This document shows, one piece after another, positions 1 to 62,959 of a stretch of DNA of 62,959 nt (positions within the stretch are counted from its first letter, which is position 1; each line of letters starts with the position of its first letter). A program made the translations under genes and the position numbers. Under the pieces are notes generated by a model, which worked only from the letters and a program-made list of their open reading frames with translations, was not told where the DNA came from and did not search any database. The stretch comes from Candidatus Saccharimonadota bacterium (lineage in GTDB: Bacteria; Patescibacteriota; Saccharimonadia; Saccharimonadales; JAGQNJ01), in assembly GCA_036826295.1 (NCBI GenBank), contig DAISWO010000002.1:159294-222252 (forward strand). Reading direction: 5' to 3'.

Positions 1-503
1 ATCGGTGATATGAGGTCGATTACTTTAATGCCGGTCTCTAGGATTTCAGTTTCGCCTGATTGCTCGGATAGGGCAGGGGGAGCACGGTGAATCGGCGCAG
101 TCTTACTAGTTACAGCTTTTTTGCCGTCGATTGGCTCGCCAACAACATTGAACATCCGGCCAAGCGTATCTTTACCGATCGGGACACTAATTGGCGCACC
201 GGTATCGATAACCTTCGCGCCACGCTCTAATCCATCTGTCGAGCTAAGCGAAATAGCTCTAATGCTAGTCTCGCTAAGGTGTTGAGCAACCTCAAGCACT
301 ATCTTCTTGCCATCTCCGCCAGCTGGCGGATCGATTTTTAGAGCGTTGTAGATTGCTGGCAGTTTGCCTTCGCCAAAATCAACATCTACGACCACACCTA
401 CAACCTGCGTTACCTGTCCGTCCTGTCGGCCAGACAGGCGGGCTCTTCCATTATTACTGGCTGTTGGTTGTTTATTATTCGCTGTTTTTACTGCTGTTGT
501 CAT
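1..503 (-). CDS. atpD: ATP synthase F1 beta subunit, N-terminal part (runs off the window)
   Basis: Manual translation from ATG at 503 (SD AGGAGA upstream) gives ...GQVTQVVGVVVDVDF...PIHRAPP...EILETGIKVIDLISP. Absent from the ORF track because there is no stop in the window. Confidence 0.95.
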   Translation of the reverse strand, partial: MTTAVKTANNKQPTASNNGRARLSGRQDGQVTQVVGVVVDVDFGEGKLPAIYNALKIDPPAGGDGKKIVLEVAQHLSETSIRAISLSSTDGLERGAKVIDTGAPISVPIGKDTLGRMFNVVGEPIDGKKAVTSKTAPIHRAPPALSEQSGETEILETGIKVIDLISP

Positions 504-563
504 TTATTCTCCTATTATAACTTAACTATTATTTGATCAGCACTTGGCGTATCTATACTCAAT

Positions 564-1241
564 CTATCTATTCCTCCACTCTGGATTTTCGCTAGCTTGT
601 GCTTTAAGGACAGCTCTTTTCCTTCTTTTCATAAATTCTTCAAACAATTCTCTCTCTGTATCAGGTATATACACATCCGGCAAAACGCCAGCCTCTGATA
701 AAAATCGAGAAAGCGCCGTTACTAACCCCTTACCTTCAACTAAGTTAGTATCTAAATCATCACCCCGCAAGTCTTCTGGTACTTCCTTCGAAAAAGCTAA
801 ATCATTAACTTGATCAGTCCATGCTGCCCTTAATCCTATTGCAGTTACGTTCTGTGCCGATTGCGTATATCCAAATGCCTTCTTTTCTTTGACTGGTGTA
901 AGTAGTGCGTCTTGAAGTACCGTCTCAAAACATGGTTGACTTCTAGCAATATCAATAACTCTCTCTTCTAGTAGCATATTTTGTAGAGAACTGCGGATAT
1001 CACCCCGTGTGCGCGCTCCTAGACCTTCTGCTAGATGTTCACCAACACTCGCCACACCAACACTAACCAGTGTAGTAGTAAGCTCTTGTGCAGACAGACC
1101 TTCTTTCTGCGAACACCAGAACGTTAATTCACGCGCATCTTCAGCTATCATATCTGGAATTAGTCCATACATTCCTCTCCACTCCTCATCGTGACCTGGC
1201 ATATAATAATCATCTAGCCGAAACTCTTCTGTTGTTCTCAC
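564..1241 (-). CDS. hypothetical protein within atp operon
   Basis: Long ORF. Likely start is GTG at 1241 (GTGA overlap with the upstream stop, GGAGAGG SD) rather than 1298. Confidence 0.7.
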   Translation of the reverse strand: MRTTEEFRLDDYYMPGHDEEWRGMYGLIPDMIAEDARELTFWCSQKEGLSAQELTTTLVSVGVASVGEHLAEGLGARTRGDIRSSLQNMLLEERVIDIARSQPCFETVLQDALLTPVKEKKAFGYTQSAQNVTAIGLRAAWTDQVNDLAFSKEVPEDLRGDDLDTNLVEGKGLVTALSRFLSEAGVLPDVYIPDTERELFEEFMKRRKRAVLKAQASENPEWRNR

Positions 1242-1723
1242 TTCGCCTCTCCTGATTCGGTTGGCTGGGTACTTCCCAACATACCGCCAACATACCACTG
1301 GGTAAGTTCACGATCTGGATAACTTGGGACTAAAACAGAAGAATAATCTGAGTACAAACCACTAAGCAAGTCATTATGATTCTCAACTACGATCATGGAC
1401 GCCAAAGTAGCAATATCACTACAACGAACAAAAGTATGGTCATCGGCCAAATCCCCGGCAGTAAGAGTTGCTATCGCGTAAGTATCGATTAGACTTCGAT
1501 GGAATTCTAGAGCCATGGCACCGCAAACTTCTGCAGCATCAAGTCGGGCTTTATCCCAAGCAATTTCGATTTTAGTCTCTCGCGATCCCGGCAAAGGCGC
1601 CCAATACGAATCATCATCTAATACTTGCTGTCGCCACTCTGCTGTTCCTAGACGTATTTCTTCGTGACGTATTTCCCACGCTTTGTCTAAATCTGCTGGT
1701 GATGTATCGTAATTATCTATCAT
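1238..1723 (-). CDS. hypothetical acidic protein within atp operon
   Basis: 161-aa ORF, ATGA overlap with the atpG stop. Confidence 0.7.
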   Translation of the reverse strand: MIDNYDTSPADLDKAWEIRHEEIRLGTAEWRQQVLDDDSYWAPLPGSRETKIEIAWDKARLDAAEVCGAMALEFHRSLIDTYAIATLTAGDLADDHTFVRCSDIATLASMIVVENHNDLLSGLYSDYSSVLVPSYPDRELTQWYVGGMLGSTQPTESGEAK

Positions 1724-2589
1724 TTTATGGCCTCCGCTCCGCCGGTTATTTCTGCTAATTCTTGGGTTATACCGGCTTGTCTAGCGGTGTTAAATGCCAA
1801 AGTCAGGTCATCCACCAAGTCATTGGCGTTATCTGTAGCATTTTTCATAGCCATCATACGCATAGAGTGCTCTGACGCCTGTGACTCTAAAAATGCCTGG
1901 CTCAACTGCGCTTCAACAAGGCGGACTGTAATGTTATCAAGTACTGCTTTAGGCGAAGGCTCAAATTCTGCTAGATCCATATCGCTACCCACTGGATTGT
2001 GAGTATAAGAGACGGGTAGAAGACGGTCATATTTTACTTCCTGAACAATACTAGATTTGAAGTCGGTATATAGTATGTCCGCTAGGTCAATATCCTTTTT
2101 CTCGAACTTCTCTGTAATCATGTTAAGAATTGGACGGATATCGTTAGCAGTTGGGCTCTCGGGGAAGTCACGGTACACAGCTACTACCTCAATGTCATCA
2201 AGCCTAGCGATAAATCTTGCTGCTTGTTTACCAACTACAATAACTTCGCTTTTCACTTTTTGCTCTTTATCAACTTTTAGCTCTTTGGCAAGTTGCCTTA
2301 GCACGTTACTGTTGTACGCTCCAGCTAACCCACGATCACTGGTGATTACAATATGAAGTCGAGTTTTTACAACGTGCCGAATTCTAAACAGCGGGTGCTT
2401 ATCCACGTCCGTTAGTTGTCTCAGTCGATTAAGGATTTCATTTGCTAGATTTCTAAAATCGCGGGATTTTGCAGCAGCATCTTGAGCTTTGCGCATTTTG
2501 CTGGCAGCCACAAGCTCCATAGCTTTAGTAATCTGCTTGGTGTTAGAAACACTCGTAATCCGTCGTTTTAGTTGCTGTGTACTTGCCAT
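1720..2589 (-). CDS. atpG: ATP synthase F1 gamma subunit
   Basis: KQITKAMELVAASK, SDRGLAGAYN, RMMAMKNATDNA, RQAGITQELAEI motifs. Confidence 0.98.
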   Translation of the reverse strand: MASTQQLKRRITSVSNTKQITKAMELVAASKMRKAQDAAAKSRDFRNLANEILNRLRQLTDVDKHPLFRIRHVVKTRLHIVITSDRGLAGAYNSNVLRQLAKELKVDKEQKVKSEVIVVGKQAARFIARLDDIEVVAVYRDFPESPTANDIRPILNMITEKFEKKDIDLADILYTDFKSSIVQEVKYDRLLPVSYTHNPVGSDMDLAEFEPSPKAVLDNITVRLVEAQLSQAFLESQASEHSMRMMAMKNATDNANDLVDDLTLAFNTARQAGITQELAEITGGAEAIK

Positions 2590-2592
2590 AAA

Positions 2593-2916
2593 CTACTTAT
2601 CCTCCCTTAGGGTTTCGACGGTGAATTGGTGACCTATTTTCATACCAAGTAGTACATTTGGTTGGCATTGCATACGGAGATCATCAATAACGTCAAGATC
2701 ACTGCAATCAGGTAACGTTTCGTGAGCAAGAATTGACCCTATTCTAATCATGTAGTCTTCAACGCATTGCCAGGCCGAACCTTTTTTCGGAAAAGGGTTT
2801 TCTACAGATACCTTGGGTGAAAACCCAGGTGCGGTTAGTGTTTCTAATGCATAGCCTAGCTCTCCCATTCTAAAATCAGTTGCCATAGAACCGCCTAATT
2901 CGAATATTATTGGCAT
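2593..2916 (-). CDS. hypothetical protein within atp operon
   Basis: 107-aa ORF with TAATG overlap with the atpA stop; its 3' end contains the atpG SD. Confidence 0.6.
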   Translation of the reverse strand: MPIIFELGGSMATDFRMGELGYALETLTAPGFSPKVSVENPFPKKGSAWQCVEDYMIRIGSILAHETLPDCSDLDVIDDLRMQCQPNVLLGMKIGHQFTVETLREDK

Positions 2917-4445
2917 TAGTTCTCCTGATACTCCTTGGCAATTTCATTAGCTGTATCTACGATTATCTTCTGCATTTTATCGTCTGGTTTATCGCCTTTA
3001 TCAAGAGCTGTCATTTCTTTTTTAAACTGCGAGTGAAGGGCTGAGAGTAGGGCATCTTTGGCTTTTTTGATGTTATCAATCGAAATGCCGTCAAATGCAC
3101 CTTCGTTAGCCGCCATTAGTAGGGCAGTCTGTTGCCAAACTGAAAGTGGTGAATACTGGGGTTGTTTGAGTAATTCTGTTAGACGCTGGCCGCGTTCAAT
3201 ACGTTGTTTTGTCTCTTCGTCTAAGTCTGTCGAGAACTGGCTAAAGGCCGCAAGCTCACGAAATTGCGCTAGAGACAGTCGCAAGTTACCGGCAACACTT
3301 TTAACAGCTTTAGTCTGCGCCGAACCACCCACACGCGATACCGACAAACCAACTGAGATAGCCGGTCGGATACCCTGATAGAACAAGTTTGTCTCCATGA
3401 ATATCTGTCCATCAGTAATCGAGATAACGTTAGTAGGGATGTAGGCGCTAATATCGCCAGCCTGAGTCTCGATAATCGGTAGGGCAGTAAGCGAACCTCC
3501 ACCTAATTTATCACTAAGTTTTGCTGAGCGTTCTAGCAGGCGGGAGTGAAGATAAAACACATCTCCCGGATAAGCCTCTCGACCTGGCGGACGACGGAGT
3601 AACAGCGACATCTGGCGATAAGCAACCGCATGCTTCGATAGATCATCGTAGATAATCAACGCGTGTTGAGCGTTATCGCGGAAGTATTCTCCCATTGCTG
3701 TGCCAGAATATGGTGCCAGATATTGCATACTGGCTGGGTCGGAAGCGGAAGTAGCAATAATTATCGATTGATCCATCACGCCTTCGCGCTTCAATCGTTC
3801 GGCAAGACGCGCAACTTTACTTAGTTTTTGACCTACGGCTACATAAATATTAATAACACCTGTTCCTTGTTTGTGCTGGTTAATCATAGTGTCAATAGCA
3901 ATGGCAGTTTTTCCTGTTTGTCGATCACCAATGATAAGTTCTCGCTGACCGCGTCCGATAGGGACCATGGCGTCAACTGACATCAGACCAGTCATTAATG
4001 GCTCATGGACACTTTTTCGATCCAAAACACCTGGCGCAGAACGCTCGACTGGACTAGTATTCTTCGTTTTTATCGGACCCTTATTATCCAACGGTCTACC
4101 AAGAGGGTCGACAATACGTCCGACTAATTCTGGACCTACGGGTACTTCTAGAACTTTTCCTGATAATCGCACTTTTGCACCCGCTTTGACTTCAACATCC
4201 TCGCCAAGTAGTACTAGACCAATCTCATCTTCCATTAAGTTAAGCGCAAAGGCAGGAACAGCACCGTTTAGCCCATCAATTTCAACCATTTCAGCAAAAC
4301 CACACTTGTACAAGCCGTAGACCCACGCAATGCCGTCTCCAACCCTCGTTACTACACCGACATTCTCAACTTCGGGAGTGTTTTTTAACGCCTCGATCGC
4401 TTGCCGTATATCTGATGATAATTCTTTTACTGATAAATCTTTCAC
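2916..4445 (-). CDS. atpA: ATP synthase F1 alpha subunit
   Basis: GDRQTGKT Walker [24 protein letters not shown]. Confidence 0.99.
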
Positions 4446-4834
4446 TATGCTATTACTCCTTCTCGTAACTTATTAAGTCGGTTGCGTACGGTTAGATCCA
4501 GCAACTTTGCGCTAGTCTCCACTCGAACACCACCGACGACTGATTCGTCTAGGATATTGTTAGTAACATACGAATCCGTATCTATTAATTTCATAATTTT
4601 ACTGACTGTTGATTGGTCAAGTTTCTGCGCACTAGTTAAGTTAACTTCGACAACGCCAGTTGTATCTTCTCTGATTGAGCCTATTTCTCTAACAATCGCA
4701 TCTAATTCGTTTGAGCGATGATTTTCAATCAAATATGCTGCCAGTAAAGTTGCCGACTTCTTAGTCGAGTATTTCTTAGTAAGCTCTAATGTTGCTTGGG
4801 CAATTTGTCTTTTTGTCGGTTTACTCATAATCAA
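4445..4834 (-). CDS. atpH: ATP synthase F1 delta subunit (short form)
   Basis: Position before atpA; [12 protein letters not shown]...LDLTVRNRL matches the delta C-terminal domain. Confidence 0.85.
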
Positions 4835-5196
4835 CTTAACCCCAATCTTTTATCGATTGGCCGGACATATACTAAGTACCCTAGCCATTCGACAGTAGCA
4901 TCTCTTAAAGCATCGTTGGGAGTAGCATCTGTAGACTCAACGAGACCGTCTAGCCATTCACTATAACCACGTTGCACTCGTCCTCTAAGAGTATCCAGAC
5001 CATCATATGGAAAATCATATGCCGCACCCCTAACTCCTAGATTATCTTCGTGGAGGAATCCATAGCTCCCAGTTTCCGCTCCTTGGTTAGATAATGGGAG
5101 ATAGTTCTCTCCTTCCATTAAATCTTGCGCAAGACGAAAACCCTCGCTAGAGACTAATGAAAGAATTGGCTCAACAGGCCTGCGGAACAACGTCAT
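4831..5196 (-). CDS. hypothetical protein within atp operon
   Basis: 121-aa ORF overlapping the atpF stop and the atpH start by 4 nt each. Confidence 0.6.
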   Translation of the reverse strand: MTLFRRPVEPILSLVSSEGFRLAQDLMEGENYLPLSNQGAETGSYGFLHEDNLGVRGAAYDFPYDGLDTLRGRVQRGYSEWLDGLVESTDATPNDALRDATVEWLGYLVYVRPIDKRLGLS

Positions 5197-5735
5197 GATA
5201 ATTCTTTCATTGTTTTACCCAAGAGATCAGCATCAGCCTTGGAATCTAGTTTTGTCTTAATTATCGCTTCGGTTGCTTCGGCAACAAGACCGCGCATTTC
5301 TTTCTCTAAGCCTACTCTGGCTTTATCAATGTCTTCTTCAATTTTTACGTGCGCATCAGCTAACATCATATCGGCTTTTCGATTCGCAACGTCTTCTGCT
5401 TCTTTTATCACTGATCCTGCTTCTTCGTGTGAATCGGCGATGATTTTATCAGACTCTATTCGGGCTTCTTTTAATGTAGCTTTTACTTTTTCATCTAATT
5501 GTTCTTTTTCGGCCTCCATCTCTCGACCCAAACGAATACCGTCTTCAATTGTTTTTCGCCTAGATTCTAGAGTTGTGACAATTTTTGTTAATGCAAATTT
5601 CTTAATAATGAAGAAGAGAAGGAGGAAAGTGGCAGCCTGCGCCAAAATGGCTAGTGGATCAATACCAAGCGCCCCAATACCCGACACTTCTTCAGTGCTG
5701 GCGAATATTGTTATTATTTGACTATAATCTACCAC
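5193..5735 (-). CDS. atpF: ATP synthase Fo b subunit
   Basis: One N-terminal TM helix followed by a charged coiled coil; operon position. Confidence 0.93.
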   Translation of the reverse strand: MVDYSQIITIFASTEEVSGIGALGIDPLAILAQAATFLLLFFIIKKFALTKIVTTLESRRKTIEDGIRLGREMEAEKEQLDEKVKATLKEARIESDKIIADSHEEAGSVIKEAEDVANRKADMMLADAHVKIEEDIDKARVGLEKEMRGLVAEATEAIIKTKLDSKADADLLGKTMKELS

Positions 5736-5762
5736 TTTATCTCCTTAATTGTTCTTCGTATA

Positions 5763-6011
5763 TTATGCAAGCAAGAAAGCACCTAACAAGAATGCAAGTA
5801 GCGCTGTAACTTCAATCATCGCAGCGATAATCACGATCTGACCGGCTGCTTTACCAGCTTCTGGATTGCGCCCAAGCGCTTTCATGTAATTTGCACCAAG
5901 CCAACCCAATGAGAAGGCAGCAGCACCAAGTGCTATACCAAGCATTATGCCTTTAGCCATAATGTCATTGCTGGCAGCTTCAGCTGCAAATGTTGTTAAT
6001 TGTGGAACCAT
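5763..6011 (-). CDS. atpE: ATP synthase Fo c subunit
   Basis: Helical hairpin with GRNPEA loop and essential Glu (AAMIEV). Confidence 0.95.
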   Translation of the reverse strand: MVPQLTTFAAEAASNDIMAKGIMLGIALGAAAFSLGWLGANYMKALGRNPEAGKAAGQIVIIAAMIEVTALLAFLLGAFLLA

Positions 6012-6055
6012 ATATCTTTCCCCTTAATTATTATTTGGTTTACCATTTTTCATGA

Positions 6056-6907
6056 CTAATGCGCTCCTTCGACCTGTTTAGAGGCATCAATACGGTCATG
6101 ATCTGATTCGGAGCCGTGGTCATCGGCGTGGGATATCGCAAGTCCCAGATACGTTGCTGATAATACTGTAAATACGTAGGCCTGTATACCCGCAACTAAT
6201 ACTTCGAATAAAATTATAGGTAATGCTGCAAGTGGCGTTCGACCGCCGGACAAGACAAGGGAGGTAAATACAGCTATCAAAATCTCGCCAACAGCTGTAT
6301 TCAAAAACAACCTTAAACTCAAGCTGAGTATCCTAGTTAATTCGCCAAATACTTCTAATATCCCGATAAAAAAGTTCAGAGGATTCCATGGTTTATTCGT
6401 AAAGTAATGCTGAAGGTGTTTTTTTCCACCTTGTTCTTTAATCGATAATACTTGGACCATTAAAATTGCTGCAACTGCCATTGCGATAGTTGCATTCAAA
6501 TCAGCTGTGAAAGGTCGAAACAGGGGAGTTGCGACGCCTTGATAAGATATTTCAACAGATGGCCCTACTACCGGTAATAGACCGAAAGTGTTTGTTATTA
6601 GGATGAATACAAAAAAACTCCCGAAAATAGGAGCATATTTTATGGCGCGGGCTCGAGAGCCAAAGACGCCTTCAAGCATTGAGAGAATGTAGTCCATAAT
6701 CATCTCAATAAATTGCGAAAAGCCTTTTTTTGGCTCAATCTTGATTCTTCTGGCAGCCCAAACTAATAGGCTTATGATAAAAATTGATGTCAATAGACCA
6801 TAAAGCATAGAGTTAGTAATTGTTAGCGGGCCAATTTGAGCAATCGGTTCGGCCTTTAAACTAACGTGAATGTCGCTAGGCGCAAAACGAACTAAAGAAC
6901 CTAACAT
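6056..6907 (-). CDS. atpB: ATP synthase Fo a subunit
   Basis: PFTADLN, LSLSLRLFLN (essential Arg), IQAYVFTVL. Confidence 0.96.
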   Translation of the reverse strand: MLGSLVRFAPSDIHVSLKAEPIAQIGPLTITNSMLYGLLTSIFIISLLVWAARRIKIEPKKGFSQFIEMIMDYILSMLEGVFGSRARAIKYAPIFGSFFVFILITNTFGLLPVVGPSVEISYQGVATPLFRPFTADLNATIAMAVAAILMVQVLSIKEQGGKKHLQHYFTNKPWNPLNFFIGILEVFGELTRILSLSLRLFLNTAVGEILIAVFTSLVLSGGRTPLAALPIILFEVLVAGIQAYVFTVLSATYLGLAISHADDHGSESDHDRIDASKQVEGAH

Positions 6908-7030
6908 TGTTGGTCCTCCTCATAATTCCGATTTGTCGTCGGCAAACTGTCGGCGGCTGTTTTCATTTACGTATGTTTACTATATACAAACTGGCCTCTG
7001 TACGCAAGGGGTATATAATGAAGTGTTTGT

Positions 7031-7546
7031 TTACAATTTTTCGGCTTGCTTTGCGTTGCAAAAAACTTCTACAGATTGTTCAACTGCTGTTAAGAGTCCG
7101 AGCGCCAGCTTTTCGTCAAAACCGTCATTAATTAGAGCAGGCGAGAATGATTCAACTATCGGATCTAGATGCGGTTTGACCCCAGGAAGATGACCGAATC
7201 CTTCAGGGAATTCACCAAAGCTCCATGTTGCACGCAAATATGGTCCAACAGGGTGGCTAGAAATCTGTAAATAAGTAGCGGGACTTTTTTGTCTAGCAGG
7301 TGAAACTTCAACAACATTTGTCGAAAGCTCATTTTTAATAGTTGGGACAGTATCTTTCCTGCCAGGATCATATCTTTCTTCAAAATACGGCGTGATTCTT
7401 GTAATTGCAGCATCCCAACGTTCTTGGGGTGTTAACTGGCTCTCGGATTCAACCAAATCTCTGGGGTCTCTCAACCTTATTGCCTTGGCCTCTATGCTTC
7501 TAATTGTCTTTGCTCTTTTAAGTTCCATGAAAAGTATCCTATACAA
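7031..7546 (-). CDS. hypothetical protein
   Basis: 171-aa ORF, no recognised motif. Confidence 0.55.
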   Translation of the reverse strand: MYRILFMELKRAKTIRSIEAKAIRLRDPRDLVESESQLTPQERWDAAITRITPYFEERYDPGRKDTVPTIKNELSTNVVEVSPARQKSPATYLQISSHPVGPYLRATWSFGEFPEGFGHLPGVKPHLDPIVESFSPALINDGFDEKLALGLLTAVEQSVEVFCNAKQAEKL

Positions 7547-7665
7547 ATAAATATTTCAGTGCAAGCATAACGATTATTAAATCTAAGACATACAATGCGA
7601 CTTTACAATGTATAGTTACTTTGATATTATGTTATTGCTTAACTAATTAGAAAGAGAGGCCGATA

Positions 7666-7893
7666 ATGATAACTGTATATTCAACACCAACTTGTGGTTT
7701 TTGCCACGCATTAAAATCATATTTAAAAGACAAGAAGATAGAATTCAAAGAAAAAGACCTAACCACAGATGAATCTGCCGCAAAATGGGTTTATGACCAT
7801 ACAGGGCAACTAGCCGTCCCAGTAACTGATATTGATGGCAAAATTATCGTTGGTTTTGATCGTCCTAGTATCGACGCCGCGCTAGCTGGCTAA
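7666..7893 (+). CDS. glutaredoxin / NrdH-like redoxin
   Basis: CGFC active site, GQLAVPV, IVGFD. Confidence 0.92.
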   Translation: MITVYSTPTCGFCHALKSYLKDKKIEFKEKDLTTDESAAKWVYDHTGQLAVPVTDIDGKIIVGFDRPSIDAALAG

Positions 7894-7934
7894 TGTGAGA
7901 AATATCACAGTAAATATTCACGCTTTTCTCTAAA

Positions 7935-8543
7935 ATGTTAATTATGACTGAGGCGTATTCAAACCAAATGCCAATCACACCACCCGATAATACTCAGAGG
8001 CTGCCGAATCACGGCGACACATTAGACAATGACGGCCTCCAGGGGCCGTTTTTAGTTATAGAAGGGGACCGACCGCCAGATATAGTATTTGATAATGTAA
8101 ATACTGAGCAATTCTTGCCAACTACATCAGTTATCGAGACAACTGACGATGCGCGACTTCGTACAGGACTACGAAATATTGCAGAACAAATCGATGATCC
8201 AGAAACCGCACAGACGTATTTAAGCCCGAGCCATAGAGACAAGAAACGCACGAGCGCAAAAACTTTTTTCGCTACCAAAGTACCAATCAATGAGCGGATG
8301 GTAAAACGAGAGGAGCTGATTGATCTAGACACCGCCGTCTCGCACGTGGTTGCGAGGTTAATGGACGATAACGACCCAGTAACTCAGTACATCTCTCAAT
8401 TAATTGACGAACTGAGAGAGAAAGAGGACGTCAATGTTGGGGCTTTGAATGCATTCTTAAGATCGCTCTTGATCGTTACTCACTGGACAGAATTCCGTAC
8501 GGCATGCAAGGAACAAATCGAGGACAAAAAACACGGGTTATAA
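7935..8543 (+). CDS. hypothetical protein
   Basis: 202-aa ORF, no recognised motif. Confidence 0.6.
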   Translation: MLIMTEAYSNQMPITPPDNTQRLPNHGDTLDNDGLQGPFLVIEGDRPPDIVFDNVNTEQFLPTTSVIETTDDARLRTGLRNIAEQIDDPETAQTYLSPSHRDKKRTSAKTFFATKVPINERMVKREELIDLDTAVSHVVARLMDDNDPVTQYISQLIDELREKEDVNVGALNAFLRSLLIVTHWTEFRTACKEQIEDKKHGL

Positions 8544-8566
8544 AAACGCATGATATCCTAGGTAGC

Positions 8567-9139
8567 ATGGGAACATTTGATGACTTTAAACAAAAAGATT
8601 CAGTCGTTATTGTCTACACGGGAGAAGGCAAGGGTAAGACTAGTGCTAGCATGGGGCTGATGGCCCGCGCTTTAGGCACTGGTTGGTCAGTGGCGTTCAT
8701 TCAATTTATCAAGCATTGGGAAGTTGGAGAGCACAAGTTTATCGCGGATATCCAGCCATTATACAAATCAAAACTGCTTTTTTATAAAGGCGGGAAGGGT
8801 TTTTATAACGCTGGTAAGCTTAGCGCCAAAGGAATTACGAAAGCCGAACATAAACAAGCCGCCAAAGAAACATATGATCAGGCAATGAAAGCAGCCGTCA
8901 GTGGCAAATATCAGGTAGTAATTTGTGACGAGATCAACAACGCCCTAAATGACGGATTACTGACAAAAGCTCAAGTCAAAAAACTGATAAAATCAAAGCA
9001 CGCGAATACCAGCCTGTGTCTAACTGGCCGAAACTTCCCGAACGACTTACTGCCACTCGTAGACATCGCGACTAATATGACAAAGCTAAAACATCACTTT
9101 GATGATAAATTTCTAGCCAACAAAGGTATCGACTACTGA
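8567..9139 (+). CDS. cobO: cob(I)yrinic acid a,c-diamide adenosyltransferase (CobO/BtuR family)
   Basis: YTGEGKGKT, FIQFIK, ICDEINNAL, LTGRNFP motifs; start moved to ATG at 8567. Confidence 0.88.
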   Translation: MGTFDDFKQKDSVVIVYTGEGKGKTSASMGLMARALGTGWSVAFIQFIKHWEVGEHKFIADIQPLYKSKLLFYKGGKGFYNAGKLSAKGITKAEHKQAAKETYDQAMKAAVSGKYQVVICDEINNALNDGLLTKAQVKKLIKSKHANTSLCLTGRNFPNDLLPLVDIATNMTKLKHHFDDKFLANKGIDY

Positions 9140-10023
9140 TTTTTAGCTGTTTGTTTGGCGCGAGCTCGTCTTTCCTTGCGATTCGGTGCAAAATATCTCT
9201 CTTGTTCTTCTGGTTGAGTATTTTTGTAATCTCTTAAGGCCCAAGCCGCATCTTCTTTTAGTTTCCGGTGAGTGGCAACAGGCGAGCGCTCTGTCAGATA
9301 TGTTTTCGGATCAAGATGCTTTTTTAAGTTTCGCTTAATCCTTGCCCGAGCAATACTATCTTCAGAGCTGATCGGTAGGGTTGCAAGGCCAATATTAAGT
9401 CCGACTATTCCTAGTAACACTGTTAATGGGTCTCCCCATGCGCGGTCCTTTGCGCTTTGGTCAACATAATCTTGAACAGTTGATTCCTGCAGATCTTCTA
9501 GAGATACGATTTCCATAGAGAGCCAGTTGTCTGTAGTCTTTACATCATTTACCCAGATCAATATATCACTGGCTGGGCTGTCGTAGCCGCACACACCGTT
9601 ATTTCTCGTAGTGTCTGATACTTCTGCAAGTACCACGGCTGTCTCAAAATTATCATCTGGCGTTTCTTCCAAACTATTACGGATGAGCACAAGGCAGTCA
9701 GGGGCCTCGTCAAAACGAACTTCTAACTCTTTGACAGTGGCCATTGAGATAGCTACATAATCTTCCGCTTGAGCAATATCGCCATCACGTTCAATATTTG
9801 CTTCCGCTAACGCATCGTTATATTTGTCGTCAGAATACTGATCCAACGTGTTGCCACCAGCTATGCCAGCAGCCGTAAATGCTGTCGTCCATACCGCACC
9901 CACTACGAAATTCCGTAGCCCAACAAATCGAATATCGCGTACCGCTTCAGGTACATTTAAATTTGCAGGTTCAAATCCGGACTCGTACGGATGAGCTTCA
10001 TAAACAGGGGCCTCGATAGTCAT
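9133..10023 (-). CDS. hypothetical membrane protein with two TM segments flanking an acidic domain
   Basis: Two hydrophobic stretches and a basic C-terminus; start moved to ATG at 10023. Confidence 0.65.
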   Translation of the reverse strand: MTIEAPVYEAHPYESGFEPANLNVPEAVRDIRFVGLRNFVVGAVWTTAFTAAGIAGGNTLDQYSDDKYNDALAEANIERDGDIAQAEDYVAISMATVKELEVRFDEAPDCLVLIRNSLEETPDDNFETAVVLAEVSDTTRNNGVCGYDSPASDILIWVNDVKTTDNWLSMEIVSLEDLQESTVQDYVDQSAKDRAWGDPLTVLLGIVGLNIGLATLPISSEDSIARARIKRNLKKHLDPKTYLTERSPVATHRKLKEDAAWALRDYKNTQPEEQERYFAPNRKERRARAKQTAKNQ

Positions 10024-10089
10024 ATTGCGCAATATTATGCACCTTATTCTAGATAATGCAATTCCCGTCAACAATGATAGTATTTTACT

Positions 10090-10710
10090 ATGTCGGAGTA
10101 TTTAAAGTTTGGCGATGTTCCTTTCGAGATCGAGCCACACCCCTTAATGCCTGAAGGGGTTGTTTTTGAACTATCTGACCGTCCAGTAATAACGTCGTGG
10201 GGAGATTTCCTACCGCCTGTCGATTTTTCAGCCGAGCAATATGAGCATGTACAAGATTTAGCCCGTGGCAATATTACGCTTTTTGATGGTTGGGAAGTTG
10301 TAGCGTTATCGAAATATCTGTCACCAAAGCTAGATTTCGATGATTCTCTGGGATGTTGGGAACTGCCACTTTCAACTAAACATGATGCCAAAGGGCAGAG
10401 TCGATACCCGCTTGTTAATCTTGCATGTCTAAATTACCGAAGCCAAGTAGCGCATCGCGCAACGCTAGAGACTTTTCGCGGAGTCCCTCTGCCAAGAAAC
10501 GAAGATCGAAACAAACACGTCGACCACCGCTGTCGGAACCAAGCCTGTTGCAGCCCTTATCACTTAGAGCTGGTAGAGCACGCAACTAATGTTCGCCGTG
10601 GGGCGATAGCAAGGAAACGCGACACTCAAAACGAACTGTTTCAAATGCCTCCCGAACAGAACCTTGCATTCGGCGAAATTAAGACGATTTTATTAGTTGA
10701 GTCAGTCTAG
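10090..10710 (+). CDS. HNH (His-Me finger) endonuclease, phage/homing type
   Basis: AHRA...HVDHRCRNQACCSPYHLELVEHATNVRR motif. Confidence 0.8.
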   Translation: MSEYLKFGDVPFEIEPHPLMPEGVVFELSDRPVITSWGDFLPPVDFSAEQYEHVQDLARGNITLFDGWEVVALSKYLSPKLDFDDSLGCWELPLSTKHDAKGQSRYPLVNLACLNYRSQVAHRATLETFRGVPLPRNEDRNKHVDHRCRNQACCSPYHLELVEHATNVRRGAIARKRDTQNELFQMPPEQNLAFGEIKTILLVESV

Positions 10711-11831
10711 ACAACCAGTCGTCTGGCTTCTTCTGCCAGCTCTATAGCATTTTGCCCAAACAACTCCGCTTGACCTAGCACTTCCTCGGCGTGTTGCTCT
10801 AAAATCCTTACTTCATCAGCTCTTTTACCGGCCACAGCCAACATATTTTTTTTGATTTCATCAATAAGGAACCGTTTTCGAACCGTCAACTGACGCGCAT
10901 CTTTTTCAAAAAGTGTGAAATTCTCTCCCACTTCTGTCCTATTATCTAGTTTTTTTCGTAAACCTTTGGCATGCGAGCGAATTCGACTCCGTGCCGCAGT
11001 TATATTTCTGTCGTCGGCATTGAATTGCGTGATAAACCGCCAAAGCTCTAGGACTACCAGCTGATCATAAGTCTCACTTGCTTCATCAGTCCAAATACCG
11101 TGAATCTCACTGACTTGGTTGGCCACGTCGCGTTTGATTGGCTCTAGTGCTCTAGATAGTTCGATAGCCAACGAGAAAGGCAACCCACCATCATCAGTGG
11201 CGGCTCTAATATCGTCTGGAAGCTCACAATACCTCAAAGCATCATTAAAACGCTCTCTGGGCAAGCCGAATCTTTTTGCAAAAGCTGTTTTTGTTAAATC
11301 TGGGTCGTATTCTTTTTCGTATAAAAACGCCTCAGCATATCCCCGTGCCGCACGATCTGGTGGCGGAGCAGAATGGGTGTTCTCGGCTGCCTGTATTGCT
11401 AGCATCTCGCCAATCGACGATACGGGGTGTATACGAGTAGGTAACGTAACATCCCAATGATCAGTGCCGTCCTCGTCAGCTATTATTTGGTAACTTAGAC
11501 GTCTAGAGTGCCCAGCTATAAGAGCAACGTAACAAAATGGGGCTTCTGGAATTGGCGTAAATTCATCAGGTGATTTATCTTCATGCCATGTTCTATTCGT
11601 AAAATCTAGGTATCCTTCGAGGTGGGATTGCTCTAGCAAAACTGCGTTAACCGGGTAAAGTAAGCCTAACGCCCGAATGCTCCTCGTTAAATCGTCTTGG
11701 CGTTCATTACGACCTACTCGTTGTTGAGCAAAAACATTAAGCGCTGCTAACGGAACTTCACGTGGACCCTCTTGAGATAAGGGGAAGGAATCCCTTATCT
11801 GTTCAAAACTATCATTATTCATCATCGCCAT
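10707..11831 (-). CDS. ParB/Srx N-terminal domain protein with central HTH
   Basis: SIRALGLLYPVN...LIAGHSRR...AAEN pattern, followed by an HTH-like segment (TKTAFAKRFG). Confidence 0.65.
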   Translation of the reverse strand: MAMMNNDSFEQIRDSFPLSQEGPREVPLAALNVFAQQRVGRNERQDDLTRSIRALGLLYPVNAVLLEQSHLEGYLDFTNRTWHEDKSPDEFTPIPEAPFCYVALIAGHSRRLSYQIIADEDGTDHWDVTLPTRIHPVSSIGEMLAIQAAENTHSAPPPDRAARGYAEAFLYEKEYDPDLTKTAFAKRFGLPRERFNDALRYCELPDDIRAATDDGGLPFSLAIELSRALEPIKRDVANQVSEIHGIWTDEASETYDQLVVLELWRFITQFNADDRNITAARSRIRSHAKGLRKKLDNRTEVGENFTLFEKDARQLTVRKRFLIDEIKKNMLAVAGKRADEVRILEQHAEEVLGQAELFGQNAIELAEEARRLVV

Positions 11832-11952
11832 AATGTTGTCGCCTATAATCGCTCCTTATAATATGTAGTCGTACTATAAATCATCATCAACAATTAAATC
11901 AACAGAGTTTTGCCGGAAAGAAAAAGTGATGTCATTTATACACTTATTAATT

Positions 11953-11990
11953 CTGGCACTCTTGACACGAGAGTGCCAGTTTCTTATAAT
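11953..11990 (+). promoter_or_regulatory. CIRCE (HrcA operator) overlapping a consensus sigma70 promoter of hsp20
   Basis: CTGGCACTC-N9-GAGTGCCAG perfect inverted repeat (11953-11979); TTGACA 11962-67, 17-nt spacer, TATAAT 11985-90. Confidence 0.9.
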
Positions 11991-12041
11991 TGAGTTGGTA
12001 GAGATACCACAATATCAATCTAAAAAATTGGGGGTAATATT

Positions 12042-12467
12042 ATGGCATTAATTCAATTTGACCCGTTTGATGATATGCGGGCATTACAAAAACAGTTTTT
12101 TGGTGACGACTATTGGTCGCCATCCACAACAACGGCTCAACTTCCTACTACAGACATCTATTCTGAAGACGACAAATCAATGATTGTCGAGGCTCATTTG
12201 CCACACTTCGAACAAAAAGATGTGGATGTTAGCGTCGACCGTGGCGTGCTAACAATTAGCGCCGAAAAACACGAAAAAGAAGAGGACAAAAAGAAAAAGT
12301 ACGTTATCCGCGAAAGCTCATCTAGCTTTTATCGCCGTGTAGCACTTCCAAAACACGCTGACGCTGATCACGTATCTGCACACTTCGACAAAGGCGTTCT
12401 AAAGGTCACGGTTCCATTCAAAGAGTTGCCAAAACCTAAAAAAGTCCAAATCAAAGCCAAAAATTAA
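12042..12467 (+). CDS. small heat-shock protein (Hsp20/alpha-crystallin)
   Basis: GVLTISAEK...RESSSSFYRRVALP...AHFDKGVLKVTVP. Confidence 0.95.
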   Translation: MALIQFDPFDDMRALQKQFFGDDYWSPSTTTAQLPTTDIYSEDDKSMIVEAHLPHFEQKDVDVSVDRGVLTISAEKHEKEEDKKKKYVIRESSSSFYRRVALPKHADADHVSAHFDKGVLKVTVPFKELPKPKKVQIKAKN

Positions 12468-12551
12468 CCAATTAGCTTTTGCTGGTCAAGTGGCGTAGCA
12501 TTATCACTAATATGATAGTGGTAATGCTAAATTGTTGTATTTTTATACAGG

Positions 12552-13139
12552 TTGGAATCAATAGTGACTAAACGGCAAAAGAAAAAACTAATTCAACTTA
12601 TCGTAGGTAGTTTGTTGCTCCTCGGATCATTTTTATACTCAAAGTACCAACCCGTTGCGCAAGCGCCGGTTACTCAGGCAGGTTACTATAATGTTTCTAG
12701 GTTTGATGATGGAGACACTATTGTTGTAGACATGAACGGCGTGGACGAAAAAATCCGTTTTATTGGCGTAGACACGCCAGAGACCCACGACCCGAGAAAA
12801 CCAGTGCAGTGTTTTGGAAAAGCAGCATCCGAGTTTACAAAAAACTTAATTGGAAACAATCCTGTACGCCTAGAATCAGACCCAACTAACACCAATCGAG
12901 ACAGGTACAACAGGCTACTTCGCTATGTGTACTTACCGGACGGAACACTTGTTAACCTCGAGATAATCAAACAAGGATACGGGTTTGCATATCTTAGCTT
13001 TCCAGTCCAAAAAGCCGAAGAGTTTAGATTGGCGCAAAAAACTGCTCGAGAGAACGAAAAAGGCCTTTGGTCAGCTTGTGATCCAGAAAAAAATGAATAT
13101 GGTGGATTCTCGTCACCGCCCGAGAAAACTAATCTATAA
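12552..13139 (+). CDS. thermonuclease (SNase-like), N-terminally anchored
   Basis: DDGDTI, IRFIGVDTPE, DRYNRLLRYV, LVNLEIIKQG. Confidence 0.92.
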   Translation: MESIVTKRQKKKLIQLIVGSLLLLGSFLYSKYQPVAQAPVTQAGYYNVSRFDDGDTIVVDMNGVDEKIRFIGVDTPETHDPRKPVQCFGKAASEFTKNLIGNNPVRLESDPTNTNRDRYNRLLRYVYLPDGTLVNLEIIKQGYGFAYLSFPVQKAEEFRLAQKTARENEKGLWSACDPEKNEYGGFSSPPEKTNL

Positions 13140-13146
13140 TGTCATC

Positions 13147-13416
13147 ATGAGCATAAATCCTGAGAAAAACTTAAAAGTCCGAGCAATCTTATATGTTATC
13201 GGGGTCGGCGGATTAATCCATTTAACTAGCCTGCTTATTCTAGCCATTTCTAAACAAGATCTAAATTATTTTAACCCTCTATATACTGTCGACATTGATC
13301 AACTATGGAAAGGTATAAATGATAACTACTTGATCTACGCAGGTGGCTGGATTGCTTTTGCTTTAGCAATTTTCTTCGTATATAAGATACTAGATAATGC
13401 GCATAATAAGGATTAG
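13147..13416 (+). CDS. small membrane protein
   Basis: Two TM segments; ATG at 13147 lies 6 nt after TATAAT. Confidence 0.65.
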   Translation: MSINPEKNLKVRAILYVIGVGGLIHLTSLLILAISKQDLNYFNPLYTVDIDQLWKGINDNYLIYAGGWIAFALAIFFVYKILDNAHNKD

Positions 13417-14090
13417 TGTACTAGCTTAGTTTTTAACCACATTTTCGGATAATGTGACCAATTTTTAAATCTCCGATTACAAACCGAGGCCGTAAAGTTT
13501 TTGTTGAATTTTACCGGCACACCTACGAGATTAAGATGAACAGCCAAATCCATATCTTCGTGTATATCGTTTCTTAGGCAAACCGAATTTTTCACTTTTT
13601 GCCACGCACGTCTCGTTACAAACATGTTTGACCCAAATAAGGTCTGATGCCCAAAGAGTATTCTGCTACTCCAAAAATATACAACCCTATGAGACCAAAA
13701 CGTCAAAAAATGCGGGATCTTTCCGCGAAAACTACACGGCCCAGTAACGGCAACCATATCAGGTAATTCTTGCATCTGTTCCAGTATATCTTTTACCCAG
13801 TTGTGCGGAACGATCGTATCGGCATCGATCCGCGCAATAACATCACTGCTACAAGCATTAAACCCAGCATTTCTAGCGTAAACAATACCCTGATTTCTTT
13901 CCTGGATAATTTTTACATCCGCAAAACTTTTGACTATTTTCATGGAATTATCCGAACAATTATTATCTACAACTATTACCTGATTCAGATTAACAGATTG
14001 ACGCATAATAGATTCTAAGCATTTCCCAATGTGGTCTTGGTCGTTATATACTGGAATAACAATCGATAACGTTAATGCTTTACTACTCAT
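13413..14090 (-). CDS. glycosyltransferase family 2
   Basis: SIVIPVYN, VVDNNCSD, IARIDAD, HEDMDL. Confidence 0.92.
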   Translation of the reverse strand: MSSKALTLSIVIPVYNDQDHIGKCLESIMRQSVNLNQVIVVDNNCSDNSMKIVKSFADVKIIQERNQGIVYARNAGFNACSSDVIARIDADTIVPHNWVKDILEQMQELPDMVAVTGPCSFRGKIPHFLTFWSHRVVYFWSSRILFGHQTLFGSNMFVTRRAWQKVKNSVCLRNDIHEDMDLAVHLNLVGVPVKFNKNFTASVCNRRFKNWSHYPKMWLKTKLVH

Positions 14091-14110
14091 ACTGATTCGA
14101 TACTAACAAA

Positions 14111-15346
14111 ATGGCTAGAACTAACAAGAAGAAAACTAAATCCAAGAGAAAACAACGCCTTCATACGCGTGTAGTTAATCGCACCAAAGCAACAGCAAAA
14201 ATAGGCGTCAAACACCTAAAACCCCACGCAGTAAGGACAAAACACTGGTACCAACGGAGAGGTTTTTGGCAAAAAGTCGGCATCTGGATTTCTATATTAG
14301 CGATCACTCTATTATCAACAATGTATGGGATTGCGAGGTGGTACATACAAAAACACAAGAACGAACCGCTTACTATTGGTGCGACTTTTATTCCAAATTA
14401 CGCTCGGTACTATAATCTCAGCCCAGAGAACACCATGGACGCCATGATCAACGACCTAGGGATCAGACGCTTTAGATTAGTTAGCTATTGGAGCGATATT
14501 GAGAAAAAACCAGGTAAATATGATTTTAAAGAGCTGGATTGGCAGTTCGACAAGATTGAAAAGGCCGGTGGGACCATCTCGCTAGCAATTGGATTACGAC
14601 AGCCTCGTTGGCCAGAGTGTCATTGGCCAGAATGGGCTCAGAAGATGCCCAAAGCACAGTGGCAAGGTAAGTTAAAAGACGTTATGGGTAAAGTGATTGA
14701 TAGATACAAAGATCGCGGAGTATTGCAAGATTATCAGCTAGAAAACGAATACTTTCTAGAGGTTTTTGGTGACTGTCCGGACCATACCAGAGAAAGATTA
14801 GTTGACGAATTTAATTTCGTTAAAATTAAAGACCCTAGCAGACCAGTTATAGTAACGCGCAGTAACAACGCAGTGCCTAGCTGGCCGGTTGGTGAGCCAA
14901 GAGCGGATATTAATGGCGCTTCAATCTACAAACGCGTATGGGACAGAACTGTCACGAAACGATACTTTGAATATCCTCTTCCACCTTGGTTTTACGCATT
15001 CTTAGCAGGTGGAGCAGAATTAACTACTGGGACAAATACTTTCATCCACGAAATGCAGACCGAAGCCTGGCCCCCAGTGGCAATGAAAGACACAAGTATC
15101 GAAGAACAAGACAAATCAATGCCACCCGAAAAATTACGAGATCGAATAAAATACGGCATCGATACAGGAATGAGGACTATCGACCTCTGGGGTGTCGAAT
15201 GGTGGTATTGGCGAAAAGTAGAGCTCAATGACCCGAGACTATGGGACGAGGGCAAAAAAGCTATCGAAGAATTCACCACAAGCGACAAACAATGTCCAGA
15301 GTATTATCGAAATGTCCCCAACGGTCGATCAAAAAGCCCTTGCTAA
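14111..15346 (+). CDS. membrane-anchored glycoside hydrolase (clan GH-A-like TIM barrel)
   Basis: N-terminal TM; RLVSYWSDIEKKPGKYDF; YQLENE acid/base motif; HEMQTEAW nucleophile region. Confidence 0.75.
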   Translation: MARTNKKKTKSKRKQRLHTRVVNRTKATAKIGVKHLKPHAVRTKHWYQRRGFWQKVGIWISILAITLLSTMYGIARWYIQKHKNEPLTIGATFIPNYARYYNLSPENTMDAMINDLGIRRFRLVSYWSDIEKKPGKYDFKELDWQFDKIEKAGGTISLAIGLRQPRWPECHWPEWAQKMPKAQWQGKLKDVMGKVIDRYKDRGVLQDYQLENEYFLEVFGDCPDHTRERLVDEFNFVKIKDPSRPVIVTRSNNAVPSWPVGEPRADINGASIYKRVWDRTVTKRYFEYPLPPWFYAFLAGGAELTTGTNTFIHEMQTEAWPPVAMKDTSIEEQDKSMPPEKLRDRIKYGIDTGMRTIDLWGVEWWYWRKVELNDPRLWDEGKKAIEEFTTSDKQCPEYYRNVPNGRSKSPC

Positions 15347-15391
15347 AAATACTCATCTATTACATCAAATTAACAGGTGTTATAATTGAGC

Positions 15392-15551
15392 CATGCACTT
15401 GTGCTTAAAATCTAGTTTCTTCATTTCGGCGCGCAGCGAGGCGTAGAAAACTACGTTGAAGTGAGCGACGGAAGGAAAAAGTAGATTTGAAGCCAAGAAC
15501 ATCATTAATATTTCGTAGCTTGACTGCGTAATTTTGATGATGTGGTGCATG
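15392..15551 (+). ncRNA. candidate structured 5' leader RNA of smpB
   Basis: Follows extended -10 TGtTATAAT (15378-86); closing stem CATGCAC/GTGCATG plus two long internal helices. Confidence 0.45.
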
Positions 15552-15561
15552 AGGTCAAAAA

Positions 15562-16014
15562 ATGAAAAAGAAGCATAAAGCCACTGGTAAAATTGTAAAC
15601 CGCCGCGCCAAGTTTGATTATCAACTTGGCGACAGCTTTGTCGTGGGCATTGTTTTAAATGGTCGCGAAGCTAAGTCGCTGCGCCAGGGTCATGCTCATT
15701 TACGCGGCGCTTATGTGACAGTCAAGGGTGATGAGCTGTGGCTGACCAACGCCACAATCGCCAGTGGTAAAACTTTCGTTATTCCTGAGGATGAGCAAAC
15801 CCGACCTCGAAAGTTGCTGGCTCACCGCAAAGAAATCGACACCATGATCGCGGCTCGCCAACAGGGTAATACTCTGGTGCCAACTGAATTTCATACTGGC
15901 TCAAAGCACATCAAGCTGCGGGTATCGGTGGGCAAGGGCAAAAAGAAGTACGACAAGCGCCAAACTATCAAAGAGCGCGATCAGAAGCGCGAGAACGCTC
16001 GGCTAGTCCGGTAA
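15562..16014 (+). CDS. smpB: SsrA-binding protein
   Basis: NRRAKFDY, GIVLNGREAKS, RPRKLLAHRKEI, GKGKKKYDKR. Confidence 0.97.
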   Translation: MKKKHKATGKIVNRRAKFDYQLGDSFVVGIVLNGREAKSLRQGHAHLRGAYVTVKGDELWLTNATIASGKTFVIPEDEQTRPRKLLAHRKEIDTMIAARQQGNTLVPTEFHTGSKHIKLRVSVGKGKKKYDKRQTIKERDQKRENARLVR

Positions 16015-16062
16015 TGCGGTAAAAATTACTTGCAAAATCCGCAAAAAGTTCATAACTAATTA

Positions 16063-16314
16063 ATGGTTGGGCTATATAATATGGTTATGACCAAGAATAC
16101 AGAAGTCACTATTCTTAGCTTTCTGCGCAGTATGGACAGGCGTCTCGACAAAATCGACAAAACTCTTGCTGCGCACAGTAGACTGCACAGGAAACACCAA
16201 GAAATGTTCCAGCAAATTTTCGACGCTATGGCACCAGTGATGGAGGCTCAAACCGAAAATGGGATCACACTTGAAGACCACGAAGAGAGACTAATCATGG
16301 TGGAAGCCGCCTAG
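16063..16314 (+). CDS. small coiled-coil hypothetical protein
   Basis: 83-aa ORF with heptad-like pattern; true start may be 16081 or 16087. Confidence 0.5.
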   Translation: MVGLYNMVMTKNTEVTILSFLRSMDRRLDKIDKTLAAHSRLHRKHQEMFQQIFDAMAPVMEAQTENGITLEDHEERLIMVEAA

Positions 16315-16325
16315 CAACTCCTTCC

Positions 16326-16354
16326 TTGCCAACAACAGGGGAGTCCGTTATAAT
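16326..16354 (+). promoter_or_regulatory. sigma70 promoter of tRNA-Asn
   Basis: TTGCCA-N17-TATAAT. Confidence 0.7.
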
Positions 16355-16376
16355 TTCTCGCGTATCACACCAATAT

Positions 16377-16451
16377 TCCCGGGTAGCTCAATGGTGGAGC
16401 AAGAAGCTGTTAACTTCGAGGTTGCCGGTTCGAGTCCGGCCCCGGGAGCCA
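16377..16451 (+). tRNA. tRNA-Asn(GTT)
   Basis: TCCCGGG/CCCGGGA acceptor stem, D-loop TAGCTCAATGGT, anticodon loop CT-GTT-AA, GGTTCGAGTCC T-arm, encoded CCA. Confidence 0.96.
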
Positions 16452-16748
16452 ATTTTGTGAAAGAGTGCTTTCAACGAGTACCGAGAAAGGTTTCAACAGA
16501 TTGAGTTGAAGCCTTTTTTCGTTGATTTGGCAGTTCGCAAGTAGAGCCTTCAAGATTTTGTTCTTTTGGGCAGGTTGCGAACTTTGGAAGATACTGCGGG
16601 CGTTTTGGGCTAGTTCTAACAGATGTGTAGCGGTCAAAATGAAACTTTTGTCATTGTTAGTGTATTCAACGAGCCTATACTCTAATTCTTCCTTTTCTGC
16701 TTTATATTTAGTTACGTATTTGTCATAGTCAGGCGTAGTAATACGCAA
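16410..16748 (-). pseudogene. C-terminal remnant of a large serine recombinase, reading antisense into tRNA-Asn
   Basis: Helical C-terminal region ending WLPGPDSNRQPRS; in-frame TAA directly upstream, so no catalytic domain. Confidence 0.75.
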
Positions 16749-16765
16749 TTATAACCGACGAACTA

Positions 16766-17035
16766 TTGGGTAAAATAAAGCCGTCCGCAATAGTCGTTGA
16801 TATTATTGAATTGAAGAACAAAGACAAGGTTATTGAAATGGTCAAAGATGGCAAACTATTTGGCTATGGCTTTGAAGCAGAGCCTAAAACCTTCGCAGAA
16901 TACGAAGGTAATATCTGGTCAGCACCTGCCTATGCGTGGGTAACTGACGGTTCAATGAACAACTCTATGACTAAATTGGTTGAAAATATGGTCAACGCCG
17001 TTAGTGGCAATTTCCCAAATAGGGTCAACCTGTAA
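16766..17035 (+). pseudogene. probable 5'-truncated gene fragment
   Basis: TTG start with no SD; open frame begins at 16742, back-to-back with the recombinase remnant. Confidence 0.4.
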
Positions 17036-17043
17036 ACCAACAC

Positions 17044-17277
17044 TTATAAACCAGTAAAAAAGTCCGCAACGCTAACATCTAACTGCTTTGCCAATACGAA
17101 CAAGGTAGAAAGTTTTGGGCTTCTGCGACCCTGTTCAATATAGCCAATAGAAACTCTGTCCAAGTCTGACAGATACGCAAGTTTTTCTTGCGAGTAACCT
17201 TTGGCTTCACGAAGTTCTTGTATCCTGCGACCAAGTTTTATAGTGAAGGCGTCAAATGCTTTATTAGTGTATGCCAT
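17044..17277 (-). CDS. XRE-family HTH regulator (controller C-protein-like)
   Basis: LGRRIQELREAKGYSQEKLA...IGYIEQGRRSP. Confidence 0.9.
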   Translation of the reverse strand: MAYTNKAFDAFTIKLGRRIQELREAKGYSQEKLAYLSDLDRVSIGYIEQGRRSPKLSTLFVLAKQLDVSVADFFTGL

Positions 17278-17314
17278 CGTACTCTATTTTCGTTGTCAAA
17301 AGTGCCAAACACTA

Positions 17315-17389
17315 CTAACAGAGAGTTAGCAAAACTACTTATAATTTGTTATATTTGATAACAGATGGTTTGCTAACAATGTGTTAGCA
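17315..17389. promoter_or_regulatory. repeated palindromic operators between XRE gene and mod
   Basis: CTAAC-N5-GTTAG at 17315-29 and 17373-87; degenerate ATAAC-N5-GTTTG at 17358-72 directly adjacent to the second. Confidence 0.65.
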
Positions 17390-17410
17390 CATATAAGGAA
17401 GTAACAACAA

Positions 17411-19114
17411 ATGGCACAAAAAGGCAGATATACTGAATTACCGAACAAAATTGGCTTGTATAGCACTAGCAAAGGCAGTTTTATAAAGAACGACAATGAC
17501 GTTGTTTTGAGCTTTCCGTTCAAGGACGCCGTATTAGAAGCGGGTATGAGCAAGGAAGATGTGGGGCGTGATGAACGCTTTTTACATCAGGAACTAGACA
17601 GCAAGGACATTGACACACTTGAAGAACCAAAGGTGCTTACTGACTTTCGCTATGTAGGTAAGGACGGCGAAAGACCGCTAACTGCGAGTAGCGATGTTGA
17701 GTTCTTTGACGAAGACGGTAGCCTACAACAAAACCTGCTTATCAAGGGCAACAACTTGCTGGCACTATACACTTTGCGTGAGAAGTTAGCAGGTAAGGTA
17801 AAGTTCATCTACATTGACCCGCCTTACAACACACGCACAGACGCCAATACTTTTGCCTACAACAATAATTTCAATCATAGTTCGTGGCTTACCTTTATGC
17901 GTAACAGGCTGGAAGTTGCCAAAGAGTTGCTTACCGAAGACGGTGTGATTTTCATAGACATTGACCATTACGAATTGTTTTATCTTGGCGTCTTGGCTGA
18001 TGAGATTTTTGGCTATGAAAATAGGCTTGGCGTACTTGCTGTTGTCCATAACCTAAAGGGCAGATACAACGAGTTCTTTTCGCCTGCACACGAAAACAAA
18101 ATTGTATATGCCAAAAATGCCCAATACGCTAAAATCAAAGACTTCAATTTTGACAATTCAAGTAGTTACCCGCACGAAGATGAAATAAGCCGATACAAGA
18201 GCATACCATTACAGCGTAGTGGCGATGGCTCACGGCGAGCAGACCGACCAAACCTCTTTTACCCTGTTTATTACAACCTTGATACAAAAGAGGTGTCTAT
18301 AACGAAACCTGAAAACGGTGTTGAAATGCTACCGATTGACAGCAACGGTATTGAGCGAAGATGGCGTTGGGGTAGAGATACGCTGATGGAAAAATGGAAA
18401 ACCGAAACAGAAGTAAGACAAGTCAATGGCGAATACAAGATATACACCAAACTTCGCATAAAAGGCGAGCGACCAAAATCACTTTGGTTCAGACCCGAAT
18501 ACTCTGGCACAACTGGAACTGGCGACTTGAAAGATTTGATGGGCGACAAAGTTTTTAGTTACCCGAAGTCAGTAGCTATGGTCAAAGACAGCATACAAAT
18601 CAGCACAGAGCCTAACGACATTGTGCTGGACTTCTTTGGCGGTTCAGGCACTACCGCACAGGCTGTTATGGCTCAAAATGCCGAAGATGGCGGTAACCGC
18701 AAGTTTATCTTGGTTGAGCAAATGAACTATGTGAACAATGTTACTTTCAAGCGTTTAGAAAACGCCATCAAGAAGTATTACAGCGACACATCGTTTGTTT
18801 ACTTTGAGTTGAAGAAATACAACCAAGAGTACCTTGACGCCATTATGGAAGCCACAAGTATAAAGGAACTGGAAGAATTGTATGTTGATATGCGTAACAA
18901 TGCTTTCTTGAAGTTTTGGTTTGACCGTGCCGAGTTTGAAAAAGACGAAAACTTCCGAAGCAAAGATTTAGAAGGTCGCAAACAAGCACTTGCTGACATA
19001 CTAGACGAGAACCAACTTTACCTAAACTACGCCGATATGAACGATACACGTCATACAGTGTCGTCAGACGAGAAGGCACTAACGGACAAGTTCTATGGCG
19101 AAGACGAAAACTAA
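17411..19114 (+). CDS. type III R-M methyltransferase (Mod)
   Basis: NLLIKGNNL, IYIDPPY, DFFGGSGTT. Confidence 0.9.
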   Translation: MAQKGRYTELPNKIGLYSTSKGSFIKNDNDVVLSFPFKDAVLEAGMSKEDVGRDERFLHQELDSKDIDTLEEPKVLTDFRYVGKDGERPLTASSDVEFFDEDGSLQQNLLIKGNNLLALYTLREKLAGKVKFIYIDPPYNTRTDANTFAYNNNFNHSSWLTFMRNRLEVAKELLTEDGVIFIDIDHYELFYLGVLADEIFGYENRLGVLAVVHNLKGRYNEFFSPAHENKIVYAKNAQYAKIKDFNFDNSSSYPHEDEISRYKSIPLQRSGDGSRRADRPNLFYPVYYNLDTKEVSITKPENGVEMLPIDSNGIERRWRWGRDTLMEKWKTETEVRQVNGEYKIYTKLRIKGERPKSLWFRPEYSGTTGTGDLKDLMGDKVFSYPKSVAMVKDSIQISTEPNDIVLDFFGGSGTTAQAVMAQNAEDGGNRKFILVEQMNYVNNVTFKRLENAIKKYYSDTSFVYFELKKYNQEYLDAIMEATSIKELEELYVDMRNNAFLKFWFDRAEFEKDENFRSKDLEGRKQALADILDENQLYLNYADMNDTRHTVSSDEKALTDKFYGEDEN

Positions 19115-21923
19115 AATAAATGCCACGCTCAATGACTTTCTGTTCAACCAAATAGAAAACGACCCTGCCTACATAGCGTGGCAAGCCGACTTTACTATTC
19201 CCGAATACGTTACCGACAATTTGAGTAAGACCCTGCGTGAATACCAAGTGATAGCCTTGAAGCACTTTATTTGGCTATATGAAACCGATAGAGCCAGAGC
19301 CAAGCACTTATTGTTCAATATGGCGACAGGTACAGGTAAAACGCTTGTAATGGCGTCTGTGGTGCTTTACCTGTATGCACAAGGCTATCGTAATTTCTTG
19401 TTTCTGGTTCATCAAATACAAATCAAAGACCAAGCACTAAAGAACTTTACCGATTATAAGTTTGAGAAGTACCTGTTCAATCCAAAAGGCGTAAGAATAA
19501 ACGGACGTAATGTAGCGGTCAAAGAAACAAAGAGCATAGCAGACGCAGACCGCAACGCTATAAACTTTATGTTTTTCAGCACCTCACTACTGTATAACCG
19601 ACTGCTTGAAGATAAAGAAAACGGACTTACAGCCCAAGATTTTGCCGACAATGATGTAGTGGTAATTGCCGATGAAGCCCATAGGCTCAACGTAGATACC
19701 AGAAGCAAAAAGAAAGCCGATATTGAAGAAGTACGAAACTGGGAAACTGCCGTTATGTCAGCAGTCAAAGCTCGTGAAGGAAACCTGCTACTTGAATATA
19801 CGGCAACTGTTGATTTAGCCAACCAAGCAATTCACGAAAAATACAAAGAAAAGTTAGTCCATCGCTACGACTTTTTAGAGTTCAACCGTGATGGGTATAG
19901 CAAGGACGTAAAGTTCTTATACAACAAAGAGGTTCATACCGAAGACCAAAAGCGTCTACTTATCATAAACGCCGTTGCTTTGAGCGAATATCGTAGGCTA
20001 CTTGCCGAGCGAGAGATGAAGGTAGATATGAAACCGATTGTACTTATAAAGTCAGTCAAAATTGCACAAAGCGAAGAAGACCGTGCGTTCTTTGACGCTG
20101 TTATTTCTAGCCTACGACCAGACGACTTGAACCGCTTGAAGGAACTTGCCAAGCAAAACATCAACCACGAACACGAAATACTGAACGATATGTTTGTGTG
20201 GCTAAAAGAGGCAAAAAACGGCTTTGTAACACAGGGCGACTGGGAAGGCTTGAATAAGTTTGTCAGCGAAATACGAGCCAGTTTTGCCCACGATAATACG
20301 CTCATATACAACAGCCAAAAGAAGGAAAAAGCCGAACTGTTGCCTTTGCTAGATAGCCCACGCAATACAATTCGTGCCATATTCAGTGTAAATGCCTTGA
20401 ACGAAGGTTGGGACGTATTGAGCCTATACGACATTATTCACTTTGATATTAGTGAAAGTAAAAAAGTTAGCCTTCAAGATATTCAGTTGATTGGTCGTGG
20501 TGCTAGGTATTTCCCTTATGAACTGCCACGCTCATACAAGCCAGATGATGACAGCAATAAACTATCACTTGATTTTGCCCAACGCAATTTGGAGTTTGAT
20601 ATAGACCGCCGAAAGTTTGATAATGCACCTTTTGAGCGTGGTCGTGTGCTGGAAACTTTTGTTTATCACTTCGTAAAGACTGGTATGTTCCTAGAAAACT
20701 TACAGCGTGATTTGCTTGGCGAAGGCATTATCAACGAAGGTGTTGAGCAAAAGACCATTACGCTAAAGACAAAGTTCCTTGAAAGTGAAACCTACAAAAA
20801 AGGCTTTGTATTGGTCAACCATACCATCAAGCGAACCAAGACAACCGAAGACGAGATTGACACTACTTTCAACCGCACTATCAAGGCAGGCTTGTATAAT
20901 CTACGAGCAAGAGGCTTATCTGACTATGAGCAAAATCAACAAATTGCGAGCCAGAAAACAAAAGTTATTCGTATTACCGATGAGTTTTTTGCCGAGCCTA
21001 TTATTCGCAAAGCATTGGTATCAGCCGAAGCCAACTTTTTCCGATACAACAATCTAGTTCATCACATACCCGACTTGAAGACGGTTGATGAACTGATAGA
21101 AAAGTACCTGCCGAAATACGAAATTACCTATACCTACGAAGACGGCAAAGATATTGGTCTACTGAACGCCCAAGAAAAACTACAACTACTTGTCGGTGCG
21201 ATACTGCCAGAAGTTCGCAGGCGTATAGACATTTATATGCCGAGAGAGGCAGGAAGTAACCAGTTTAGACCAGTATCGCTTTCCCAAGTGTTCGGCAAAG
21301 AAAAGAACATTTACTTGATGTCGTTCCCAAGTATTGACCTTACGACTGGCGAGAAAGTGTTCATAAGCACAGACGAGCGAGCCAAAGCTCAAAGCGACCA
21401 CGACAATCCTGATTTACAGTTCAATGTAAAAGGTGCTGATTGGTATGCGTATAGTGAAAACTATGGCACAAGCGAAGAAAAGAAGTTTGTAAAATACCTT
21501 GCAAGCCAGATTGACGACTTACACGCAAAATACAGTGGTTCGGAAGTATATCTAATTCGTAATGAACTAGACTACTGGCTATACAGTCTAAAAGATGGTC
21601 GTAGGTTCAGCCCAGACTATATGCTTATCATCAACGATGTAGTAAATCAGCAGTTGTATTACCAAGTCATTATTGAACCGAAGGGTGGACATATCATTGA
21701 ACAAGACGCTTGGAAGGAAGAAGCCTTGATAAGCCTGAACGATGACAGTGAAGTTGTGTTTGATACAAATGAAAACGACAAGCAGGCTTACAAAGAATAC
21801 TTGGCTGAAATGAGCAAGCACGGCTATAAAGAGATAAAGCCAATTGGCATAAAGTTCTATAACACTGACCCACGCCCCGAAAGCGAGTTTGCCCTAGATT
21901 TTGAGGCTAAATTGCTCGCCTAA
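19095..21923 (+). CDS. type III R-M restriction subunit (Res; SF2 helicase + nuclease)
   Basis: MATGTGKT, DEAH, EGWD, QLIGRGAR, C-terminal FSPDY...EPKG. Confidence 0.9.
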   Translation: MAKTKTKINATLNDFLFNQIENDPAYIAWQADFTIPEYVTDNLSKTLREYQVIALKHFIWLYETDRARAKHLLFNMATGTGKTLVMASVVLYLYAQGYRNFLFLVHQIQIKDQALKNFTDYKFEKYLFNPKGVRINGRNVAVKETKSIADADRNAINFMFFSTSLLYNRLLEDKENGLTAQDFADNDVVVIADEAHRLNVDTRSKKKADIEEVRNWETAVMSAVKAREGNLLLEYTATVDLANQAIHEKYKEKLVHRYDFLEFNRDGYSKDVKFLYNKEVHTEDQKRLLIINAVALSEYRRLLAEREMKVDMKPIVLIKSVKIAQSEEDRAFFDAVISSLRPDDLNRLKELAKQNINHEHEILNDMFVWLKEAKNGFVTQGDWEGLNKFVSEIRASFAHDNTLIYNSQKKEKAELLPLLDSPRNTIRAIFSVNALNEGWDVLSLYDIIHFDISESKKVSLQDIQLIGRGARYFPYELPRSYKPDDDSNKLSLDFAQRNLEFDIDRRKFDNAPFERGRVLETFVYHFVKTGMFLENLQRDLLGEGIINEGVEQKTITLKTKFLESETYKKGFVLVNHTIKRTKTTEDEIDTTFNRTIKAGLYNLRARGLSDYEQNQQIASQKTKVIRITDEFFAEPIIRKALVSAEANFFRYNNLVHHIPDLKTVDELIEKYLPKYEITYTYEDGKDIGLLNAQEKLQLLVGAILPEVRRRIDIYMPREAGSNQFRPVSLSQVFGKEKNIYLMSFPSIDLTTGEKVFISTDERAKAQSDHDNPDLQFNVKGADWYAYSENYGTSEEKKFVKYLASQIDDLHAKYSGSEVYLIRNELDYWLYSLKDGRRFSPDYMLIINDVVNQQLYYQVIIEPKGGHIIEQDAWKEEALISLNDDSEVVFDTNENDKQAYKEYLAEMSKHGYKEIKPIGIKFYNTDPRPESEFALDFEAKLLA

Positions 21924-21999
21924 AAAACGCTTGGCAAAATGACCCCCAAAAATTCGGCATTTCATATAGCGGAGTGTCAAACGGCGGAACAAAGGGCGA

Positions 22000-22911
22000 C
22001 TACCCCCCTATGTTACCTCTGTTGGTGGCGTAAGCGTAGTCTTTAGACCAACGCACAAGCAGTAAGTTACTCTGAATTATCATTTCATCGTTTGTTATAG
22101 CGTGTCGTTTCTGCTTTTTACCAGATTTTAGTGGGTCTATAAGTTCAATAAGTATTTCAGGGGTCAAAGCGAAGTAGTGTCGTCTTTGAGCTATATGGTT
22201 GCTGTACATTTTTTCAACCATTGTTTTTCCAGTATTGTTGAATACCTCAACTACTGGTGTATCAGTAGTGATGAACTTCTTTGAGCCTTTAGACAGATAG
22301 AACCGCCATTTCTTTATTACAAACCACCTATGAAACTCTTCGCAATTAGTGATGAGCTGTAAGTGATTGACGTTGTTATCAAAAGTCAGTTCGTATTCGC
22401 CACTTACAAATGTTTTTCTAGCGTCTTCAATTTGTTCATCGGTAACTTGATGTCCCTCTTCTTTCATAGCCTCTTTAGCACCGTCAGAAAAGTTCGGGTG
22501 TGAAGCCATTAGTGTAGTGATTTGTTTCATACCATCAGCCATAGTCTTGTTTATCTGTCTTCGCATATGTGGACTTCTAATCCAAAGTGAAGCCATAAAC
22601 CACGCTAAAATATCTAACTGCTGGTCTGTTAGTGGTTGGTAGTTCAATATTGCGTCAACGATGGCGTCATACTCTTTGGCAAACTTATCTTCAATTTCGC
22701 CAAAATACTGTTCAAATACTTGGCTTGTTTCATCTTCTTTACCAGTTTCAATAGCGTAGTAAAAGTCGGCATAACAAACACCACTATAAGGTCGGGCTTT
22801 TATGAGTTTGCCTTTTTGAATATCTAAAGTCTGCAACATATTATCAACAGCAAACCTTTTGAAATAAAAGCGTGGTGCGAAGTGCTGTTTCTTTGTTATC
22901 TGCTTTGTCAT
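22000..22911 (-). CDS. DUF4238-like protein
   Basis: N-terminal QHFAPRFYFKRF; FITTDTPV; YFALTPEILI. Confidence 0.7.
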   Translation of the reverse strand: MTKQITKKQHFAPRFYFKRFAVDNMLQTLDIQKGKLIKARPYSGVCYADFYYAIETGKEDETSQVFEQYFGEIEDKFAKEYDAIVDAILNYQPLTDQQLDILAWFMASLWIRSPHMRRQINKTMADGMKQITTLMASHPNFSDGAKEAMKEEGHQVTDEQIEDARKTFVSGEYELTFDNNVNHLQLITNCEEFHRWFVIKKWRFYLSKGSKKFITTDTPVVEVFNNTGKTMVEKMYSNHIAQRRHYFALTPEILIELIDPLKSGKKQKRHAITNDEMIIQSNLLLVRWSKDYAYATNRGNIGG

Positions 22912-23275
22912 ATTTCTATTTTACAGCCGTATGGGTATGTGCTGAAACATATGGTCTTTGCCAACAATTATTCCCAACAACGCTACCACTGTTAGCACGT
23001 TGGAGTTGTTGGGCTATTTCGGAAAACAAACGATTTTTTTATAGCGACACATTTTTAGGTAGTATGTGCGTTTACGAGTTTTCTAAAATATCAAGGGTCA
23101 AGGCATAGGGGGGGCTATGCCACGCTAAGTAGTAGTCCCTTGATGTTACGAACTTCGCTTTTGTCGTAGTCCATACTAGCCGTTCGCAGTTCGTTTGCCA
23201 GTGCGAGCCAAGCATAAGCGGAATGGATAACAGAGGCGAGAGGCCTCTTTTTCTTGTTTGAGGTATACTTAAAAC

Positions 23276-23974
23276 ATGAAATCCGTAAATATCTCGTGTA
23301 TTGGTTATGAAATAGCTGCTGATTGGTACGAAGGGAGTGATTGTGTATTGCTAGTTCTACCTGGCTTTACATCAAGCAAGGCAAACTACAAAGACCTGAC
23401 TGCGGCAATCATCAGTAAAACTGGAACTTCAGCACTTGTCATCGACTATTCTGGCCACGGCGAAAGCCCGTTCGATGTTCAAGACATCACCATCATGGAG
23501 AACTTCTCTGAAGTTGTAAGAGCCTATGACTGGCTCAAGAAGCATTATCCAGATAAAGCAATTAACGTTATGGGAACAAGTTACGGCGGCTTTTTTGCAG
23601 CTATGCTTGCTGGTGTGCGTGACGTAAATAAACTAGTCTTAAGAGTACCGGCGAACTACGCCCCAAAAGACCTGTATACGCCGTGGCGAGAGCTTGACAG
23701 GGAACAAATCAGAAATGAATACAGGGCCGACCCAAACAACTTCAAAGAACATCCCGTGCTTGCACATGGACAAAGTTTTAAGGGTACAGCCTACGTTTTA
23801 ACACACGAGTTGGATGAGGCCTGCCCAAAGAGCAGCACCGACCCGTATATTAAGGTGTTTGGTGCAGAAGCATGGGAAGCCAAAGGATTTGTGCATGGGC
23901 TAGCTAAAAGTAAGTTTACTCAGGCTCAGCTTGAAGAGTATCAAGATAAGATTGCTGGGTGGCTAAACAAATGA
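23276..23974 (+). CDS. alpha/beta-fold hydrolase
   Basis: LPGFTS, DYSGHGES, GTSYGG nucleophile elbow, Asp and His (FVHG). Confidence 0.85.
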   Translation: MKSVNISCIGYEIAADWYEGSDCVLLVLPGFTSSKANYKDLTAAIISKTGTSALVIDYSGHGESPFDVQDITIMENFSEVVRAYDWLKKHYPDKAINVMGTSYGGFFAAMLAGVRDVNKLVLRVPANYAPKDLYTPWRELDREQIRNEYRADPNNFKEHPVLAHGQSFKGTAYVLTHELDEACPKSSTDPYIKVFGAEAWEAKGFVHGLAKSKFTQAQLEEYQDKIAGWLNK

Positions 23975-24633
23975 AATTTGTCCTATGCTCCGAAGGGTTT
24001 AGTACACCAAACACCGTAGAAGCATGTACCAAGCTTGTAGGCAAGCCAAAAGGAGAAATAAGTATTGGCATCATTAACGAAGCCTTCGCCGTGGAGCATG
24101 GTGATAAACGGTGGGTACTCCATAACTTACAATGCGTCTTTGATAACTTCAGTGGTGAAGTGGACATCGTTAATCTATTGGCTTTATCTATTGAGGAAGT
24201 GGAAGCCAGATTAGTTAACAAGGATGTCATCTTTGTGGTCGGTGGGGATACCGACTATCTGATGGGCGTTTACGAAAAGACTGGCTTCGACAAACTACTG
24301 CCAAAGCTACTAGAAACCAAGGTCTATGTCGGTAGCAGCGCTGGCTCAATGGTGGTCGGCAGGCGCATATCAGCTGCTGCATATAGACTTATCTACGGTG
24401 AGGATAGCAAGTGGGGTATCGATGCCTACCTTGGGCTTGCCGACCTATCTGTCATGCCTCATCTTGACTCACCTGATTTTCCGAACCGTAAAGATACTCT
24501 GCTTGAAGCCGTAGGGGAGTTTGAAGTTAAAGTCTATGGCCTGCGTGATGGCAGCGCCGTGGTTATAGATGGCAACAGCGTCACCACCATTGGAAGTGAG
24601 CCACTTATTATTGAGAAAGGTAAAGTGATATGA
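23971..24633 (+). CDS. peptidase S51 (PepE-like, class I glutamine amidotransferase fold)
   Basis: VGGDT, GSSAG nucleophile, MPH; ATGA overlap with the hydrolase stop. Confidence 0.85.
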   Translation: MKFVLCSEGFSTPNTVEACTKLVGKPKGEISIGIINEAFAVEHGDKRWVLHNLQCVFDNFSGEVDIVNLLALSIEEVEARLVNKDVIFVVGGDTDYLMGVYEKTGFDKLLPKLLETKVYVGSSAGSMVVGRRISAAAYRLIYGEDSKWGIDAYLGLADLSVMPHLDSPDFPNRKDTLLEAVGEFEVKVYGLRDGSAVVIDGNSVTTIGSEPLIIEKGKVI

Positions 24634-25154
24634 GCAAACTTGCTATTGCAATCACCGGACCATCTGGAGCGGGTAAAAGCACCGTTACCGACAAAATCAT
24701 CCGACAACGTGAAAAATGTGCTCGTATTGATACAGATGACATAAAGCAGTTCCTGTTCAGCGCTTTCCGCAAAGACAGCCAGCAAGATGGTTCAACTCTC
24801 TGGACATTTGAAGATTGGGATACATTAGGTAATAGCACTGGCATTCTGGCTAAAGGCTTCCTGGACGCTGGCTATGACGTAATAATCGATGGGCATATCG
24901 ATGATACCGCCTGGAAACTTATAGAGAAGCATGTAACTCTTACACATAAGTTCCTATTGCTGCCGCATGTTGACGTCACAAAGGCTAGGGATAAAGAGCG
25001 TTCTGGCGATACTGTCATGGGCGATGAAGCAGTTACCAATTCTCATAACTACTTTGTGACTAATTACTACTATAAAGACTTCGTTACGCTAGATACCACC
25101 GACCACAGTATTGATGAGACCGTTAAGACAATTCAGGAACAGCTAGACAGCTAA
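24630..25154 (+). CDS. small P-loop kinase (nucleotide-kinase-like)
   Basis: GPSGAGKST, IDTDD, VIIDG, lid Arg (ARDKER). Confidence 0.75.
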   Translation: MSKLAIAITGPSGAGKSTVTDKIIRQREKCARIDTDDIKQFLFSAFRKDSQQDGSTLWTFEDWDTLGNSTGILAKGFLDAGYDVIIDGHIDDTAWKLIEKHVTLTHKFLLLPHVDVTKARDKERSGDTVMGDEAVTNSHNYFVTNYYYKDFVTLDTTDHSIDETVKTIQEQLDS

Positions 25155-25246
25155 GCTTATAGATTGTGCCGACTCAGCAATATCTCGAGCTAACCTCATA
25201 ATCTGAGAGTAATACTTGGTACGAAGTACGTCAGCTAGTGGGAGCC

Positions 25247-25277
25247 ATCCTTCATAGCTATGAAGGATTTTTTCTTT
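25247..25277 (+). terminator. intrinsic terminator after attR (displaced tRNA-Asn terminator)
   Basis: Palindrome ATCCTTCATAGCTATGAAGGAT followed by a T tract. Confidence 0.8.
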
Positions 25278-25470
25278 GAGGGGTATGGCTCGAACCTTGG
25301 TCGTAAATAGCCTGATGGCTGTTTACGTTTTACTTACTAGTCTGTATGCGCGTTGGCTACGCCAACTAGTCGCTAACAGAAAATGAACAGTCCGACCCCA
25401 GAAAATTCAATATATTAATGAAGTTTGTTAATTAATTGTCTTAGAGCATGATTATCGAATCAAATTACTA

Positions 25471-25710
25471 TTAACCAAGCCCTGCGGGGCCCATCAAATC
25501 CTCCATAGTTAGTGGGGTGCTCCGCGCCTCGGTATTATGATGTAGATAACTATCAATCACAGGCTGCAACATCAGTTGCATGCGATTAACCCTTTCTACT
25601 AGCTCCTCCTTTAACGCTTCATCTGGAATCTGGTCAGTTATTCTACTGAGCTCAACAAGTTCCTGAGTGTATGCACCTGTTGAAAATTCTGGTAATTCTT
25701 CTACTCCCAT
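25471..25710 (-). CDS. small hypothetical protein
   Basis: 79-aa ORF with SD-like AAGGAG upstream. Confidence 0.5.
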   Translation of the reverse strand: MGVEELPEFSTGAYTQELVELSRITDQIPDEALKEELVERVNRMQLMLQPVIDSYLHHNTEARSTPLTMEDLMGPAGLG

Positions 25711-25820
25711 ACTGCTCCTTTCAAGGATTAATAGTCATAACTATGTATCAAGTTTTCAATTATAAATTCTCTAGGTCATATTATACCTAAACCTAGTTAA
25801 TTTTCTTATTTTTTAATTGA

Positions 25821-26450
25821 TTAGGATTTTTTGTTTGCAACTACATAAAGCCGTTCGATATCCAAATACCCGGTACTCTCAATAATCGTATCTAAAACAA
25901 AATTTGCATCTCTAATTTGCTCGGCTAAACTGTCAGGTTGCCACAAGCAGAAATAACGTTCTTCATCTAGTTTGTCTGATGTCCAGTATTCGCCATCTCC
26001 ACGCCGTACACAAAATCCTAAAGTGCCGTCTTCATTAGTTGCTCCATGAACTTTATTCAATATGCCCTCAAATTGCTGCCTAGTAAAATGCTCAAAGACT
26101 GCATCGGCAAAGATAAGGTCATATTTTCCAGGAAATGGGTCCGTTAGCGCGTTAAAATACTGAGCCTTAAGACCTCTACTAGCCAGTTCACCCAAGAATC
26201 CCGGTGCTCCATCGGAGCACTGTACAGTTAGACCTCTAGATTCCATGTACTGAGCATCCCGTCCAAAACCACTTCCGATTTCAAATATATCGCTGTCAGC
26301 ATTTACCTTATCGATTAAAAGATCAAGCCATAGCTTTGTATCGCCAATAGTATCCTTCGGTGTAAGTTCTATAAATTTATCAACATTTCTTTCGTACGCA
26401 CCGAGCGTTCTTTCGTTAGGATCCATTTCGATACAATAATACTTATCCAC
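25821..26450 (-). CDS. class I SAM-dependent methyltransferase
   Basis: FEIGSGFGRDA, SDGA, YDLIFADAVFEH. Confidence 0.85.
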   Translation of the reverse strand: MDKYYCIEMDPNERTLGAYERNVDKFIELTPKDTIGDTKLWLDLLIDKVNADSDIFEIGSGFGRDAQYMESRGLTVQCSDGAPGFLGELASRGLKAQYFNALTDPFPGKYDLIFADAVFEHFTRQQFEGILNKVHGATNEDGTLGFCVRRGDGEYWTSDKLDEERYFCLWQPDSLAEQIRDANFVLDTIIESTGYLDIERLYVVANKKS

Positions 26451-26490
26451 ATATTAGTCAAACCTTAGACCGATATGTATAATTAGGCTA

Positions 26491-27123
26491 ATGTCTGGTT
26501 CAATCATCCTCTCCGGCGGTGGAGATAGTAAACAAGCGTCTGATATCAACAGGTTTCTTTACGATCAAATGAAATCTAAAACTTCATTGAGCTCGCTGTA
26601 TATACCACTCGCGCTAAAAGAAGATTATTTTGATAGTGCAGAGCAATGGTTCCGAAGTGAACACCCGTACTTGGAAAAGATCACAGTTGTTAGAAATAAA
26701 CAAGATGCTGAAAAGGCAATGAAAAAACACTATGCTTTGATATATATAGGAGGCGGCAACACAGGCAAGTTACTCTATCAACTAAAGGAGTACTCATTAG
26801 ATCAATACATAATCACTCAACTAAGTAGTGGTACTATTATTTACGGCGGTAGTGCGGGAGCGATTGTACTCGGTAAAACAATTACCACTGCCCCCGAAAA
26901 AGAATATGAGAAAGATAAAGATAATAGGGGTTTAAATCTTTTGGGGAATTACTCAATAATACCGCATTTTGAAAGCAAATTTAGTAAACATCATTTTAAC
27001 GAAGCAAAGAAGTATGGAACAAAGTTGCTAGGAATAAGTGAAAGTTCTGGTGTAATTTTTAAGGGAGGAAAGATAGTTTCTGAGGTTAATAAAAAAGGAA
27101 TCAATAAATTTATTAATTACTAG
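26491..27123 (+). CDS. peptidase S51 (PepE-like)
   Basis: IGGGNT, YGGSAG, IIPHF. Confidence 0.85.
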   Translation: MSGSIILSGGGDSKQASDINRFLYDQMKSKTSLSSLYIPLALKEDYFDSAEQWFRSEHPYLEKITVVRNKQDAEKAMKKHYALIYIGGGNTGKLLYQLKEYSLDQYIITQLSSGTIIYGGSAGAIVLGKTITTAPEKEYEKDKDNRGLNLLGNYSIIPHFESKFSKHHFNEAKKYGTKLLGISESSGVIFKGGKIVSEVNKKGINKFINY

Positions 27124-28130
27124 CCTTCTAATTGTAATGAGTAACGCTTAGCAAATAATTCGGGGTCTTCTGAAAGATTCATTTTGGCTTTTGATTTAGT
27201 GCCACTTATGCGTAGATTGTTTAAGTTTATATTGCGCCAAATTTCACTCCTCACAGTCTCTACCGTCACTCCGTTTGAAGTGATCACGCCACCCATCCGA
27301 CTCCAAAATTGATAGGTAGAGTCATCGTGTGCTAAAGCATCTAAATACAGCTCTGATTCAGGGCTAGATACTGGCAAAAGCTTAGCTAATCTTCTTAACT
27401 GATAACCCTGATTGTTATTAGAGGGTATTACTTTATTAGACGCAATTAAGACTGCCCCGCGAAATGCATCTACGCTCACTACATTATCGTCATCTATTGC
27501 GGGAATACCAGTTGTTTCTTGTAGAAAATGAGGCGAACAGCCAAACAATAAGCGCTCCAAGCCCCCACCCATTTCAGACATGGTCATACTTGATCCATCT
27601 GATAGTCGAATATCGTGGAATAACGAATCGCCGACGTCTAAGTCGTCTATTAAATAATTCTCTTGAAGAGTGGTATATTCTAGACCATCACGTAAATATG
27701 TCTCTTCTTGTCGCTCATGTCTTTCAACGTTCTTTCCCGAAACAGAGGACAATAAATCTGCGAACTCCTCTCTTGCAACATTATGATCTGGCAACGATGT
27801 ATTTAATTGCATAGAGCCGAAATTGATAAAACTGGTATACGAACCGAGCTTGACTCCTGGGAGATAGTTCATCCTAACGACTGGTTGTGAAATAACATAT
27901 GACTTATCAGTGGGCTGGAGGTCTCCAAAGATAAATTGATTCATGTATTGGATGCCCGAAGAAGTGAATAAAGTAGAGTCTCCGTCATTACGGATCAAAG
28001 GCAAGGGCTCAACATACTCGGTCTCCGGATATATACCAGCAAGACTTAGCAAAACACCACAATAGTCATCACTGAACGAGTAACAGCTAATCCTGTCTTG
28101 TAAAGCGATAAACTCTTCTTTATTATCCAT
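27120..28130 (-). CDS. truncated alanyl-tRNA synthetase-like protein (catalytic + helical domain only)
   Basis: DSTLFTSSGIQ, SQPVVR, YTSF, EMGGGLERL (motif 3), DAFRGAVLIASNKVIPSNNNQGYQLRRL; ends at 336 aa without editing or C-Ala domains. Confidence 0.8.
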   Translation of the reverse strand: MDNKEEFIALQDRISCYSFSDDYCGVLLSLAGIYPETEYVEPLPLIRNDGDSTLFTSSGIQYMNQFIFGDLQPTDKSYVISQPVVRMNYLPGVKLGSYTSFINFGSMQLNTSLPDHNVAREEFADLLSSVSGKNVERHERQEETYLRDGLEYTTLQENYLIDDLDVGDSLFHDIRLSDGSSMTMSEMGGGLERLLFGCSPHFLQETTGIPAIDDDNVVSVDAFRGAVLIASNKVIPSNNNQGYQLRRLAKLLPVSSPESELYLDALAHDDSTYQFWSRMGGVITSNGVTVETVRSEIWRNINLNNLRISGTKSKAKMNLSEDPELFAKRYSLQLEG

Positions 28131-28132
28131 AA

Positions 28133-28771
28133 TTAGCTTCTTATAGTCCTAGTATTACTCTCATTTATAGCATTTAACTCACCCGAGCCGTTGAAAATCA
28201 ATCCAGAGTCTTCGCTTAACGCAATGATCCCGATGTGATAGGCCTGTGCGAGAGTGTCCAAAGATCGATCTTCTTCTTCGGTCCCTAGATAATGTGGCCT
28301 GAAACTCCAACCATCACAAAGATCTAAACCATCATGCTGTAACGACATAAATACTTCTGGATAACGCAATACTTCTCTTGAGGAGACTAATGATTTACCA
28401 AGTACAACGCCACCTGCGCTACCACCATAAAGAACACCGCCACCTTGTAAAAACGAGCTAAGATAACCATTGTCTATGCCTAATTCGAGAAGATTGTCTC
28501 GCAACCTGTGGCAATAACCACCGCCCATGTAAATTGAGTCATAATCTCCGTCAATATCATCTTTTGTTTGCAGTAGTTTGGCTGAACTAAAAAATTTGTA
28601 AGCGCCCAAAAACCACTCGAACGCGCTGGCGTGCCTTGAAGACTCCATAGCATGGGGGATATACAAACAAGAAGAATTATAGCTACTATCAAGAACTAAC
28701 TTCTCGTATTCAGCATCTAGTAGGGCAGAGCTTTCTTTATCGCCTCCACCTCCAATGATAATACTGCCCAT
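28133..28771 (-). CDS. peptidase S51 (PepE-like)
   Basis: MGGGY, YGGSAG, FRPHY. Confidence 0.8.
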   Translation of the reverse strand: MGSIIIGGGGDKESSALLDAEYEKLVLDSSYNSSCLYIPHAMESSRHASAFEWFLGAYKFFSSAKLLQTKDDIDGDYDSIYMGGGYCHRLRDNLLELGIDNGYLSSFLQGGGVLYGGSAGGVVLGKSLVSSREVLRYPEVFMSLQHDGLDLCDGWSFRPHYLGTEEEDRSLDTLAQAYHIGIIALSEDSGLIFNGSGELNAINESNTRTIRS

Positions 28772-28775
28772 TATA

Positions 28776-30047
28776 CTATTCCGATATTTTCTTAAACTTC
28801 GTATAGTCTTGCAGAACTTCAGGTATGTCTACCGAACCATCAGGATTTTGACAGTTCTCTAAGATACAAGCCATAGTCCTACCAACAGCTACGGCAGTAC
28901 CATTTAGTGTGTGTACAAATTCTCTTTTACCAGTCACAGGGTCCTTGAACTTCATACCCATCCTTCGTGCCTGAAAGCTACCGGTATTACTGACGCTAGA
29001 TACTTCTAAATAACGATTCTGACTGGGCAACCACACTTCTAGATCTCTTGTCGATAAGGCAGCGATACCTAAGTCCCCAGTACAAAGTTCTATTGTTCTA
29101 GATGGTAACTTCAGAGCTTCGAGAACAAACTTTGCTTCATCTATCATTTCATAGTAACTCTCCCAAGAATTCTCGGGATGTGCAATTCTAACAAGCTCAA
29201 TTTTTGGAAACTGGTGATTCCTAATCAAACCCTTAGTATCCTGACCAGCTTTGCCTGCCTCTCTGCGAAAATTCTCAGAGTATCCTGTTAACTTGTAAGG
29301 TAGTTCGTCTGGAGTAAATATTTTATCCCGCAATAAGTTTGTTAGTGGGACTTCTGTCGTAGGAATTAGATACAATACATTTCCTTTGTTATCGGTAGTA
29401 GTAAACATGTCATCCTCAAACTTAGGCAACTGACCAGTACCCTGCATGATTTCTGGTCTGACTAAATACGGCACTTCAACTTCTTCGTAGCCGTTACCTG
29501 TAGATTGATCTAGCATAAAGTTAACTAAAGCTCTCTTTAGAAGCGCACCTTTATTTCTCAGAACAGAAAACTTAGTGCCCGATAAGTTTGCGGCATTTTT
29601 ATTATCAATAATGCCCAGCCTAGTACCTAGAGTTAGGTGATCAACCGTCCAACTTTCGGTACGAGGTTCGCCATGAGTTGAAATGACTTCATTATCTTCT
29701 TCACTCTCGCCTATTGGAACATGTTCAGCCGAAACATTAGGCATACTCAGCATGCGCTGATGAAACGAAGGTTCAATATCTGCCAAACTTTCCTCTAGCT
29801 CACTCATTCGAATCTCGACAGAACCAAGTACCCGCCTTAGGAGTGCCTGTTCAGCCTCTGATGAATCTCTAAACTGGGCTGATATTTGATTCTTGTCTGC
29901 TCTCAATGAATCTTGCTCGGACTGCAATGTATGTATTTGTTGGTAGATTGATTGATCAGTTTCGGTCAGACTAAAACCTCTATGATCCAACGCTTCAACG
30001 GAAGCAGGGAACTGTTCTTCAGAAAATAAAACTCGCAAATCATGCAT
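28776..30047 (-). CDS. serS: seryl-tRNA synthetase (possibly an accessory copy)
   Basis: N-terminal coiled-coil arm, GTGQLPKF, LIPTTEVP, FRREAG, GLIRNHQF, HTLNGTAVAVGR. Confidence 0.93.
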   Translation of the reverse strand: MHDLRVLFSEEQFPASVEALDHRGFSLTETDQSIYQQIHTLQSEQDSLRADKNQISAQFRDSSEAEQALLRRVLGSVEIRMSELEESLADIEPSFHQRMLSMPNVSAEHVPIGESEEDNEVISTHGEPRTESWTVDHLTLGTRLGIIDNKNAANLSGTKFSVLRNKGALLKRALVNFMLDQSTGNGYEEVEVPYLVRPEIMQGTGQLPKFEDDMFTTTDNKGNVLYLIPTTEVPLTNLLRDKIFTPDELPYKLTGYSENFRREAGKAGQDTKGLIRNHQFPKIELVRIAHPENSWESYYEMIDEAKFVLEALKLPSRTIELCTGDLGIAALSTRDLEVWLPSQNRYLEVSSVSNTGSFQARRMGMKFKDPVTGKREFVHTLNGTAVAVGRTMACILENCQNPDGSVDIPEVLQDYTKFKKISE

Positions 30048-30119
30048 ATTAAATATTATACAATATCAAAAATGTTTTACAAGTATACTTAGATACTAGC
30101 TACTTTCAACAATCTATTC

Positions 30120-31382
30120 TTAAGAAATTACTAACTCAGTATCCGCAGAAACCAGACTATCAGTAATTTCTGGGATTTCATTCAAGCAAGATGACGCAAA
30201 GGCTACTATTTCTTCTTGATTGACATCTGAAGTTTCTGAAATTTTCACAACTGTCTTCCATGGGCTAATCAATGCACGACCACTGTTACTAACTAAATAT
30301 ACCTCGTTTTGTAATCCATCAAACTTATCATATATCTTTCTAGCGATCTGGTGAGCTGCGATGTAATATAGCTTTCCAATATGATAAACAGGGTTCTTGC
30401 CACTTGCCCCTTCCATGCTCATTGGACTGTTTATAGAGATGATTTGGTTTACTCTATTTCCTCTACCAACCAGACCTTCATCGCCACTTTCGATTGAAGA
30501 TCCAGTAGCAGTCAAATAAAGCTCTTGTTTCTGAAAATCATCTCTGGTATTCAAATTAAACTTAAGCTCTTTGCCTAGGTGTTTTCTGGAGTGATCAGTT
30601 AAGTATTTTTGAGTGGTTAATAAATTGTTTTTATATTCGTCTAGAGATGCTACAAATCTCGACACTTGAGGTACACACAAAGTAACTTCAATATTCCCAT
30701 CTATTTCTGAGCCCATTATCTTTACATCTGTCCCGACCCACTTATATTTTTTCTTAAATTCATTAATTGTAATATCTTTTTCTAGTTTCAGGACATATGA
30801 TTCTATTCTTTTTAATGGATAGTAGCCACAGCCTATTGATGTATCATTCGCGAATAAACTTTTTATCTCAGGTAGGTCATTTAGATTTCTAGGCCTGAAC
30901 CAAAAATTCCTATTACCGCCATTTTTTTCATTATCTTCTGAATGGCCAGGGCTGCTGGCTGTGCTGATATTAAATATAATCGATACCATATCTGGCGGAA
31001 TTAAGTCACCGAATCTAATTTTTATGAACTCAAGGGTGGCACTTCTCAATAGTTCTTCATAAGGTATCGTATCATCGCCAAACTGGTCTGAAATTCGACC
31101 GTTAATTAGAACACGGATAGGGCTGATCATCTCACCGCTTCCGAAATCCACTATTGATTTACCGCCCAAAATACCTAACTTGTCGAAATTATGGTGCAGG
31201 ATAGCACCGAATTTGTCTAAGGTGTAACGAGAGTAAGAAGCGCTCAAAAATTCAGCTAAATTATCTGCCAACGTATCCGGGTGGCCAATGCCCTTACGCT
31301 CAACAAACACAACTTTCGGATCCTCAAATCTAGTTTTTATTATTTGTACATCCGAAGGCGAATTGTTTATTATTTTTACCAT
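30120..31382 (-). CDS. archaeal-type S-adenosylmethionine synthetase (MAT)
   Basis: [51 protein letters not shown]. Confidence 0.9.
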
Positions 31383-31687
31383 CTATATCCCCTTTATTAT
31401 AACGATATTATTACATTATTGTGTTAATAACCCAACTAAATCAGTAATAATAATTCGTTGTTCTAAACCGCGCACATAGCAAGATGACGACAAGAAACCA
31501 TGCAACCACAACAACGATCAGATTCTGGGCCATTGAATAACGAAACAAGAGGTCGTTAATTTGATTTTATCGGTCTAATCGGCAAGCCCAAGCGCACCCT
31601 GCTTCATGCCAGAAAGCATGGGTAGATTGGATTGTAATGATAACCGCTTTGACATATTATTATTCAATAAATCAATAGAGGGCACAT

Positions 31688-32500
31688 ATGTCAGAAAATG
31701 AGACAAACAATGGCTATAGGATTACACCCAGCCTTCGTAATGGATTACTTATGGCAGTTGCATACATTTTATATTTTTCGGTGGCATTGAAGATATCCGG
31801 AGTAGGCTACGAGAGCATAATAGACACTCCGAGTAATATACTGCGAGCCGTTGTTTTGCCTCTGATTGGTGGCGCGATTCTACTAACTACTTTTGCAAAA
31901 TGGAGTGGCTGGTGGAAAGACCTCTGGCGCGACAAACACAGAATTCAAGGGCACAGCTGGATGAACCTTTTTGCAATCATTATGGCTATTGGCATCGTCA
32001 CCAATCTGGTGGCCGCCAGTTCAGGAAGCTCTTCTGCACAGTTAATAAGTTACATATTTATCGGCACCGCGCTCGTAGGCTACTGCGAAGAGATTTTATT
32101 TAGAGGTATTGTGCTACGGGGCGCAAGAGGATCTGGCTTGAGCGAACTGCGAGTGATGCTGGTTGTGGCGCTCAGTTTTGGGCTATTTCACGGCGTTAAC
32201 TTCTTCTTGGGTCAAGATATTATTGCGACCATACAGCAAGTACTTTTTGCCACACTAACAGGCGCGATCTTCTATTTGATCTTCCGTAAATCTGGTCTAC
32301 TAATCGTACCGATGATTTTGCACGGGTTGTGGGATTTTACTATTTTTACCCGAGAGGCAACACTAGGCCCTGCTCCCGAACTCGCGCCAACTGTCGCAAT
32401 TATCGGAGCATTAGGGTTATATGTTCCGGTCATACTTCTACTCGCATCTCTAAGATACGTTAACATCAAAAACAGCAAAACTTCAGCCAAAGCCCACTAA
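31688..32500 (+). CDS. CPBP/CAAX-family intramembrane glutamic endopeptidase
   Basis: EEILFRG, FGLFH, HGLWD; multiple TM helices. Confidence 0.88.
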   Translation: MSENETNNGYRITPSLRNGLLMAVAYILYFSVALKISGVGYESIIDTPSNILRAVVLPLIGGAILLTTFAKWSGWWKDLWRDKHRIQGHSWMNLFAIIMAIGIVTNLVAASSGSSSAQLISYIFIGTALVGYCEEILFRGIVLRGARGSGLSELRVMLVVALSFGLFHGVNFFLGQDIIATIQQVLFATLTGAIFYLIFRKSGLLIVPMILHGLWDFTIFTREATLGPAPELAPTVAIIGALGLYVPVILLLASLRYVNIKNSKTSAKAH

Positions 32501-32529
32501 CATTAACGCTTTAGCCTCTTGTCGCTACA

Positions 32530-32991
32530 TTGATATTACCTCATAATCATACGCACAGAATGGCGAAGAAACATCCTGATAAACACTGGTTGAAAATACT
32601 TTCTACAGATACTTTAGGCGTCTTATTACTGCTCTTAGTGCCACTTTTAGGTCCGCTTCCTGGGCCCGGTGGGATACCGTTGATATTAGCTGGGTTTAGC
32701 TTATTAGCAATTAATCACGACTGGGCCGATGGAGCAATAGCCTACATAAAAAAGCATAGCGTATCACTGAGAGGCATCGTCTTTCCAGATATTCGATGGA
32801 TTAAATGGTCTTGGGATATATTCTCAATCGTGCTGCTCGTTAGCGGCACTTACTTAAATATTGTAGCCGATCATTGGCTATTACAAGCGCTAAGCTTAGG
32901 TGTCCTAGCTAGTTCAGCTACAATTTTCATGCTAAACCGGAACCGCATCAGTGTAATAGATAAATACCTCAGAAGAACCGGCAATAAATAG
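32530..32991 (+). CDS. membrane protein with PGPG motif (PGPGW-like)
   Basis: LLGPLPGPGGIPLILAG...W. Confidence 0.65.
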   Translation: MILPHNHTHRMAKKHPDKHWLKILSTDTLGVLLLLLVPLLGPLPGPGGIPLILAGFSLLAINHDWADGAIAYIKKHSVSLRGIVFPDIRWIKWSWDIFSIVLLVSGTYLNIVADHWLLQALSLGVLASSATIFMLNRNRISVIDKYLRRTGNK

Positions 32992-33071
32992 CATTAGGCC
33001 TTGGGTCAATCAATTATATGAAGCCGACCATCAAGTGAGTGATTAGTAATATGAGAAACGAGATTATTGAA

Positions 33072-33500
33072 TCAGTCGTCGGAGCCTGTGCTGATGTGTG
33101 GTATTCGTGAAATTATTACAGCGTAAAGCGCTGCAGCAATGGCAATAAAATGCATGTTGAATCCAAGCGCCATTCCAATCGCGGCCGCATACCAAATGCT
33201 AGCTGCCGTTGTCACGTTGCTGACTCTATTCTTGCTTTCGGATTTTAAAATAATGCCGGCGCCGAGAAAACCAATCCCAGATACGATCTGCGCTGCTATA
33301 CGAGTAGGATCGCCATCGCCGATTGTGCGAGACATAAACGCAAACATCATTGCCCCAGATATCACGAGTGTTTGGGTGCTGATGCCTGCGGGCTTATTCT
33401 TTAGTTCTCGCTCTACGCCGATAATTATTCCGCACAATAGAGCTAACCCGAGATCGAATAAAAACTCTAACTCTCTAGCACCTACAAGATTTTCAAACAT
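33072..33500 (-). CDS. MgtC/SapB family membrane protein
   Basis: GIIIGVERE, PAGIST, DPTRIAAQIVSGIGFLGAG, TTAASIW. Confidence 0.93.
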   Translation of the reverse strand: MFENLVGARELEFLFDLGLALLCGIIIGVERELKNKPAGISTQTLVISGAMMFAFMSRTIGDGDPTRIAAQIVSGIGFLGAGIILKSESKNRVSNVTTAASIWYAAAIGMALGFNMHFIAIAAALYAVIISRIPHISTGSDD

Positions 33501-33585
33501 TACAGCCCAGTCATTCGTTTTTGATTATTACGTTTCGATAAGCATTTTTTGAAACCTGTCTTGCTATCGCGATTAGTCACTACTC

Positions 33586-33795
33586 TTATAAACCTAGATT
33601 ATTAGTAATATCCTCTACCGCTGTTTGACCTTGTTCGGTAACGGAGGTTGTTGCATCAGATGCGCCGTCAGTGAGTGTTTGAGCCTGATCTTGAATATCT
33701 TGCACGACAGGATTATCGGTTATTCCTCCGACAGCATCTCCTATAGAACCCGTAGCTCCACCAATTAAGTTTTGTATTGAATCGAATAATCCCAT
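33586..33795 (-). CDS. small acidic hypothetical protein
   Basis: 69-aa ORF with AAGGAGG SD. Confidence 0.6.
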   Translation of the reverse strand: MGLFDSIQNLIGGATGSIGDAVGGITDNPVVQDIQDQAQTLTDGASDATTSVTEQGQTAVEDITNNLGL

Positions 33796-33804
33796 ATAAC
33801 CTCC

Positions 33805-34110
33805 TTACTTATTAATTACTAAACTTTCTATATCCTTGATGAGGGGTCGAAAGTCTTCGGACTTTTCTGAAACAAAATATCGGTTTTCTTTACCGCATTT
33901 GTGGTTGTCCACTAAACCCTCGGTTTTAAGCATCGTAAGCTTTTTTGAGAGGGTAACGGCATTAATGTCCGTCATCCTTTTTAGCTCATTGAATGATTTT
34001 TCGCCAAAGTTCATCAGCTCATAAAGAATCAACACATTACTTGCGTCACCGATAATCTTGGCGATGCCTTTAGTTTTAATAATTTGTTCTTGACTGTATA
34101 TTGTTCGCAT
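33805..34110 (-). CDS. HxlR-family winged-helix regulator
   Basis: ILYELMNFGEKSFNELKR...INAVTLSKKLTML. Confidence 0.8.
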   Translation of the reverse strand: MRTIYSQEQIIKTKGIAKIIGDASNVLILYELMNFGEKSFNELKRMTDINAVTLSKKLTMLKTEGLVDNHKCGKENRYFVSEKSEDFRPLIKDIESLVINK

Positions 34111-34125
34111 TGGTATACTTTATTT

Positions 34126-34148
34126 ACTAGTTAATAATGTTAACTAGT
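34126..34148. promoter_or_regulatory. perfect inverted repeat upstream of HxlR gene (candidate operator)
   Basis: ACTAGTTAA-N5-TTAACTAGT. Confidence 0.55.
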
Positions 34149-34192
34149 TTAGCACATTAGAAAATTCGTGCAAGTAAATTAAAGGAGGGTGA

Positions 34193-34360
34193 ATGAAATT
34201 AGCAAAACGATATAGAACAAGGAGTAAGAGACTCAGACATTTAGCTATCGAGGATATGATGTATCTACAGAAGCGAGTATCCGGAAAAAGCGTTTACAAA
34301 AGTATGCGCGCGATCTATCTTCGCAAGCCTAAACATAAAAGATTGGGGTATGAGTACTAA
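34193..34360 (+). CDS. 55-aa very basic small protein (not in ORF track)
   Basis: AAGGAGG SD; MKLAKRYRTRSKRLRHLAIEDMMYLQKRVSGKSVYKSMRAIYLRKPKHKRLGYEY. Confidence 0.6.
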   Translation: MKLAKRYRTRSKRLRHLAIEDMMYLQKRVSGKSVYKSMRAIYLRKPKHKRLGYEY

Positions 34361-34480
34361 GTTCGGCCAAATTATTAGGGGATTTTTGGAAAATCGACTG
34401 AAAGTTCAAATTTATTAAACACTACACTTTCAAGTTTTGTCCATATTGACTTTGAGATTATTGTATGGTACAATAAATTA

Positions 34481-35155
34481 ATGCTAAATCCCATTCAAGT
34501 AGGAGCAAATTCTCACCACGGACCAGTTACGAGTAGATGTGCGGATGCGCTAGCTCTGCGCTATGGCTTCGAGAACACTGAGCGTATGGCGGAGAACATT
34601 CCTGAAGATTCTCGGGTACTAGACGTAGGCGCCGGTCTTTCAAACTTAGGGAATGAAATTGCTAGCACGAGACCTGATATAAATTGGTGCAACCTTGATA
34701 TTAACTATAATAATGCTGTGTACGGACCAAGCATGAAATGGCGATTTGAAAGACTAGTAAATGACGCGCCAAATAATGTTGAGTATGTGACGGGGTCTAT
34801 CCTCAGTCCGAGCGAGTCTTTAGTGCAAATGCGATTTGCAAGAATTTTCAGCTATTATGTGTTACCACATGTTGCCCTATACAGCCCTGGTCTTGCGTTA
34901 ATAGCTATGCATAATATGCGTACTATGAGCTCGCCAGGCGGTATCATAAGCATTGGACCGATTCCTGGTGTCGGAGATCCTGCAGTCGAATTTATAGTCC
35001 CTGACTATGAAGAAGCGATTGATCTAAGTCCTATTACAAAGGCTGACTGGTATAATCAAGAAAAGGATAAATATTTCTCTGGGATGACTCAAGAAACTGC
35101 ACTTGAATTAATAGAGTCTCATGGTGGCAAGGTTCGGCTAGACACACCCAAATAA
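34481..35155 (+). CDS. SAM-dependent methyltransferase-like protein
   Basis: VLDVGAG motif I; TTGACT-N17-TACAAT promoter 6 nt before the ATG. Confidence 0.6.
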   Translation: MLNPIQVGANSHHGPVTSRCADALALRYGFENTERMAENIPEDSRVLDVGAGLSNLGNEIASTRPDINWCNLDINYNNAVYGPSMKWRFERLVNDAPNNVEYVTGSILSPSESLVQMRFARIFSYYVLPHVALYSPGLALIAMHNMRTMSSPGGIISIGPIPGVGDPAVEFIVPDYEEAIDLSPITKADWYNQEKDKYFSGMTQETALELIESHGGKVRLDTPK

Positions 35156-35263
35156 TAATCGACTTAGTTAGTGGGACAATCTGAGAGTTATTCAATAAAG
35201 TTATGCCATGAAAGACTCGACATTTGATTGACTTATGCATAAATATATGTCAAGTTAGTTGCT

Positions 35264-36250
35264 ATGGCTAATGCTCCAGTGATTGCACTTATAGGTGGCG
35301 GAACTGGTAGTTTTACTCTCTTGCAAGGATTAAAAGGTTTTACGCCGAATATTACTGCTGTTGTAAATATGAGCGATGACGGAGGCTCGTCAGGTGAGTT
35401 GCGGGACGAATTTGGGGTATTGCCGCCTGGCGATATTCGACAATGTTTAGTGGCGTTAAGTAATATGCCAGAAGTCAGAGATATATTTGCTTATCGTTAT
35501 GATATGAACAGTTCACTTCGTGGTCATAGTCTTGGCAACCTAATACTATCTGCACTTGAAATAAAACATGGCGATTTTAAGCAAGCGGTAGAGATCGCTA
35601 GCTCGATGCTCGACATAACCGGAAGGGTTGTTCCAGTAACTCTTGATAACCACAAATTAGTAATGCAAGACGGCGAAGAGAGAGTAGAGGGGGAATACCT
35701 CATTGGCCATAGACGGATTAATTCAGCAGATGCTACTGTCTCACACGAACCAACAGCGACACTCAATCCTGATGCCGCTGATGCTATAACAAATGCAGAC
35801 CTAGTAGTCGTTGCTCCCGGGAATCTTTATGGATCACTACTTCCGGCTCTGGCGGTAGATGGTATGGCTGAAGCATTCAAGAAGTCATCTGCTAAGAAGG
35901 TGGTTATCTCTAATCTAGTGACAAAACCTGGTCAAACGAATGGTTGGCACGTTACAGATTATGTCAAAGTCATTGAACACTACGTTGGAAAGGGCCAGAT
36001 TGACTTCGTGCTATTTAACCTAGATCCTCCGTCTGCCGAACTTCTGGAAAGATATGCAGCGGAGGGGGAATACCCTGTAGCTACAGACCTCAAAAAATTT
36101 GCAGATATCTCAGCGTCGCCAGTTGGCGCTAACCTCCTTGCTAAAAAACCCGCAAAACAAGACAAAAACGATACGATAATCCCTCGCACACTAATCCGCC
36201 ACGATGCACACCAAGTTGGTAGAGAATTAATGCATATCTTTTATCTATAA
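35264..36250 (+). CDS. YvcK/GlmR (UPF0052, CofD-like) UDP-GlcNAc-binding protein
   Basis: IGGGTG, SDDGGSSG, LPPGDIR, GHSLGNL, PGNLYGS, RHD. Confidence 0.92.
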   Translation: MANAPVIALIGGGTGSFTLLQGLKGFTPNITAVVNMSDDGGSSGELRDEFGVLPPGDIRQCLVALSNMPEVRDIFAYRYDMNSSLRGHSLGNLILSALEIKHGDFKQAVEIASSMLDITGRVVPVTLDNHKLVMQDGEERVEGEYLIGHRRINSADATVSHEPTATLNPDAADAITNADLVVVAPGNLYGSLLPALAVDGMAEAFKKSSAKKVVISNLVTKPGQTNGWHVTDYVKVIEHYVGKGQIDFVLFNLDPPSAELLERYAAEGEYPVATDLKKFADISASPVGANLLAKKPAKQDKNDTIIPRTLIRHDAHQVGRELMHIFYL

Positions 36251-36326
36251 GTTCGATCTGATATATAGCCTAATCTAACCTGTGAACGTTGCGTTACAAG
36301 AGTATAATATAAGTATAGGAGGAGTA

Positions 36327-36830
36327 ATGAATCTACCACTTACTTATACCGACACAAACGAAACAGGTTGCTGTGCAGTACCGAACGTCTCGGCATGGGA
36401 TGAGCAGGAAGTAGAATTCGATAATCAACACTTTATACGAATGCATACGCGTAGTTTTCTGCACATTCCTCTTAACATGTCTAAGATTATGACCGAGCTT
36501 CAGGCAGTCGCAGAAGCTGCTAGTGCCGAGATGCCACCACAGGAGGTAATGATACTCAGCCGCGAATTATCTCCATGGAAAGCAGAGCAACTTTATGCAG
36601 TAACAAAAACGATTCCAGGCATAGACTGTATAACACTTAGTGGCAAATTTATGACAAAAGTTTTTGAAGGCCCATTTCAAAATGCCAAAAAATGGTACGA
36701 AGAACTGAAAAGCTACGTTAAAAAGACAGGGCATACTCCAAAAGACACATACTTCTTCTACACAACCTGTCCAAAATGCGCCAAGCATTACGGCAAAAAC
36801 TATGTGTTTGGTCTTGCTCGTGTAGAATAG
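36327..36830 (+). CDS. conserved hypothetical protein (GyrI-like region, C-terminal CxxC)
   Basis: AGGAGGAG SD before 36327; VFEGPF...YTTCPKCAKHYGKNYV. Confidence 0.7.
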   Translation: MNLPLTYTDTNETGCCAVPNVSAWDEQEVEFDNQHFIRMHTRSFLHIPLNMSKIMTELQAVAEAASAEMPPQEVMILSRELSPWKAEQLYAVTKTIPGIDCITLSGKFMTKVFEGPFQNAKKWYEELKSYVKKTGHTPKDTYFFYTTCPKCAKHYGKNYVFGLARVE

Positions 36831-36877
36831 GCTTTGTATATAATTTAAGAGATTTTTCTTTTTGATACAATCAAGGC

Positions 36878-37186
36878 ATGGCAAATTCGCAAAAAATTTC
36901 TGACGGCGTAGTACACAAATTGCCCACTGACCTAAAAGCTGCACTTAACTCCGATGAATCTGCGCTAGAACGCTGGGAGGATTTGACGCCACTTGCTCGC
37001 AACGAATGGATTTGCTGGATTATTAGCGTTAAGCAAGGAGCAACTCGCAAAAACCACATAGAGCGCACAATAGTGGAGTTAAAAGAAGGCAAGCGCCGCC
37101 CTTGCTGTTGGATGGGGTGCGTCCACCGCACCGACAAGTCTATCAACCCCACGCAAAAATGGATTCTAGACAAACAGCCAAAGTAG
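36878..37186 (+). CDS. YdeI/OmpD-associated family protein
   Basis: LPTDLKAAL...WEDLTPLARNEWICWI...K...TR..RPCCW. Confidence 0.8.
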   Translation: MANSQKISDGVVHKLPTDLKAALNSDESALERWEDLTPLARNEWICWIISVKQGATRKNHIERTIVELKEGKRRPCCWMGCVHRTDKSINPTQKWILDKQPK

Positions 37187-37246
37187 ATAAAAGTTATGTA
37201 AAAAACTAATATCGAATTACAATAATAGTAAATAAGGAGGAATAAA

Positions 37247-37468
37247 ATGTTTTTACTTGGAATGATTCTTTGGGTTCTACTAGCACTTTGGCCAGCAATG
37301 CTGGCAAAACGTAAAGGGTACAGTTTTATTCTGTTCCTGATATTATCTTGGTTCGTATCGTTTATTATTACTCTGCTTGTGGTCCTGTTTTTAAAAGACA
37401 AGAATGAAATCTCTGTAGACCGAACAATCAATAAAACCGCGATTGATGCACAAACAAAAAAACAATAA
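37247..37468 (+). CDS. small two-TM membrane protein
   Basis: AAGGAGG SD; hydrophobic-basic-hydrophobic pattern. Confidence 0.7.
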   Translation: MFLLGMILWVLLALWPAMLAKRKGYSFILFLILSWFVSFIITLLVVLFLKDKNEISVDRTINKTAIDAQTKKQ

Positions 37469-37571
37469 TCTCTTAATAATATTAATGGCTTCAAAAATCG
37501 ATGAATTACTAAATTAAGCAATAGACATAGAGCGATAGAGCTATTATCCGTCGTGCTGTTAAAATATAAGC

Positions 37572-38783
37572 ATGAGCAGTACAGCAAGACTAAAAAGAAC
37601 ACTGGGGCTTCCTCTTGTTGTGATGTATGGGCTAGGGAACATTCTAGGAGCTGGCATATATGTGTTAATTGGGAAGGTTGCTGGATTTGCCGGCACAAGC
37701 ACCACGCTCGCATTCGTCATCGCGATGATAACCGCTGGTTTTACGGCATTTTCATATATGGAACTTGCCGGACGCTATCCTGTCAGCGCAAGCGTCTCTG
37801 TTTACTTACATAAAGCATTCGGTAAACGTTGGCTTTCGGTGCTAATCGGGCTAATGATGGTAGCTGGAGGTATTGCGTCAGCGGCGGCATTATCACAAGG
37901 TTTTGCGGGATATCTTGGCTCGTTTTTCGATATTCCTAGTTCGATTGCCAGCGTTGGTTTGATTGTGGGGCTCGGGATAATCGCGCTTAAGGGAATCAAC
38001 GAATCAGCGAAAACGGCCGCTATCTTTACGGCTGTCGAGATTCTGGGATTAATATTGGTAATATGGGCCGGCAGAAATGCTTTTAGCAATATAGAGGCGT
38101 CAAGTTTATTTTCAATTGATCCAGCCTTCGGAGTTAGTGGATTGATAGCAGGCGCATTTTTAGCCTTTTACGCGTTTATTGGATTTGAAGATATGGTTAA
38201 TATATCAGAAGAGACAAAAAATCCCCGTCGAACTATGCCCCTCGCAATACTGCTGGCCTTAATTGCCTCCACGGCCTTGTATTTATCTGTCGTAATTGTT
38301 GCTACTAATGTTATAACACCATCAGAATTATCAAGTAGTAGCGCACCGCTGACGCTCGTATTTCAGCAAAGCGGTGCCGATTATCCTAATATTTTGAGCC
38401 TAATAGGGATGATTGCCGTCGTAAATGGCGTTATCGTCCAGATAATTATGTGTTCTAGGATTCTATACGGTCTGGCCAAGCAAGGATGGCTCAGTAATCA
38501 TCTGTCAGTTGTACACCCAAAGCATAAAACACCAGTTGTTGCGACCTTAGTAGTGCTAGCATTAATGATTGCAGGGACCTTAATCTTTCCATTAGTGTCC
38601 TTAGCGCAAATTACCAGCCTATTAATACTCAGTATTTTTTCATTAGTTAACATCTCGCTTATCGTGATTAAACGACGCAAAACAAAAAACACTGGTTATA
38701 TAACTGTGCCGATAATCGTTCCATATATTGGAGCGCTTTTGTGTTGTGCGACAATTTGTTATCAAATATTTAGTTGGATATAA
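37572..38783 (+). CDS. APC-family amino acid permease
   Basis: GNILGAGIY, FYAFIGFE, EETKNPRR; many TM helices. Confidence 0.92.
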   Translation: MSSTARLKRTLGLPLVVMYGLGNILGAGIYVLIGKVAGFAGTSTTLAFVIAMITAGFTAFSYMELAGRYPVSASVSVYLHKAFGKRWLSVLIGLMMVAGGIASAAALSQGFAGYLGSFFDIPSSIASVGLIVGLGIIALKGINESAKTAAIFTAVEILGLILVIWAGRNAFSNIEASSLFSIDPAFGVSGLIAGAFLAFYAFIGFEDMVNISEETKNPRRTMPLAILLALIASTALYLSVVIVATNVITPSELSSSSAPLTLVFQQSGADYPNILSLIGMIAVVNGVIVQIIMCSRILYGLAKQGWLSNHLSVVHPKHKTPVVATLVVLALMIAGTLIFPLVSLAQITSLLILSIFSLVNISLIVIKRRKTKNTGYITVPIIVPYIGALLCCATICYQIFSWI

Positions 38784-38887
38784 AGAATATCCAGTTACAT
38801 CCGATAATTTTCACTCGCAGGCAACGTCAATTAACAAAGTTTATGTATGATACAATCTAGACTAATAAACAATAAAGAAACGATCTA

Positions 38888-40108
38888 ATGAAAATAAGCA
38901 CCGACAAACAAGCAATTGATGAAATTACTTCTCGCTCTATCGCTGAGGTATACCCCTCAAAGCAAGCGTTAGCTGAGAAATTAGCAGAGGGAAAGCAACT
39001 CACTTTCTACGTGGGTATTGACCCTACGGCAGATTATGTTCACTTAGGGCATTCTACAAACTACTTACTACTAGAGCGTCTCCACAAATTGGGCCATAAA
39101 ATTATAGTCTTAGTTGGCGATTTTACGGCGATGATCGGCGACCCTAGTGACAAAACTTCTATGAGGACGCCGTTAACTGAAGAAGATGTTAAGGCAAACC
39201 TGAAAACTTTTAAAAACCAAATCGGGAAAATACTAGATTTTGAGAGTAGAGAAAATCCAATAGAATTCAAGTTTAATTCACAGTGGCTTTCACCGCTAAC
39301 ATTCAAAGATAGTGTAGAACTTGCGTCAAACTTCACCGTACAACAGATGTTAGAGCGCGACGCGTTTGAGAAACGGATTAAACAACAAAAACCTCTGTTC
39401 GTGCATGAATTTTTCTACCCGTTAATGCAAGGTTACGATTCTGTTGCGATGGATGTCGACGGTGAAATTGGCGGGACCGACCAAACTTTTAACATGCTTG
39501 CTGGACGAACACTACTTAAAAGGTACAAGAATAAAGAGAAGTTTGTTATAACAACCACATTACTCGAAAATCCTGAGACTGGTGAAAAGATGATGAGCAA
39601 AAGTCTCGGCACGGGTATAGGCCTCAACGAAGCACCAAAAGAAATGTTCATTAAAACCATGCAACTGCCTGATGCTGGCATCCTACAAACTTTTATTGAC
39701 TGCACTCGTCTTAGTATGGACAGGATTGAAGATATAAAGAAGCGTTTGGCATCGGATGAAAATCCACGAGACATAAAAATGATTCTCGCCCGTGAAATCG
39801 TAATGATGTATCACGGCGAAGAGGCTGCAGAGCTAGCCGAGAAGCAATGGGTATCTGAGATTAGCAACAAAGAGCTAGCGAGTGATATTAAGACTATCGA
39901 ATTTGATTCGGACACTGATCTAATCGAAAAGATTGTCGAACTAGGTGTAGTCGATAGTAAGAGTAAAGCCCGACGTTTAATAACGGAAGGCGCTGTTAAA
40001 ATTAACGATAAAAAAGTCTCTATGGATAGCTATAACGATTTGATTACAAAAAAATCCATACTATCTATTGGCAAGAAGCATAAATTCAAAATAAACTTCA
40101 AAGATTAA
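38888..40108 (+). CDS. tyrS: tyrosyl-tRNA synthetase
   Basis: GIDPT..HLGH, LMQGYD, GGTDQ, MMSKS, C-terminal S4 domain. Confidence 0.97.
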   Translation: MKISTDKQAIDEITSRSIAEVYPSKQALAEKLAEGKQLTFYVGIDPTADYVHLGHSTNYLLLERLHKLGHKIIVLVGDFTAMIGDPSDKTSMRTPLTEEDVKANLKTFKNQIGKILDFESRENPIEFKFNSQWLSPLTFKDSVELASNFTVQQMLERDAFEKRIKQQKPLFVHEFFYPLMQGYDSVAMDVDGEIGGTDQTFNMLAGRTLLKRYKNKEKFVITTTLLENPETGEKMMSKSLGTGIGLNEAPKEMFIKTMQLPDAGILQTFIDCTRLSMDRIEDIKKRLASDENPRDIKMILAREIVMMYHGEEAAELAEKQWVSEISNKELASDIKTIEFDSDTDLIEKIVELGVVDSKSKARRLITEGAVKINDKKVSMDSYNDLITKKSILSIGKKHKFKINFKD

Positions 40109-40174
40109 CTAATATTCAGTAAATTATTGTTATAAGCCTAGTACTTTCGTATAGTAAAAGCATAAGAAGGTCTC

Positions 40175-41893
40175 ATGATAATGAATAACAATTCGTTTAA
40201 TTTTCTTCAGCCAAAAATACTGTTACGTAGTTGGCGAAAAAAACAATTACCGACAGATTTTTTGGCTGGGTTAACAGTGGCAGCAATCGCTATTCCACAA
40301 TCAATGGCCTATACCCAACTTGCACACGTCCCAATAAGCACTGGTCTATATACTGCGCTCGTGGCAATGATAGCGTACGGGCTGTTTACGTCATCTAAAA
40401 GGGTTATCGTTGGACCAGATACCGCAATGTCAATTATGACTGGTGCAGCGATTACTCCATTAATTGTAGGTAATCCTGAATCTGCAACATTCTATGCCGT
40501 CATTTTAGCCACTTTAGTAGGAGGCTTTTGTATCATTGGCGCAAAGTTAAAACTATATTACATTGCAGAATTTTTATCGCGTCCAATTCTTTTAGGTTAT
40601 CTTATGGGGGTAGCGATCGTAATTATATCTGATCAAATTCCAAAAATGTTCGGGCTAGCTATTGGCGGTGAAAATGCTGTACACAATCTTTACCAACTAT
40701 CCATTCAAATACCAAACGCACATACCCTAACTATGATATTAAGTATTTCATTATTAGTAATCGGCCTTTTGCTCAAAAAATTACTACCTAAAATTCCCAT
40801 AGCAATCTTATTATTAGTAATTGCTAGTGTTGCCTCGATGATATATGGTTTCGCAGAGCTCGGCGTAACTAATGTTGGAAACATCCCTGCAGGTCTTCCA
40901 AATCTTGACGTCCCAAAAATGAGCTTTGATTCAATGCAGACATTATTATTTCCTGCTGGAGCCATTGCCTTAGTCTCATTTGCTGACACTATTGCGACTG
41001 CTCGATCATTTGCTTCGAAAAACCATGAAGATGTATCGACAAATCAAGAATTAACAAGCCTAGGGATAGCTAATTTGGCGGTCGTTCCAGTAGGCGGTAT
41101 GCCAGTCTCGGCTAGCGGATCAAGGACAGCAGTTAACGACAACTTAAAAGCCAAGTCACAATTCTCTCAACTATACGCATCAGGGATTATTGCTCTTGTA
41201 TTAATCGCATTCTCGGAGTACCTCAGCTATATTCCAAAATTTGCCCTTGCTGTAATCATAATCTTGTCAGCATATACTTTATTTGACTTTAAAGAAGTTA
41301 AATCTATTTGGAGAGGGTGGAGAAGTGAAGCTATCTTGGCTTTTATCACAGCTGGAGGCGTAGCATTTTTAGGCATTCTACCTGGCCTAGGTCTAGCTAT
41401 TGCACTAGCTGTAGCTAATCTAGTAAGGCGTTCCGCTTTTCCGCACGATGCAGTGCTTGGGGTTAGTGAAGACGGGCTGACTTTTCGCGATAGGTCTAGA
41501 CCACCGAAGACATTTGATATTCCTGGACTAATTATTTATCGATTTGATGCGCCACTTTATTTTGGAAATGCTAATTACTTCAAAAACAGAATTCTTGATC
41601 TAGTTAACGAATCAAGCGAAAAAATTAATTGGTTTTTGCTGGACGCAGAATCTATTTCGAGCATAGACTCTACGGGAGCGAAAACGATCAAATCAATACT
41701 ACACGAACTCAATCATAGAGACATTGGTTTTGCTACAGCGAGGCTAAAAGGCCCGATAAGAGACACCCTGCGGTCCACTCACCTTGGAACAAAGATAGAA
41801 AATCGACCTCATTTTCCTTCAATAGGTAAGGCCTATGAAGAGTACTGTGAAAAATTCGAAGTACCATCAAGGCGGCACACCAAAGCTAATTGA
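40175..41893 (+). CDS. SulP/SLC26 anion permease with STAS domain
   Basis: DFLAGLTVAAIAIPQSMAY, SASGSRT, YRFDAPLYFGNA. Confidence 0.93.
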   Translation: MIMNNNSFNFLQPKILLRSWRKKQLPTDFLAGLTVAAIAIPQSMAYTQLAHVPISTGLYTALVAMIAYGLFTSSKRVIVGPDTAMSIMTGAAITPLIVGNPESATFYAVILATLVGGFCIIGAKLKLYYIAEFLSRPILLGYLMGVAIVIISDQIPKMFGLAIGGENAVHNLYQLSIQIPNAHTLTMILSISLLVIGLLLKKLLPKIPIAILLLVIASVASMIYGFAELGVTNVGNIPAGLPNLDVPKMSFDSMQTLLFPAGAIALVSFADTIATARSFASKNHEDVSTNQELTSLGIANLAVVPVGGMPVSASGSRTAVNDNLKAKSQFSQLYASGIIALVLIAFSEYLSYIPKFALAVIIILSAYTLFDFKEVKSIWRGWRSEAILAFITAGGVAFLGILPGLGLAIALAVANLVRRSAFPHDAVLGVSEDGLTFRDRSRPPKTFDIPGLIIYRFDAPLYFGNANYFKNRILDLVNESSEKINWFLLDAESISSIDSTGAKTIKSILHELNHRDIGFATARLKGPIRDTLRSTHLGTKIENRPHFPSIGKAYEEYCEKFEVPSRRHTKAN

Positions 41894-41905
41894 ATAAACA
41901 TCTGT

Positions 41906-42805
41906 CTATTTATAATCCATGAATTTCATGCTGGTTGGTTTTATACAGATAACGACAAACTCACCTGCAATCAATAGAGACACCGGCGGCCATCCAATAT
42001 CTCCAGCATAAACTCTAGGCTTTATCAGTTTTGTAGTCACTGATTTGATATTATTTTTATCGGTTATCACTTCGGCGACCCCTTCGAGCTGAACTGTTTT
42101 GCGATCTTGTTCATCGAAAATGGTAAGCGCAACCGCTGGATTGATAGCAATGTTCTGAGCTTTATCGGTCTGACTCTTCGAAACAACATAAAAATAATTT
42201 TCTTCTCCAAGCAGATAATACACAGCCGAGCCACTAACAGACCCACGCCTATTGATAGTTGAAAGAACAGCAATATCATGCCCGACTAAAAAGTCTCTGA
42301 CTTCACTGGAAATCGGCTTTTGAGATGCTGGCTCTACTGGCTCCACTTCTTCTGATTCGATCTTGGGAGTGACCTCGGAACTTACAGGTTTTTTTATTGG
42401 TCCGACTGAGCGGTTCTTTAAATGTTCAATGCCTCTTGATTCAATGTATTGAACAAAAATCTTTGCGCATTCTGTGTTCACAAAACGCAAATTATAATCC
42501 CCAGCCCGAGTGTGGATTATTACACCCGAAAAACGTCCCTGGGCATTATGACTAATTCCGCTTACAAAATCGTATGATATCTCGTCATTTATCCGGAAAA
42601 ACGGTTTGTGGTCCATGTATATTAGGCGTCTGTCGGTAGCAACGATAGTTGCAGTGTTTTTATCTCGCCAACCATAGATTACACCTTTGATGTGTTCATC
42701 TGGATGAATAACAGAGGGAAGGTTATGGATTGTCGGCTTCCTTAGACCGTAGCTAGTTACTCCGACTTCTATCAGTTCATGTCTAATTCGAGTCTTGTGG
42801 TCCAT
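41906..42805 (-). CDS. bacterial PH-domain + pyridoxamine 5'-phosphate oxidase-like fusion
   Basis: N-terminal IVATDRRLIY PH-like segment; C-terminal VLSTIN...K..NIAINPAVAL..VQLEG split-barrel. Confidence 0.65.
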   Translation of the reverse strand: MDHKTRIRHELIEVGVTSYGLRKPTIHNLPSVIHPDEHIKGVIYGWRDKNTATIVATDRRLIYMDHKPFFRINDEISYDFVSGISHNAQGRFSGVIIHTRAGDYNLRFVNTECAKIFVQYIESRGIEHLKNRSVGPIKKPVSSEVTPKIESEEVEPVEPASQKPISSEVRDFLVGHDIAVLSTINRRGSVSGSAVYYLLGEENYFYVVSKSQTDKAQNIAINPAVALTIFDEQDRKTVQLEGVAEVITDKNNIKSVTTKLIKPRVYAGDIGWPPVSLLIAGEFVVICIKPTSMKFMDYK

Positions 42806-42960
42806 GACAATCAGCTCCTACACAATAAATTATAACACTGGGATAAATTTCTCCCTATAATTTACCCCAGCAACACTTCATCTAAAACAATCCAAAGGGA
42901 ATTGACTATTACACAAAATTAGCGCAATAATATATTTAGTTACTAATAAAGGAGGTTATT

Positions 42961-43497
42961 GTGAGTGAAAAACTTAAACCAATGTGGGAATTATTGGTAG
43001 TGAGGGGTGTAGCAGGGATACTTTTTGGTATTGCGGCAGTTTTTTGGCCAGGATTAACACTAACAACTCTGGTATACATAGTTAGTATATATATTCTCCT
43101 GATGGGTGTAGTTAGTCTAGTCGAAGCAGTTATGAGCCTAACAAGAGGCGATAACTGGTTCCTAAGAATGATTGCAGGAATTGTGCAACTAGGTGTCGGA
43201 CTTTATCTAGTCAGACACCCGCTCGTAACATTCGCTACGTTCATCTTGCTTTTCGGGTTTGTATTTATTGCTAGTGGGGTCTTAGAAGTTGTCGGTTCCT
43301 TAATTGATGAGTCTAGCGCAACTCATAAAATGCTAGGTATCATCAGCGGTGCATTAGCAGTACTTGTAGGAGTGATCCTATTGATGCAACCGGCAAGCGC
43401 GGGGGTAGCTTTTGTTTGGGTCGTTGGTCTTTACGCACTAATAACAGGCCCAATCTTAATTGCGCTTGGGATGGACATCAAAAAAGCAACAAAATAG
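42961..43497 (+). CDS. HdeD/DUF308 membrane protein
   Basis: Two repeats of G...G..ILFG..AVFWP-type TM motif. Confidence 0.85.
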   Translation: MSEKLKPMWELLVVRGVAGILFGIAAVFWPGLTLTTLVYIVSIYILLMGVVSLVEAVMSLTRGDNWFLRMIAGIVQLGVGLYLVRHPLVTFATFILLFGFVFIASGVLEVVGSLIDESSATHKMLGIISGALAVLVGVILLMQPASAGVAFVWVVGLYALITGPILIALGMDIKKATK

Positions 43498-43516
43498 AAA
43501 ACAAAAGTAATAAATT

Positions 43517-43555
43517 AGCTCCTGATCTTTCTAGTAGGTATCGGGGGCTTTTTTA
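43517..43555 (+). terminator. intrinsic terminator between convergent genes
   Basis: AGCTCCTGAT...ATCGGGGGCT followed by T6. Confidence 0.6.
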
Positions 43556-44782
43556 TTCGTTACGAAGAGCATCAATTGGATTCTTTTTTGATGCATTAAC
43601 GGCTGGGATTACACCAAAGAATATACCAACTATTAACGATATCAATACCGCCAACACGCAAACTTGAACGGTGATTATTGGCTGCATCTCTGTGAAAATC
43701 CTAATAGCAAAATTCACGAGTAGAGCCATGAATAATCCTATTAAGCCTCCGAGCACGCTCAATACTACTGCTTCTGACACAAACTGCCCTAGTATTTGTT
43801 TATCCGTCGCTCCGACAGCTTTTCGAATTCCGATTTCGCGCGTTCTTTCCGTAACAGAAACAATCATTACATTCATAACCCCGATGCCACCCACAACAAT
43901 CGAAATAGCGGCAATTGTAGCTACAAGACCGGTCAATACTTTCAGTACGTTATTTGCTATAGCTAAAGTATCTTCTTGTTTGAGCACAGTGTAATCACTA
44001 CTCGATTCGTTAACTTTAATCAGATTTTGCTCTATAGACCGCTGAACTTCGTCAACCTTGTCTTCATCTGTAGGTTTAGCTAGAATCTGGAACACCTGAG
44101 CCGAGCCCTCATTAATAGACTTGCCGGTAACGTATGGTATAAAAATTGCATTATTGTAGTTGGCGCCAAAGTTTAATGGAATCTCGTCAAACTCTGAAAA
44201 AACACCCTTTACAATAAATGTCTGACCTCGAAAGGTAAGGGCTCGACCAATCGGGGCGCTGTCATTAAACAGCTGTCTGGCAACGGTGGATCCAACTACG
44301 GCAAAATTCTTGCCTTCATCTGTATCAGATAAAAACTGGCCGAACTCTATGTCGTGATTTATCAAATCTTTAAAAGTGTTGGTTGTAGCAATAACTTGCC
44401 CAGATTTATACTCTTCGCCATCATATTCAATATTCCCACTCACTAAGGATAACGGCGCAACCGAAGCGACGTCCTTAGAACTTGATACAGCTTCAATATC
44501 GCTATCAGCTAAGGTGGTCGAGTTATTAAAAACCGAGAAAACATCAACGCCTATGATATTGCCGTTATCATCTTTTTCAACATATTTTCCTGGGCGGATA
44601 ATGAGTAGGTCACTGCCGAATTCTTTTATCTGTGCCTCGACTTGACGTTTTACACCCTCACCTAGACTAATCGTGGTAACCACAGAAACAACACCAATAA
44701 TTATTCCTAGCATGGTCAAAAAACTTCTGAGTTTCGTAGCCTTAACTGTCCGATACGCTAGTTTTAAATTCGACCTTATCAT
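43553..44782 (-). CDS. ABC transporter permease (MacB/FtsX type)
   Basis: RSFLTMLGIIIGV, GGIGVMN..VSVTERTREIGIRKAVGA. Confidence 0.93.
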   Translation of the reverse strand: MIRSNLKLAYRTVKATKLRSFLTMLGIIIGVVSVVTTISLGEGVKRQVEAQIKEFGSDLLIIRPGKYVEKDDNGNIIGVDVFSVFNNSTTLADSDIEAVSSSKDVASVAPLSLVSGNIEYDGEEYKSGQVIATTNTFKDLINHDIEFGQFLSDTDEGKNFAVVGSTVARQLFNDSAPIGRALTFRGQTFIVKGVFSEFDEIPLNFGANYNNAIFIPYVTGKSINEGSAQVFQILAKPTDEDKVDEVQRSIEQNLIKVNESSSDYTVLKQEDTLAIANNVLKVLTGLVATIAAISIVVGGIGVMNVMIVSVTERTREIGIRKAVGATDKQILGQFVSEAVVLSVLGGLIGLFMALLVNFAIRIFTEMQPIITVQVCVLAVLISLIVGIFFGVIPAVNASKKNPIDALRNE

Positions 44783-45648
44783 TTTGATTTAACCCTACTT
44801 TTTGTACTTTTGGATCTGCGTCTACTGCGTTTTTTCGGTTTCTTTTTTTCATTAAGATCACCAGGTATATTTTTCATTAATGCGGAAACGCCTGCGGCAT
44901 CATCCTCGGTCGTTTTTTTGCTGACAAAATACATACTGCGTTTTAATATCTCTGGTATGTCGCCAATCTTGTTCTTTTCATCATGGATTATTCTGCCGTC
45001 ATGTACATACACGACACGGTTAGCATATTTTGTTAGAGCAGGGTTGTGCGTAACCATTAACACTGTATTTCCGGCTTTGTGAATTTCACTTAGTAACTCC
45101 ATCACGACTTTACTAGACTCGCTATCGAGATTTCCCGTCGGCTCATCCGCAATAATTAGTTTAGGGTCGTTGATTAAAGCCCTGGCAATAGCCACACGTT
45201 GAATTTCGCCACCACTCAGTTGACGAGGATAAAAATACTCGCGGTGCGCCAAACCCATGCGATCCAATATCTCGCCGGCCCGACGCATTTGAGTAATTGG
45301 CGATAGACCTTTGTAAGCTAATGGCAAAGCGACATTTTCTAGTATTGTCATTTTGGGAAGTAAGTTAGAAGTCTGAAAAACAAAACCAACAGTATCTCGA
45401 CGTAATCTAGCTTTTTGATTATTGCTGAGTTTTGAAGTCATTCGTCCATTCAGCTTGTAGTCACCGTGCGTCGGCTCATCCAAAAACCCAATAATATTCA
45501 TTAGTGTAGACTTACCGGAACCACTAGGACCCATAACTGCAATAAATTCATTTTCTTCCACTACAAAATTAACTTCGTCGAGCGCTATAGTCGCTGCCTC
45601 ACCGAAGCCATATAGTTTTGAGACGTCGTTAATATCAATAAGTGGCAT
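44779..45648 (-). CDS. ABC transporter ATP-binding protein (LolD/MacB type)
   Basis: GPSGSGKST, LSGGE, ADEPTGNLD, VTH. Confidence 0.95.
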   Translation of the reverse strand: MPLIDINDVSKLYGFGEAATIALDEVNFVVEENEFIAVMGPSGSGKSTLMNIIGFLDEPTHGDYKLNGRMTSKLSNNQKARLRRDTVGFVFQTSNLLPKMTILENVALPLAYKGLSPITQMRRAGEILDRMGLAHREYFYPRQLSGGEIQRVAIARALINDPKLIIADEPTGNLDSESSKVVMELLSEIHKAGNTVLMVTHNPALTKYANRVVYVHDGRIIHDEKNKIGDIPEILKRSMYFVSKKTTEDDAAGVSALMKNIPGDLNEKKKPKKRSRRRSKSTKSRVKSK

Positions 45649-45951
45649 ATTTTCCTTAAAAAGTTTTGGTTAAAAAAAAGAGGTCCGATTAATCCGACCC
45701 TCCTCGTTGACCAATTTTCAATGGCTATTAATAATATACGCTAGACGACAGATGTAAATCAAGAAAACCGTCTATATTGCTGGTTTGGTTTTGTATATAC
45801 TGTTGTTAGTGTTTCTGTGTTAGCAGTTTTTTATTCTAAAGAGTCGATTTATTCGTCTCGAATGGATAAAAAACTATGAGGAAGAAACGACAAGAAGATG
45901 CAATACAATCAACAGCTTGATTGTACGAAATCTGACGGTCGATTCTGACGA

Positions 45952-46043
45952 GGAGAGGTGTCCGAGTGGTTGAAGGAGCACGCTTGGAAAGCGTGTATGT
46001 GAGGCAACTTGCATCGAGGGTTCGAATCCCTCTCTCTCCGCCA
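45952..46043 (+). tRNA. tRNA-Ser(GGA)
   Basis: GGAGAGG/TCTCTCC acceptor, CACGC-TT-GGA-AA-GCGTG anticodon arm, long variable arm, GGTTCGAATCC, encoded CCA. Confidence 0.97.
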
Positions 46044-46066
46044 AGAATAAAGTTCTTTTTTGACCC

Positions 46067-46109
46067 GTTCACCTAATGCCCTATATAGGGTAGGGTGAAC
46101 TTTTATTTT
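46067..46109 (+). terminator. element-supplied terminator for tRNA-Ser
   Basis: GTTCACC..TGCCCTA-TA-TAGGGTA-GGGTGAAC hairpin followed by TTTTATTTT. Confidence 0.7.
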
Positions 46110-46179
46110 CGGCTAAAATGTTATCTAAACGACGAAAAAAGCCATTCCCGTTCACATGGGCAGTAGGATTCGAACTTTA

Positions 46180-47478
46180 TTAGCTCAACTTTTTAGACCT
46201 ACGAGATCTTGCTACATATACCTTCTGATCTTCGAGGAATATTTCGCCAGTTACATATTGCAGAATCTCTCGTTTTTCTTCTTTAGACCCATGCTCTAGG
46301 ACATACTTTGCATACATTTTTAGATCTATGGCAGGTTTAGTTGTTGAGCCTTCTTTGTGTCCCAGAACTATGTTGAATCTGTCATATCGTTCTAATTCAT
46401 CCTTGAATTGCTTTTGGGCACCAATCTCATCAATTTCTAGGTTATCCACTAGAGCAAGGAGCTCTCGCATGAGATCAGCTTCTCTAACGTATGGCTGAAT
46501 GCAGTCGAGATCATTTGCTCTACCACAGTGATAGTAGACATAACGTCTGATCTCACCGGATTTAAGCTGTTTGATCTTTTCCTCGGCCGTAACACCTGTT
46601 TTACATACACCACACTTCAGCATCTTAGTGAAGCTGAACTCTTTACTACCTGCTGGTGCTTTCGGGGCTACGGTTAGCTGGATCTGCACTTTATCGAATA
46701 ATTCACGACTTATTAGGGGCTTGTGCTTGCCTTGATGCATTGTTGGCTTAGTTTTAGGGTATTTAAACTCTCCGTAATAAAAGGGGTTTCGAAGTGCCCG
46801 GAAAATGTGGCTAAGTACCAGACGTTTACCTTGCTTAGAGCGGAAATCAATATCATCTAGCCATCTTTTAACATCACGTCCTGTATAGGCGTTATTAGCA
46901 ACTCGTTCAAACATTTCCGTTATGATTGGCGCACGTTCATCGTCAATAATTATCTTTTCTTCGCCAAGACCATTGTTTAGGTATCCTATCGGAGCTTGAC
47001 CAGGACGCCAGCCGTTGGCTGCTTTATTGTGAAGCCCTCGAATAACATTCAGACCTCTGTTATCATTCTCTAGTTTTGCTTGTGATCCTAGAATCATTAG
47101 CAAGAATTTCTCATTTGGTGAGTTTGTGAAGGTCTGCCCGTGTGTTCTTATCTCAATAAGCTTGCCTTGATCCATCAAATCTACCAATATGCCTAGGTCT
47201 CCTGCGTTTCTGCTGAGTCTATCGGGAGCCCATGTCACAATTCCGTTGAAATATCCAAGTTGTATGTCTTTTATCAGTCGATTATAAACAGGTCTAGTGC
47301 CTGATTCTTTGGAAGAGTGGCTTTCTTTGCGAACTTCAACAATTTTTATGCCCCAGTGATCGGCCAGTAGCTCCATTTCTTTAATCTGTTGCTCGATTGA
47401 GAGAGCTTGACGTTCGTCTTGTTCTGACGATTTTCTGGCGTACAAACAGTACTTAAGTGGTTTCAGCTGGGGTGACAT
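46180..47478 (-). CDS. large serine recombinase (integrase)
   Basis: YARKSSE catalytic Ser, DRLSRN, recombinase domain, Zn ribbon CGVC...HC...C. Confidence 0.93.
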   Translation of the reverse strand: MSPQLKPLKYCLYARKSSEQDERQALSIEQQIKEMELLADHWGIKIVEVRKESHSSKESGTRPVYNRLIKDIQLGYFNGIVTWAPDRLSRNAGDLGILVDLMDQGKLIEIRTHGQTFTNSPNEKFLLMILGSQAKLENDNRGLNVIRGLHNKAANGWRPGQAPIGYLNNGLGEEKIIIDDERAPIITEMFERVANNAYTGRDVKRWLDDIDFRSKQGKRLVLSHIFRALRNPFYYGEFKYPKTKPTMHQGKHKPLISRELFDKVQIQLTVAPKAPAGSKEFSFTKMLKCGVCKTGVTAEEKIKQLKSGEIRRYVYYHCGRANDLDCIQPYVREADLMRELLALVDNLEIDEIGAQKQFKDELERYDRFNIVLGHKEGSTTKPAIDLKMYAKYVLEHGSKEEKREILQYVTGEIFLEDQKVYVARSRRSKKLS

Positions 47479-47578
47479 AGTAGTACAAAGGTACCAGTAA
47501 GTGTCACAAAGTCTAGGCCTATTTCACTTCCGCTTTGGATATTCTGATTGCTTGGTAAATAATGTATATGGAGGATAT

Positions 47579-48142
47579 ATGAAAACTATAACAATACAGA
47601 CAACAGTGTACGGTGAACCATCAACCCTAGAACTTATGGAGTTTGATGAGCTTGATAAGTTAAAATGGAAAGAACTCTTTGATTCTTGGAAAAAACTTAA
47701 ACTGGGAATGCGTGATTATAAATCACGAGAGCCAAACTTTCCTGAAGGCCTAAGTGAAAGTGCTTATTGTATCTGGTCTGGCTCGAAAAGATTTATTAAA
47801 GCTAGCGCAGGGACAAACGCATCATTTGTCACCTTCAATACCCAGACAAAAGAAGCTGAACAAATAAAAGCATGTAGCATTGATTCAGACTTAACTTCAT
47901 TTGGACCGACCTCAAAATGGGACAAATTAATATTCATGGATTTCTATGCTGACGGACTAGTAGATGGGTCCTTTAACGCGTACCAAATCCCAGACGAGTT
48001 AATCTACAATCACCAGATAAATAGAACTCAAACATTTAAAGATCAACAATTACAGGGAAGAAGACCAAGGCTATCTCTAAAAGATGTTATTGCTGAGAAT
48101 GATATTGAACCTATAGGAAAGAATGTAAAAATCTGGCTATAG
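47579..48142 (+). CDS. type II restriction endonuclease, Bsp6I-like
   Basis: REPNFPEGLSE, EQIKACSIDSDLTSFGP, QQLQGRRPR resemble the Bsp6I family as recalled; GGAGGA SD before 47579; faces a C5 MTase. Confidence 0.7.
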   Translation: MKTITIQTTVYGEPSTLELMEFDELDKLKWKELFDSWKKLKLGMRDYKSREPNFPEGLSESAYCIWSGSKRFIKASAGTNASFVTFNTQTKEAEQIKACSIDSDLTSFGPTSKWDKLIFMDFYADGLVDGSFNAYQIPDELIYNHQINRTQTFKDQQLQGRRPRLSLKDVIAENDIEPIGKNVKIWL

Positions 48143-49696
48143 GACTTTTAGCATTTGCTTCGCAATTCTCTTAATAACAGGGACAGTAACCGAATTACCA
48201 ACTTGTTTATATAGAGCCGAGTCAGCGATATCAGGTAGAACATAATTCTTTGGGTAGCCCTGTATTCTTAGGCATTCTTTTGGCGTTAGTTTTCTGATCC
48301 CTTTGCCGTCAAATATTATCGGTACGTTGTGTCCGCCCATCCCCATATTTGCAGTTAATGTTGGACAAACACCCTTTTTGTTTTTCCTTACATATTTTCT
48401 ACGCCACTGGTAAACTTCATTCTGCTCTGTAACATCATCCTTGATCTTTTCATATAGAGGTTTTCCATTGTAGTAATATTTTTCATCAACTTTTTTTTCA
48501 AGAATATCTTTAATGCTTTTTTCTAGTTTAATTGGGTCGGGGAACTCAAACGCTTCAGTTTTATTATGGTCTTTGAAGCCTACAATATAAATTCTCTCTC
48601 TGTTTTGAGGAACATTACCGTATTCCATGCTGTTCATAATTTTGTGTTTAATTGAATAGCCTAGATCTTTTAATGTTTCTTCAATAACTTTGAATGTATT
48701 CCCGCCATCGTGAGATTTAAGATTTTTTACGTTTTCCAATAAAAACCCTTCGGGTTTTCTTGCTTCGATAATTCTAGCTATATCAAAGAATAAATTACCT
48801 CTACCTTTTTTATCATCGAATCCGTGTCTGTATCCTGCTATCGAAAATGCCTGGCACGGAAAACCACCAAGCAGAAAATCAAATTCAGGCAAATCATCCA
48901 CTTTTATTTTGGTGATATCTTCTACAACTAATTTAGAATCCTTGAAATTCATATCATAGGTATATTTACATTTATCATCAAAGTCATTTGCGAATACTGT
49001 TTTAAATCCTTCATTTTCAAATCCAATCCTGATTCCACCAATACCTGCAAACAAATCCAATGTTCGCCACGTTTTTGTTCTCAATTGATCTTCCTTATCA
49101 TCATCTTGTTTATAATTCCTTCTTACTGACCAGACAACTCCCCTTACTTCAACTTCATTTCTGAATAAAGGCAATAGTTTTTGATTTGCTGGTTGAAGCT
49201 TAAATCTATTACCATCTCGATATAGTTTTTTGAGTGTGGCCCGATTATCATCGATTACTGCAACTACTGTTTGGCCATTTTGGGCTGATGTTTGTTTTTT
49301 TATAACCACAGTGTCGCCATCAAAAATGCCTTCGTCTATCATGCTATCGCCCTTAACCTTCAAAGCATAGAAAGTTCCTGAAGCAGGTAGTCCGGCCACT
49401 GCTACTTGCTCCTGATCAACTTCCTCGATCGCCTCAATAGGTTGCCCAGCTGTAATAGTACCTACGATTGGCACTTTGTCGCTCCTAGGACGATTGTCAG
49501 ACAGTTCGTATCCTTGGTAATTTTCAGACTTTTCTAGAAAACCTTGCCCTACTAATTTAGACAGGTGGCTATGTATTGTAGAGACTGACTTAAGACCTAG
49601 TCCCGATGATATTTCTGATAAAGTAGGGAATTCACCGTATTGATCCTTGTGCTTTTTAATAAAGTCTAAAACTTGGGTTTGTCTATTTGTGCTCAT
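48137..49696 (-). CDS. LexA repressor fused to C5-cytosine DNA methyltransferase
   Basis: Residues 1-~196: wHTH, Ala83-Gly84 cleavage site, Ser118 (GDSM), Lys156. Residues ~205-519: DLFAGIGG, GFPCQ, ENV, QNRER, GNSV. One uninterrupted frame. Confidence 0.9.
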   Translation of the reverse strand: MSTNRQTQVLDFIKKHKDQYGEFPTLSEISSGLGLKSVSTIHSHLSKLVGQGFLEKSENYQGYELSDNRPRSDKVPIVGTITAGQPIEAIEEVDQEQVAVAGLPASGTFYALKVKGDSMIDEGIFDGDTVVIKKQTSAQNGQTVVAVIDDNRATLKKLYRDGNRFKLQPANQKLLPLFRNEVEVRGVVWSVRRNYKQDDDKEDQLRTKTWRTLDLFAGIGGIRIGFENEGFKTVFANDFDDKCKYTYDMNFKDSKLVVEDITKIKVDDLPEFDFLLGGFPCQAFSIAGYRHGFDDKKGRGNLFFDIARIIEARKPEGFLLENVKNLKSHDGGNTFKVIEETLKDLGYSIKHKIMNSMEYGNVPQNRERIYIVGFKDHNKTEAFEFPDPIKLEKSIKDILEKKVDEKYYYNGKPLYEKIKDDVTEQNEVYQWRRKYVRKNKKGVCPTLTANMGMGGHNVPIIFDGKGIRKLTPKECLRIQGYPKNYVLPDIADSALYKQVGNSVTVPVIKRIAKQMLKVL

Positions 49697-49709
49697 ATTA
49701 TTAATATAT

Positions 49710-49727
49710 ACGAAAATACACGAAAAT
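49710..49727 (-). promoter_or_regulatory. direct repeat in lexA-MTase promoter (candidate operator)
   Basis: ACGAAAAT twice with 10-bp period, 13 nt upstream of the start codon. Confidence 0.45.
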
Positions 49728-49901
49728 GTAAGCTTTTCTATAATTCTATTGCTTTAGAGGAATTGAAAATAATTGCTATAGAAACAAAGAACAAGGTTTC
49801 ACAAAAACCTGAAATTTTCTTTAAGTAGTATAATTACACTCGAGGAGTACAGAAGAGCGGAGCAAATAGTTTATCAATAGCTCTAATTTACAAATTTACG
49901 T

Positions 49902-52022
49902 ATGAGAATCGATCTACACGCGCACACACAAAATTGTAAGGTTGGCGACGGAGATAAAAGGAATATCAGCCCTGAGCAATTCGTTAATAAAATGAAAAGC
50001 AACGGTGTTGGCATTTGCTCTATAACAAACCATAACAAATTCGACAATGATGAATACAAAAAAGTAATTGGTGCTGCTGGTGACTTAGTCGTGTTCCCTG
50101 GGATTGAGCTGGATGTGATGTTCGAAGGTGAAGAACGGCAAATAATCGTTGTAGCCAACCCCGAATTAGCGGATAAGTTCTACTCAGTTTTTGATGACGA
50201 ACCGGAGCGAGATCTTGATAATCACGTCCTGGAGTACGATGATTTCTTAGAAAAAGTAAATGAGTTTACTAACGACGAGATAGTAATTATTGCGCACTTC
50301 ATGAATAAAGCTAAGGGTTTCAAAGTTGAAGAAAGAAGCACCCTGTATTCTGACCTGTCTGACTATTCCCTCGTACTTGAAACAAGCAATTTACGATCTA
50401 TGGGTTTTGTAAACGGTCATATGGAAAAAATTTGCTTGATTGGCAGTGATGTAAAAGATTGGGATAAGTACAGCGGAGATGAGTTGCCAGAAATTAAATT
50501 TGGAATTGATTCCTTTGGTAAATTTTACGAACTTGCTAGTGACCCTGTAAACTTTGTTAAAAATTGTCTCGACGGCGCTCCTAAGCATGCGGTTTCTGTA
50601 GACGATGATGGCTCGTTAATAGATATATTCGAGGACGTAAATGTTATTTTTGGAGAGAAGGGCTCTGGGAAAACAGTCCTACTCAAGGATCGCATCCATC
50701 CGGGATTAAAAAGAATTGGCAAGAATACCGTGCTTCACCTCGGCGAACGATATGAAGAATACTATGAAAATATTATCAAAGATCATTCCACTGCCATTGA
50801 AATTGACTCAGAACTCCAATCGGAGATTTTGACCGAATTTGATAGCATTGTGGACTATCAAGAAGAGCCACACGATAATTTTATCAAAGACTATTTAGCA
50901 TATAAAAAGGATGATAATAAAAATAAACAAGCTAAGACAATAAATAAGAGAAATGCTTCCTTCTCAAGTGGTATTGGTGAAACCATTGAAAGACGAATCA
51001 GACAGGCTCAAAGTAACATCACGAGTATATCTGAAGTATCTGATATAAATCGTAAAATCGACAGAAGTCAGGAACTCAGAAGAGAAGCACTGGAGACAGA
51101 GCTTGTAGTCTTAAAAGAAGATGTACAAAGTAATGTGACAAGCTTCTTTAGAAATTACTTTGTTAATAACGGTACAGAAAGTTTACTTAGAGCCATTAAA
51201 GAAACAGTAAGAAAAGAAAGTGGCGTAATCTCGAAACCTACAAATATTGGCTTTTCGAAACTGGTCTCAAAGCGACTTGAAAGAACAAGATCTAACTTAT
51301 ATTTAACAAAGTCGTTAGAGGCCATAGGGCACAAGACATCTGTGCTCATTGGTGAATTACCAAAAAAAGGTAAGGTGCGTCTTGAAATTGAAATACAAGT
51401 TATGCCCCAAGGGTTTATTTGGTCTTCCGACTCTGTATTTGATAAAAATACAGTGAGAGAAAATAGAGAAATCTTAAGTAGAATCCATCAATTTTCACCC
51501 AATAATTTTCCAAACATTAATGATCACTTCAATAGTGAACATATATCGGGCGAACTTACCGGTGAAGATTTCGTAGATCAAGTAGTCAGAAAGAGTACCA
51601 AAATAAAGATTAAGAATAATGGTAGTTATCACCCCTCACCTGGAGAGAAGGCGATCCTCTCCATCACCGGTACGCTAGAATCCTACGATTATTCGTGTTA
51701 CCTTTTTGACGAGATCGAGAAAGGCTTAGGACACAAATACATAGCTGAGTACTTAATCCCACAAATCAAAAAACTCAGAGACAGGGGCAAAACTATCATA
51801 TTAACAACCCATGATGCGAACATAGCTGTTAGTACACTACCGAGCCAAACAATCTACTGTTCATATCCAGATGAAGAAATATACTATGAAGGCAACATGT
51901 ATTCAAATGAGCTAATCGGTATTAAGAGTGGCTCCAAGCTGAATTGGCTTGATGAAGCTATAGTTCACCTTGAAGGTGGTAATAAAATGTTTAGTAAACG
52001 GAGGAATATTTATGGAGCCTGA
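49902..52022 (+). CDS. PHP-domain phosphoesterase + ABC-type ATPase (Ppl-like defence protein)
   Basis: DLHAHT, TNHN, GIE, IAH, GSD; GEKGSGKT, SPGEK, LFDEIE, TTHDAN. Confidence 0.8.
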   Translation: MRIDLHAHTQNCKVGDGDKRNISPEQFVNKMKSNGVGICSITNHNKFDNDEYKKVIGAAGDLVVFPGIELDVMFEGEERQIIVVANPELADKFYSVFDDEPERDLDNHVLEYDDFLEKVNEFTNDEIVIIAHFMNKAKGFKVEERSTLYSDLSDYSLVLETSNLRSMGFVNGHMEKICLIGSDVKDWDKYSGDELPEIKFGIDSFGKFYELASDPVNFVKNCLDGAPKHAVSVDDDGSLIDIFEDVNVIFGEKGSGKTVLLKDRIHPGLKRIGKNTVLHLGERYEEYYENIIKDHSTAIEIDSELQSEILTEFDSIVDYQEEPHDNFIKDYLAYKKDDNKNKQAKTINKRNASFSSGIGETIERRIRQAQSNITSISEVSDINRKIDRSQELRREALETELVVLKEDVQSNVTSFFRNYFVNNGTESLLRAIKETVRKESGVISKPTNIGFSKLVSKRLERTRSNLYLTKSLEAIGHKTSVLIGELPKKGKVRLEIEIQVMPQGFIWSSDSVFDKNTVRENREILSRIHQFSPNNFPNINDHFNSEHISGELTGEDFVDQVVRKSTKIKIKNNGSYHPSPGEKAILSITGTLESYDYSCYLFDEIEKGLGHKYIAEYLIPQIKKLRDRGKTIILTTHDANIAVSTLPSQTIYCSYPDEEIYYEGNMYSNELIGIKSGSKLNWLDEAIVHLEGGNKMFSKRRNIYGA

Positions 52023-52368
52023 TGATGAATTAGAAACCAAGAAAATACTAGTAAAAATTAAGAGGCAGAGTCAAGGAGAGGAAGACGAAGCTGTTCAATT
52101 AGTTTTTGAAAAGATCGATGACAACAAGGATGTGGAGGTTGATTTATCAGATAGTGGCGTCGATGACATAAAGAAGCTTTTTGATTCAGTCTTTACGCTC
52201 ATAAATGACTCTAAGCAGTTATTAGAGTTTCAGCTTTCTGATGCGGAAAACGATTTATACTTTCAAGTTTCTCAGGAAGTTGTTTCACAGCTAAACACTG
52301 AAGTACAGGAATCTGAAGCTCACTTTAGAGAAATCTGGAACCTAACAGAAGAATTACAAGAAGACTGA
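52012..52368 (+). CDS. small acidic protein coupled to the PHP-ATPase
   Basis: GGAGGA SD, ATG at 52012 overlapping the upstream stop; 118 aa. Confidence 0.7.
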   Translation: MEPDDELETKKILVKIKRQSQGEEDEAVQLVFEKIDDNKDVEVDLSDSGVDDIKKLFDSVFTLINDSKQLLEFQLSDAENDLYFQVSQEVVSQLNTEVQESEAHFREIWNLTEELQED

Positions 52369-52394
52369 TTAGAAAAGTAGCTTCGCAACAGAGG

Positions 52395-52422
52395 TTAGAC
52401 CTGCTATACTGAGCAGGTCTAA
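52395..52422. terminator. hairpin after PHP-ATPase operon
   Basis: TTAGACCTGCT-N6-AGCAGGTCTAA perfect 11-bp stem; weak T tract. Confidence 0.5.
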
Positions 52423-52570
52423 ACCAATTATTGAGATATGAAAATATCTTGTTTTGAACAGATAAACCCATAAATGGGCATCCGTTCAAAAGCTATTTGG
52501 GTTTATCTCAGTAGTTGGTTTAGACACCTAGAGCGGGTGTCCTTTTATTTTCCCGCAGGAAGGATAAATA

Positions 52571-53668
52571 ATGGCAATAATAATTTCCGAAAACGGCAAG
52601 AACGCAAAGAAACTAGAATCTGCTGGCTTTGGACCAGAAGACAATCTCCAGAAGTTTATTACAGATAATCCTGAGACTGTTCCGGTATACGATATCCGTG
52701 AAGATATCCGGCTATTGATTCTGGCTCGTGAATTTCCAACTAACAGCGGACCAATAGACGCACTTGGAGTCGACCAAGACGGCACAATCTACATCATTGA
52801 GACCAAACTCTATAAAAACCCCGACAAACGCCTCGTAATAGCTCAGGCCTTAGACTATGGAGCATCAATGTGGCGACATGTTACAGATTTCGATGACTTT
52901 ACTCATAGACTAGAAGGCAAGGTACAGCAACAGTTCAACATGAGCCTGCGAGACAAATTAGAAGATTTCTTTGGCATCGATGACGAAGCCGTCTCTACGC
53001 TATTACAAAACGTTCAAGATAATCTCAGTGCTGGCAAATTCAAATTCGTAGTTTTAATGGACCAACTGCACGATCGGCTCAAAGACCTGATCGTCTTTAT
53101 TAACCAGAACAGTCAGTTTGATGTATTTGCCGTAGAACTAAAGTACTACAAACACGAAAAATATGAGATCACTATCCCTAAGCTATTTGGGGCTGAAGTT
53201 AAGAAAGATGTGGTTTCTACTAAGTCTAGTTCTGGTAAACGTCGCAAGTGGGACGAACAGTCATACTGGGAGGAAGTAGCGAACAATCTTGATGCTCAGA
53301 AAGCCAAAGCACTAAGAACCTTTTACGATTGGTCACTCGCTAAAGCTGATAAAGTTACGTGGGGTACAGGTGCTTCCAGGGGCTCTTTCAACCCAATATT
53401 CGAGCGCATATCTCCAATATCCTTCTGCTCCGTTTTTACTGATGGTTCAGTTCAAATAAGCTACGGCTATCTACCGGCAGAAGAAGATATTGAAATTCGT
53501 AAACGCTTGCGCGATACGTTGGCAAAACATGTAACTGTTCCTGAAGTTACAGACGTAAAAGATGAAGCTCTGAAATCTACCTACAAATCGATACCAGCCG
53601 AATACGTTGAAAAGAACGTAGACAAAATCATTGCGGCACTCGAAGAATTTACAGGTAAAACCCTGTAG
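52571..53668 (+). CDS. NucS/EndoMS-like PD-(D/E)xK endonuclease domain protein
   Basis: E..LQ..I, GPIDALGVD..GTIYIIETK, QALDY; separate C-terminal domain. Confidence 0.7.
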   Translation: MAIIISENGKNAKKLESAGFGPEDNLQKFITDNPETVPVYDIREDIRLLILAREFPTNSGPIDALGVDQDGTIYIIETKLYKNPDKRLVIAQALDYGASMWRHVTDFDDFTHRLEGKVQQQFNMSLRDKLEDFFGIDDEAVSTLLQNVQDNLSAGKFKFVVLMDQLHDRLKDLIVFINQNSQFDVFAVELKYYKHEKYEITIPKLFGAEVKKDVVSTKSSSGKRRKWDEQSYWEEVANNLDAQKAKALRTFYDWSLAKADKVTWGTGASRGSFNPIFERISPISFCSVFTDGSVQISYGYLPAEEDIEIRKRLRDTLAKHVTVPEVTDVKDEALKSTYKSIPAEYVEKNVDKIIAALEEFTGKTL

Positions 53669-55193
53669 ACGAACCGAAGAACTCGTCATCCGAGGCTGTC
53701 GCTACGTTGTAACGGCGACTTCTGGTGCGAGGGCTGCGATCGAAAACAGAGCCTTTTACAGGTCCCGTATGAAAGCCAGGGATATTGTTTTTCTGTTCCA
53801 TCATGTAGATGATACCTAGTGTTAAAGCATCAAGCAGATCGTCTCGTTCTACTCCGAAGCCAATAACTTGTTGCAGCAACTTTTTACAACCCTCTTGAGG
53901 GAACTGGACTGTTCCGTTAAGGATCCAAAAAGATGCTACCTGTAGGCGCTCTTCTTTATCCCGACCATTGAGTGGTATAGCTTCGGCTCGCATATTCTCT
54001 TGGCTTAACATTTCGATGATTGCTCGTTGCATACCAACATCTTCAATGTAGATATCGGCAGAGGTATGGCGTGACTTAAGCGAAACGATGTCCTTAACGG
54101 TTTCGCTGTAAAGGTTACGTTTGTTGATCGGGTAAGGGTAAACGTAGATCTTGGCATCTTTGCCGTAACCGTGTTTTTCCATTACAACAATGGCTGTATA
54201 GTCGGCGGACGTTTTCTTGGAGATTGCTAGGTCTACACAAATGGCAATGCGATATGAACCACCAACCAGTTGTGGCGGTATTGCTTCGTAGTAGGTGATG
54301 TTCTCGGGTTTAACGATCTGCATGTTGTCTGGCAAGATTTTCAGTAGGTACTCTCGGTAGTAGGCACGTTCGCTGGGGGCTTCCTTTTTTTCTCGTTCAA
54401 CAGCTTCGGGTGTTGGATACTTTCCAGGCCAGATGCATACGCCAGCATCGTTAATCAGGGGGTATTCTTTGAACACGAACCGCTCGGGTTGTCTTTCACT
54501 AAAAGCTTTCATCCGCATCATTAGTGAATCGGTGTGTAGTAGGTTTCCGATCAGTACAAACTTAGTGCTCTGATCACCAACAGGTAGTATCTCACTGGTG
54601 TACCAATCAAAGGTTTTCTCTCGACCTTCACTAGTTTTTACCGACTGTAAGTCCTCCACATCGTCAGCAATTACTAGGTCTGGACGGTGTGACCCATGAC
54701 GGGTGCCACGAATACTTTGCTCGCTAGATACAGCACTGATACGAGCACCGTATTTTGGTAACACCAGCGACATCGAACCCCATTCGTCGCTAGTTTCTTT
54801 TAGTGGCCCGAAATCATTACGTAATAATTCGTTACTGTCGAACTCTTGTTTAGCGTTGGCGAGGTGTTTTCGGGCTTGGACTTGGGTTTGGCTAGCAATC
54901 AGGGCGTATTTCTTTTCTTGTTTGCCTAGAATTGCCCACATTAGAAAGAAGGTGGTTACAATGCTACTTTTGCCACTACCTCTAAAGCTAACAATGCCGA
55001 GGTGTCGTATAGACGGATCTTCTAACATCGCATACATCTGTTGCTGAAAAGGGGCAGTTTGGTACTCAAAATAGTCCGGGAAGTAGATGTGGGCAAAGTT
55101 ATAGACGCTTTCGCGGGCTAGCTTGACGCGAACACTGCGTTTAGTTTGAATCTCTTGCCATAGCTTTGGTGAAAAGGGTGATTCGGGATTCAT
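53649..55193 (-). CDS. phage terminase large subunit
   Basis: FRGSGKSS Walker A, IRGTRH..RPDLVIADDVED, VDLA..ADYTA and RDDLLDAL nuclease aspartates. Confidence 0.88.
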   Translation of the reverse strand: MNPESPFSPKLWQEIQTKRSVRVKLARESVYNFAHIYFPDYFEYQTAPFQQQMYAMLEDPSIRHLGIVSFRGSGKSSIVTTFFLMWAILGKQEKKYALIASQTQVQARKHLANAKQEFDSNELLRNDFGPLKETSDEWGSMSLVLPKYGARISAVSSEQSIRGTRHGSHRPDLVIADDVEDLQSVKTSEGREKTFDWYTSEILPVGDQSTKFVLIGNLLHTDSLMMRMKAFSERQPERFVFKEYPLINDAGVCIWPGKYPTPEAVEREKKEAPSERAYYREYLLKILPDNMQIVKPENITYYEAIPPQLVGGSYRIAICVDLAISKKTSADYTAIVVMEKHGYGKDAKIYVYPYPINKRNLYSETVKDIVSLKSRHTSADIYIEDVGMQRAIIEMLSQENMRAEAIPLNGRDKEERLQVASFWILNGTVQFPQEGCKKLLQQVIGFGVERDDLLDALTLGIIYMMEQKNNIPGFHTGPVKGSVFDRSPRTRSRRYNVATASDDEFFGSSTGFYL

Positions 55194-55597
55194 TGCGATA
55201 CCTCGCTCTTACTAAGTAACAATCCAGCATTCTTTAGAGCCTTTTCAACTAACTCCGTCTGTTCTGTAGTTAGCTCTTCGGTTTTATGGGTAATCCGACC
55301 ATCGACTCTAATACGTGCCTCGTAGGCAGGGTGGTGGTGCTTGAGCCAAAAGATTATCGCTGTCATGTTCTGGTCTTTTATGGCTGCGATTAACTGGCTC
55401 TCGGCCATATCATTAATCCGGCCAGCACTTTCTACGATGGCTTCATCACAAGCTGTAGCAAAATCTTCATCATCCTTGCGCCACCTATAGTAGGTGGCGC
55501 GCGACATGCCTATTTGTTTGCAAACAACTTCAACAATCGGGGTTTTTTGCAGACGTTCGATCATTTCCTTCTTAGTCTTTTCTTGGTTACGACTCAT
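55190..55597 (-). CDS. putative terminase small subunit (HTH)
   Basis: CKQIGMSRATYYRWRKDDEDF, AIIFWLKHH; overlaps the terL start. Confidence 0.72.
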   Translation of the reverse strand: MSRNQEKTKKEMIERLQKTPIVEVVCKQIGMSRATYYRWRKDDEDFATACDEAIVESAGRINDMAESQLIAAIKDQNMTAIIFWLKHHHPAYEARIRVDGRITHKTEELTTEQTELVEKALKNAGLLLSKSEVSQ

Positions 55598-56919
55598 GAC
55601 AACTTCTCCCGCTTAAGACCAGTTAGTTTTTCCCAGCGTTTCATGATTACCTCCGCGTACACCGGGCTTTTCTCCATTAAATAGCAACGACGTTTGAGTA
55701 TTGTTGCTCCAATCAACGTAGACCCTGAGCCCCCAAAAGTCTCTATTACAATATCTCCCCGTTTAGTCAATACCTTTATGTAGGGAATCAGGATGGGAAC
55801 GGGCTTAGTACCGAAAATTATGCCTTGCCCGCTGTGCTTTTCATCTTCGGCTGAGTGTTCAATGAAATCAGTCGGCTGATACTTCTTGCCCTTAGCATGC
55901 GGCTCCCACTGTGGTTTACCGGAAATAGCATACAGAGCTGTTTCGTACTCCTCTTGCAGTCCGTCCGGCTCTTTATCGTGGTTGTAGGGCACTGTACCTT
56001 TTGCACCAACAACTGCAATATCGTACTTCGAAAAAAATTTGTACTTTGCAGCGAAGTTTTGATGCCTGTTGGCCAAATGCCAGACGATCATGTTTTTTAC
56101 TTTCCAGTGTTTTTCCATCTCGCCCCATATAGTCCGTAAATTTTTCCAATTTTCGTAGACTATGATGCTGAAATCTTCTTTAGCTACTTTGGCAACGTTT
56201 GCCATCCAAAGTTCGGTGAAGTTGTCTGGCAGTTCGTCAGTTTCTAGGTAGCGACGGTTGCGCTTAGCACCAAAGCCAGTTACGGCTTTTCCGTGTCGTT
56301 TAGCACCTAGATAATCCAAAATGTAGGGTGGGTCGCACAGGCAAAGTGATGCTTGTTCGCCGTTCATGAGTTTCAGAACGTCTGCTTCAACTGTGGAATC
56401 ACCAACCATAAGACGGCTATCGCCTAATTTGTAGATATCACCTTTTTTGGCGGTGATTTTCTTGATATCGAGTTTCTTTAGCTCTTTATCAAGATCGAAT
56501 GTCTCTGGCTCCACCAGATCGACGTCGAAGATGGTGTCTAGCTCTTCACTGGTGAATCCAACATCATCGAGCAGTTTTTCATCGAACTGACCAAGTAACT
56601 CCCAGTTCCATTCGCCTTGATTGCGGTTCAATCGAAGATTGAGTTCTTTTTCCTTGGCTTCGTCCGGAATGTTGATATAGACCACCGGAACTTCCTTGAA
56701 GCCCAAGTCTTTGGCTACTCTGAGCCTAAAGTGACCGCCAATCACAATGTTTTTTCGGCTCTTAGCGCTGTTTACCAAAAGTGGGTCAACTAGACCAAAG
56801 CGTTTGATACTCTCCGTTAATCCTTCTATTGCTTCTGTGCTCCAGCTACGAGGGTTGTACTTCGAGGCTTTGAGCTCACTGATCTTTATTTGTTTGATAT
56901 TTAGTTGTTCTTGAGACAT
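55594..56919 (-). CDS. ParB-like domain + N4/N6 DNA methyltransferase
   Basis: YNPR...FGLVDPL...GGHFR; CDPPY; ETFGGSGSTL. Confidence 0.88.
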   Translation of the reverse strand: MSQEQLNIKQIKISELKASKYNPRSWSTEAIEGLTESIKRFGLVDPLLVNSAKSRKNIVIGGHFRLRVAKDLGFKEVPVVYINIPDEAKEKELNLRLNRNQGEWNWELLGQFDEKLLDDVGFTSEELDTIFDVDLVEPETFDLDKELKKLDIKKITAKKGDIYKLGDSRLMVGDSTVEADVLKLMNGEQASLCLCDPPYILDYLGAKRHGKAVTGFGAKRNRRYLETDELPDNFTELWMANVAKVAKEDFSIIVYENWKNLRTIWGEMEKHWKVKNMIVWHLANRHQNFAAKYKFFSKYDIAVVGAKGTVPYNHDKEPDGLQEEYETALYAISGKPQWEPHAKGKKYQPTDFIEHSAEDEKHSGQGIIFGTKPVPILIPYIKVLTKRGDIVIETFGGSGSTLIGATILKRRCYLMEKSPVYAEVIMKRWEKLTGLKREKLS

Positions 56920-56978
56920 GGTTTTCTCCTTCCGTCTCGTGGTTTATCCCACGATACGTCCAGAGTTTTTGTTAAAAC

Positions 56979-57036
56979 AAAAAGACGACCATGAGAAATA
57001 AACCGTTAATGATTTATTTCCTTGAGTCGTCTTTTT
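56979..57036 (-). terminator. long hairpin in the leader of the ParB-MTase/terS/terL operon
   Basis: AAAAAGACGAC/GTCGTCTTTTT outer stem, GAAATAAA/TTTATTTC inner stem; followed by T-rich run on the minus strand. Confidence 0.6.
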
Positions 57037-57192
57037 AAGCAGACTTATTTATTCTCTTAGAAATTGCTGTTAATTAAATGTTCGAGCGTGTGCTCACTGA
57101 AAGAGTAACACACCTAAAACCTACAATGCAATATTACAAACTCTTGTAAACCCTAGCAAACTCTATCTGTTATTGAGCTATAATAAGACATT

Positions 57193-57549
57193 ATGAGAAC
57201 AAAATTTGGCATTCCTCAAGATCAACTAGATGAAATTGTAACTCGCGATATTGATTGCATTTACTGCCACAAAACCATGATTCTACCCTATGACGTTAAT
57301 AACCGTTCCGATTCTGCCACTATAGAGCACCTGAACCATCGAGCAGATTGGGATAGTGTTAGGGATTTCGTTAGCAATGGGAAGCAAGTACATTCAATTA
57401 TTGGGTTATGCTGCGGGGGTTGCAACTCAAGTCGAAGGGATCTGCCGCTTCTTGCTTGGTTTAACGCCGAATATTGTAAATCCAGAAAGATTGATGAAGA
57501 CACGGTGTCCGATGTGGTTCGTAGTTATATCTCAGAATACGAAAAGTAA
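57193..57549 (+). CDS. small HNH endonuclease
   Basis: CIYC...ATIEHL...CCGGCNSSR. Confidence 0.8.
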   Translation: MRTKFGIPQDQLDEIVTRDIDCIYCHKTMILPYDVNNRSDSATIEHLNHRADWDSVRDFVSNGKQVHSIIGLCCGGCNSSRRDLPLLAWFNAEYCKSRKIDEDTVSDVVRSYISEYEK

Positions 57550-57597
57550 TCCTGCTTGGAAATCTAGAAACGAACTCTGAAGATGTAAAATTAGGTT

Positions 57598-58791
57598 ATG
57601 TACACTCACCTTAAAGAACGTCAATTATACGAAGACATTTATGATCGCCACACTGTGGAAGATGCCCGGCGAGGTATGGTTCATTACGAAAAGTTCCACG
57701 CTGATTTTGAAAAGAAACTCCCGAAAGACGACAAGATTGACCGACCCGGTAATGCACTTCTGCTGAATGTGTTTTACATGCAAACAGTCGGTAATGGCTT
57801 ACTCGATCGCTACGAAAAACGAGAGCAAAGTATCAACGACTGGATGGCAAAAGACGAAGCCAAAGACGAGCAGATTGCTGGTGCTAGGTTGGGACAAGAA
57901 CCATACTGCCACCACTGTAAAAAGCAAGGTCTGCGGATTACTGATAAGTCCCTCATGCACCGTGGCAAAACCTACAACATCGGTGACCCCGAAGAAGTGC
58001 TCTTTATGCTCCACTGTACACACTGCGACAAGAACAGCGCTATTTGGGAAGACGGCACCGCTTGGAAGCCAAGGCCAACGCTTTGCCCGAAGTGTAAAGC
58101 TGAAATGAAGCACAAGGTAACCAAATCAAAGAAAGCGCTGACTTTTACCTATACCTGCCCATCGTGTAGCCATAGCTATAAGGACAGAACTGATCTTAGT
58201 GACAAGAAAGAAAAACCAGATCCTGAATACGACCAAGACAAAGTGACTTATTGCCTTTTAGATAAAGAGTTTCGCGATAGGATGATAGCTATCAAGCAAG
58301 GTTTTGAGGATATGGCTCGGCTCGGTAAAGAGGTTAAGGAAAAGGAAGATAACAAGCACATATACGATGCGGTGAAGGAGCTTAAGAAGCCAAAGATCGC
58401 CGAGCTTACACCATTGCTTGCTCCAACTCTCGAAAAAGCTGGTTATATTGAGTTCCACCTAGATAAACCGGAAATAGGTCGTGATGTCTTCATTGGTTTT
58501 AGCTGCTTAGATAGTAAATCCGACCGTGAAGACTACGACAGTAGAAAAACTCTCCAGAAGCTAGTTAAAAAGACTCTGGAGGATACCAATTGGCGGTTGA
58601 TGAGTGATGGAGTGTCCTATCGGCTTGGTTATTTGAATGGCAGGCTCCGAGCTTACGAACGAAAGGACGATTTAAAGGAGTTAGTTATCAAGAGCAAGAA
58701 GTTGAAACCCAAGCAAGAACCTAGCAAGGCTGACCTAAAAAAGAACGCCTACACCATCAAAGACAAAGATGGCAACGACATACTCCTATGA
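57598..58791 (+). CDS. hypothetical multi-zinc-ribbon protein
   Basis: Four CxxC pairs: CHHC, CTHC, CPKC, CPSC. Confidence 0.75.
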   Translation: MYTHLKERQLYEDIYDRHTVEDARRGMVHYEKFHADFEKKLPKDDKIDRPGNALLLNVFYMQTVGNGLLDRYEKREQSINDWMAKDEAKDEQIAGARLGQEPYCHHCKKQGLRITDKSLMHRGKTYNIGDPEEVLFMLHCTHCDKNSAIWEDGTAWKPRPTLCPKCKAEMKHKVTKSKKALTFTYTCPSCSHSYKDRTDLSDKKEKPDPEYDQDKVTYCLLDKEFRDRMIAIKQGFEDMARLGKEVKEKEDNKHIYDAVKELKKPKIAELTPLLAPTLEKAGYIEFHLDKPEIGRDVFIGFSCLDSKSDREDYDSRKTLQKLVKKTLEDTNWRLMSDGVSYRLGYLNGRLRAYERKDDLKELVIKSKKLKPKQEPSKADLKKNAYTIKDKDGNDILL

Positions 58792-58966
58792 TGTTACCCC
58801 TGTTAGCGACAAAATAATGCGACACGGTCATTTATGGTGTGCCGTGTCTCATTTGTCTCGTTTTTATCTGTAAAGTGCTAAAATATGAGACAAGGTCTGA
58901 GTTCCAGACCCGTGTGTTCCGCCAAACTATGACAGCCATTTGTGGCTGTTTTAGTTTGGCGTAACA

Positions 58967-59101
58967 GGAGGTGGGTTCGAACCCGATAGGGTGAGAAATG
59001 CCCAGAATGGCATTTCGCAAGGAAATCTTCTGATGGCAACTTGTTGCCAATCATGAAGTTTCGGGCCTGCGGAACGTAGGCGAATCCCTCTCTCTCCGCC
59101 A
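58967..59101 (+). other. multi-hairpin element closed by the attR tRNA 3' end
   Basis: GGAGGTGGGTTCG (58967-79) pairs with 59081-93; three internal hairpins; ends CCA. Confidence 0.45.
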
Positions 59102-59140
59102 ATAAAATACCCCCATCTGACTAGGTGGGGTTATTTTATT
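59101..59140 (+). terminator. native tRNA-Ser terminator after attR
   Basis: AATAAAATACCCCCATCT/AGGTGGGGTTATTTTATT hairpin. Confidence 0.75.
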
Positions 59141-59163
59141 GATAGAGTTCAAAGCCAACTGCT

Positions 59164-59290
59164 TGGCTTTGAAGGGATTCGAACAGTCGGAACGTAGTTT
59201 GCCGGTACTCGGCAAACCGTGAGACGAGCTCACGAGCAAATATATGGAGTAATTTGACTTGGGAGTCGTATATCCCTGTCCGTCAGGCCA
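59164..59290. other. second tRNA-end-like multi-hairpin element
   Basis: TGGCTTTGA-AGGGAT...ATCCCT-TCAGGCCA closing stem; internal GTTTGCCG/CGGCAAAC and CGTGAG/CTCACG hairpins. Confidence 0.45.
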
Positions 59291-59330
59291 ACTATTCAAT
59301 TGATATTTTACCCGATAGAAACCAAACTAA

Positions 59331-60113
59331 TTATTTCTTAGTAGGCAAGGGGATTAGTGCGCTTGTGCGGAGTTTGTATTTTTGATACTCAGGATTATTT
59401 GAGTATTTTGCTTCTAGTAGTGGAATGCCGGACACTTTAACTATGAGAAAAGTAATTACGGCTGGGCCAATTAATCCTAGCCAACCATAGCTGAATGTCA
59501 GCGCAATAACGCCAATCGCCCACCACTGAGTAACTTCGCCAAAGTAATTTGGGTGCCGGGTGTATTGCCAAAGTCCTTTATTCATAACATGGCCCTTGTT
59601 CTTAGGACTTGCGATAAATTGACGAAGCTGTTTGTCGCCAATACTTTCAAACACAAAGCCGAACACCCAGAGGAATGCCCCAATAATAACCAGAGGATAA
59701 ATCCCATCAATCGAGTAAGCATAGATGAGTAGTGCCGGAGACACGATTAAGAGCATGAATAATCCTTGTAGCATAAATATCTGCATATAAGACCGCAGGA
59801 CAAACCATTTACCCCAGCTGTCTCGCCAAGCTTTGTAGCGGTAATCTTCTGGCTTCTTTATATTCCGACGCGCAATGTGCGAACTGAGTCTAAGCCCCCA
59901 GATTAATATTAATATTGTCACTAATATTGCGGCGAAAGAATAGTTTTCTGTTTTTAATAAAGTTGCAATACTTGCGACAACAAAACCCAAGCCCCAAGCG
60001 ATATCAGCGACATCATTTCGCTTAGTATATAGCGCAACTAAAAACCAAGCTGACATGTAAGACCAAATTACAATGGCTGCAAAACCGAGTGTATCAAGTA
60101 GTTCGGTTTGCAT
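59331..60113 (-). CDS. DUF1295 (steroid 5-alpha-reductase-like) membrane protein
   Basis: DIAWG, WGLRL, EDYRY, GDKQL, GLWQYTRHPNYFGE. Confidence 0.9.
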   Translation of the reverse strand: MQTELLDTLGFAAIVIWSYMSAWFLVALYTKRNDVADIAWGLGFVVASIATLLKTENYSFAAILVTILILIWGLRLSSHIARRNIKKPEDYRYKAWRDSWGKWFVLRSYMQIFMLQGLFMLLIVSPALLIYAYSIDGIYPLVIIGAFLWVFGFVFESIGDKQLRQFIASPKNKGHVMNKGLWQYTRHPNYFGEVTQWWAIGVIALTFSYGWLGLIGPAVITFLIVKVSGIPLLEAKYSNNPEYQKYKLRTSALIPLPTKK

Positions 60114-60117
60114 AGGG

Positions 60118-60525
60118 CTATTTTATGACGGCCTTAAGTATGGATACGGCAACCACCGATACACTAGCGGTTAGTAAAGTGCCCCAGATGAGATCAACAA
60201 TAGTAACGATATACGGCCAGTTTTTTAAGGTTGCTTGGTTGGTTAGGTCGTATGTTGCATAGGTTACTAGGCCAAAGAGCGCGCCGAGCAGTCCAATCTT
60301 AATTAAACTATACGATTCTTTCCAGCCTGGATAGACAACAAATATCGTTAGCCCTGCGATAAATATCAAATAGAATGCTATGGCTGCCAACCAGTTTGGT
60401 TTGTCTGTCATAATAAAACCAATGTGCTTTTTGTAAAATGACGGGGCTATAAAACCAAGCCAAGCAGCATCAAGTACGGCCATTGTGCCTAGTGAAGTCA
60501 AGAACGCGTAAAGGTAATTCATCAT
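60118..60525 (-). CDS. DUF2177 membrane protein
   Basis: LDAAWLG, YATYDLTNQATLKNW, DLIWG. Confidence 0.88.
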   Translation of the reverse strand: MMNYLYAFLTSLGTMAVLDAAWLGFIAPSFYKKHIGFIMTDKPNWLAAIAFYLIFIAGLTIFVVYPGWKESYSLIKIGLLGALFGLVTYATYDLTNQATLKNWPYIVTIVDLIWGTLLTASVSVVAVSILKAVIK

Positions 60526-60616
60526 GGCTTCAATTATACCAAAAGATTTGGTAAACGGTTAAGCATAATCAGTTTCGAGAAAGGTAAGCCCATAAGCCAA
60601 GAGATTCGGTATCTAT

Positions 60617-61333
60617 TTAAGAAATTGTAGTGCCGATCTGTTCGCCATTTACGACTTTTAACAAATTGTCTTCCTTGAAGGCATTGAAGACAATTGTGGG
60701 CATGCCGTGCTCCATAGCAAGTCCTAGCGCTGCTTTATCCATAACTTTGACATCGCTATTTTCAACAGCACTCTGAAAGGCCAAGTGTGTATGCATTTTG
60801 GCATCATCATGCTTCATTGGATCTTTATCGAAAACTCCATCAACTTTTGTAGCTTTTAGTACTATGTCGCACTGGAGTTCAAGACCAGTCAAAATAGCGG
60901 CAGTGTCGTGGGTAGAATACGGCCTACCGGTACCGCCCGCGACTAGCAATACTCGATTATTCTGTAGATGCTTTTCAGCGAGTCTGAAAGTAAAACTTTC
61001 AGCTACTTGCTCAGCGAAGATATTACTAAGACACCTAGTATTTAGTCCTTCAGCTTCAAAAAGATCTGTTAGTGCCATTGCATTCATTAGCCCCGACAAC
61101 ATACCCATTTGATCTGCCGTAACCCTTTTTATACCACTCTCACCAGCCAATTTTTCGCCTCTTACCATGTTGCCGCCACCTACGATGATTACAATTTGTA
61201 CTCCGATATCCTGGATTTTTTTGATTTCATTAGCTAGATATTTTGCAACTTCAGGATCGATTCCATATTCGTGTTTTCCGGCTAGTTGCTCACCAGAGAG
61301 TTTTAGTAGCACTCTTTTATATTTCGCGCTCAT
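60617..61333 (-). CDS. pyrH: UMP kinase
   Basis: RVLLKLSGE, VGGGN, DQMGML, GTGRPYSTHD, VDGVFDKDP. Confidence 0.96.
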   Translation of the reverse strand: MSAKYKRVLLKLSGEQLAGKHEYGIDPEVAKYLANEIKKIQDIGVQIVIIVGGGNMVRGEKLAGESGIKRVTADQMGMLSGLMNAMALTDLFEAEGLNTRCLSNIFAEQVAESFTFRLAEKHLQNNRVLLVAGGTGRPYSTHDTAAILTGLELQCDIVLKATKVDGVFDKDPMKHDDAKMHTHLAFQSAVENSDVKVMDKAALGLAMEHGMPTIVFNAFKEDNLLKVVNGEQIGTTIS

Positions 61334-61384
61334 CTAAAAGACAAGTCTAGCAGATAATCCCAGATACGGCTATACTAATATAAG

Positions 61385-62182
61385 ATGAAGTTGTATAGCT
61401 GGAACGTCAACGGAATACGCTCGGTTTGGAACAAAGGTGCCTTGCAAGAATTTATAAAAATTTATCAACCCGATATTTTGTGCATTCAAGAGACAAAATC
61501 TATGCGAGACCAAGCAGAAGTAGAATTGCCTGGTTATGAGGAATATTGGAACTCTGCCGAGAGAAAAGGGCATTTTGGGACGGCAATTGTTACGAAAGTT
61601 AAGCCGCTAAATGTAGTTAACAATTTCCCTCCGCACATAATAAAGAAGTACAAAGTAGTAGGCGACAAATACGGAGACCCCACTAAAGAGGGTAGAGTGA
61701 TGGCGGCAGAATTTGATGATTTCTTTATCGTCACCTCCTACACCCCTAACTCTAAAGGCGACTTATCCAGAATCCCTCTCCGCCATCAACAATGGGATAA
61801 GGCCTTTCTGGCTTACTGCAAAGAGCTCGAAAAAACAAAACCAGTACTAATTAGCGGAGACCTAAATGTTGCGCACACCGAAGATGACTTAGCCAGACCT
61901 AAAGAAAACGTTGGCAAGCATGGCTTTACAGACGAAGAACGCGAGGGCTTTCAAAACATGATTGACGCAGGATTCATTGACACTTTTCGGGTATTTACAA
62001 AAGGCAATGGTCATTACAGCTGGTGGACACATTGGGCGAAAGCCAGAGAACGTAACGTTGGTTGGCGCATAGATTACTGGTTAGCTAGCAATAGTCTAAA
62101 AGACAAAATCGTTGATTCCAAAATTCACCCAGAAGTGATGGGCTCAGACCATTGTCCAGTCAGCATTAATTGCAAATTTTAA
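61385..62182 (+). CDS. xth: exodeoxyribonuclease III (AP endonuclease)
   Basis: SWNVNGIR, CIQETK, YTPNS, GDLNVAH, WRIDY, SDHCP. Confidence 0.96.
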   Translation: MKLYSWNVNGIRSVWNKGALQEFIKIYQPDILCIQETKSMRDQAEVELPGYEEYWNSAERKGHFGTAIVTKVKPLNVVNNFPPHIIKKYKVVGDKYGDPTKEGRVMAAEFDDFFIVTSYTPNSKGDLSRIPLRHQQWDKAFLAYCKELEKTKPVLISGDLNVAHTEDDLARPKENVGKHGFTDEEREGFQNMIDAGFIDTFRVFTKGNGHYSWWTHWAKARERNVGWRIDYWLASNSLKDKIVDSKIHPEVMGSDHCPVSINCKF

Positions 62183-62370
62183 AAAACTGTTGATAGGTTG
62201 CGAGCTAAATAATATTTAGTCAGTATTATTAATATTATGTCACGTTAATCTAGAAAAGTATCTGAGATATGCGCGGATTTTTATTGAAAATTTTTCTGCC
62301 ATATTGCCATGTAGTTAATGTTAATGCTAATATGAAAAGTGATTAATTAAATACATAAAGGATTATGTTT

Positions 62371-62959
62371 ATGAAAAGCAAAAAAAGAAAGAAAAAAGTT
62401 AATAAGAGAATAAAATTTGATAAGGTATTACTTCTCGTTTTTATTATCTCAGTAATCAGCTCTGCGCTAATTTTTGCCTGGATTAAAGTATTCCAAGTCA
62501 AAACTTCAGAAGCTGAGACAGAATCAAGCTGTGATGTAACTGTTGTGGATGGTATATCCAATAACGCCCTAAAGGTCTCTGATGATGGGCGGTCAATTTC
62601 TACGAGATTAATTGTTACTGGTAGTAATAGAAACTGTGACCGATACGCTACTATTGCAGTATGGAAGCTAAGAAACTCAACCGGGCTTCCATTATCATCA
62701 CAAGAATTTTTTAGTTCCAATACGGATCACATACAAAGAACTGGCACATATAACCTTTCAGCTAGTCTACCCGCTTGCGGATACTGGCAAGCTGACTTAC
62801 TTGGTCAACAACGCCCAACATCCATAAATGGTGATGCTAACTATCAAATACCTCAGGACATACTCGTCAATTATAAATTGGGTGGAACGCCGTGTTCTAC
62901 ACCAACACCAACACCAACACCAACACCAACACCAACACCAACACCAACACCAACACCAA
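62371..62959 (+). CDS. membrane-anchored surface protein with Thr-Pro linker (runs off the window)
   Basis: Manual translation: basic N-terminus MKSKKRKKK, TM helix, domain with 4 Cys, then (TP)n; open to the window end. Confidence 0.8.
   Translation, partial: MKSKKRKKKVNKRIKFDKVLLLVFIISVISSALIFAWIKVFQVKTSEAETESSCDVTVVDGISNNALKVSDDGRSISTRLIVTGSNRNCDRYATIAVWKLRNSTGLPLSSQEFFSSNTDHIQRTGTYNLSASLPACGYWQADLLGQQRPTSINGDANYQIPQDILVNYKLGGTPCSTPTPTPTPTPTPTPTPTPTP
62899..62959 (+). repeat. perfect (ACACCA)n hexamer tract
   Basis: 10 identical copies plus 1 nt to the window end. Confidence 0.95.

What the first reader, a model, noticed from the sequence alone, without database searches (positions are those of the whole stretch)
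16410..25247. Integration swaps the recombinase C-terminus at the tRNA-Asn att site
Seen: the recombinase frame crosses the 8-bp core (TGG CTC CC). When integrated it ends WLPGPDSNRQPRS*, antisense to the tRNA, with the stop over the anticodon loop. At the right-hand core copy (25247 to 25143, minus strand) the same frame is open for 34 codons: WLPLADVLRTKYYSQIMRLARDIAESAQSISLAV*. The excised circle would therefore encode a different, longer tail. The in-frame open tail and the terminator after 25247 support an otherwise weak 8-bp att. Inference: tail exchange could set directionality or protein stability without a separate RDF, analogous to attP-within-repressor switches in some actinophages.
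Basis: partly seen in the sequence, partly recalled or inferred. Interest (0 to 1): 0.65.

Follow-up and report, generated by a model that had tools for sequence, protein, structure and literature searches.

The report
Dead serine-integrase island at tRNA-Asn

Summary
The sequence observation holds. A frame antisense to tRNA-Asn ends WLPGPDSNRQPRS*, and the same frame stays open for 34 codons at the right-hand GGGAGCCA. However, the "recombinase" is only a 105-codon C-terminal remnant with no catalytic domain. The island (16452-25247) is two decayed elements in tandem, joined by a second attP-like joint at 23203-23210.

Intact relatives are ~8.7-9.9-kb circular elements from Saccharibacteria metagenomes. 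They carry a rolling-circle Rep, a large serine recombinase (LSR) and either an FtsK-like or a type III R-M cargo. In those circles the recombinase ends in a longer tail homologous to both window tails. That tail is under purifying selection (pN/pS 0.26-0.40, against 0.8 or more in the control frames). Most integrated copies end in tRNA antisense instead. The tail swap is therefore real for the family, but fossil in this window. A role in directionality or stability is untested, and intact relatives carry an excisionase-type HTH gene.

New here: ten independent remnants are cut exactly 5' of ATTAC, inside a DNA word conserved beyond what the protein requires. This may be a Rep nick site (origin) inside the recombinase gene.

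Published precedents found: Mx8 IntP and SSV (attP inside int), both cited among tyrosine-family integrases. I found no published tRNA-targeting serine integrase.

The parts
16377..16451 (+). tRNA-Asn(GTT). Its 3' end GAGCCA (TGGCTC on the recombinase strand) is the attachment core.
   Evidence: ARAGORN; sequence
16444..16451 (+). Left core copy GGGAGCCA (attL crossover region).
16410..16748 (-). Remnant A: the last ~105 codons of a large serine recombinase (second coiled-coil helix to C-terminus) plus 13 tRNA-antisense codons. It is 96% identical to residues 406-514 of the intact 521-aa protein P0021.
16483..16519 (+). Intrinsic terminator for tRNA-Asn, embedded antisense in the recombinase codons EKRLQLNLLKPF. 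It replaces the native terminator displaced by integration.
   Evidence: the equivalent hairpin is readable in G015; single-codon columns K482 and P491
16737..16757 (-). Truncation joint TATAATTGCGT|ATTACTACG. Homology to intact genes begins at CGTATTAC, the recurrent breakpoint word at the coiled-coil tip.
16766..17035 (+). ORF89 plus a remnant of the divergent promoter region of the rep-rec operon (TAGTTCGTCG..TATAAT, also present in L014, L036 and L033).
17044..17277 (-). XRE-type HTH, divergent from mod (controller-like).
   Evidence: Pfam HTH_3 6e-13
17411..21923 (+). Type III restriction-modification cargo: mod 17411-19114 and res 19095-21923. About 74% nt identity to mod/res of the circular element L036.
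22000..22911 (-). DUF4238 gene, cargo of element A.
23115..23210 (-). Tail-1, WLALANELRTASMDYDKSEVRNIKGLLLSVA*. This is the orphaned attP-form tail of element A, 60% identical to the L036 tail.
23203..23210 (+). Internal core GCGAGCCA, the joint between elements A and B (attP-like: remnant B, core, tail-1).
23211..23275 (-). Remnant B: about 20 last codons of a second recombinase gene (..KKKRPLASVIHSAYA|WL), with its antisense terminator at 23232-23252 on the + strand.
23276..25154 (+). Cargo of element B: alpha/beta hydrolase, S51 peptidase and a P-loop kinase.
25143..25247 (-). Tail-2, WLPLADVLRTKYYSQIMRLARDIAESAQSISLAV*.
25240..25247 (+). Right core copy GGGAGCCA (attR).
25247..25393 (+). 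Native downstream region of tRNA-Asn: terminator 25247-25268, a second hairpin 25302-25327, and a ~140-nt repeat (25253-25393) found behind other tRNA genes of this genome.

Best explanation
Window 16452-25247 holds two tandem, decayed copies of a family of small integrative elements of Saccharibacteria (Patescibacteria).

The free elements are 8.7-9.9-kb circles. They carry the operon SpoVG-like - gpII-type rolling-circle Rep - large serine recombinase, an excisionase-type HTH, and cargo (an FtsK-like translocase, or a type III R-M system).

Their attP lies inside the last codons of the recombinase gene, at TGGCTC, the complement of the tRNA's ..GAGCCA end. In the circle the gene continues for about 30-40 more codons, a tail conserved at protein level, and its stop overlaps the start of a small acidic ORF. 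Integration at the 3' end of tRNA-Asn joins the gene to tRNA antisense instead. That gives 11 junk codons and a stop from the anticodon loop, and it strands the tail plus the acidic ORF at the far end of the element. A terminator written antisense in the recombinase codons replaces the tRNA's displaced terminator.

In this window both elements have lost rep and nearly all of rec. Element A keeps 105 codons and element B about 20. Nothing can switch here, and the two open tails are fossils.

Shown: the anatomy, the homology, the circular forms, and purifying selection on the tail. Inferred: that the long-tailed protein integrates and the short-tailed one, if active, excises.
For: - The remnant has no catalytic part.
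- Full-length relatives carry Pfam Resolvase + Recombinase + Zn_ribbon_recom, and most end NWL + tRNA antisense. G044 ends WLPGPDSNRQPRS* inside tRNA-Asn. G015 reads into tRNA-Asn across a 55-nt contig overlap.
- L033 has a 30-nt terminal overlap. L034 and L035, from other runs, align across its ends at 99.99-100% identity. L036 has a 253-nt terminal overlap.
- Long tails in the circles are homologous to both window tails.
- pN/pS of the tails is 0.40 and 0.26 in the recombinase frame, against 0.81-4.1 in the other two frames. Variable columns by codon position are 14/7/29 in the second group.
- The same attP-like tandem joints occur in G044 and G002, and multi-joint arrays occur in G003 and at tRNA-Asn in L063.
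- Rep matches Pfam Phage_CRI above the curated cutoff. The Rep proteins of L033 and L036 are 45% identical to that of G015.
- Right flank: the tRNA-downstream repeat.
Against: - No empty site with the same two flanks was found. G001 has an unoccupied tRNA-Asn but a rearranged downstream region, the G002 contig ends inside the tRNA, and an exact-match metagenome scan gave 0 hits.
- The 8-bp repeat alone is not above chance.
- Circularity rests on assembly overlaps, not on reads.
- The pN/pS values come from short sequences and non-independent pairs.
Confidence: 0.85

Rival explanations
1. Functional switch. The conserved tail, made only from the circle, is needed for or biases attP x attB integration, or it carries a stability signal. 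The tRNA-tailed protein made from the integrated copy has a different activity, specificity or half-life. The integration state would then help set directionality.
For: - The tail is under purifying selection and falls into conserved families across recombinases only 52-85% identical to the query.
- The design recurs in several hundred homologues.
- Integration also uncouples a small acidic ORF that overlaps the recombinase stop.
Against: - No functional data exist.
- The AlphaFold2 tail has pLDDT below 50, with no docking.
- Tail families differ from one another, and recombinases at tandem joints carry a neighbour's tail (G002, G054). This argues against a tightly co-adapted tail.
- An excisionase-type HTH gene is present in the circular relatives.
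- This locus cannot show the effect, because its gene is dead.
Confidence: 0.25
2. Neutral by-product. attP lies in the gene's 3' end only because the element is compact. The tail is the ordinary C-terminus needed for a fully active integrase. The integrated, tail-less form is simply weaker or inactive, and excision depends on other factors or is rare.
For: - Purifying selection on the tail only shows that the circle form is used.
- Many integrated copies decay into remnants and cassette-like stacks, which fits poor excision.
- The circles carry their own Rep and could persist as plasmids.
Against: Contig breaks exactly at the core (G015, with a 55-nt overlap; G043, G051 and G046 near contig ends) hint at mixed integrated and excised populations.
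Confidence: 0.45
3. Remnant A is not a random deletion scar. It would be a cis-acting module: a rolling-circle origin that starts at a Rep nick 5' of ATTAC, followed by the tRNA terminator and the attP P arm. Premature or secondary termination of rolling-circle replication would create rep-less, rec-less derivatives that a helper element can still replicate and integrate.
For: - Ten independent DNA joints all lie exactly 5' of ATTAC, and 7 of 10 have GG just upstream.
- Of 69 fragment-sized database proteins, 28 begin homology at residues 401-407, with unrelated N-terminal extensions, and 13 more start at the first internal Met.
- Three different joints occur within one >=95%-identical subfamily.
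- The R406 and I407 codons are CGT ATT in 9 of 9 intact genes. Only 12 of 127 invariant residues use a single codon.
- TCTGTT lies at exactly +121 nt in 11 of 11 intact genes.
- A gpII-like Rep is present in 11 of 11 elements with the word, and in 0 of 5 LSR loci without it.
- The polarity fits: the putative nick is on the rep-sense strand and the retained DNA is 3' of it.
- The fragment in L063 is 98.7% identical to the window's, but is joined to window-21943-like DNA. The R-M module therefore lies exactly between two such joints.
Against: - There is no conserved hairpin around the site.
- No second copy of the word lies upstream of the operon.
- The association with Rep is confounded by shared ancestry.
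- None of the four fragment-bearing contigs I could test for terminal overlap (L057-L060) was circular.
- The nick specificity of this Rep family is unknown to me.
Confidence: 0.4
4. The repeat at 25240 is a chance match, and the island ends elsewhere or is not an integration product.
For: GGGAGCCA twice in 63 kb is within chance: 24 of 100 shuffles gave two or more copies.
Against: - The tail and P' arm are homologous to the attP of circular relatives.
- A terminator and the tRNA-downstream repeat follow directly after the core.
- The same architecture occurs at the internal joint and in other genomes.
Confidence: 0.03

Closest known systems
Myxophage Mx8 integrase IntP (attP inside the int coding sequence)
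   Same: attP lies within the integrase gene, so integration creates a recombinant gene with a new 3' end. A review states that the altered protein stays active with modified specificity (PMC6070905). The Islander paper cites Mx8 and SSV as integrases that extend across attP (PMC4383910).
   Different: The Islander paper cites Mx8 IntP among tyrosine-family integrases, whereas this family is large serine recombinases. Here only about 30-40 codons are exchanged and the new end is tRNA antisense. The elements are small rolling-circle plasmid-like circles, not a tailed phage. From memory, not checked: Mx8 targets tRNA-Asp and exchanges about 110 residues.
Large serine integrases of phages and integrative elements (phiC31, Bxb1, A118/LI, SPbeta SprA, TP901-1)
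   Same: Intact relatives share the domain set Resolvase + Recombinase + zinc ribbon with a coiled-coil insert. They also share a short overlap between attP and attB.
   Different: - The target is the 3' end of a tRNA gene. The Islander paper (2015) says serine integrases are not known to target tDNA, and I found no later description.
- attP lies inside the integrase gene.
- Elements stack into tandem arrays through attP-like joints. Canonical serine integrases are not expected to make these, because pairings other than attP x attB do not recombine (abstract of PMC3783163).
Actinomycete integrative and conjugative elements (AICEs such as pSAM2).
   Same: A small element that combines a rolling-circle Rep, a site-specific integrase, an excisionase-type HTH and an FtsK-like DNA translocase, and that integrates at a tRNA gene (gene content of L033).
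   Different: - The host is Saccharibacteria.
- The integrase is a serine recombinase whose gene spans attP.
- The window copy has lost rep, rec and any translocase.
Integration-dependent immunity of cluster G and related mycobacteriophages (attP inside the repressor gene).
   Same: Integration changes the C-terminus of a phage protein because attP lies inside its gene.
   Different: There the gene is the repressor, and the switch removes a degradation tag. Here the gene is the recombinase itself, and no tag has been shown.

Membership tests
Large serine recombinase (serine integrase) | N-terminal resolvase catalytic domain with the serine nucleophile | tested here: not met
   The window ORF 16410-16748 has no Pfam hit. 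Homology starts at residue ~402 of ~510, and no N-terminal part lies nearby. Relatives P0001-P0120 carry PF00239.
Large serine recombinase (serine integrase) | Recombinase domain plus zinc ribbon with a coiled-coil insert | tested here: not met
   The window keeps only the second coiled-coil helix and what follows it. In the AlphaFold2 model of relative P0048 the coiled-coil helices are 355-402 and 408-435, and the break is at the tip. Relatives carry PF07508 and PF13408.
Large serine recombinase integrative element | Short core shared by attL and attR, flanking the element | tested here: met
   GGGAGCCA lies at 16444 and 25240, and an internal GCGAGCCA at 23203. The core shared across the family is TGGCTC.
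Mx8-type integrase spanning its own attP | attP lies inside the integrase coding sequence, so integration gives the gene a new 3' end | tested here: met
   The circular forms L033 and L036 read through the core into a 28-aa tail. Integrated copies read into tRNA antisense.
Mx8-type integrase spanning its own attP | Tyrosine recombinase chemistry | tested here: not met
   The family carries serine-recombinase domains.
Integration-dependent switch by tail exchange (directionality or stability) | The two tail forms differ in activity, specificity or half-life | not testable with these tools
   Only indirect evidence: the tail is under purifying selection, and its AlphaFold2 confidence is low.
AICE-like rolling-circle integrative element | Rolling-circle Rep, integrase and FtsK-like translocase on one small circle | tested here: not met
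   The window has none of the three intact. The circular relative L033 has all three, with Rep assigned through homology to the Phage_CRI hits.
Rolling-circle origin (Rep nick site) inside the rec gene | A precise, recurrent DNA end at one phosphodiester bond, with a conserved flanking word | tested here: met
   Ten joints lie at |ATTAC. The CGT ATT codons are invariant, and TCTGTT lies at +121.
Rolling-circle origin (Rep nick site) inside the rec gene | Rep cleaves and joins at that site; origins of many rolling-circle replicons include a hairpin | tested here: inconclusive
   Five subfamilies show no conserved hairpin. Cleavage itself cannot be tested here.

The most novel reading that the evidence does not exclude
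Two things would hold together.

First, the recombinase gene of these Saccharibacteria elements would be a two-state gene. The circle makes a long-tailed integrase, translationally coupled to a small acidic protein. The integrated copy makes a tRNA-tailed enzyme without that partner. This state-dependent product, not only a classical RDF, would bias integration against excision.

Second, the last 315 bp of the same gene would double as a rolling-circle origin (a nick 5' of ATTAC), a tRNA terminator and half of attP. Rep-made, rep-less derivatives such as the one in this window would then be helper-dependent satellites that stack at tRNA-Asn.
Probability: 0.2. Interest if true: 0.8.

Novelty: new variant of a known kind. 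Interest (0 to 1): 0.6.

Why it matters
- Serine integrases are valued as simple one-way DNA tools, and their direction is thought to be set by a separate directionality factor. A family in which integration rewrites the enzyme's own C-terminus would be a self-contained state sensor, testable with two plasmids in laboratory E. coli.
- tRNA genes would also be added to the known targets of serine integrases. A 2015 island-mapping paper says they are not known targets (PMC4383910).
- The same elements seem to pack an origin, a terminator and half an att site into coding sequence, and to shed helper-dependent cargo cassettes. That may explain how ultra-small Patescibacteria genomes build defence and accessory islands at tRNA genes.
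- For this particular window the result is sobering. The copy is dead, and its R-M cargo is fixed in place.

Tried and rejected
- Empty site by exact pattern in metagenome contigs: 0 hits.
- Empty site in the same genus: G001 has tRNA-Asn followed directly by a terminator with no element, but its downstream genes are rearranged. The G002 contig ends inside the tRNA. Neither is a clean empty site.
- A second, inverted spare attP, reported by earlier scan notes for other elements: not found in L033 or L036.
- A hairpin around the ATTAC breakpoint: none is conserved.
- A second copy of the breakpoint word upstream of the operon: only a loose resemblance, GACGTAATG.
- Circular, rep-less derivative elements: none of the four fragment contigs tested for terminal overlap (L057-L060) has one. 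L061 and L062 lack rec and rep hits, but their circularity could not be checked. L061 is only partly held, because of the 10-kb flank limit.
- The remnant as an expressed mini-protein: many joints sit just after purine-rich RBS-like runs or a few codons after a start codon. However, there is no conserved start, the window copy has no ATG, and the piece is not a complete fold. This is kept only as a minor possibility.
- LSR pseudo-att site at the breakpoint: I saw no resemblance to attP by eye.
- AlphaFold2 for the tail's role: uninformative, at pLDDT below 50.

Full report
**What is at the coordinates**

tRNA-Asn(GTT) lies at 16377-16451. On the opposite strand a stop-to-stop frame runs 16748..16410. 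It ends ...SQNWLPGPDSNRQPRS*, and its TAA lies over the anticodon loop. GGGAGCCA occurs exactly twice in the window, at 16444 and 25240. That count alone is within chance: the expectation is 0.89, and 24 of 100 shuffles gave two or more copies. A terminator hairpin follows at 25247-25268.

**The 'recombinase' is a remnant**

The frame has 112 codons and no Pfam hit. Searching the window with two full-length relatives finds homology only from residue ~402 of ~510. The only other hit is an unrelated serine recombinase at 46180-47478. The genome has 825 kb. Database sources name close homologues of the fragment as Saccharibacteria or Saccharimonadales.

Full-length relatives (506-545 aa) are common: 236 of 401 genomes of the order have a match. 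They carry Pfam Resolvase + Recombinase + Zn_ribbon_recom. An intact 521-aa protein, P0021, is 96% identical to the window remnant over residues 406-514. The truncation is therefore recent.

**The tail swap is real in the family**

Of the 120 best homologues, most end NWL + tRNA antisense (RRLDSNQRPRS, PGPDSNRQPRS and similar). In G044 the intact gene ends WLPGPDSNRQPRS* inside tRNA-Asn. In G015 it reads into tRNA-Asn across a 55-nt contig overlap.

A minority carry non-tRNA tails, and these fall into conserved families:
- TTIEEVITxIKxD..
- xxADTLRTxxxDYDExKVNxIKELLVxV
- PIQVTExL..

The second family is homologous to the window's predicted tail.

These long-tailed genes sit on circular elements. 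L033 (8,699 nt) has a 30-nt terminal overlap, giving an 8,669-bp circle. L034 and L035, from two other runs, align across its ends at 99.99-100% identity. L036 has a 253-nt terminal overlap with one mismatch, giving about 9.85 kb.

L033 carries a SpoVG-like gene, Rep, the recombinase (532 aa), a 61-aa acidic ORF overlapping the recombinase stop, an FtsK/SpoIIIE-like gene and an HTH_17 gene. L036 carries the same backbone plus a type III res/mod pair about 74% identical in DNA to the window's. The Rep proteins of G015 and G044 match Pfam Phage_CRI above the curated cutoff. The Rep proteins of L033 and L036 are 45% identical to that of G015.

**The tail is translated**

I collected nine distinct tails of the ADTLRT family with their DNA: two from this window, two from the circles, and five from the right ends of integrated elements. 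In the recombinase frame pN/pS is 0.40 (five sequences) and 0.26 (three sequences). In the two other frames it is 0.81-4.1. In the second group the variable columns by codon position are 14/7/29. Two tail copies in G044 differ mostly by synonymous changes. The numbers are small and the pairs are not independent, but the direction is clear: the tail is coding sequence used in the circular state.

**The right boundary**

Three lines support it:
- The P' arm next to 25240 is homologous to the attP of the circles.
- The terminator follows at once.
- 25253-25393 is a ~140-nt repeat that also follows other tRNA genes of this genome: near full length after tRNA-Gln (two genes), tRNA-Pro and tRNA-Leu, and as short 28-44-nt matches after tRNA-Tyr and tRNA-Arg.

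The native downstream region of tRNA-Asn was therefore pushed 8.8 kb away.

**The island is composite**

A translated comparison with L036 found a second tail at 23210..23115, WLALANELRTASMDYDKSEVRNIKGLLLSVA* (60% identical). It starts at a core GCGAGCCA (23203-23210). Before it lie about 20 codons of another recombinase 3' end, with an embedded antisense terminator at 23232-23252.
- Element A (16452-23210) holds remnant A, ORF89, an XRE HTH, mod, res, DUF4238 and tail-1.
- Element B (23211-25247) holds remnant B, a hydrolase, an S51 peptidase, a kinase and tail-2.

The same attP-like joints (recombinase end - core - a neighbour's tail) occur in G044 and G002. Multi-joint arrays occur in G003 and at tRNA-Asn in L063. 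Comparison of cores (TGGCTCCC, TGGCTCGC, TGGCTCAC, TGGCTCCG) puts the shared overlap at TGGCTC.

**How it most likely works**

Shown:
- attP is inside the gene.
- The circle encodes a long-tailed protein.
- Integration replaces the tail with 11 tRNA-antisense codons plus a stop from the anticodon loop.
- The tail and the acidic ORF end up at the far end of the element.
- A terminator written antisense in codons EKRLQLNLLKPF (16483-16519) follows the tRNA. The equivalent hairpin is readable in G015, and codons K482 and P491 are single-codon columns.

Inferred: the long form integrates, and the short form is what remains available for excision.

Whether the swap sets direction or stability is open. 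AlphaFold2 models the tail as helices at pLDDT below 50, with no docking. Recombinases at tandem joints carry foreign tails. L033 has an HTH_17 (excisionase-type) gene beside the operon promoter, and homologous sequence is present at the same position in L036 and in the decayed G032 island. 'No separate RDF' is therefore not supported. In this window none of it can operate.

**An unexpected regularity**

The C-terminal remnants are not random scars. Ten independent DNA joints lose homology to their nearest intact gene exactly 5' of ATTAC, inside the word GG(N)CGT|ATTAC(T/A) (codons G-R-I-T). They are the window, L014, L017, L020, L023, L026, L057, L061, L062 and L063. Their upstream sequences are unrelated, and 7 of 10 end in GG.
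- Of 69 fragment-sized database homologues, 28 begin homology at residues 401-407, each with a different N-terminal extension. Another 13 start at the first internal Met.
- Within one >=95%-identical subfamily there are three different joints.
- The site is the tip of the coiled coil.
- Its codons are constrained at DNA level. R406 is CGT (30% of Arg codons overall) and I407 is ATT (47% of Ile codons overall) in 9 of 9 intact genes. Only 12 of 127 invariant residues use a single codon.
- TCTGTT lies at exactly +121 nt in 11 of 11 intact genes from five subfamilies.
- All 11 elements with the word carry the gpII-like Rep just upstream of rec. Five LSR loci without the word have none.
- In L063 a fragment 98.7% identical to the window's is joined to DNA that in the window lies at 21943. 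The window's R-M module therefore sits exactly between two such joints.

My preferred reading, at about 0.4, is that the Rep nick site (the origin) lies here. Rolling-circle replication that starts at ATTAC and ends at a purine-rich pseudo-site would yield rep-less, rec-less derivatives. These keep the origin, the terminator and attP, and could be replicated and integrated by a helper.

Against this reading:
- No hairpin is conserved.
- No circular derivative was found.
- The association with Rep is confounded by descent.

**Comparison with what is known**

The closest published design I found is Mx8. Its attP lies inside int, and integration gives a new 3' end that leaves the enzyme active with modified specificity (PMC6070905). 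The Islander paper names Mx8 and SSV as integrases that extend across attP. It also states that serine integrases are not known to target tRNA genes (PMC4383910). My literature searches found no description of tRNA-targeting serine integrases or of these Saccharibacteria elements.

Earlier notes of this scan describe the same design in many Patescibacteria windows. They are leads, not evidence, but they agree with what I measured.

**Verdict**

- Novelty: a new variant of a known kind.
- This copy is an immobilised R-M/hydrolase island.
- The ATTAC breakpoint is the most interesting new lead.

Noticed in passing
window 16737-16757; also L014, L017, L020, L023, L026, L057, L061, L062, L063: Recombinase remnants in ten independent contexts are all cut exactly 5' of ATTAC, within GG(N)CGT|ATTAC at the coiled-coil tip. 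Usually GG lies just upstream. The codons there are fixed at DNA level.
   Followed up: yes
window 16483-16519 (+); equivalent position in G015 (L016 ~15885-15925): An intrinsic terminator for the tRNA is written antisense in the recombinase codons EKRLQLNLLKPF. The element thus brings a replacement terminator inside coding sequence. Remnant B keeps the equivalent hairpin at 23232-23252.
   Followed up: partly
window 25253-25393; G000 C2:139183-139319, C6:38352-38485, C5:28101-28213, C3:3150-3288: A ~140-nt repeat (two hairpins) directly follows several tRNA genes of this genome: Gln (two genes), Pro and Leu, with shorter matches behind Tyr and Arg. Partial matches occur in related genomes. 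Its function is unknown.
   Followed up: partly
all 11 intact rec genes examined, and window ~16620-16625 (-): The hexamer TCTGTT (codons ..T CTG TTA, Leu-Leu) lies exactly 121 nt after the GTATTAC word in every subfamily. A second copy at +244 in some genes lies in the terminator loop. It may be a protein-binding repeat.
   Followed up: partly
L033 3036-3221, L036 4415-4624, and after the tails in L013 and L014: A small, very acidic ORF (about 45-69 aa, rich in PDLDL/PELE repeats) overlaps the stop codon of the tail frame, which in the circles L033 and L036 is the recombinase stop. Integration separates it from the operon. The window lacks it.
   Followed up: partly
window ~21990-22012 (minus strand); L063 9948-9975; L023; joints of L017 and L026: A conserved word (A)TAGGGGGG-TAGTC-GCCC/CCCCC recurs in these islands. 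In two cases the ATTAC joint falls right after its G run.
   Followed up: partly
window 45952-47478: A second serine recombinase (432 aa, 46180-47478, minus strand) lies next to tRNA-Ser(GGA). Just past its stop codons there is an inverted tRNA-3'-end-like piece (TGGGCAGTAGGATTCGAAC, ~46145-46165). It may be another att arrangement.
   Followed up: no
G015 C5 end / C8 start (L016, L025); G002 C1 end (L056): Assemblies break at the att site: a 55-nt overlap ending at the core in G015, and a contig that ends inside tRNA-Asn in G002. This would fit mixed integrated and excised populations, or repeated tRNA ends.
   Followed up: partly
L063 (JGI 3300042202, 309-kb contig) 6500-15965: A long cassette array sits at tRNA-Asn, with an intact but different serine recombinase next to the tRNA and at least six core+tail joints. 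One of them carries a fragment 98.7% identical to the window's.
   Followed up: partly

Follow-up and report, generated by a model that had tools for sequence, protein, structure and literature searches.

A truncated AlaRS-like enzyme, an archaeal-type SAM synthetase and S51 hydrolases in a conserved operon of Patescibacteria-type bacteria

Ligases derived from aminoacyl-tRNA synthetases (aaRS) have a precedent in MshC of mycothiol synthesis (PMC9736012), and the BshA/BshB/BshC pathway of bacillithiol is related to that of mycothiol. A second described system is the AcmD/AcmF/AcmE trio of ascamycin in Streptomyces sp. 80H647, which consists of a full aaRS, a truncated AlaRS-like transferase and a hydrolase, respectively (PMC12945691); according to that report, most ATP-binding residues are missing from AcmF, which takes its alanine from Ala-tRNA.

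Patescibacteria (CPR) are considered minimal in their biosynthetic capacity, and the majority of the gene families conserved among them are of unassigned function. Here, a block of six genes, including one for a truncated AlaRS-like protein, was analyzed in a 62,959-nucleotide stretch of Candidatus Saccharimonadota DNA (GCA_036826295.1 DAISWO010000002.1:159294-222252; hereafter the window) and compared with related loci. A literature search found no paper on this operon or on the AlaRS-like family.

The six-gene block and its relatives

All six ORFs named in a preliminary description of the window were found, as follows:

25821-26450, minus strand: class I SAM-dependent methyltransferase (MTase), 209 aa, with Pfam Methyltransf_11/12/23/25 matches
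26491-27123, plus strand: S51b, a Peptidase_S51 serine hydrolase (PF03575, 93.4 bits)
27120-28130, minus strand: truncated AlaRS-like protein, 336 aa (tRNA-synt_2c, 20.9 bits, and fold)
28133-28771, minus strand: S51a, a Peptidase_S51 serine hydrolase (PF03575, 50.3 bits)
28776-30047, minus strand: SerRS (TIGR00414, 443.7 bits)
30120-31382, minus strand: archaeal-type methionine adenosyltransferase (MAT, SAM synthetase; PF01941, 336 bits), the first gene of the unit

The spacing also agreed with that description: by coordinates, 4 nt separate SerRS from S51a and 2 nt separate S51a from the AlaRS-like gene, S51b runs convergently over the AlaRS-like stop by 4 nt, and the MTase is divergent from S51b across a 40-nt spacer. 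The block had been called visibly AT-rich, but it contained 39.2% GC versus 41.5% for the window, 10% of equal-sized windows being as low or lower, and within it only MAT (37.1%) and S51b (35.7%) were low. Promoter and terminator scans at the block gave nothing exceeding chance.

The block had also been placed just beyond an attR at tRNA-Asn. However, no second copy of the tRNA-Asn 3′ end was present in the window with up to 3 mismatches allowed, and the ORFs annotated between 16.4 and 25.8 kb gave no sign of an integrase. Since comparison with relatives showed that about 9 kb (16743-25800) had been inserted between the tRNA-Asn and the cluster, an island plausibly ends just before the six genes, which are themselves native chromosome; the block was syntenic with the relatives. 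The SmpB-tRNA-Asn synteny was common to L009 (SmpB and tRNA-Asn) and to L005 and L015 (tRNA-Asn). Adjacency to tRNA-Asn was limited to the clade of the window, and no tRNA gene accompanied the operon elsewhere.

When the set was sought in other genomes, it recurred in every relative found, a result stronger than the preliminary description had expected. The six genes occurred in identical order at L001-L010, where the AlaRS-like proteins were 51-56% identical, the flanks differed and the MTase kept its position. L011-L014 retained the gene set in a rearranged order, and L015 had the set without the MTase. Counted by cluster, five had the gene order of the window with different flanking genes, and two remoter, rearranged ones kept SerRS, S51 and the AlaRS-like gene with an adjoining archaeal-type MAT; the MAT of the latter two was of another type (35-38% identity) and had a radical SAM gene as its partner. 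The claim that these genes form a functional unit is thus supported, as the set stays together across relatives.

SerRS was full length with its N-terminal arm (Seryl_tRNA_N, 28.9 bits vs the cut-off of 28.2), passed the serS equivalog model (TIGR00414 cut-off, 301.65) and had Aquifex SerRS (2DQ3, E 4.5e-114) as its best solved match. Its divergence rate was that of the housekeeping PK, PGK and SmpB; identities between L001 and L011, for example, were 58.5% for SerRS, 63.8% for PK and 63.3% for PGK. Because of this housekeeping-like divergence and the conserved chromosomal synteny, we take SerRS as vertically inherited, contrary to the earlier proposal of an extra or resistance copy; judged from its sequence, it is probably the canonical housekeeping enzyme drawn into the operon. 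It is a later addition in the lineage of the window, where it sits between MAT and the rest of the unit. Among the distant loci, full SerRS genes adjoined the operon in L053, L065 and L073, and L067 had a partial ORF with a SerRS match at the contig end; the position differed in all four, and about 0.4 loci with SerRS beside the operon were expected by chance.

The proteins and the conserved core

The conserved core was resolved at 39 distant loci (de-replicated at 80%; denominators vary per gene), about 90% of which carried MAT, the AlaRS-like gene and S51 even though their AlaRS-like proteins were only 20-30% identical. MAT lay directly upstream of the AlaRS-like gene in 28 of 33 loci, usually within 20 nt, and within 2.1 kb in 31 of 33; S51 adjoined the AlaRS-like gene in 28 of 30. 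Starting from sampled MAT homologues, several of them from MAGs named Patescibacteria, the AlaRS-like gene and S51 followed in 6 of 6. The true conserved core is MAT-AlaRS-like-S51 and not the aaRS pair on which the cluster had been thought to centre, and the block represents one lineage's rearranged version of a widespread, uncharacterised Patescibacteria-type operon. The module is typical of such genomes, in which the preliminary description had considered it unexpected.

Most distant loci extended the core by inositol-3-phosphate synthase (Ino1, 10/25), one or two glycosyltransferases (GT, 16/22) and a PIG-L deacetylase (11/22). Their best matches were mycothiol_INO1 (424 bits), GT4 with weak BshA similarity, and PIG-L of the MshB/Mca/BshB type, all three families scoring under the curated equivalog cut-offs. 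These usual partners point to an inositol or aminosugar acceptor, mycothiol-like, rather than to the nucleotide or peptide product suggested earlier. The co-occurrence with Ino1, GT4 and PIG-L known for MshC-type genes was found in the wider family but not in the window; homologues of Ino1, GT_f1, GT_f3 and PIG-L were absent from the 63-kb window and from the flanks of L001-L012, L015 and L016, and within the clade of the window a GT lay beside the cluster in L013/L014 only. Minimal forms also existed, namely MAT-AlaRS-like-S51-MTase (L070, the MTase homologue of this outgroup locus scoring 216 bits with the clade HMM) and MAT with a fused AlaRS-like-S51 alone (L072). Several lineages had genes for SerRS, GlyRS, ThrRS or a GluRS-like protein in or near the operon. 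Three kinds of fusion link the components: 1) AlaRS-like with S51 (P0213 and L072), 2) AlaRS-like with GT1 (P0132 by Pfam, and P0131 with the same GT1-like C-terminal half by eye), and 3) S51 with GT1 (L066, from ORF clustering and inspection by eye).

The AlaRS-like protein scored far below the AlaRS models (TIGR00344, 22.9 bits vs 457; PF01411 tRNA-synt_2c cut-off, 30.3). Its AF2 model (pLDDT 95.2) nevertheless retrieved AlaRS as all of the top 25 Foldseek matches (24 solved structures; probability 1.00, TMq 0.49-0.67), revealing the class II aminoacylation fold of AlaRS and its helical tRNA-recognition domain, inside which the protein ends. The editing and C-Ala domains were absent from the 336 aa, in agreement with the earlier view of a truncated, non-canonical aaRS, here an AlaRS paralogue. 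The family comprised 315 representatives at 50% clustering, and its profile matched archaeal AlaRS best (2ZTG, E 4.6e-20). The motif-2 Arg (R86) was found in 101 and the motif-3 Arg (R193) in 100 of 102 family sequences, the remainder being alignment gaps, and an acidic residue occupied the alpha-amino-binding position in 100/102. A PSNxxxGYxxR motif was strongly conserved in the retained tRNA-recognition part.

The Ala pocket of E. coli AlaRS includes W170, N212 and D235 (numbering partly after PMC12945691). The wider AlaRS-like family had W, D/E and D at these positions, the family-specific Asp/Glu standing in 94/102 sequences where AlaRS has N212/T. In the protein of the window, R147, D168 and E186 aligned to W170, N212/T and D235, respectively, so that the pocket is not that of canonical AlaRS.

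MAT exceeded the gathering score of PF01941, as expected of an archaeal-type enzyme, matched solved archaeal MATs down to E 6e-66 and, aligned to 7P82, kept ERKGxGHPD and two further motifs of 13 and 11 residues; it did not reach the NCBIfam MAT equivalog models (316 bits vs a cut-off of 435). Orthologues in the distant loci were 47-63% identical. The cluster had been credited with its own SAM supply, and MAT is indeed an integral member of the unit and the most constant neighbour of the AlaRS-like gene. SAM supply for methylation, however, may be the wrong role for it, because the invariant partner is MAT and not the MTase, and the core has no evident universal SAM-using enzyme.

Both S51 proteins exceeded the PF03575 cut-off of 23.9, and the Ser-His-Glu triad was intact in S51b, its columns (S51b numbering) being occupied by S121 in 43/43, H159 in 43/43 and E184 in 41/43 sequences; the PepE equivalog model was not reached (53 bits vs 156). 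S51b was more often than S51a the better phmmer match to the S51 gene following the AlaRS-like gene in distant loci.

Proposed function and alternatives

As judged from chemistry read off the gene content, the likely task of the operon is to join a small amino acid to a metabolite resembling a sugar, and not to tRNA. The AlaRS-like enzyme would transfer an amino acid of Ala, Ser or Gly size to an acceptor other than tRNA, at an amine or hydroxyl group; in most lineages this acceptor may be an inositol-linked glucosamine formed by the co-operonic Ino1, GT4(s) and PIG-L, and the enzyme would thus be a functional analogue of MshC. S51 may act on the same conjugate, whether to release it, to proofread it or to turn it over, and a physical complex with the ligase is probable. 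MAT could provide SAM for methylating the product, through the adjacent MTase in the window and through other MTases or a radical SAM enzyme elsewhere. In the lineage of the window, the pocket shows W-to-R and D-to-E changes, another S51 has appeared beside the first, and the housekeeping serS has probably been recruited; on the basis of these sequence features, serine is suggested as the donor, possibly as Ser-tRNA in the manner of AcmF, together with a different acceptor. We put the odds at about even (roughly 0.5) that the block represents the CPR operon, rearranged in one lineage and working by this aminoacyl-ligase mechanism. In its most specific form, the proposal is more speculative and would have Patescibacteria widely making a previously undescribed aminoacylated, possibly N-methylated, glucosaminyl-inositol metabolite, either a mycothiol-like molecule or an envelope precursor, via an archaeal-AlaRS-derived enzyme complexed with S51 and GT and coupled to a dedicated archaeal-type MAT. 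The lineage of the window would have adapted the module, by remodelling the pocket, adding another S51 and co-transcribing serS, so as to put serine, possibly from Ser-tRNA, on a different acceptor.

Alternatively, SAM itself or an adenosyl compound derived from it may be the direct target of the AlaRS-like protein and S51. They would aminoacylate it, or the AlaRS-like protein would serve as a HisZ-like SAM-binding or regulatory partner of MAT, the adenylate pocket being re-used for the adenosyl-sulfonium. The constancy of MAT, with a spacing usually of 20 nt or less that suggests translational coupling, and the minimal operons L070 and L072 speak for this, and by structural inference the Asp/Glu replacing N212/T would suit a cation at the adenylate-phosphate site. 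We nevertheless consider it unlikely, since the AlaRS-like protein is fused to GT or S51 and never to MAT, and the conserved catalytic arginines with the alpha-amino-binding acid favour amino-acid catalysis over pure regulation. The making or detoxification of a Trojan-horse aminoacyl-nucleoside, with SerRS as an extra, resistant or supply copy and the S51s as activating or immunity peptidases, also appears rather unlikely: the housekeeping character of SerRS, the conserved synteny beside SmpB and tRNA-Asn, partners that are not nucleoside-tailoring enzymes, and a core spanning very divergent Patescibacteria-type loci, as physiological pathways do, all argue against it, as may the retention of both class II ATP-binding arginines, in contrast to the reported loss of most ATP-binding residues in AcmF. 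What recommends it is an architecture resembling that of ascamycin, in which AcmD serves supply and self-resistance, AcmF is an Ala-tRNA-dependent transferase onto adenosine sulfamate and AcmE is the hydrolase; the clade of the window moreover has the D-to-E change of AcmF at the alpha-amino binder, and the product of MAT, an adenosine derivative, could be the nucleoside scaffold.

A part in tRNA or translation quality control, in which the AlaRS-like protein would charge or recognise tRNA (Ala/Ser/Gly confusion) and S51 would be a trans-deacylase, could account for the retained tRNA-recognition part with its conserved motif and for the aaRS genes in or near the operon of several lineages. We regard it as improbable, for Ino1, GT, PIG-L and the GT fusions do not fit tRNA metabolism, the AlaRS model scores are far too low, and the only tRNA adjacency is clade-specific. 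The chance is slimmer by far that no functional unit exists and that housekeeping MAT and serS merely adjoin peptidase genes with which they have nothing to do, the genome being compact; although both encode ordinary housekeeping enzymes and no promoter or terminator signal rose above chance in the scans, this is contradicted by a linkage outlasting rearrangement and divergence to 20-30% identity and by the three kinds of fusion.

The operon is of interest as a compact, widely conserved unit with a readable chemical logic that contains a new AlaRS-derived enzyme family. If the proposed mechanism is true, Patescibacteria would have a major new metabolite, which could serve as a redox buffer, as a compatible solute or in building the envelope; an aaRS scaffold would have been recruited independently for the third time, after MshC and AcmF, for acylation of an aminosugar or nucleoside; and an explanation would be offered for the archaeal-type SAM synthetase in Patescibacteria-type bacteria.

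Comparison with known aminoacylating systems

By analogy, the characterised ascamycin trio is a real precedent for the block. From its published description, AcmF likewise consists of nothing beyond its aminoacylation and tRNA-recognition domains and has a partner aaRS and an aminoacyl-removing hydrolase in its cluster, and it shares the D-to-E change already mentioned. It too keeps the motif-2 Arg; in the AlaRS-like family, both class II arginines are retained. In the block, the aaRS partner is a housekeeping-looking SerRS, the hydrolase belongs to S51 instead of being an alpha/beta hydrolase like AcmE, and the context is primary-metabolism-like and very widespread, in contrast to an actinomycete antibiotic cluster.

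For aminoacylated lipids, the ErdS/ErdH pair places an aminoacylating enzyme beside a hydrolase that reverses its action, which is a possible role for S51, and the Ala-PG synthase and hydrolase form another such pair. However, the synthases of these pairs are of the DUF2156/MprF type and transfer amino acids from aa-tRNA onto membrane lipids; the block has no such domain and no membrane protein. In EpmA/PoxA, GluQ/YadB, AsnA and the Bll0957-type SerRS-like amino acid:carrier-protein ligases, an aaRS core is re-used on a non-tRNA acceptor or a modified base, as proposed for the AlaRS-like enzyme, and Bll0957 was among the weaker Foldseek matches of that protein (ranks 46-47). These stand-alone ligases are derived from LysRS, GluRS, AspRS and SerRS, none from AlaRS, and they are not known to be associated with MAT, S51, Ino1 or PIG-L.

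Mycothiol synthesis differs from the operon in having an MshD-type acetyltransferase and no counterpart of MAT or S51, both of which are obligatory here; Ino1, GT and PIG-L genes are not near the cluster in the lineage of the window, and the pocket of the AlaRS-like family resembles an Ala pocket, so that a thiol product is not implied. MshC is derived from class I CysRS and the AlaRS-like ligase from class II, archaeal-type AlaRS; the latter would therefore be only an analogue of MshC, not a homologue. The gene logic of the operon in most lineages is nevertheless equivalent to that of Ino1, MshA (GT4), MshB (PIG-L) and MshC, with an aaRS-derived enzyme placed to acylate the freed amine.

Genes of the block and their chromosomal setting

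The ORF list and profile searches placed all six genes at the coordinates proposed in the preliminary description, and the 4-nt and 2-nt gaps, the convergent overlap (4 nt) and the divergent methyltransferase gene were likewise borne out. The Ser-His-Glu triad is kept in both S51 proteins, for which the closest solved relatives were Lmo0363, cyanophycinase-like exopeptidase and PepE. The signature motifs of the MAT are intact in an alignment to solved archaeal MATs, and the SerRS is a canonical enzyme of bacterial type.

Genes of the block
25821-26450, minus strand, class I SAM methyltransferase (MTase; matches to Methyltransf_11/12/23/25)
26491-27123, plus strand, S51 hydrolase S51b (Peptidase_S51, 93 bits)
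27120-28130, minus strand, AlaRS-like protein of 336 aa (tRNA-synt_2c, 20.9 bits, not reaching the cut-off of 30.3)
28133-28771, minus strand, S51 hydrolase S51a (Peptidase_S51, 50 bits)
28776-30047, minus strand, canonical SerRS (TIGR00414, 443.7 bits versus a cut-off of 301.65)
30120-31382, minus strand, archaeal-type MAT (PF01941, 336 bits)

The block had been called AT-rich; its GC content was 39.2% versus 41.5% for the window, and 10% of equal-sized windows were at least as AT-rich. Since it is no GC outlier, a foreign origin deduced from AT-richness was dropped. As to the supposed tRNA-Asn attR, no second copy of the tRNA-Asn 3′ end was detected in the window with the 25-nt and 18-nt 3′ ends at up to 3 mismatches, and no direct repeats were found over 15-33 kb. 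The only Rfam matches in the window were two tRNAs; in front of MAT and serS neither a riboswitch nor a T-box was identified, and promoter and terminator scans gave results at chance level.

Relative to L008 and L009 of the window clade and to the more distant locus L015, about 9 kb (16743-25800) is inserted between the tRNA-Asn (16377-16451) and the cluster; neither an integrase nor an att repeat was found for this insertion. The six-gene block lies outside it and is native chromosome.

Genes of the ~9-kb insertion
17411-19114, type III R-M mod
19095-21923, type III R-M res
22000-22911, minus strand, DUF4238 protein
23276-23974, alpha/beta hydrolase, first of an overlapping trio
23959-24633, third S51 of the window, second of the trio
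24630-25154, P-loop kinase with AAA_33/Zeta_toxin/CPT similarity, third of the trio

It was also noticed that the ~290 nt downstream of the tRNA-Asn (16452-16742) had 70-76% DNA identity to L009, L008 and L015, above that of neighbouring coding genes, and could represent a small protein or an RNA; the tRNA-Asn 3′ end is overlapped by a minus-strand ORF (16410-16748) that shares 71% of its aa with L009 3054-3317. In L005, a 34-nt partial tRNA-Asn copy (10548-10581, 94% to window 16400-16433) sits between the cluster MTase and the complete tRNA-Asn gene (11454-11528) and may be a scar of integration at this tRNA in a relative. Elsewhere in the window, a prophage-like region (45952-60000) follows a tRNA-Ser (45952-46043).

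Genes of the prophage-like region
46180-47478, minus strand, serine recombinase
48137-49696, minus strand, unusual fused protein (LexA DNA-binding domain, S24 peptidase and C5 cytosine methylase)
49902-52022, PHP-domain protein
53649-55193, minus strand, large terminase
55594-56919, minus strand, ParB-N6 DNA methylase

Conservation of the MAT, AlaRS-like and S51 linkage

Among 5.8 billion protein clusters, the AlaRS-like protein of the window had six close relatives only, all encoded in the same six-gene arrangement with different flanking genes (L001-L009). A GTDB scan with patterns specific to the window clade gave one species representative, JAUIBQ01, and for that reason has no bearing on the wider family. 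More distant loci, L011-L015, were reached via SerRS relatives at 59-69% identity. The gene order was SerRS-S51-AlaRS-like followed on the opposite strand by S51, MAT and a radical SAM gene in L011 and L012, and S51(-), SerRS-S51-AlaRS-like, MAT(-), radical SAM(-) with a glycosyltransferase alongside in L013 and L014, while L015 carried the gene set without the MTase. The MAT adjoining in L011 (13564-15923) and L013 (12994-15473) is another archaeal-type MAT, 35-38% identical to that of the window, and beside it the class I MTase is replaced by a radical SAM enzyme with weak SPASM/twitch-type matches. Linkage kept through inversion and reshuffling is stronger functional evidence than collinearity alone.

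The full HMMER profile search returned 315 representatives at E ≤ 1e-3, of which 182 reached E ≤ 1e-10; most were 330-420 aa long, and by sequence these short AlaRS-like proteins are a previously unnamed family. Sixteen sequences of a distant subgroup, sharing 20-30% identity with the window protein, served as seed for a metagenome scan that yielded 53 loci, in which ORFs were called and HMMs built; de-replication at 80% identity left 39 groups outside the window clade. Counting those with enough flank, an archaeal-type MAT lay within 2.1 kb of the AlaRS-like gene in 31 of 33 distant loci (directly upstream in 28) and an S51 gene abutted its 3′ end in 28 of 30; a glycosyltransferase (GT) was present in 16 of 22, a PIG-L deacetylase in 11 of 22 and an inositol-3-phosphate synthase (Ino1) in 10 of 25. 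In the reverse look-up, six homologues of the window MAT were sampled, three being the best matches beyond the clade and three taken from further down the list, and all six were followed by AlaRS-like and S51 genes. Only two of them belonged to named MAGs, one of Gracilibacteria and one of Chloroflexi; further named MAT relatives came from the Patescibacteria group, WWE3, Pacebacteria and Beckwithbacteria, the Patescibacteria names being carried by MAT relatives only.

Searches with Pfam and NCBIfam identified the recurrent neighbours as 1) a myo-inositol-1-phosphate synthase (top model mycothiol_INO1, 424 bits), 2) a GT4 glycosyltransferase weakly similar to BshA, 3) a second, GT1-like protein, and 4) a PIG-L deacetylase (top models MshB, Mca and BshB), with occasional class I MTases, PHP phosphatase, APH-like kinase and amidohydrolase; every partner-gene score was below the equivalog cut-off. 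Locus L070 has the order MAT-AlaRS-like-S51-MTase, its MTase being homologous to that of the window (216 bits), and probably resembles closely the arrangement from which that of the window descends. Full operons of the L026 or L074 type have the order Ino1-MAT-AlaRS-like-S51-GT-GT-PIG-L. The most complete version seen, L073 (Gracilibacteria MAG JAQTLR01, 5546-13028), reads SerRS, Ino1, MAT, AlaRS-like, S51, GT and PIG-L in one direction. Under table 11, in-frame stops break its ORFs and the translation of the called MAT gene differs from the query, in keeping with the alternative code that Gracilibacteria use.

Fusions join the same partners: AlaRS-like and S51 are fused in protein P0213 and the L072 gene, and AlaRS-like is fused to a GT1-like domain in P0132 (Pfam). 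The C-terminal half of P0131 matched the GT1-like half of P0132 (compared by eye only), and in L066 S51 appears to be fused to the same domain, as judged from ORF clustering and visual comparison. These Rosetta-stone fusions indicate that the AlaRS-like, S51 and GT1-like proteins share one substrate, and the three probably act as a complex.

We found no description in the literature of the operon or of AlaRS-like/S51/MAT combinations. The operon is a real, conserved unit, which upholds the earlier sense of an uncharacterised pathway that is built on an aaRS paralogue and brings its own SAM supply; neither the framing as an antibiotic island nor the placing of aaRSs at its centre was sustained.

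Features of the AlaRS-like enzyme and the associated SerRS

With a 56-sequence alignment, AlphaFold gave a model with pLDDT 95.2 (with 7 sequences the value was 60 and the model unusable), and its Foldseek matches 1-25 were AlaRS without exception, including 24 solved structures. The family profile was closest to archaeal AlaRS (2ZTG, 4.6e-20, versus E. coli 3HXU, 6.7e-14), and an N-terminal Cys4 motif like that of archaeal AlaRS is apparently kept in some members (by eye). On these two grounds the enzyme, like the MAT, looks archaeal in origin.

The motif-2 Arg R86, aligned with E. coli R69, is present in 101 of 102 sequences and the motif-3 Arg R193 (in GLER) in 100 of 102, the remainder being alignment gaps. 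At the position of E. coli D235, the acid binding the alpha-amino group, 100/102 have D or E. At the AlaRS N212/T position, D or E occurs in 94/102, and this family-specific acid might bind a cationic acceptor or deprotonate it. The window clade lacks the W corresponding to AlaRS W170, with R in its place in 11 of 15 sequences, and E occupies the D235 position in 15 of 15; AcmF has the same D-to-E change (PMC12945691). D186E was rejected as a marker of tRNA dependence: in the wider family, E does not go together with SerRS adjacency, all three scorable SerRS-adjacent loci (L053, L065 and L067) having D.

The SerRS appears vertically inherited. Its identity between L001 and L011 is 58.5%, matching 63.8% for PK and 63.3% for PGK; between the window and L008/L009 the values are 75% for SerRS and 60% for SmpB. 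SmpB and tRNA-Asn lie beside the cluster in L009, and the tRNA-Asn does so in L005 and L015. Divergence like that of PK and PGK, together with the shared SmpB-tRNA-Asn synteny, suggests that serS is probably the housekeeping copy of the lineage. TyrRS was uninformative as a control of vertical descent: that of the window (38888-40108) was 27% identical to that of L013 (6346-7563), although SerRS was 59% identical, and TyrRS types presumably differ between the two genomes.

Full SerRS genes adjoin the operon at different positions in L053, L065 and L073, and in L067 a partial ORF at the contig end matches SerRS. As this exceeds the ~0.4 loci expected by chance (a rough estimate), the operon may plausibly be linked to the supply of serine or Ser-tRNA. 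A fused alpha/beta GlyRS lies between the AlaRS-like gene and the GTs in L030 (11048-14104). A GluRS-like paralogue (457 aa) and an MTase follow S51 in L029 (11842-14025), and a ThrRS lies 2.8 kb upstream of the operon in L023 (2281-4056).

Proposed function and known systems

Building on the genes, spacing, conserved linkage, fusions, fold, conserved catalytic residues and descent pattern established here, we propose that the AlaRS-like enzyme would attach a small amino acid to an acceptor other than tRNA, which would be a glucosaminyl-inositol-type amine in most lineages. S51 may hydrolyse or proofread the amino-acid conjugate, and MAT would feed a methylation step. The inositol-acceptor reading is weakened by the finding that Ino1, GT and PIG-L genes are all missing from the 63-kb window, the lineage of which may use serine and another acceptor. 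Alternatively, the AlaRS-like enzyme might act on SAM itself, a reading kept alive because MAT, and not any SAM-consuming enzyme, is the invariant partner.

The closest characterised systems are MshC of mycothiol biosynthesis, an analogue, and AcmF/AcmD/AcmE of ascamycin, possibly a homologue. The operon resembles mycothiol and bacillithiol biosynthesis in its logic (Ino1, then GT, deacetylase and aaRS-like ligase), not in pathway membership.

Follow-up and report, generated by a model that had tools for sequence, protein, structure and literature searches.

A tRNA-Ser island of a Saccharibacteria genome carries its own terminase operon but no recognisable capsid genes and belongs to a family of candidate phage satellites

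Among the described systems closest to the island reported here, cf-PICIs (Alqurainy et al., bioRxiv 10.1101/2022.09.08.507074) are integrative satellites with their own TerS, TerL and HNH protein, specificity and motor thus both being satellite-encoded. They additionally have genes for capsid, portal, protease and head-tail connectors and take nothing but tails from the helper, whereas the island family has none of these genes, uses a large serine recombinase (LSR) and lives in CPR bacteria. Classical PICIs and SaPIs are, like the present island, about 13 kb in size and att-flanked, with phage-derived packaging gene(s), defence or accessory cargo and no virion genes. Their own terminase genes are limited to TerS (or absent), the TerL being the helper's; integration is by a tyrosine integrase, control is of the Stl/AlpA type and replication depends on a primase-replicase with ori, where the island has a TerL, an LSR and no recognisable replication module. 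PLEs of Vibrio cholerae share the large serine recombinase, and PICMIs of Vibrionaceae are similarly minimalist, encoding no capsid-remodelling genes; both protect their host (PMC6002521; PMC10803314). Neither has been described with a large terminase, their hosts are Gammaproteobacteria, and no sequence similarity between the island and PLEs or PICMIs was detected. Marine VEIMEs/tycheposons (PMC9618062) are environmental integrative elements, some with serine recombinases, TerS homologues, HNH and R-M cargo, and are packaged as concatemers in helper-size capsids; they differ in that 'motor-like ATPases' are reported for them together with the TerS homologues, rather than a canonical TerS+TerL operon, in their hosts and in mostly using tyrosine integrases. 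Finally, temperate Firmicutes phages (for example Staphylococcus phage Sazerac, Streptococcus Javan prophages, Bacillus phage vB_BtS_B83) encode, just before their packaging genes, ParB-methyltransferases (ParB-MTases) with the same domain fusion as that of the island and 31-34% identity to it. In the Staphylococcus and Bacillus records the gene lies near the record end, adjoining packaging genes. These phages, unlike the island, are complete, and the packaging role of the enzyme is putative. No description of a capsid-less terminase island family was found in the literature searched.

Anatomy of the island

Within the window, by which we mean the whole stretch of DNA analysed (62,959 nucleotides), a 13.06-kb segment is an integrated mobile island in a tRNA-Ser(GGA) gene of a Candidatus Saccharibacteria (CPR) genome, its host being a very small bacterium that lives as a symbiont. 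The features of the island are as follows.

45952..46043, plus strand: tRNA-Ser (anticodon GGA), integration target (ARAGORN; Rfam tRNA, 54.7 bits)
46023..46047, no strand: attL, with 22-nt exact core CGAATCCCTCTCTCTCCGCCAA; first diverging base 46045
46180..47478, minus strand: LSR, 432 aa (PF00239 6.7e-21, PF07508 6.2e-14, PF13408 6.2e-6; phrog_95 integrase 4.6e-59)
47501..48142, plus strand: Bsp6I-type type II restriction endonuclease (PF09504 6.8e-12; PADLOC REase_II 1.9e-25); translation probably begins at ATG 47579, giving 187 aa as called on Logan contig L001
48137..49696, minus strand: LexA-like repressor (HTH + S24 autopeptidase) fused to a C5 cytosine MTase (PF00145 1.2e-93, PF00717 9.1e-26, PF01726 3.3e-12; TIGR00498 lexA 4.7e-47)
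49902..52022, plus strand: PHP-domain + ABC/AAA_21-type ATPase, 706 aa (PADLOC PDC-M49A 2.3e-15 across residues 2-705)
52012..52368 (ORF opens at 51970), plus strand: small acidic protein, 118 aa as called (ORF list; L001 gene call)
52571..53668, plus strand: PDC-S11/NucS-like (PD-(D/E)XK-type) protein (PADLOC PDC-S11 1.1e-16; NucS weak)
53649..55193, minus strand: TerL, 514 aa (phrog_38 1.8e-78, PF17289 1.4e-6; PDB 8dgc terminase 4.8e-5)
55190..55597, minus strand: TerS, 135 aa, N-terminal HTH (phrog_4044 2.1e-9 and six more TerS PHROGs; PF13022 6.3e-7)
55594..56919, minus strand: ParB N-terminal domain + N6/N4 DNA methyltransferase (PF02195 9.8e-14, PF01555 2.4e-18, phrog_498 6.8e-81)
56920..57192, no strand: divergent control region with nested palindromes, TTTTTGTTAAAACAAAAA at 56966 and AAAAGACGAC...GTCGTCTTTT around 56980-57036
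57193..57549, plus strand: HNH-like zinc-finger protein, 118 aa, tentative (phrog_9545 3.2e-4, phrog_2214 4.7e-3)
57598..58791, plus strand: orphan Zn-ribbon protein, 397 aa (845 homologue clusters at 67-83% identity)
59081..59105, no strand: attR, second copy of the 22-nt core

The two att sites form a direct repeat in which 24 of 25 positions match and the first 22 nt are exact (46023-46044 and 59081-59102); this core is the 3' end of tRNA-Ser(GGA) and brackets 13,058 bp, the spacing of the repeat, and by our own arithmetic the chance expectation for such 22-mers in 13.6 kb is about 5e-6. The 3' end of the tRNA is restored by element-borne sequence, and a hairpin with a T-run directly after attR (59111-59130) is likely the displaced native tRNA terminator, an inference from sequence alone. 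Contig L001 starts at 46015, that is, with the first 31-mer containing the element-specific base 46045, which points to an assembly-graph branch at attL. Such a branch could reflect coexisting occupied and unoccupied sites, and co-occurring strains sharing the tRNA sequence could explain it equally well. Searches for an empty integration site and for a circular or terminally redundant contig recovered neither. The LSR reads towards attL and comprises Resolvase, Recombinase and Zn_ribbon_recom domains with the catalytic-serine motif YARKSSEQ; a recombination directionality factor was not recognised in the element.

The ParB-MTase, first gene of the packaging operon, TerS and TerL are translationally coupled, with a 4-nt overlap at each junction. 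TerL belongs to the Terminase_6 type; among the GenBank entries that match it best are Mu-like headful packagers, at 26.5% identity. The palindromes in the control region upstream, found by reading of the sequence and a palindrome scan, are possible operator, pac or terminator elements, their function being inferred. On the far side of this region, the HNH-like protein shows by eye the motif C22xxC25...E45-H-L-N-H49...C74xxC77-N78, without support from Pfam, NCBIfam or PDB and with an unusable AF2 model. Among the genes between the att sites no structural or replication family was matched by Pfam, PHROG, PADLOC or NCBIfam profiles, and no pseudogenes or structural remnants were seen there. The rest of the window (not the rest of the genome) holds nothing phage-like and no structural genes.

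The LexA-fused C5 MTase is the cognate methyltransferase of the Bsp6I-type R-M pair; its translation contains, as judged by eye, the AG cleavage site, the GDSM serine and the LKKL lysine, and it holds the only S24 repressor-like domain of the element. This R-M pair is the only firmly identified defence system, and the PHP-ATPase and PDC-S11/NucS-like modules remain candidates. The PHP-ATPase has further matches to AriA and mad3 (both weak) and to PF02811 and PF13304 (below cut-off). The end of its gene is overlapped by, and coupled to, the small acidic ORF, whose product matched no family in profile searches and may be a partner of the ATPase. The PDC-S11/NucS-like gene converges on that of TerL with a 20-nt overlap and is a recurrent neighbour of the packaging module, in about 7 loci: homologues of 48-55% identity adjoin it in L007, L037, L058, L064 and L074, and L128 has a NucS_C gene there.

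A preliminary description of the locus had claimed an att-bounded 13-kb tRNA-Ser element with a packaging motor and no capsid. ARAGORN, the repeat and the gene annotation uphold this, and the same is true of its claims of both att sites (22-nt exact repeat of the tRNA 3' end), an intact serine recombinase (three Pfam domains and phrog_95), a coupled ParB-MTase/terS/terL operon (family matches and overlaps) and the absence of structural genes between the att sites. Its three defence-like modules held in part, one being firm and two candidates; its listing of the PDC-S11/NucS-like gene as cargo needs correction in view of the recurrence beside the module; and its small HNH is weakly supported, the gene not being conserved in the island family.

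Recurrence of the capsid-less module in CPR bacteria

The element belongs to a large, apparently undescribed family of islands in CPR bacteria. From IMG/VR, genome and contig-look-up loci we collected 56 module-positive loci, defined as having ParB-MTase and TerL with TerS and/or LSR; these are in Saccharibacteria and Parcubacteria MAGs and IMG/VR, the latter holding 351 relatives, and more distant relatives occur in Ca. Nealsonbacteria and Parcubacteria. Every TerL relative at 84-89% identity comes from a Ca. Saccharibacteria/Saccharimonadales MAG. The family backbone consists of ParB-MTase, an optional second MTase, TerS (its position kept in 48 loci), TerL, an optional second TerL, and LSR (homologues of 44-56% identity linked to TerL in 40 loci); the HNH-like and Zn-ribbon genes are not shared across the family. 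Where the LSR follows TerL on its strand, as it does in 36 loci overall, the distance is at most 300 bp in 17, 0.3-3 kb in 10 and 3-8.3 kb, taken up by cargo, in 9; this spread marks a cargo hotspot mostly between TerL and LSR, filled with defence systems. Cargo in relatives comprises SMODS+SLATT (CBASS-like), Fic, type I R-M, TA pairs, TIR+caspase, SNF2+type IIG, reverse transcriptases and Cu/cation resistance; stand-alone S24 repressors are also found.

ParB-MTase/(MTase)/TerS/TerL recurs in all of six TerL neighbourhoods (TerL identity 83, 83, 64, 49, 46 and 48%), each with different cargo and none with a portal or capsid. Likewise, no recognisable portal or capsid gene is present in the 56 loci, the closest relatives (TerL 83-89% identity) included, and among 123 mid-size non-backbone ORFs from these loci, in which HsdM/HsdS, reverse transcriptases, MTases and AAA_15/21 are the top families, no family of portal or capsid proteins reaches two members.

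TerL is under strong purifying selection and is not decaying. Its Walker A, Walker B and nuclease acidic residues (R71/K75/S76, D177/D178/E180/D181, D321, D412, D451/D452/D455) show no variation across 28 sequences, the most distant at 43% identity, so that, as judged from sequence, the ATPase and nuclease centres are intact; dN is 0.07-0.12 with dS saturated, and omega is 0.048 in the single computable case. In a neighbour-joining tree all portal- or capsid-linked TerLs, those of CPR-linked phages included, form one clade, and all capsid-less TerLs, which are deep and diverse, fall outside it. Loci of the sister clade, exemplified by the CPR-linked siphovirus-like (pro)phage L093, have the same ParB-MTase/TerS/TerL order and a TerL 37-40% identical to that of the island, but continue at once with portal-MuF (phrog_2662 1e-119), protease/scaffold, HK97 major capsid protein (phrog_10 6e-90) and head-tail genes where the islands have LSR or cargo. 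The portal of L093 carries an annotation from a Ca. Paceibacterota MAG and has homologues in Minisyncoccus archaeiphilus and Ca. Campbellbacteria, and many sister-clade contigs are 30-36 kb in length; plausible helpers therefore exist in CPR bacteria. Phages of this type are likely the evolutionary source of the islands and, by inference, a candidate helper type.

A satellite reading and its rivals

The reading that fits best and is the most likely of those considered, though only about as likely as not, is that of a new satellite-like family supplying its own complete terminase to helper capsids. We infer, rather than show, how the island is induced, excised and packaged into helper capsids, which phage is the helper, and how the island DNA is replicated or concatemerised. 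The packaging operon would be derepressed by SOS (through the LexA/S24 domain here, or stand-alone S24 repressors in relatives) or by helper infection, the LSR would excise the island, and TerS would recognise an island-specific pac or cos site. TerL would cut and then dock on the procapsid portal of a co-resident or infecting CPR siphovirus-like phage, putatively of the sister TerL clade with genomes of roughly 30-36 kb, and the ParB-MTase may methylate the DNA as it is packaged or beforehand. Delivery would be by the helper virion, the LSR would reinsert the DNA into tRNA-Ser, and procapsid diversion together with the cargo (R-M, PHP-ATPase, NucS-like) would protect the host. If this is true, anti-phage defence genes ride in other phages' capsids.

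The preliminary description had inferred such a satellite, proposing a search for the same backbone with variable cargo as its test and naming two refuters, close relatives that are full prophages and relaxed selection on terL. The search was positive, and neither refuter applies, given the 83-89% relatives without portal or capsid and the invariant catalytic residues and low dN; encapsidation by a helper remains inference. Against the satellite reading, it requires a TerL compatible with a foreign portal, yet no helper is linked to the genome in question, direct evidence for excision or encapsidation is lacking, and, with no recognisable replication gene or recombination directionality factor, the source of packageable concatemers is unexplained.

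The rival that survives best, and which we consider possible, is a defence island in which TerS/TerL are exapted for interference as a decoy or poison, sequestering procapsids or cutting concatemers of invading phages, the island itself moving only via LSR recombination after ordinary horizontal transfer such as natural transformation, which Saccharibacteria perform. Family cargo is overwhelmingly defence-related, replication genes were not found in the window element, and a circular form is without evidence. Known satellites interfere with helper packaging, the precedents being SaPI Ppi and PLE (PMC11417361). Against it, the full phage-type operon is kept in phage order and with its coupling, DNA-recognition subunit and packaging-adjacent MTase, both catalytic centres of TerL are invariant, and non-defensive cargo in some members (Cu/cation resistance in L004 and L015) better suits a general vehicle. 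One island could combine interference with transfer.

A split GTA-like or lateral-transduction system is unlikely. Capsid and tail genes would lie elsewhere in the small genome or in a resident prophage, and the terminase would package in situ from its own pac site, moving island and adjacent chromosome. The want of recognised replication or excision-control genes speaks for it, as do several contigs with two modules (L023/L033, L053/L054, L037/L056, L091) and the Terminase_6-type TerL with its Mu-like headful matches. However, the att sites, the intact LSR and the occurrence of the island at different loci in different genomes mark it as an independent mobile unit, and the 63-kb window has no structural genes, the rest of the genome being outside its scope.

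That the element is a one-off trimmed prophage, its structural genes lost here and the remainder kept for defence cargo, was the alternative offered in the preliminary description, and it has largely failed. The ParB-MTase/TerS/TerL order is indeed that of real phages such as L093, and automated tools place such island contigs in viral catalogues. Yet a recognised portal or capsid is present in 0 of the 56 loci, the LSR stands right where a portal would be in 17, the capsid-less TerLs form deep and varied lineages apart from the capsid-linked clade, and strong purifying selection goes with an absence of pseudogenes or structural remnants between the att sites.

An autonomous very small virus with an unrecognisable capsid, for example the Zn-ribbon or NucS-like protein, can draw on three proteins without firm annotation (397-aa Zn-ribbon, 118-aa HNH-like and 118-aa acidic) but is very improbable, the unannotated coding capacity being too small for head, portal and tail, and TerL-type packaging is not known to occur other than with portal-bearing HK97-fold capsids. 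The Zn-ribbon protein combines a helical hairpin at the N terminus and an alpha/beta domain at the C terminus with two or three Cys4 ribbons, and its AF2 model (pLDDT 73) matched no PDB fold (best E 0.1) and no capsid or portal fold. The protein also lies beside T4SS and MmeI (R-M) islands without a terminase and is therefore not backbone-specific, so that its inclusion in the backbone by the preliminary description failed; it is a real orphan, strongly conserved and tied to mobile elements in Saccharibacteria.

Borders and gene content of the tRNA-Ser island

The island is bordered by a direct repeat (46023-46047 and 59081-59105) that copies the 3' end of the tRNA-Ser(GGA) gene and matches at 24 of 25 positions, the first 22 nt exactly, with a spacing of 13,058 bp; by our own arithmetic, the chance expectation for a 22-mer repeat in 13.6 kb is about 5e-6. 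A GC hairpin with a T-run (59111-59130) lies directly beyond the right-hand copy, as expected if attR retains the displaced original tRNA end and its native terminator. The flanking host genes are ordinary, with a MacB/FtsX ABC transporter to the left and a DUF1295 gene to the right. With the exact 22-nt core at both ends and an intact large serine recombinase (LSR), a site-specific integration module is present, from which excision is inferred and was not observed. Eleven genes lie between the repeats, all of them intact and accounted for, and Pfam, PHROGs and NCBIfam revealed no structural, lytic or replicative gene among them.

Features of the island
45952-46043: tRNA-Ser(GGA) gene (ARAGORN)
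48137-49696, minus strand: full LexA (HTH and S24) forming the N-terminus of a C5 methyltransferase
56966-57037: nested palindromes upstream of the ParB-methyltransferase start
57598-58791: Zn-ribbon orphan, 397 aa
ParB_N-N6/N4 methyltransferase (ParB-MTase): phrog_498, 6.8e-81
Terminase small subunit (TerS): seven TerS PHROGs matched
Terminase large subunit (TerL): phrog_38, 1.8e-78; full length, catalytic residues intact
LSR: Resolvase, Recombinase and Zn_ribbon_recom domains; phrog_95, 4.6e-59
PHP and ABC-type ATPase: PADLOC PDC-M49A, 2.3e-15, full length; coupled to a small acidic ORF
PDC-S11/NucS-like protein: within the att repeats
HNH-like protein, 118 aa: weak PHROG matches and motif only

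The TerL, TerS and ParB-MTase genes overlap by 4 nt each. In 28 TerLs of 43-90% identity the Walker A motif FRGSGKS with R71, K75 and S76, the Walker B residues D177, D178, E180 and D181, and the nuclease acidic residues D321, D412, D451, D452 and D455 are all invariant. Nei-Gojobori estimates (NG86) among relatives of 83-89% identity put TerL dN at 0.07-0.12; almost all pairs have saturated dS, which leaves only a bound and one ratio, 0.048, usable. TerL is under strong purifying selection, and relaxed selection on its gene, which the preliminary description had named as a refuting outcome for a satellite, was thus not borne out. Genes of temperate Firmicutes phages match the ParB-MTase at 31-34% identity, and in Staphylococcus and Bacillus phage records this gene sits near the record end, adjoining the packaging genes; the nearest TerL among GenBank phages is at most 27.5% identical. 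The palindromes at 56966-57037 comprise TTTTTGTTAAAACAAAAA and a hairpin of about 57 nt, AAAAGACGAC...GTCGTCTTTT, enclosing GAAATAAA...TTTATTTC; their function is inferred only, and an operator, a bidirectional terminator and a packaging (pac/cos) site are all possible. Rfam, promoter and terminator scans returned the tRNA and ordinary terminators only, and nothing convincing emerged as an operator motif common to the intergenic regions of the element.

The cargo includes a Bsp6I-type type II restriction-modification (R-M) system, in which the restriction enzyme (PF09504; PADLOC REase_II, 1.9e-25) lies convergent with and beside its cognate C5 methyltransferase (PF00145, 1.2e-93). The LexA fusion is the only S24 domain of the element, its relatives having stand-alone S24 repressors, and its AG cleavage site, GDSM serine and LKKL lysine are intact by motif. 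If this domain is competent for cleavage, which is inferred from motif, the methylase, in its activity or its expression, or the regulation of the entire element could conceivably respond to SOS through the fusion. The HNH-like protein has no match in Pfam, NCBIfam, PDB or GenBank phages and is dissimilar to the HNH protein of the related locus L015; its AF2 model, built from a single sequence, is unusable (pLDDT 37.7). The preliminary description had listed both att sites, an intact recombinase, the coupled packaging operon, a small HNH, a Zn-ribbon protein and three defence-like modules, and this anatomy is confirmed with two caveats: the HNH call is weak, and the R-M pair is the sole firmly identified defence system.

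A family of related islands

A TerL identical to that of the island occurs on five assembled contigs, including the 12.3-kb Logan contig L001, and four Candidatus Saccharibacteria/Saccharimonadales MAGs hold TerLs of 84-89% identity. At E<1e-10 a TerL sequence search returned over 3,799 clusters; the taxa named for members are Ca. Saccharimonadales, Ca. Nealsonbacteria DGGOD1a and a Parcubacteria bacterium. Scanning IMG/VR for the exact TerL peptide found no close relative; an alignment-based scan found 351 relatives, and loci were fetched for 80. Genomic contexts were examined for TerLs at 83, 83, 64, 49, 46 and 48% identity and for two Parcubacteria-type copies. All comprise a ParB-MTase, often a second MTase of about 250 aa, a TerS of about 135 aa and TerL, with no portal or capsid gene, and most long contexts have an LSR near this module. 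The neighbouring genes vary: SMODS with SLATT, Fic and type I R-M; toxin-antitoxin pairs; TIR with caspase; SNF2/PLD with a type IIG MTase and HATPase; or AlwI R-M with RadC/Dam and an ISL3 insertion. In some islands copper/cation cargo replaces the defence genes (related loci L004, 11612-15898, and L015, 15783-19117), encoding a CsoR-type repressor, DUF305, DUF4396, cupredoxin, DUF3105 and cation efflux proteins.

Reciprocal BLAST and clustering, with a locus counted as positive when it holds ParB-MTase and TerL, with TerS and/or LSR and without a portal, gave 56 non-redundant module-positive loci from all sources. TerS is present in 48 of the clustered loci overall and LSR in 40, and S24 repressors diverge from the packaging operon in seven. 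The LSR lies 3' of TerL on the same strand in 36 loci, at a gap below 300 bp (17 loci), of 0.3-3 kb (10) or of 3-8.3 kb (9), a spread that marks the TerL-LSR junction as a cargo hotspot; the window island represents a filled one, with 6.2 kb and five genes between TerL and LSR. The 56 loci yielded 123 non-backbone ORFs of 270-620 aa, among which HsdM (9), HsdS (8) and reverse transcriptase (5) are commonest, alongside C5/N6 MTases, AAA_15/AAA_21 and PIF1/Dda helicases; none of the portal or capsid families has more than one match in this set. Since the scan does not report single-member families, an isolated virion gene cannot be excluded. The reverse transcriptases, found in five islands (RVT_1; L019, 11375-12490, with phrog_1423 at 3.2e-112, and four others), are probably of retron/DRT/Abi-type defence.

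Six loci carry tandem full-length TerL paralogues that share about 42-46% identity with the TerL of the window: L015 (10001-13043, both copies matching phrog_38), L020 (594-3752), L025 (2405-5564), L028 (3035-6318), L031 (1620-4813) and L034 (3809-6938). The second copies group as their own subclade in the TerL tree, and the duplication is therefore old. Two different module copies lie 9-37 kb apart on the single contigs 3300032737_000190 (L023 and L033), 3300033402_000781 (L053 and L054) and 3300014205_009253 (L056 and L037), and likewise in L091, which probably reflects tandem or multiple islands per genome. On a Parcubacteria-type contig (L128, 4670-6847) a fusion of an AEP-type primase and a DEAD helicase lies directly upstream of the module and may serve some members of the family for replication. 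No att repeats were found in L004, L013, L023, L033, L054 or the tandem L056/L037, and only a doubtful 13-mer in L019; this search was limited, the LSR cores probably being too short to detect. Taken together, the window island very likely belongs to a recurrent family of capsid-less terminase and LSR islands, and the search for one backbone with variable cargo, as the preliminary description had proposed, was positive for ParB-MTase, TerS, TerL and LSR.

Relation to phages, known satellites and rival readings

At TerL identities of only 37-40%, the loci are ordinary phages and mostly have no LSR; directly after TerL they encode a portal-MuF fusion (phrog_2662, 9.8e-120), a protease/scaffold and a major capsid protein (MCP) of HK97 type (phrog_10, 5.7e-90). 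In one of these, L093, ParB-MTase, TerS and TerL stand in the order seen in the island, and portal, protease and MCP come next; the backbone of the island is therefore clearly of phage origin. Window proteins have no similarity to the structural proteins of these sister phages. Neighbour joining of 92 TerLs places every portal- or MCP-linked sequence in one clade; the capsid-less TerLs all fall outside this clade, spread over several lineages that are deep and diverse. The L093 portal is annotated from a Ca. Paceibacterota MAG, and Minisyncoccus archaeiphilus and Ca. Campbellbacteria encode homologues, many on contigs of 30-36 kb; the sister clade thus includes CPR-linked (pro)phages, which are natural candidates for the helper role.

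The most economical reading is a satellite-like integrative island that uses the procapsids and tails of a helper but encodes the terminase holoenzyme itself, perhaps along with a protective methylase. The preliminary description had offered this interpretation, which stands as the leading hypothesis; its encapsidation part remains inferred, and for packaging of the family in helper capsids we see the case as evenly balanced. One satellite criterion is fulfilled, as neither the island nor the 56 related loci encode a recognisable capsid, portal or tail of their own. Induction would act through the LexA/S24 domain, cleavage-competent by motif, or through the stand-alone S24 repressors of relatives; the island would then excise, its pac/cos site (candidate: the palindromes at 56,966-57,037) would be recognised, and its TerL would dock on a foreign portal, with delivery of the DNA to follow. 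Each of these steps is possible and inferred, none having been shown. In the element neither a replication initiator nor a directionality factor can be recognised, and packageable DNA might come from in-situ, lateral-transduction-like packaging or from the replication of the helper. None of the loci is on a circular or terminally redundant (DTR) contig, and a search for the empty site in metagenome contigs through the right-flank DUF1295 gene returned only relatives of at most 49% identity, none beside tRNA-Ser. Contig L001 (SRR2107211) equals window 46015-58312, starting at the first 31-mer with the first element-specific base (46045) and ending inside the Zn-ribbon gene, which could mean assembly-graph branches at attL and within this highly conserved gene. 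A de Bruijn-graph branch at attL may be a weak pointer to coexisting occupied and unoccupied, or differently occupied, tRNA-Ser sites; co-occurring strains would explain the start of L001 equally well. As to a GTA-like host cluster, the 63-kb window holds no structural genes, a statement that does not extend to the rest of the genome. A bolder version, to which we lean slightly against, holds that CPR-wide satellites (Saccharibacteria, Parcubacteria), capsid-less and equipped with TerS, TerL (sometimes two) and a ParB-methylase, parasitise CPR siphovirus-like procapsids.

Membership of a known class was considered next to this reading. PICIs and SaPIs carry TerS only (or cos) and use the TerL of the helper, whereas the island has its own full-length, catalytically intact TerL and lacks their replication module (primase/helicase-replicase, ori). 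Satellite-encoded TerS, TerL and HNH recall cf-PICIs, TerS and TerL being firm here and HNH tentative; cf-PICIs, however, build their own heads (capsid, portal, protease, head-tail connectors), which the island and its relatives do not encode. An LSR is shared with PLEs, but the island lacks a replication initiator (PLEs have RepA/ori and ICP1-specific hijack genes), and neither PHROGs nor Pfam tied any of its genes to those of PLEs. Its minimalism recalls PICMIs; neither PLEs nor PICMIs have been described with TerL. For VEIMEs, TerS homologues have been reported together with 'motor-like ATPases' that are left unspecified. As each fails a tested defining feature, PICI, cf-PICI, PLE and defective-prophage membership is excluded, and the island is likely a phage-derived satellite or integrative island outside the named classes. 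A December 2025 preprint listing satellite classes includes none with a terminase holoenzyme but no capsid.

A trimmed prophage retained for defence, the alternative in the preliminary description, failed: there are no structural, lysis or replication remnants or pseudogenes and all ORFs are intact, the closest relatives (83-89% TerL identity) are not full prophages and lack structural genes too, TerL is under purifying selection, and the architecture without a capsid is at once ancient, diverse and conserved, which makes a one-off deletion untenable. An autonomous mini-virus was likewise rejected.

Described satellite designs comprise TerS only, cos only or complete heads, and the literature searched holds no description of a satellite with the whole packaging enzyme and no portal or capsid. 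If the satellite reading is true, TerL-portal compatibility would be exploitable across genomes, and CPR bacteria, about whose phages very little has been explored, would have a defined vehicle for defence islands. In the bolder, CPR-wide version the islands would also be a major such vehicle in genomes below 1 Mb and the first satellite system of episymbiotic ultra-small bacteria, adding a layer to a nested parasitism of satellite, phage, epibiont and host bacterium; whether CPR/DPANN viruses have satellites is unknown according to a 2025 preprint. CPR 'prophage' surveys are based on automated callers, and the terminase would cause such callers to flag these islands; on the satellite reading, many terminase-called CPR 'viral contigs' or 'prophages' would not be viruses. 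The conserved backbone offers a search key for cataloguing the islands and new defence systems of the hotspot.

The Zn-ribbon gene and other loci

The Zn-ribbon protein has 845 homologue clusters at 67-83% identity, with length fixed at 395-398 aa, and its AF2 model (pLDDT 73) matches no solved PDB fold. Homologues edge three kinds of island: the terminase island, a T4SS cluster (L096, 10001-11191) and an MmeI/T5orf172 island (L098, 10001-11188), the latter two with no terminase within 10 kb. The preliminary description had counted this gene as part of the backbone, which fails given its occurrence outside terminase islands; the gene is probably associated with mobile elements generally in Saccharibacteria. 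The cluster adjoining it in L096 (770-9892, on a Saccharibacteria-type contig of 1.04 Mb) is T4SS/conjugation-like, with VirB4/TraG-like ATPases, TrbL, TrbC pilin and an M23 peptidase, and may point to ICE-like elements in this phylum.

Elsewhere in the window, a type III-like R-M pair (16377-21923, counted with the tRNA) directly follows tRNA-Asn (16377-16451).

17411-19114: N6_N4 MTase, 567 aa
19095-21923: ResIII/SNF2 helicase-nuclease, 942 aa

No att repeat for this region was found within 10 kb; the pair is a possible second tRNA-linked island of the window.
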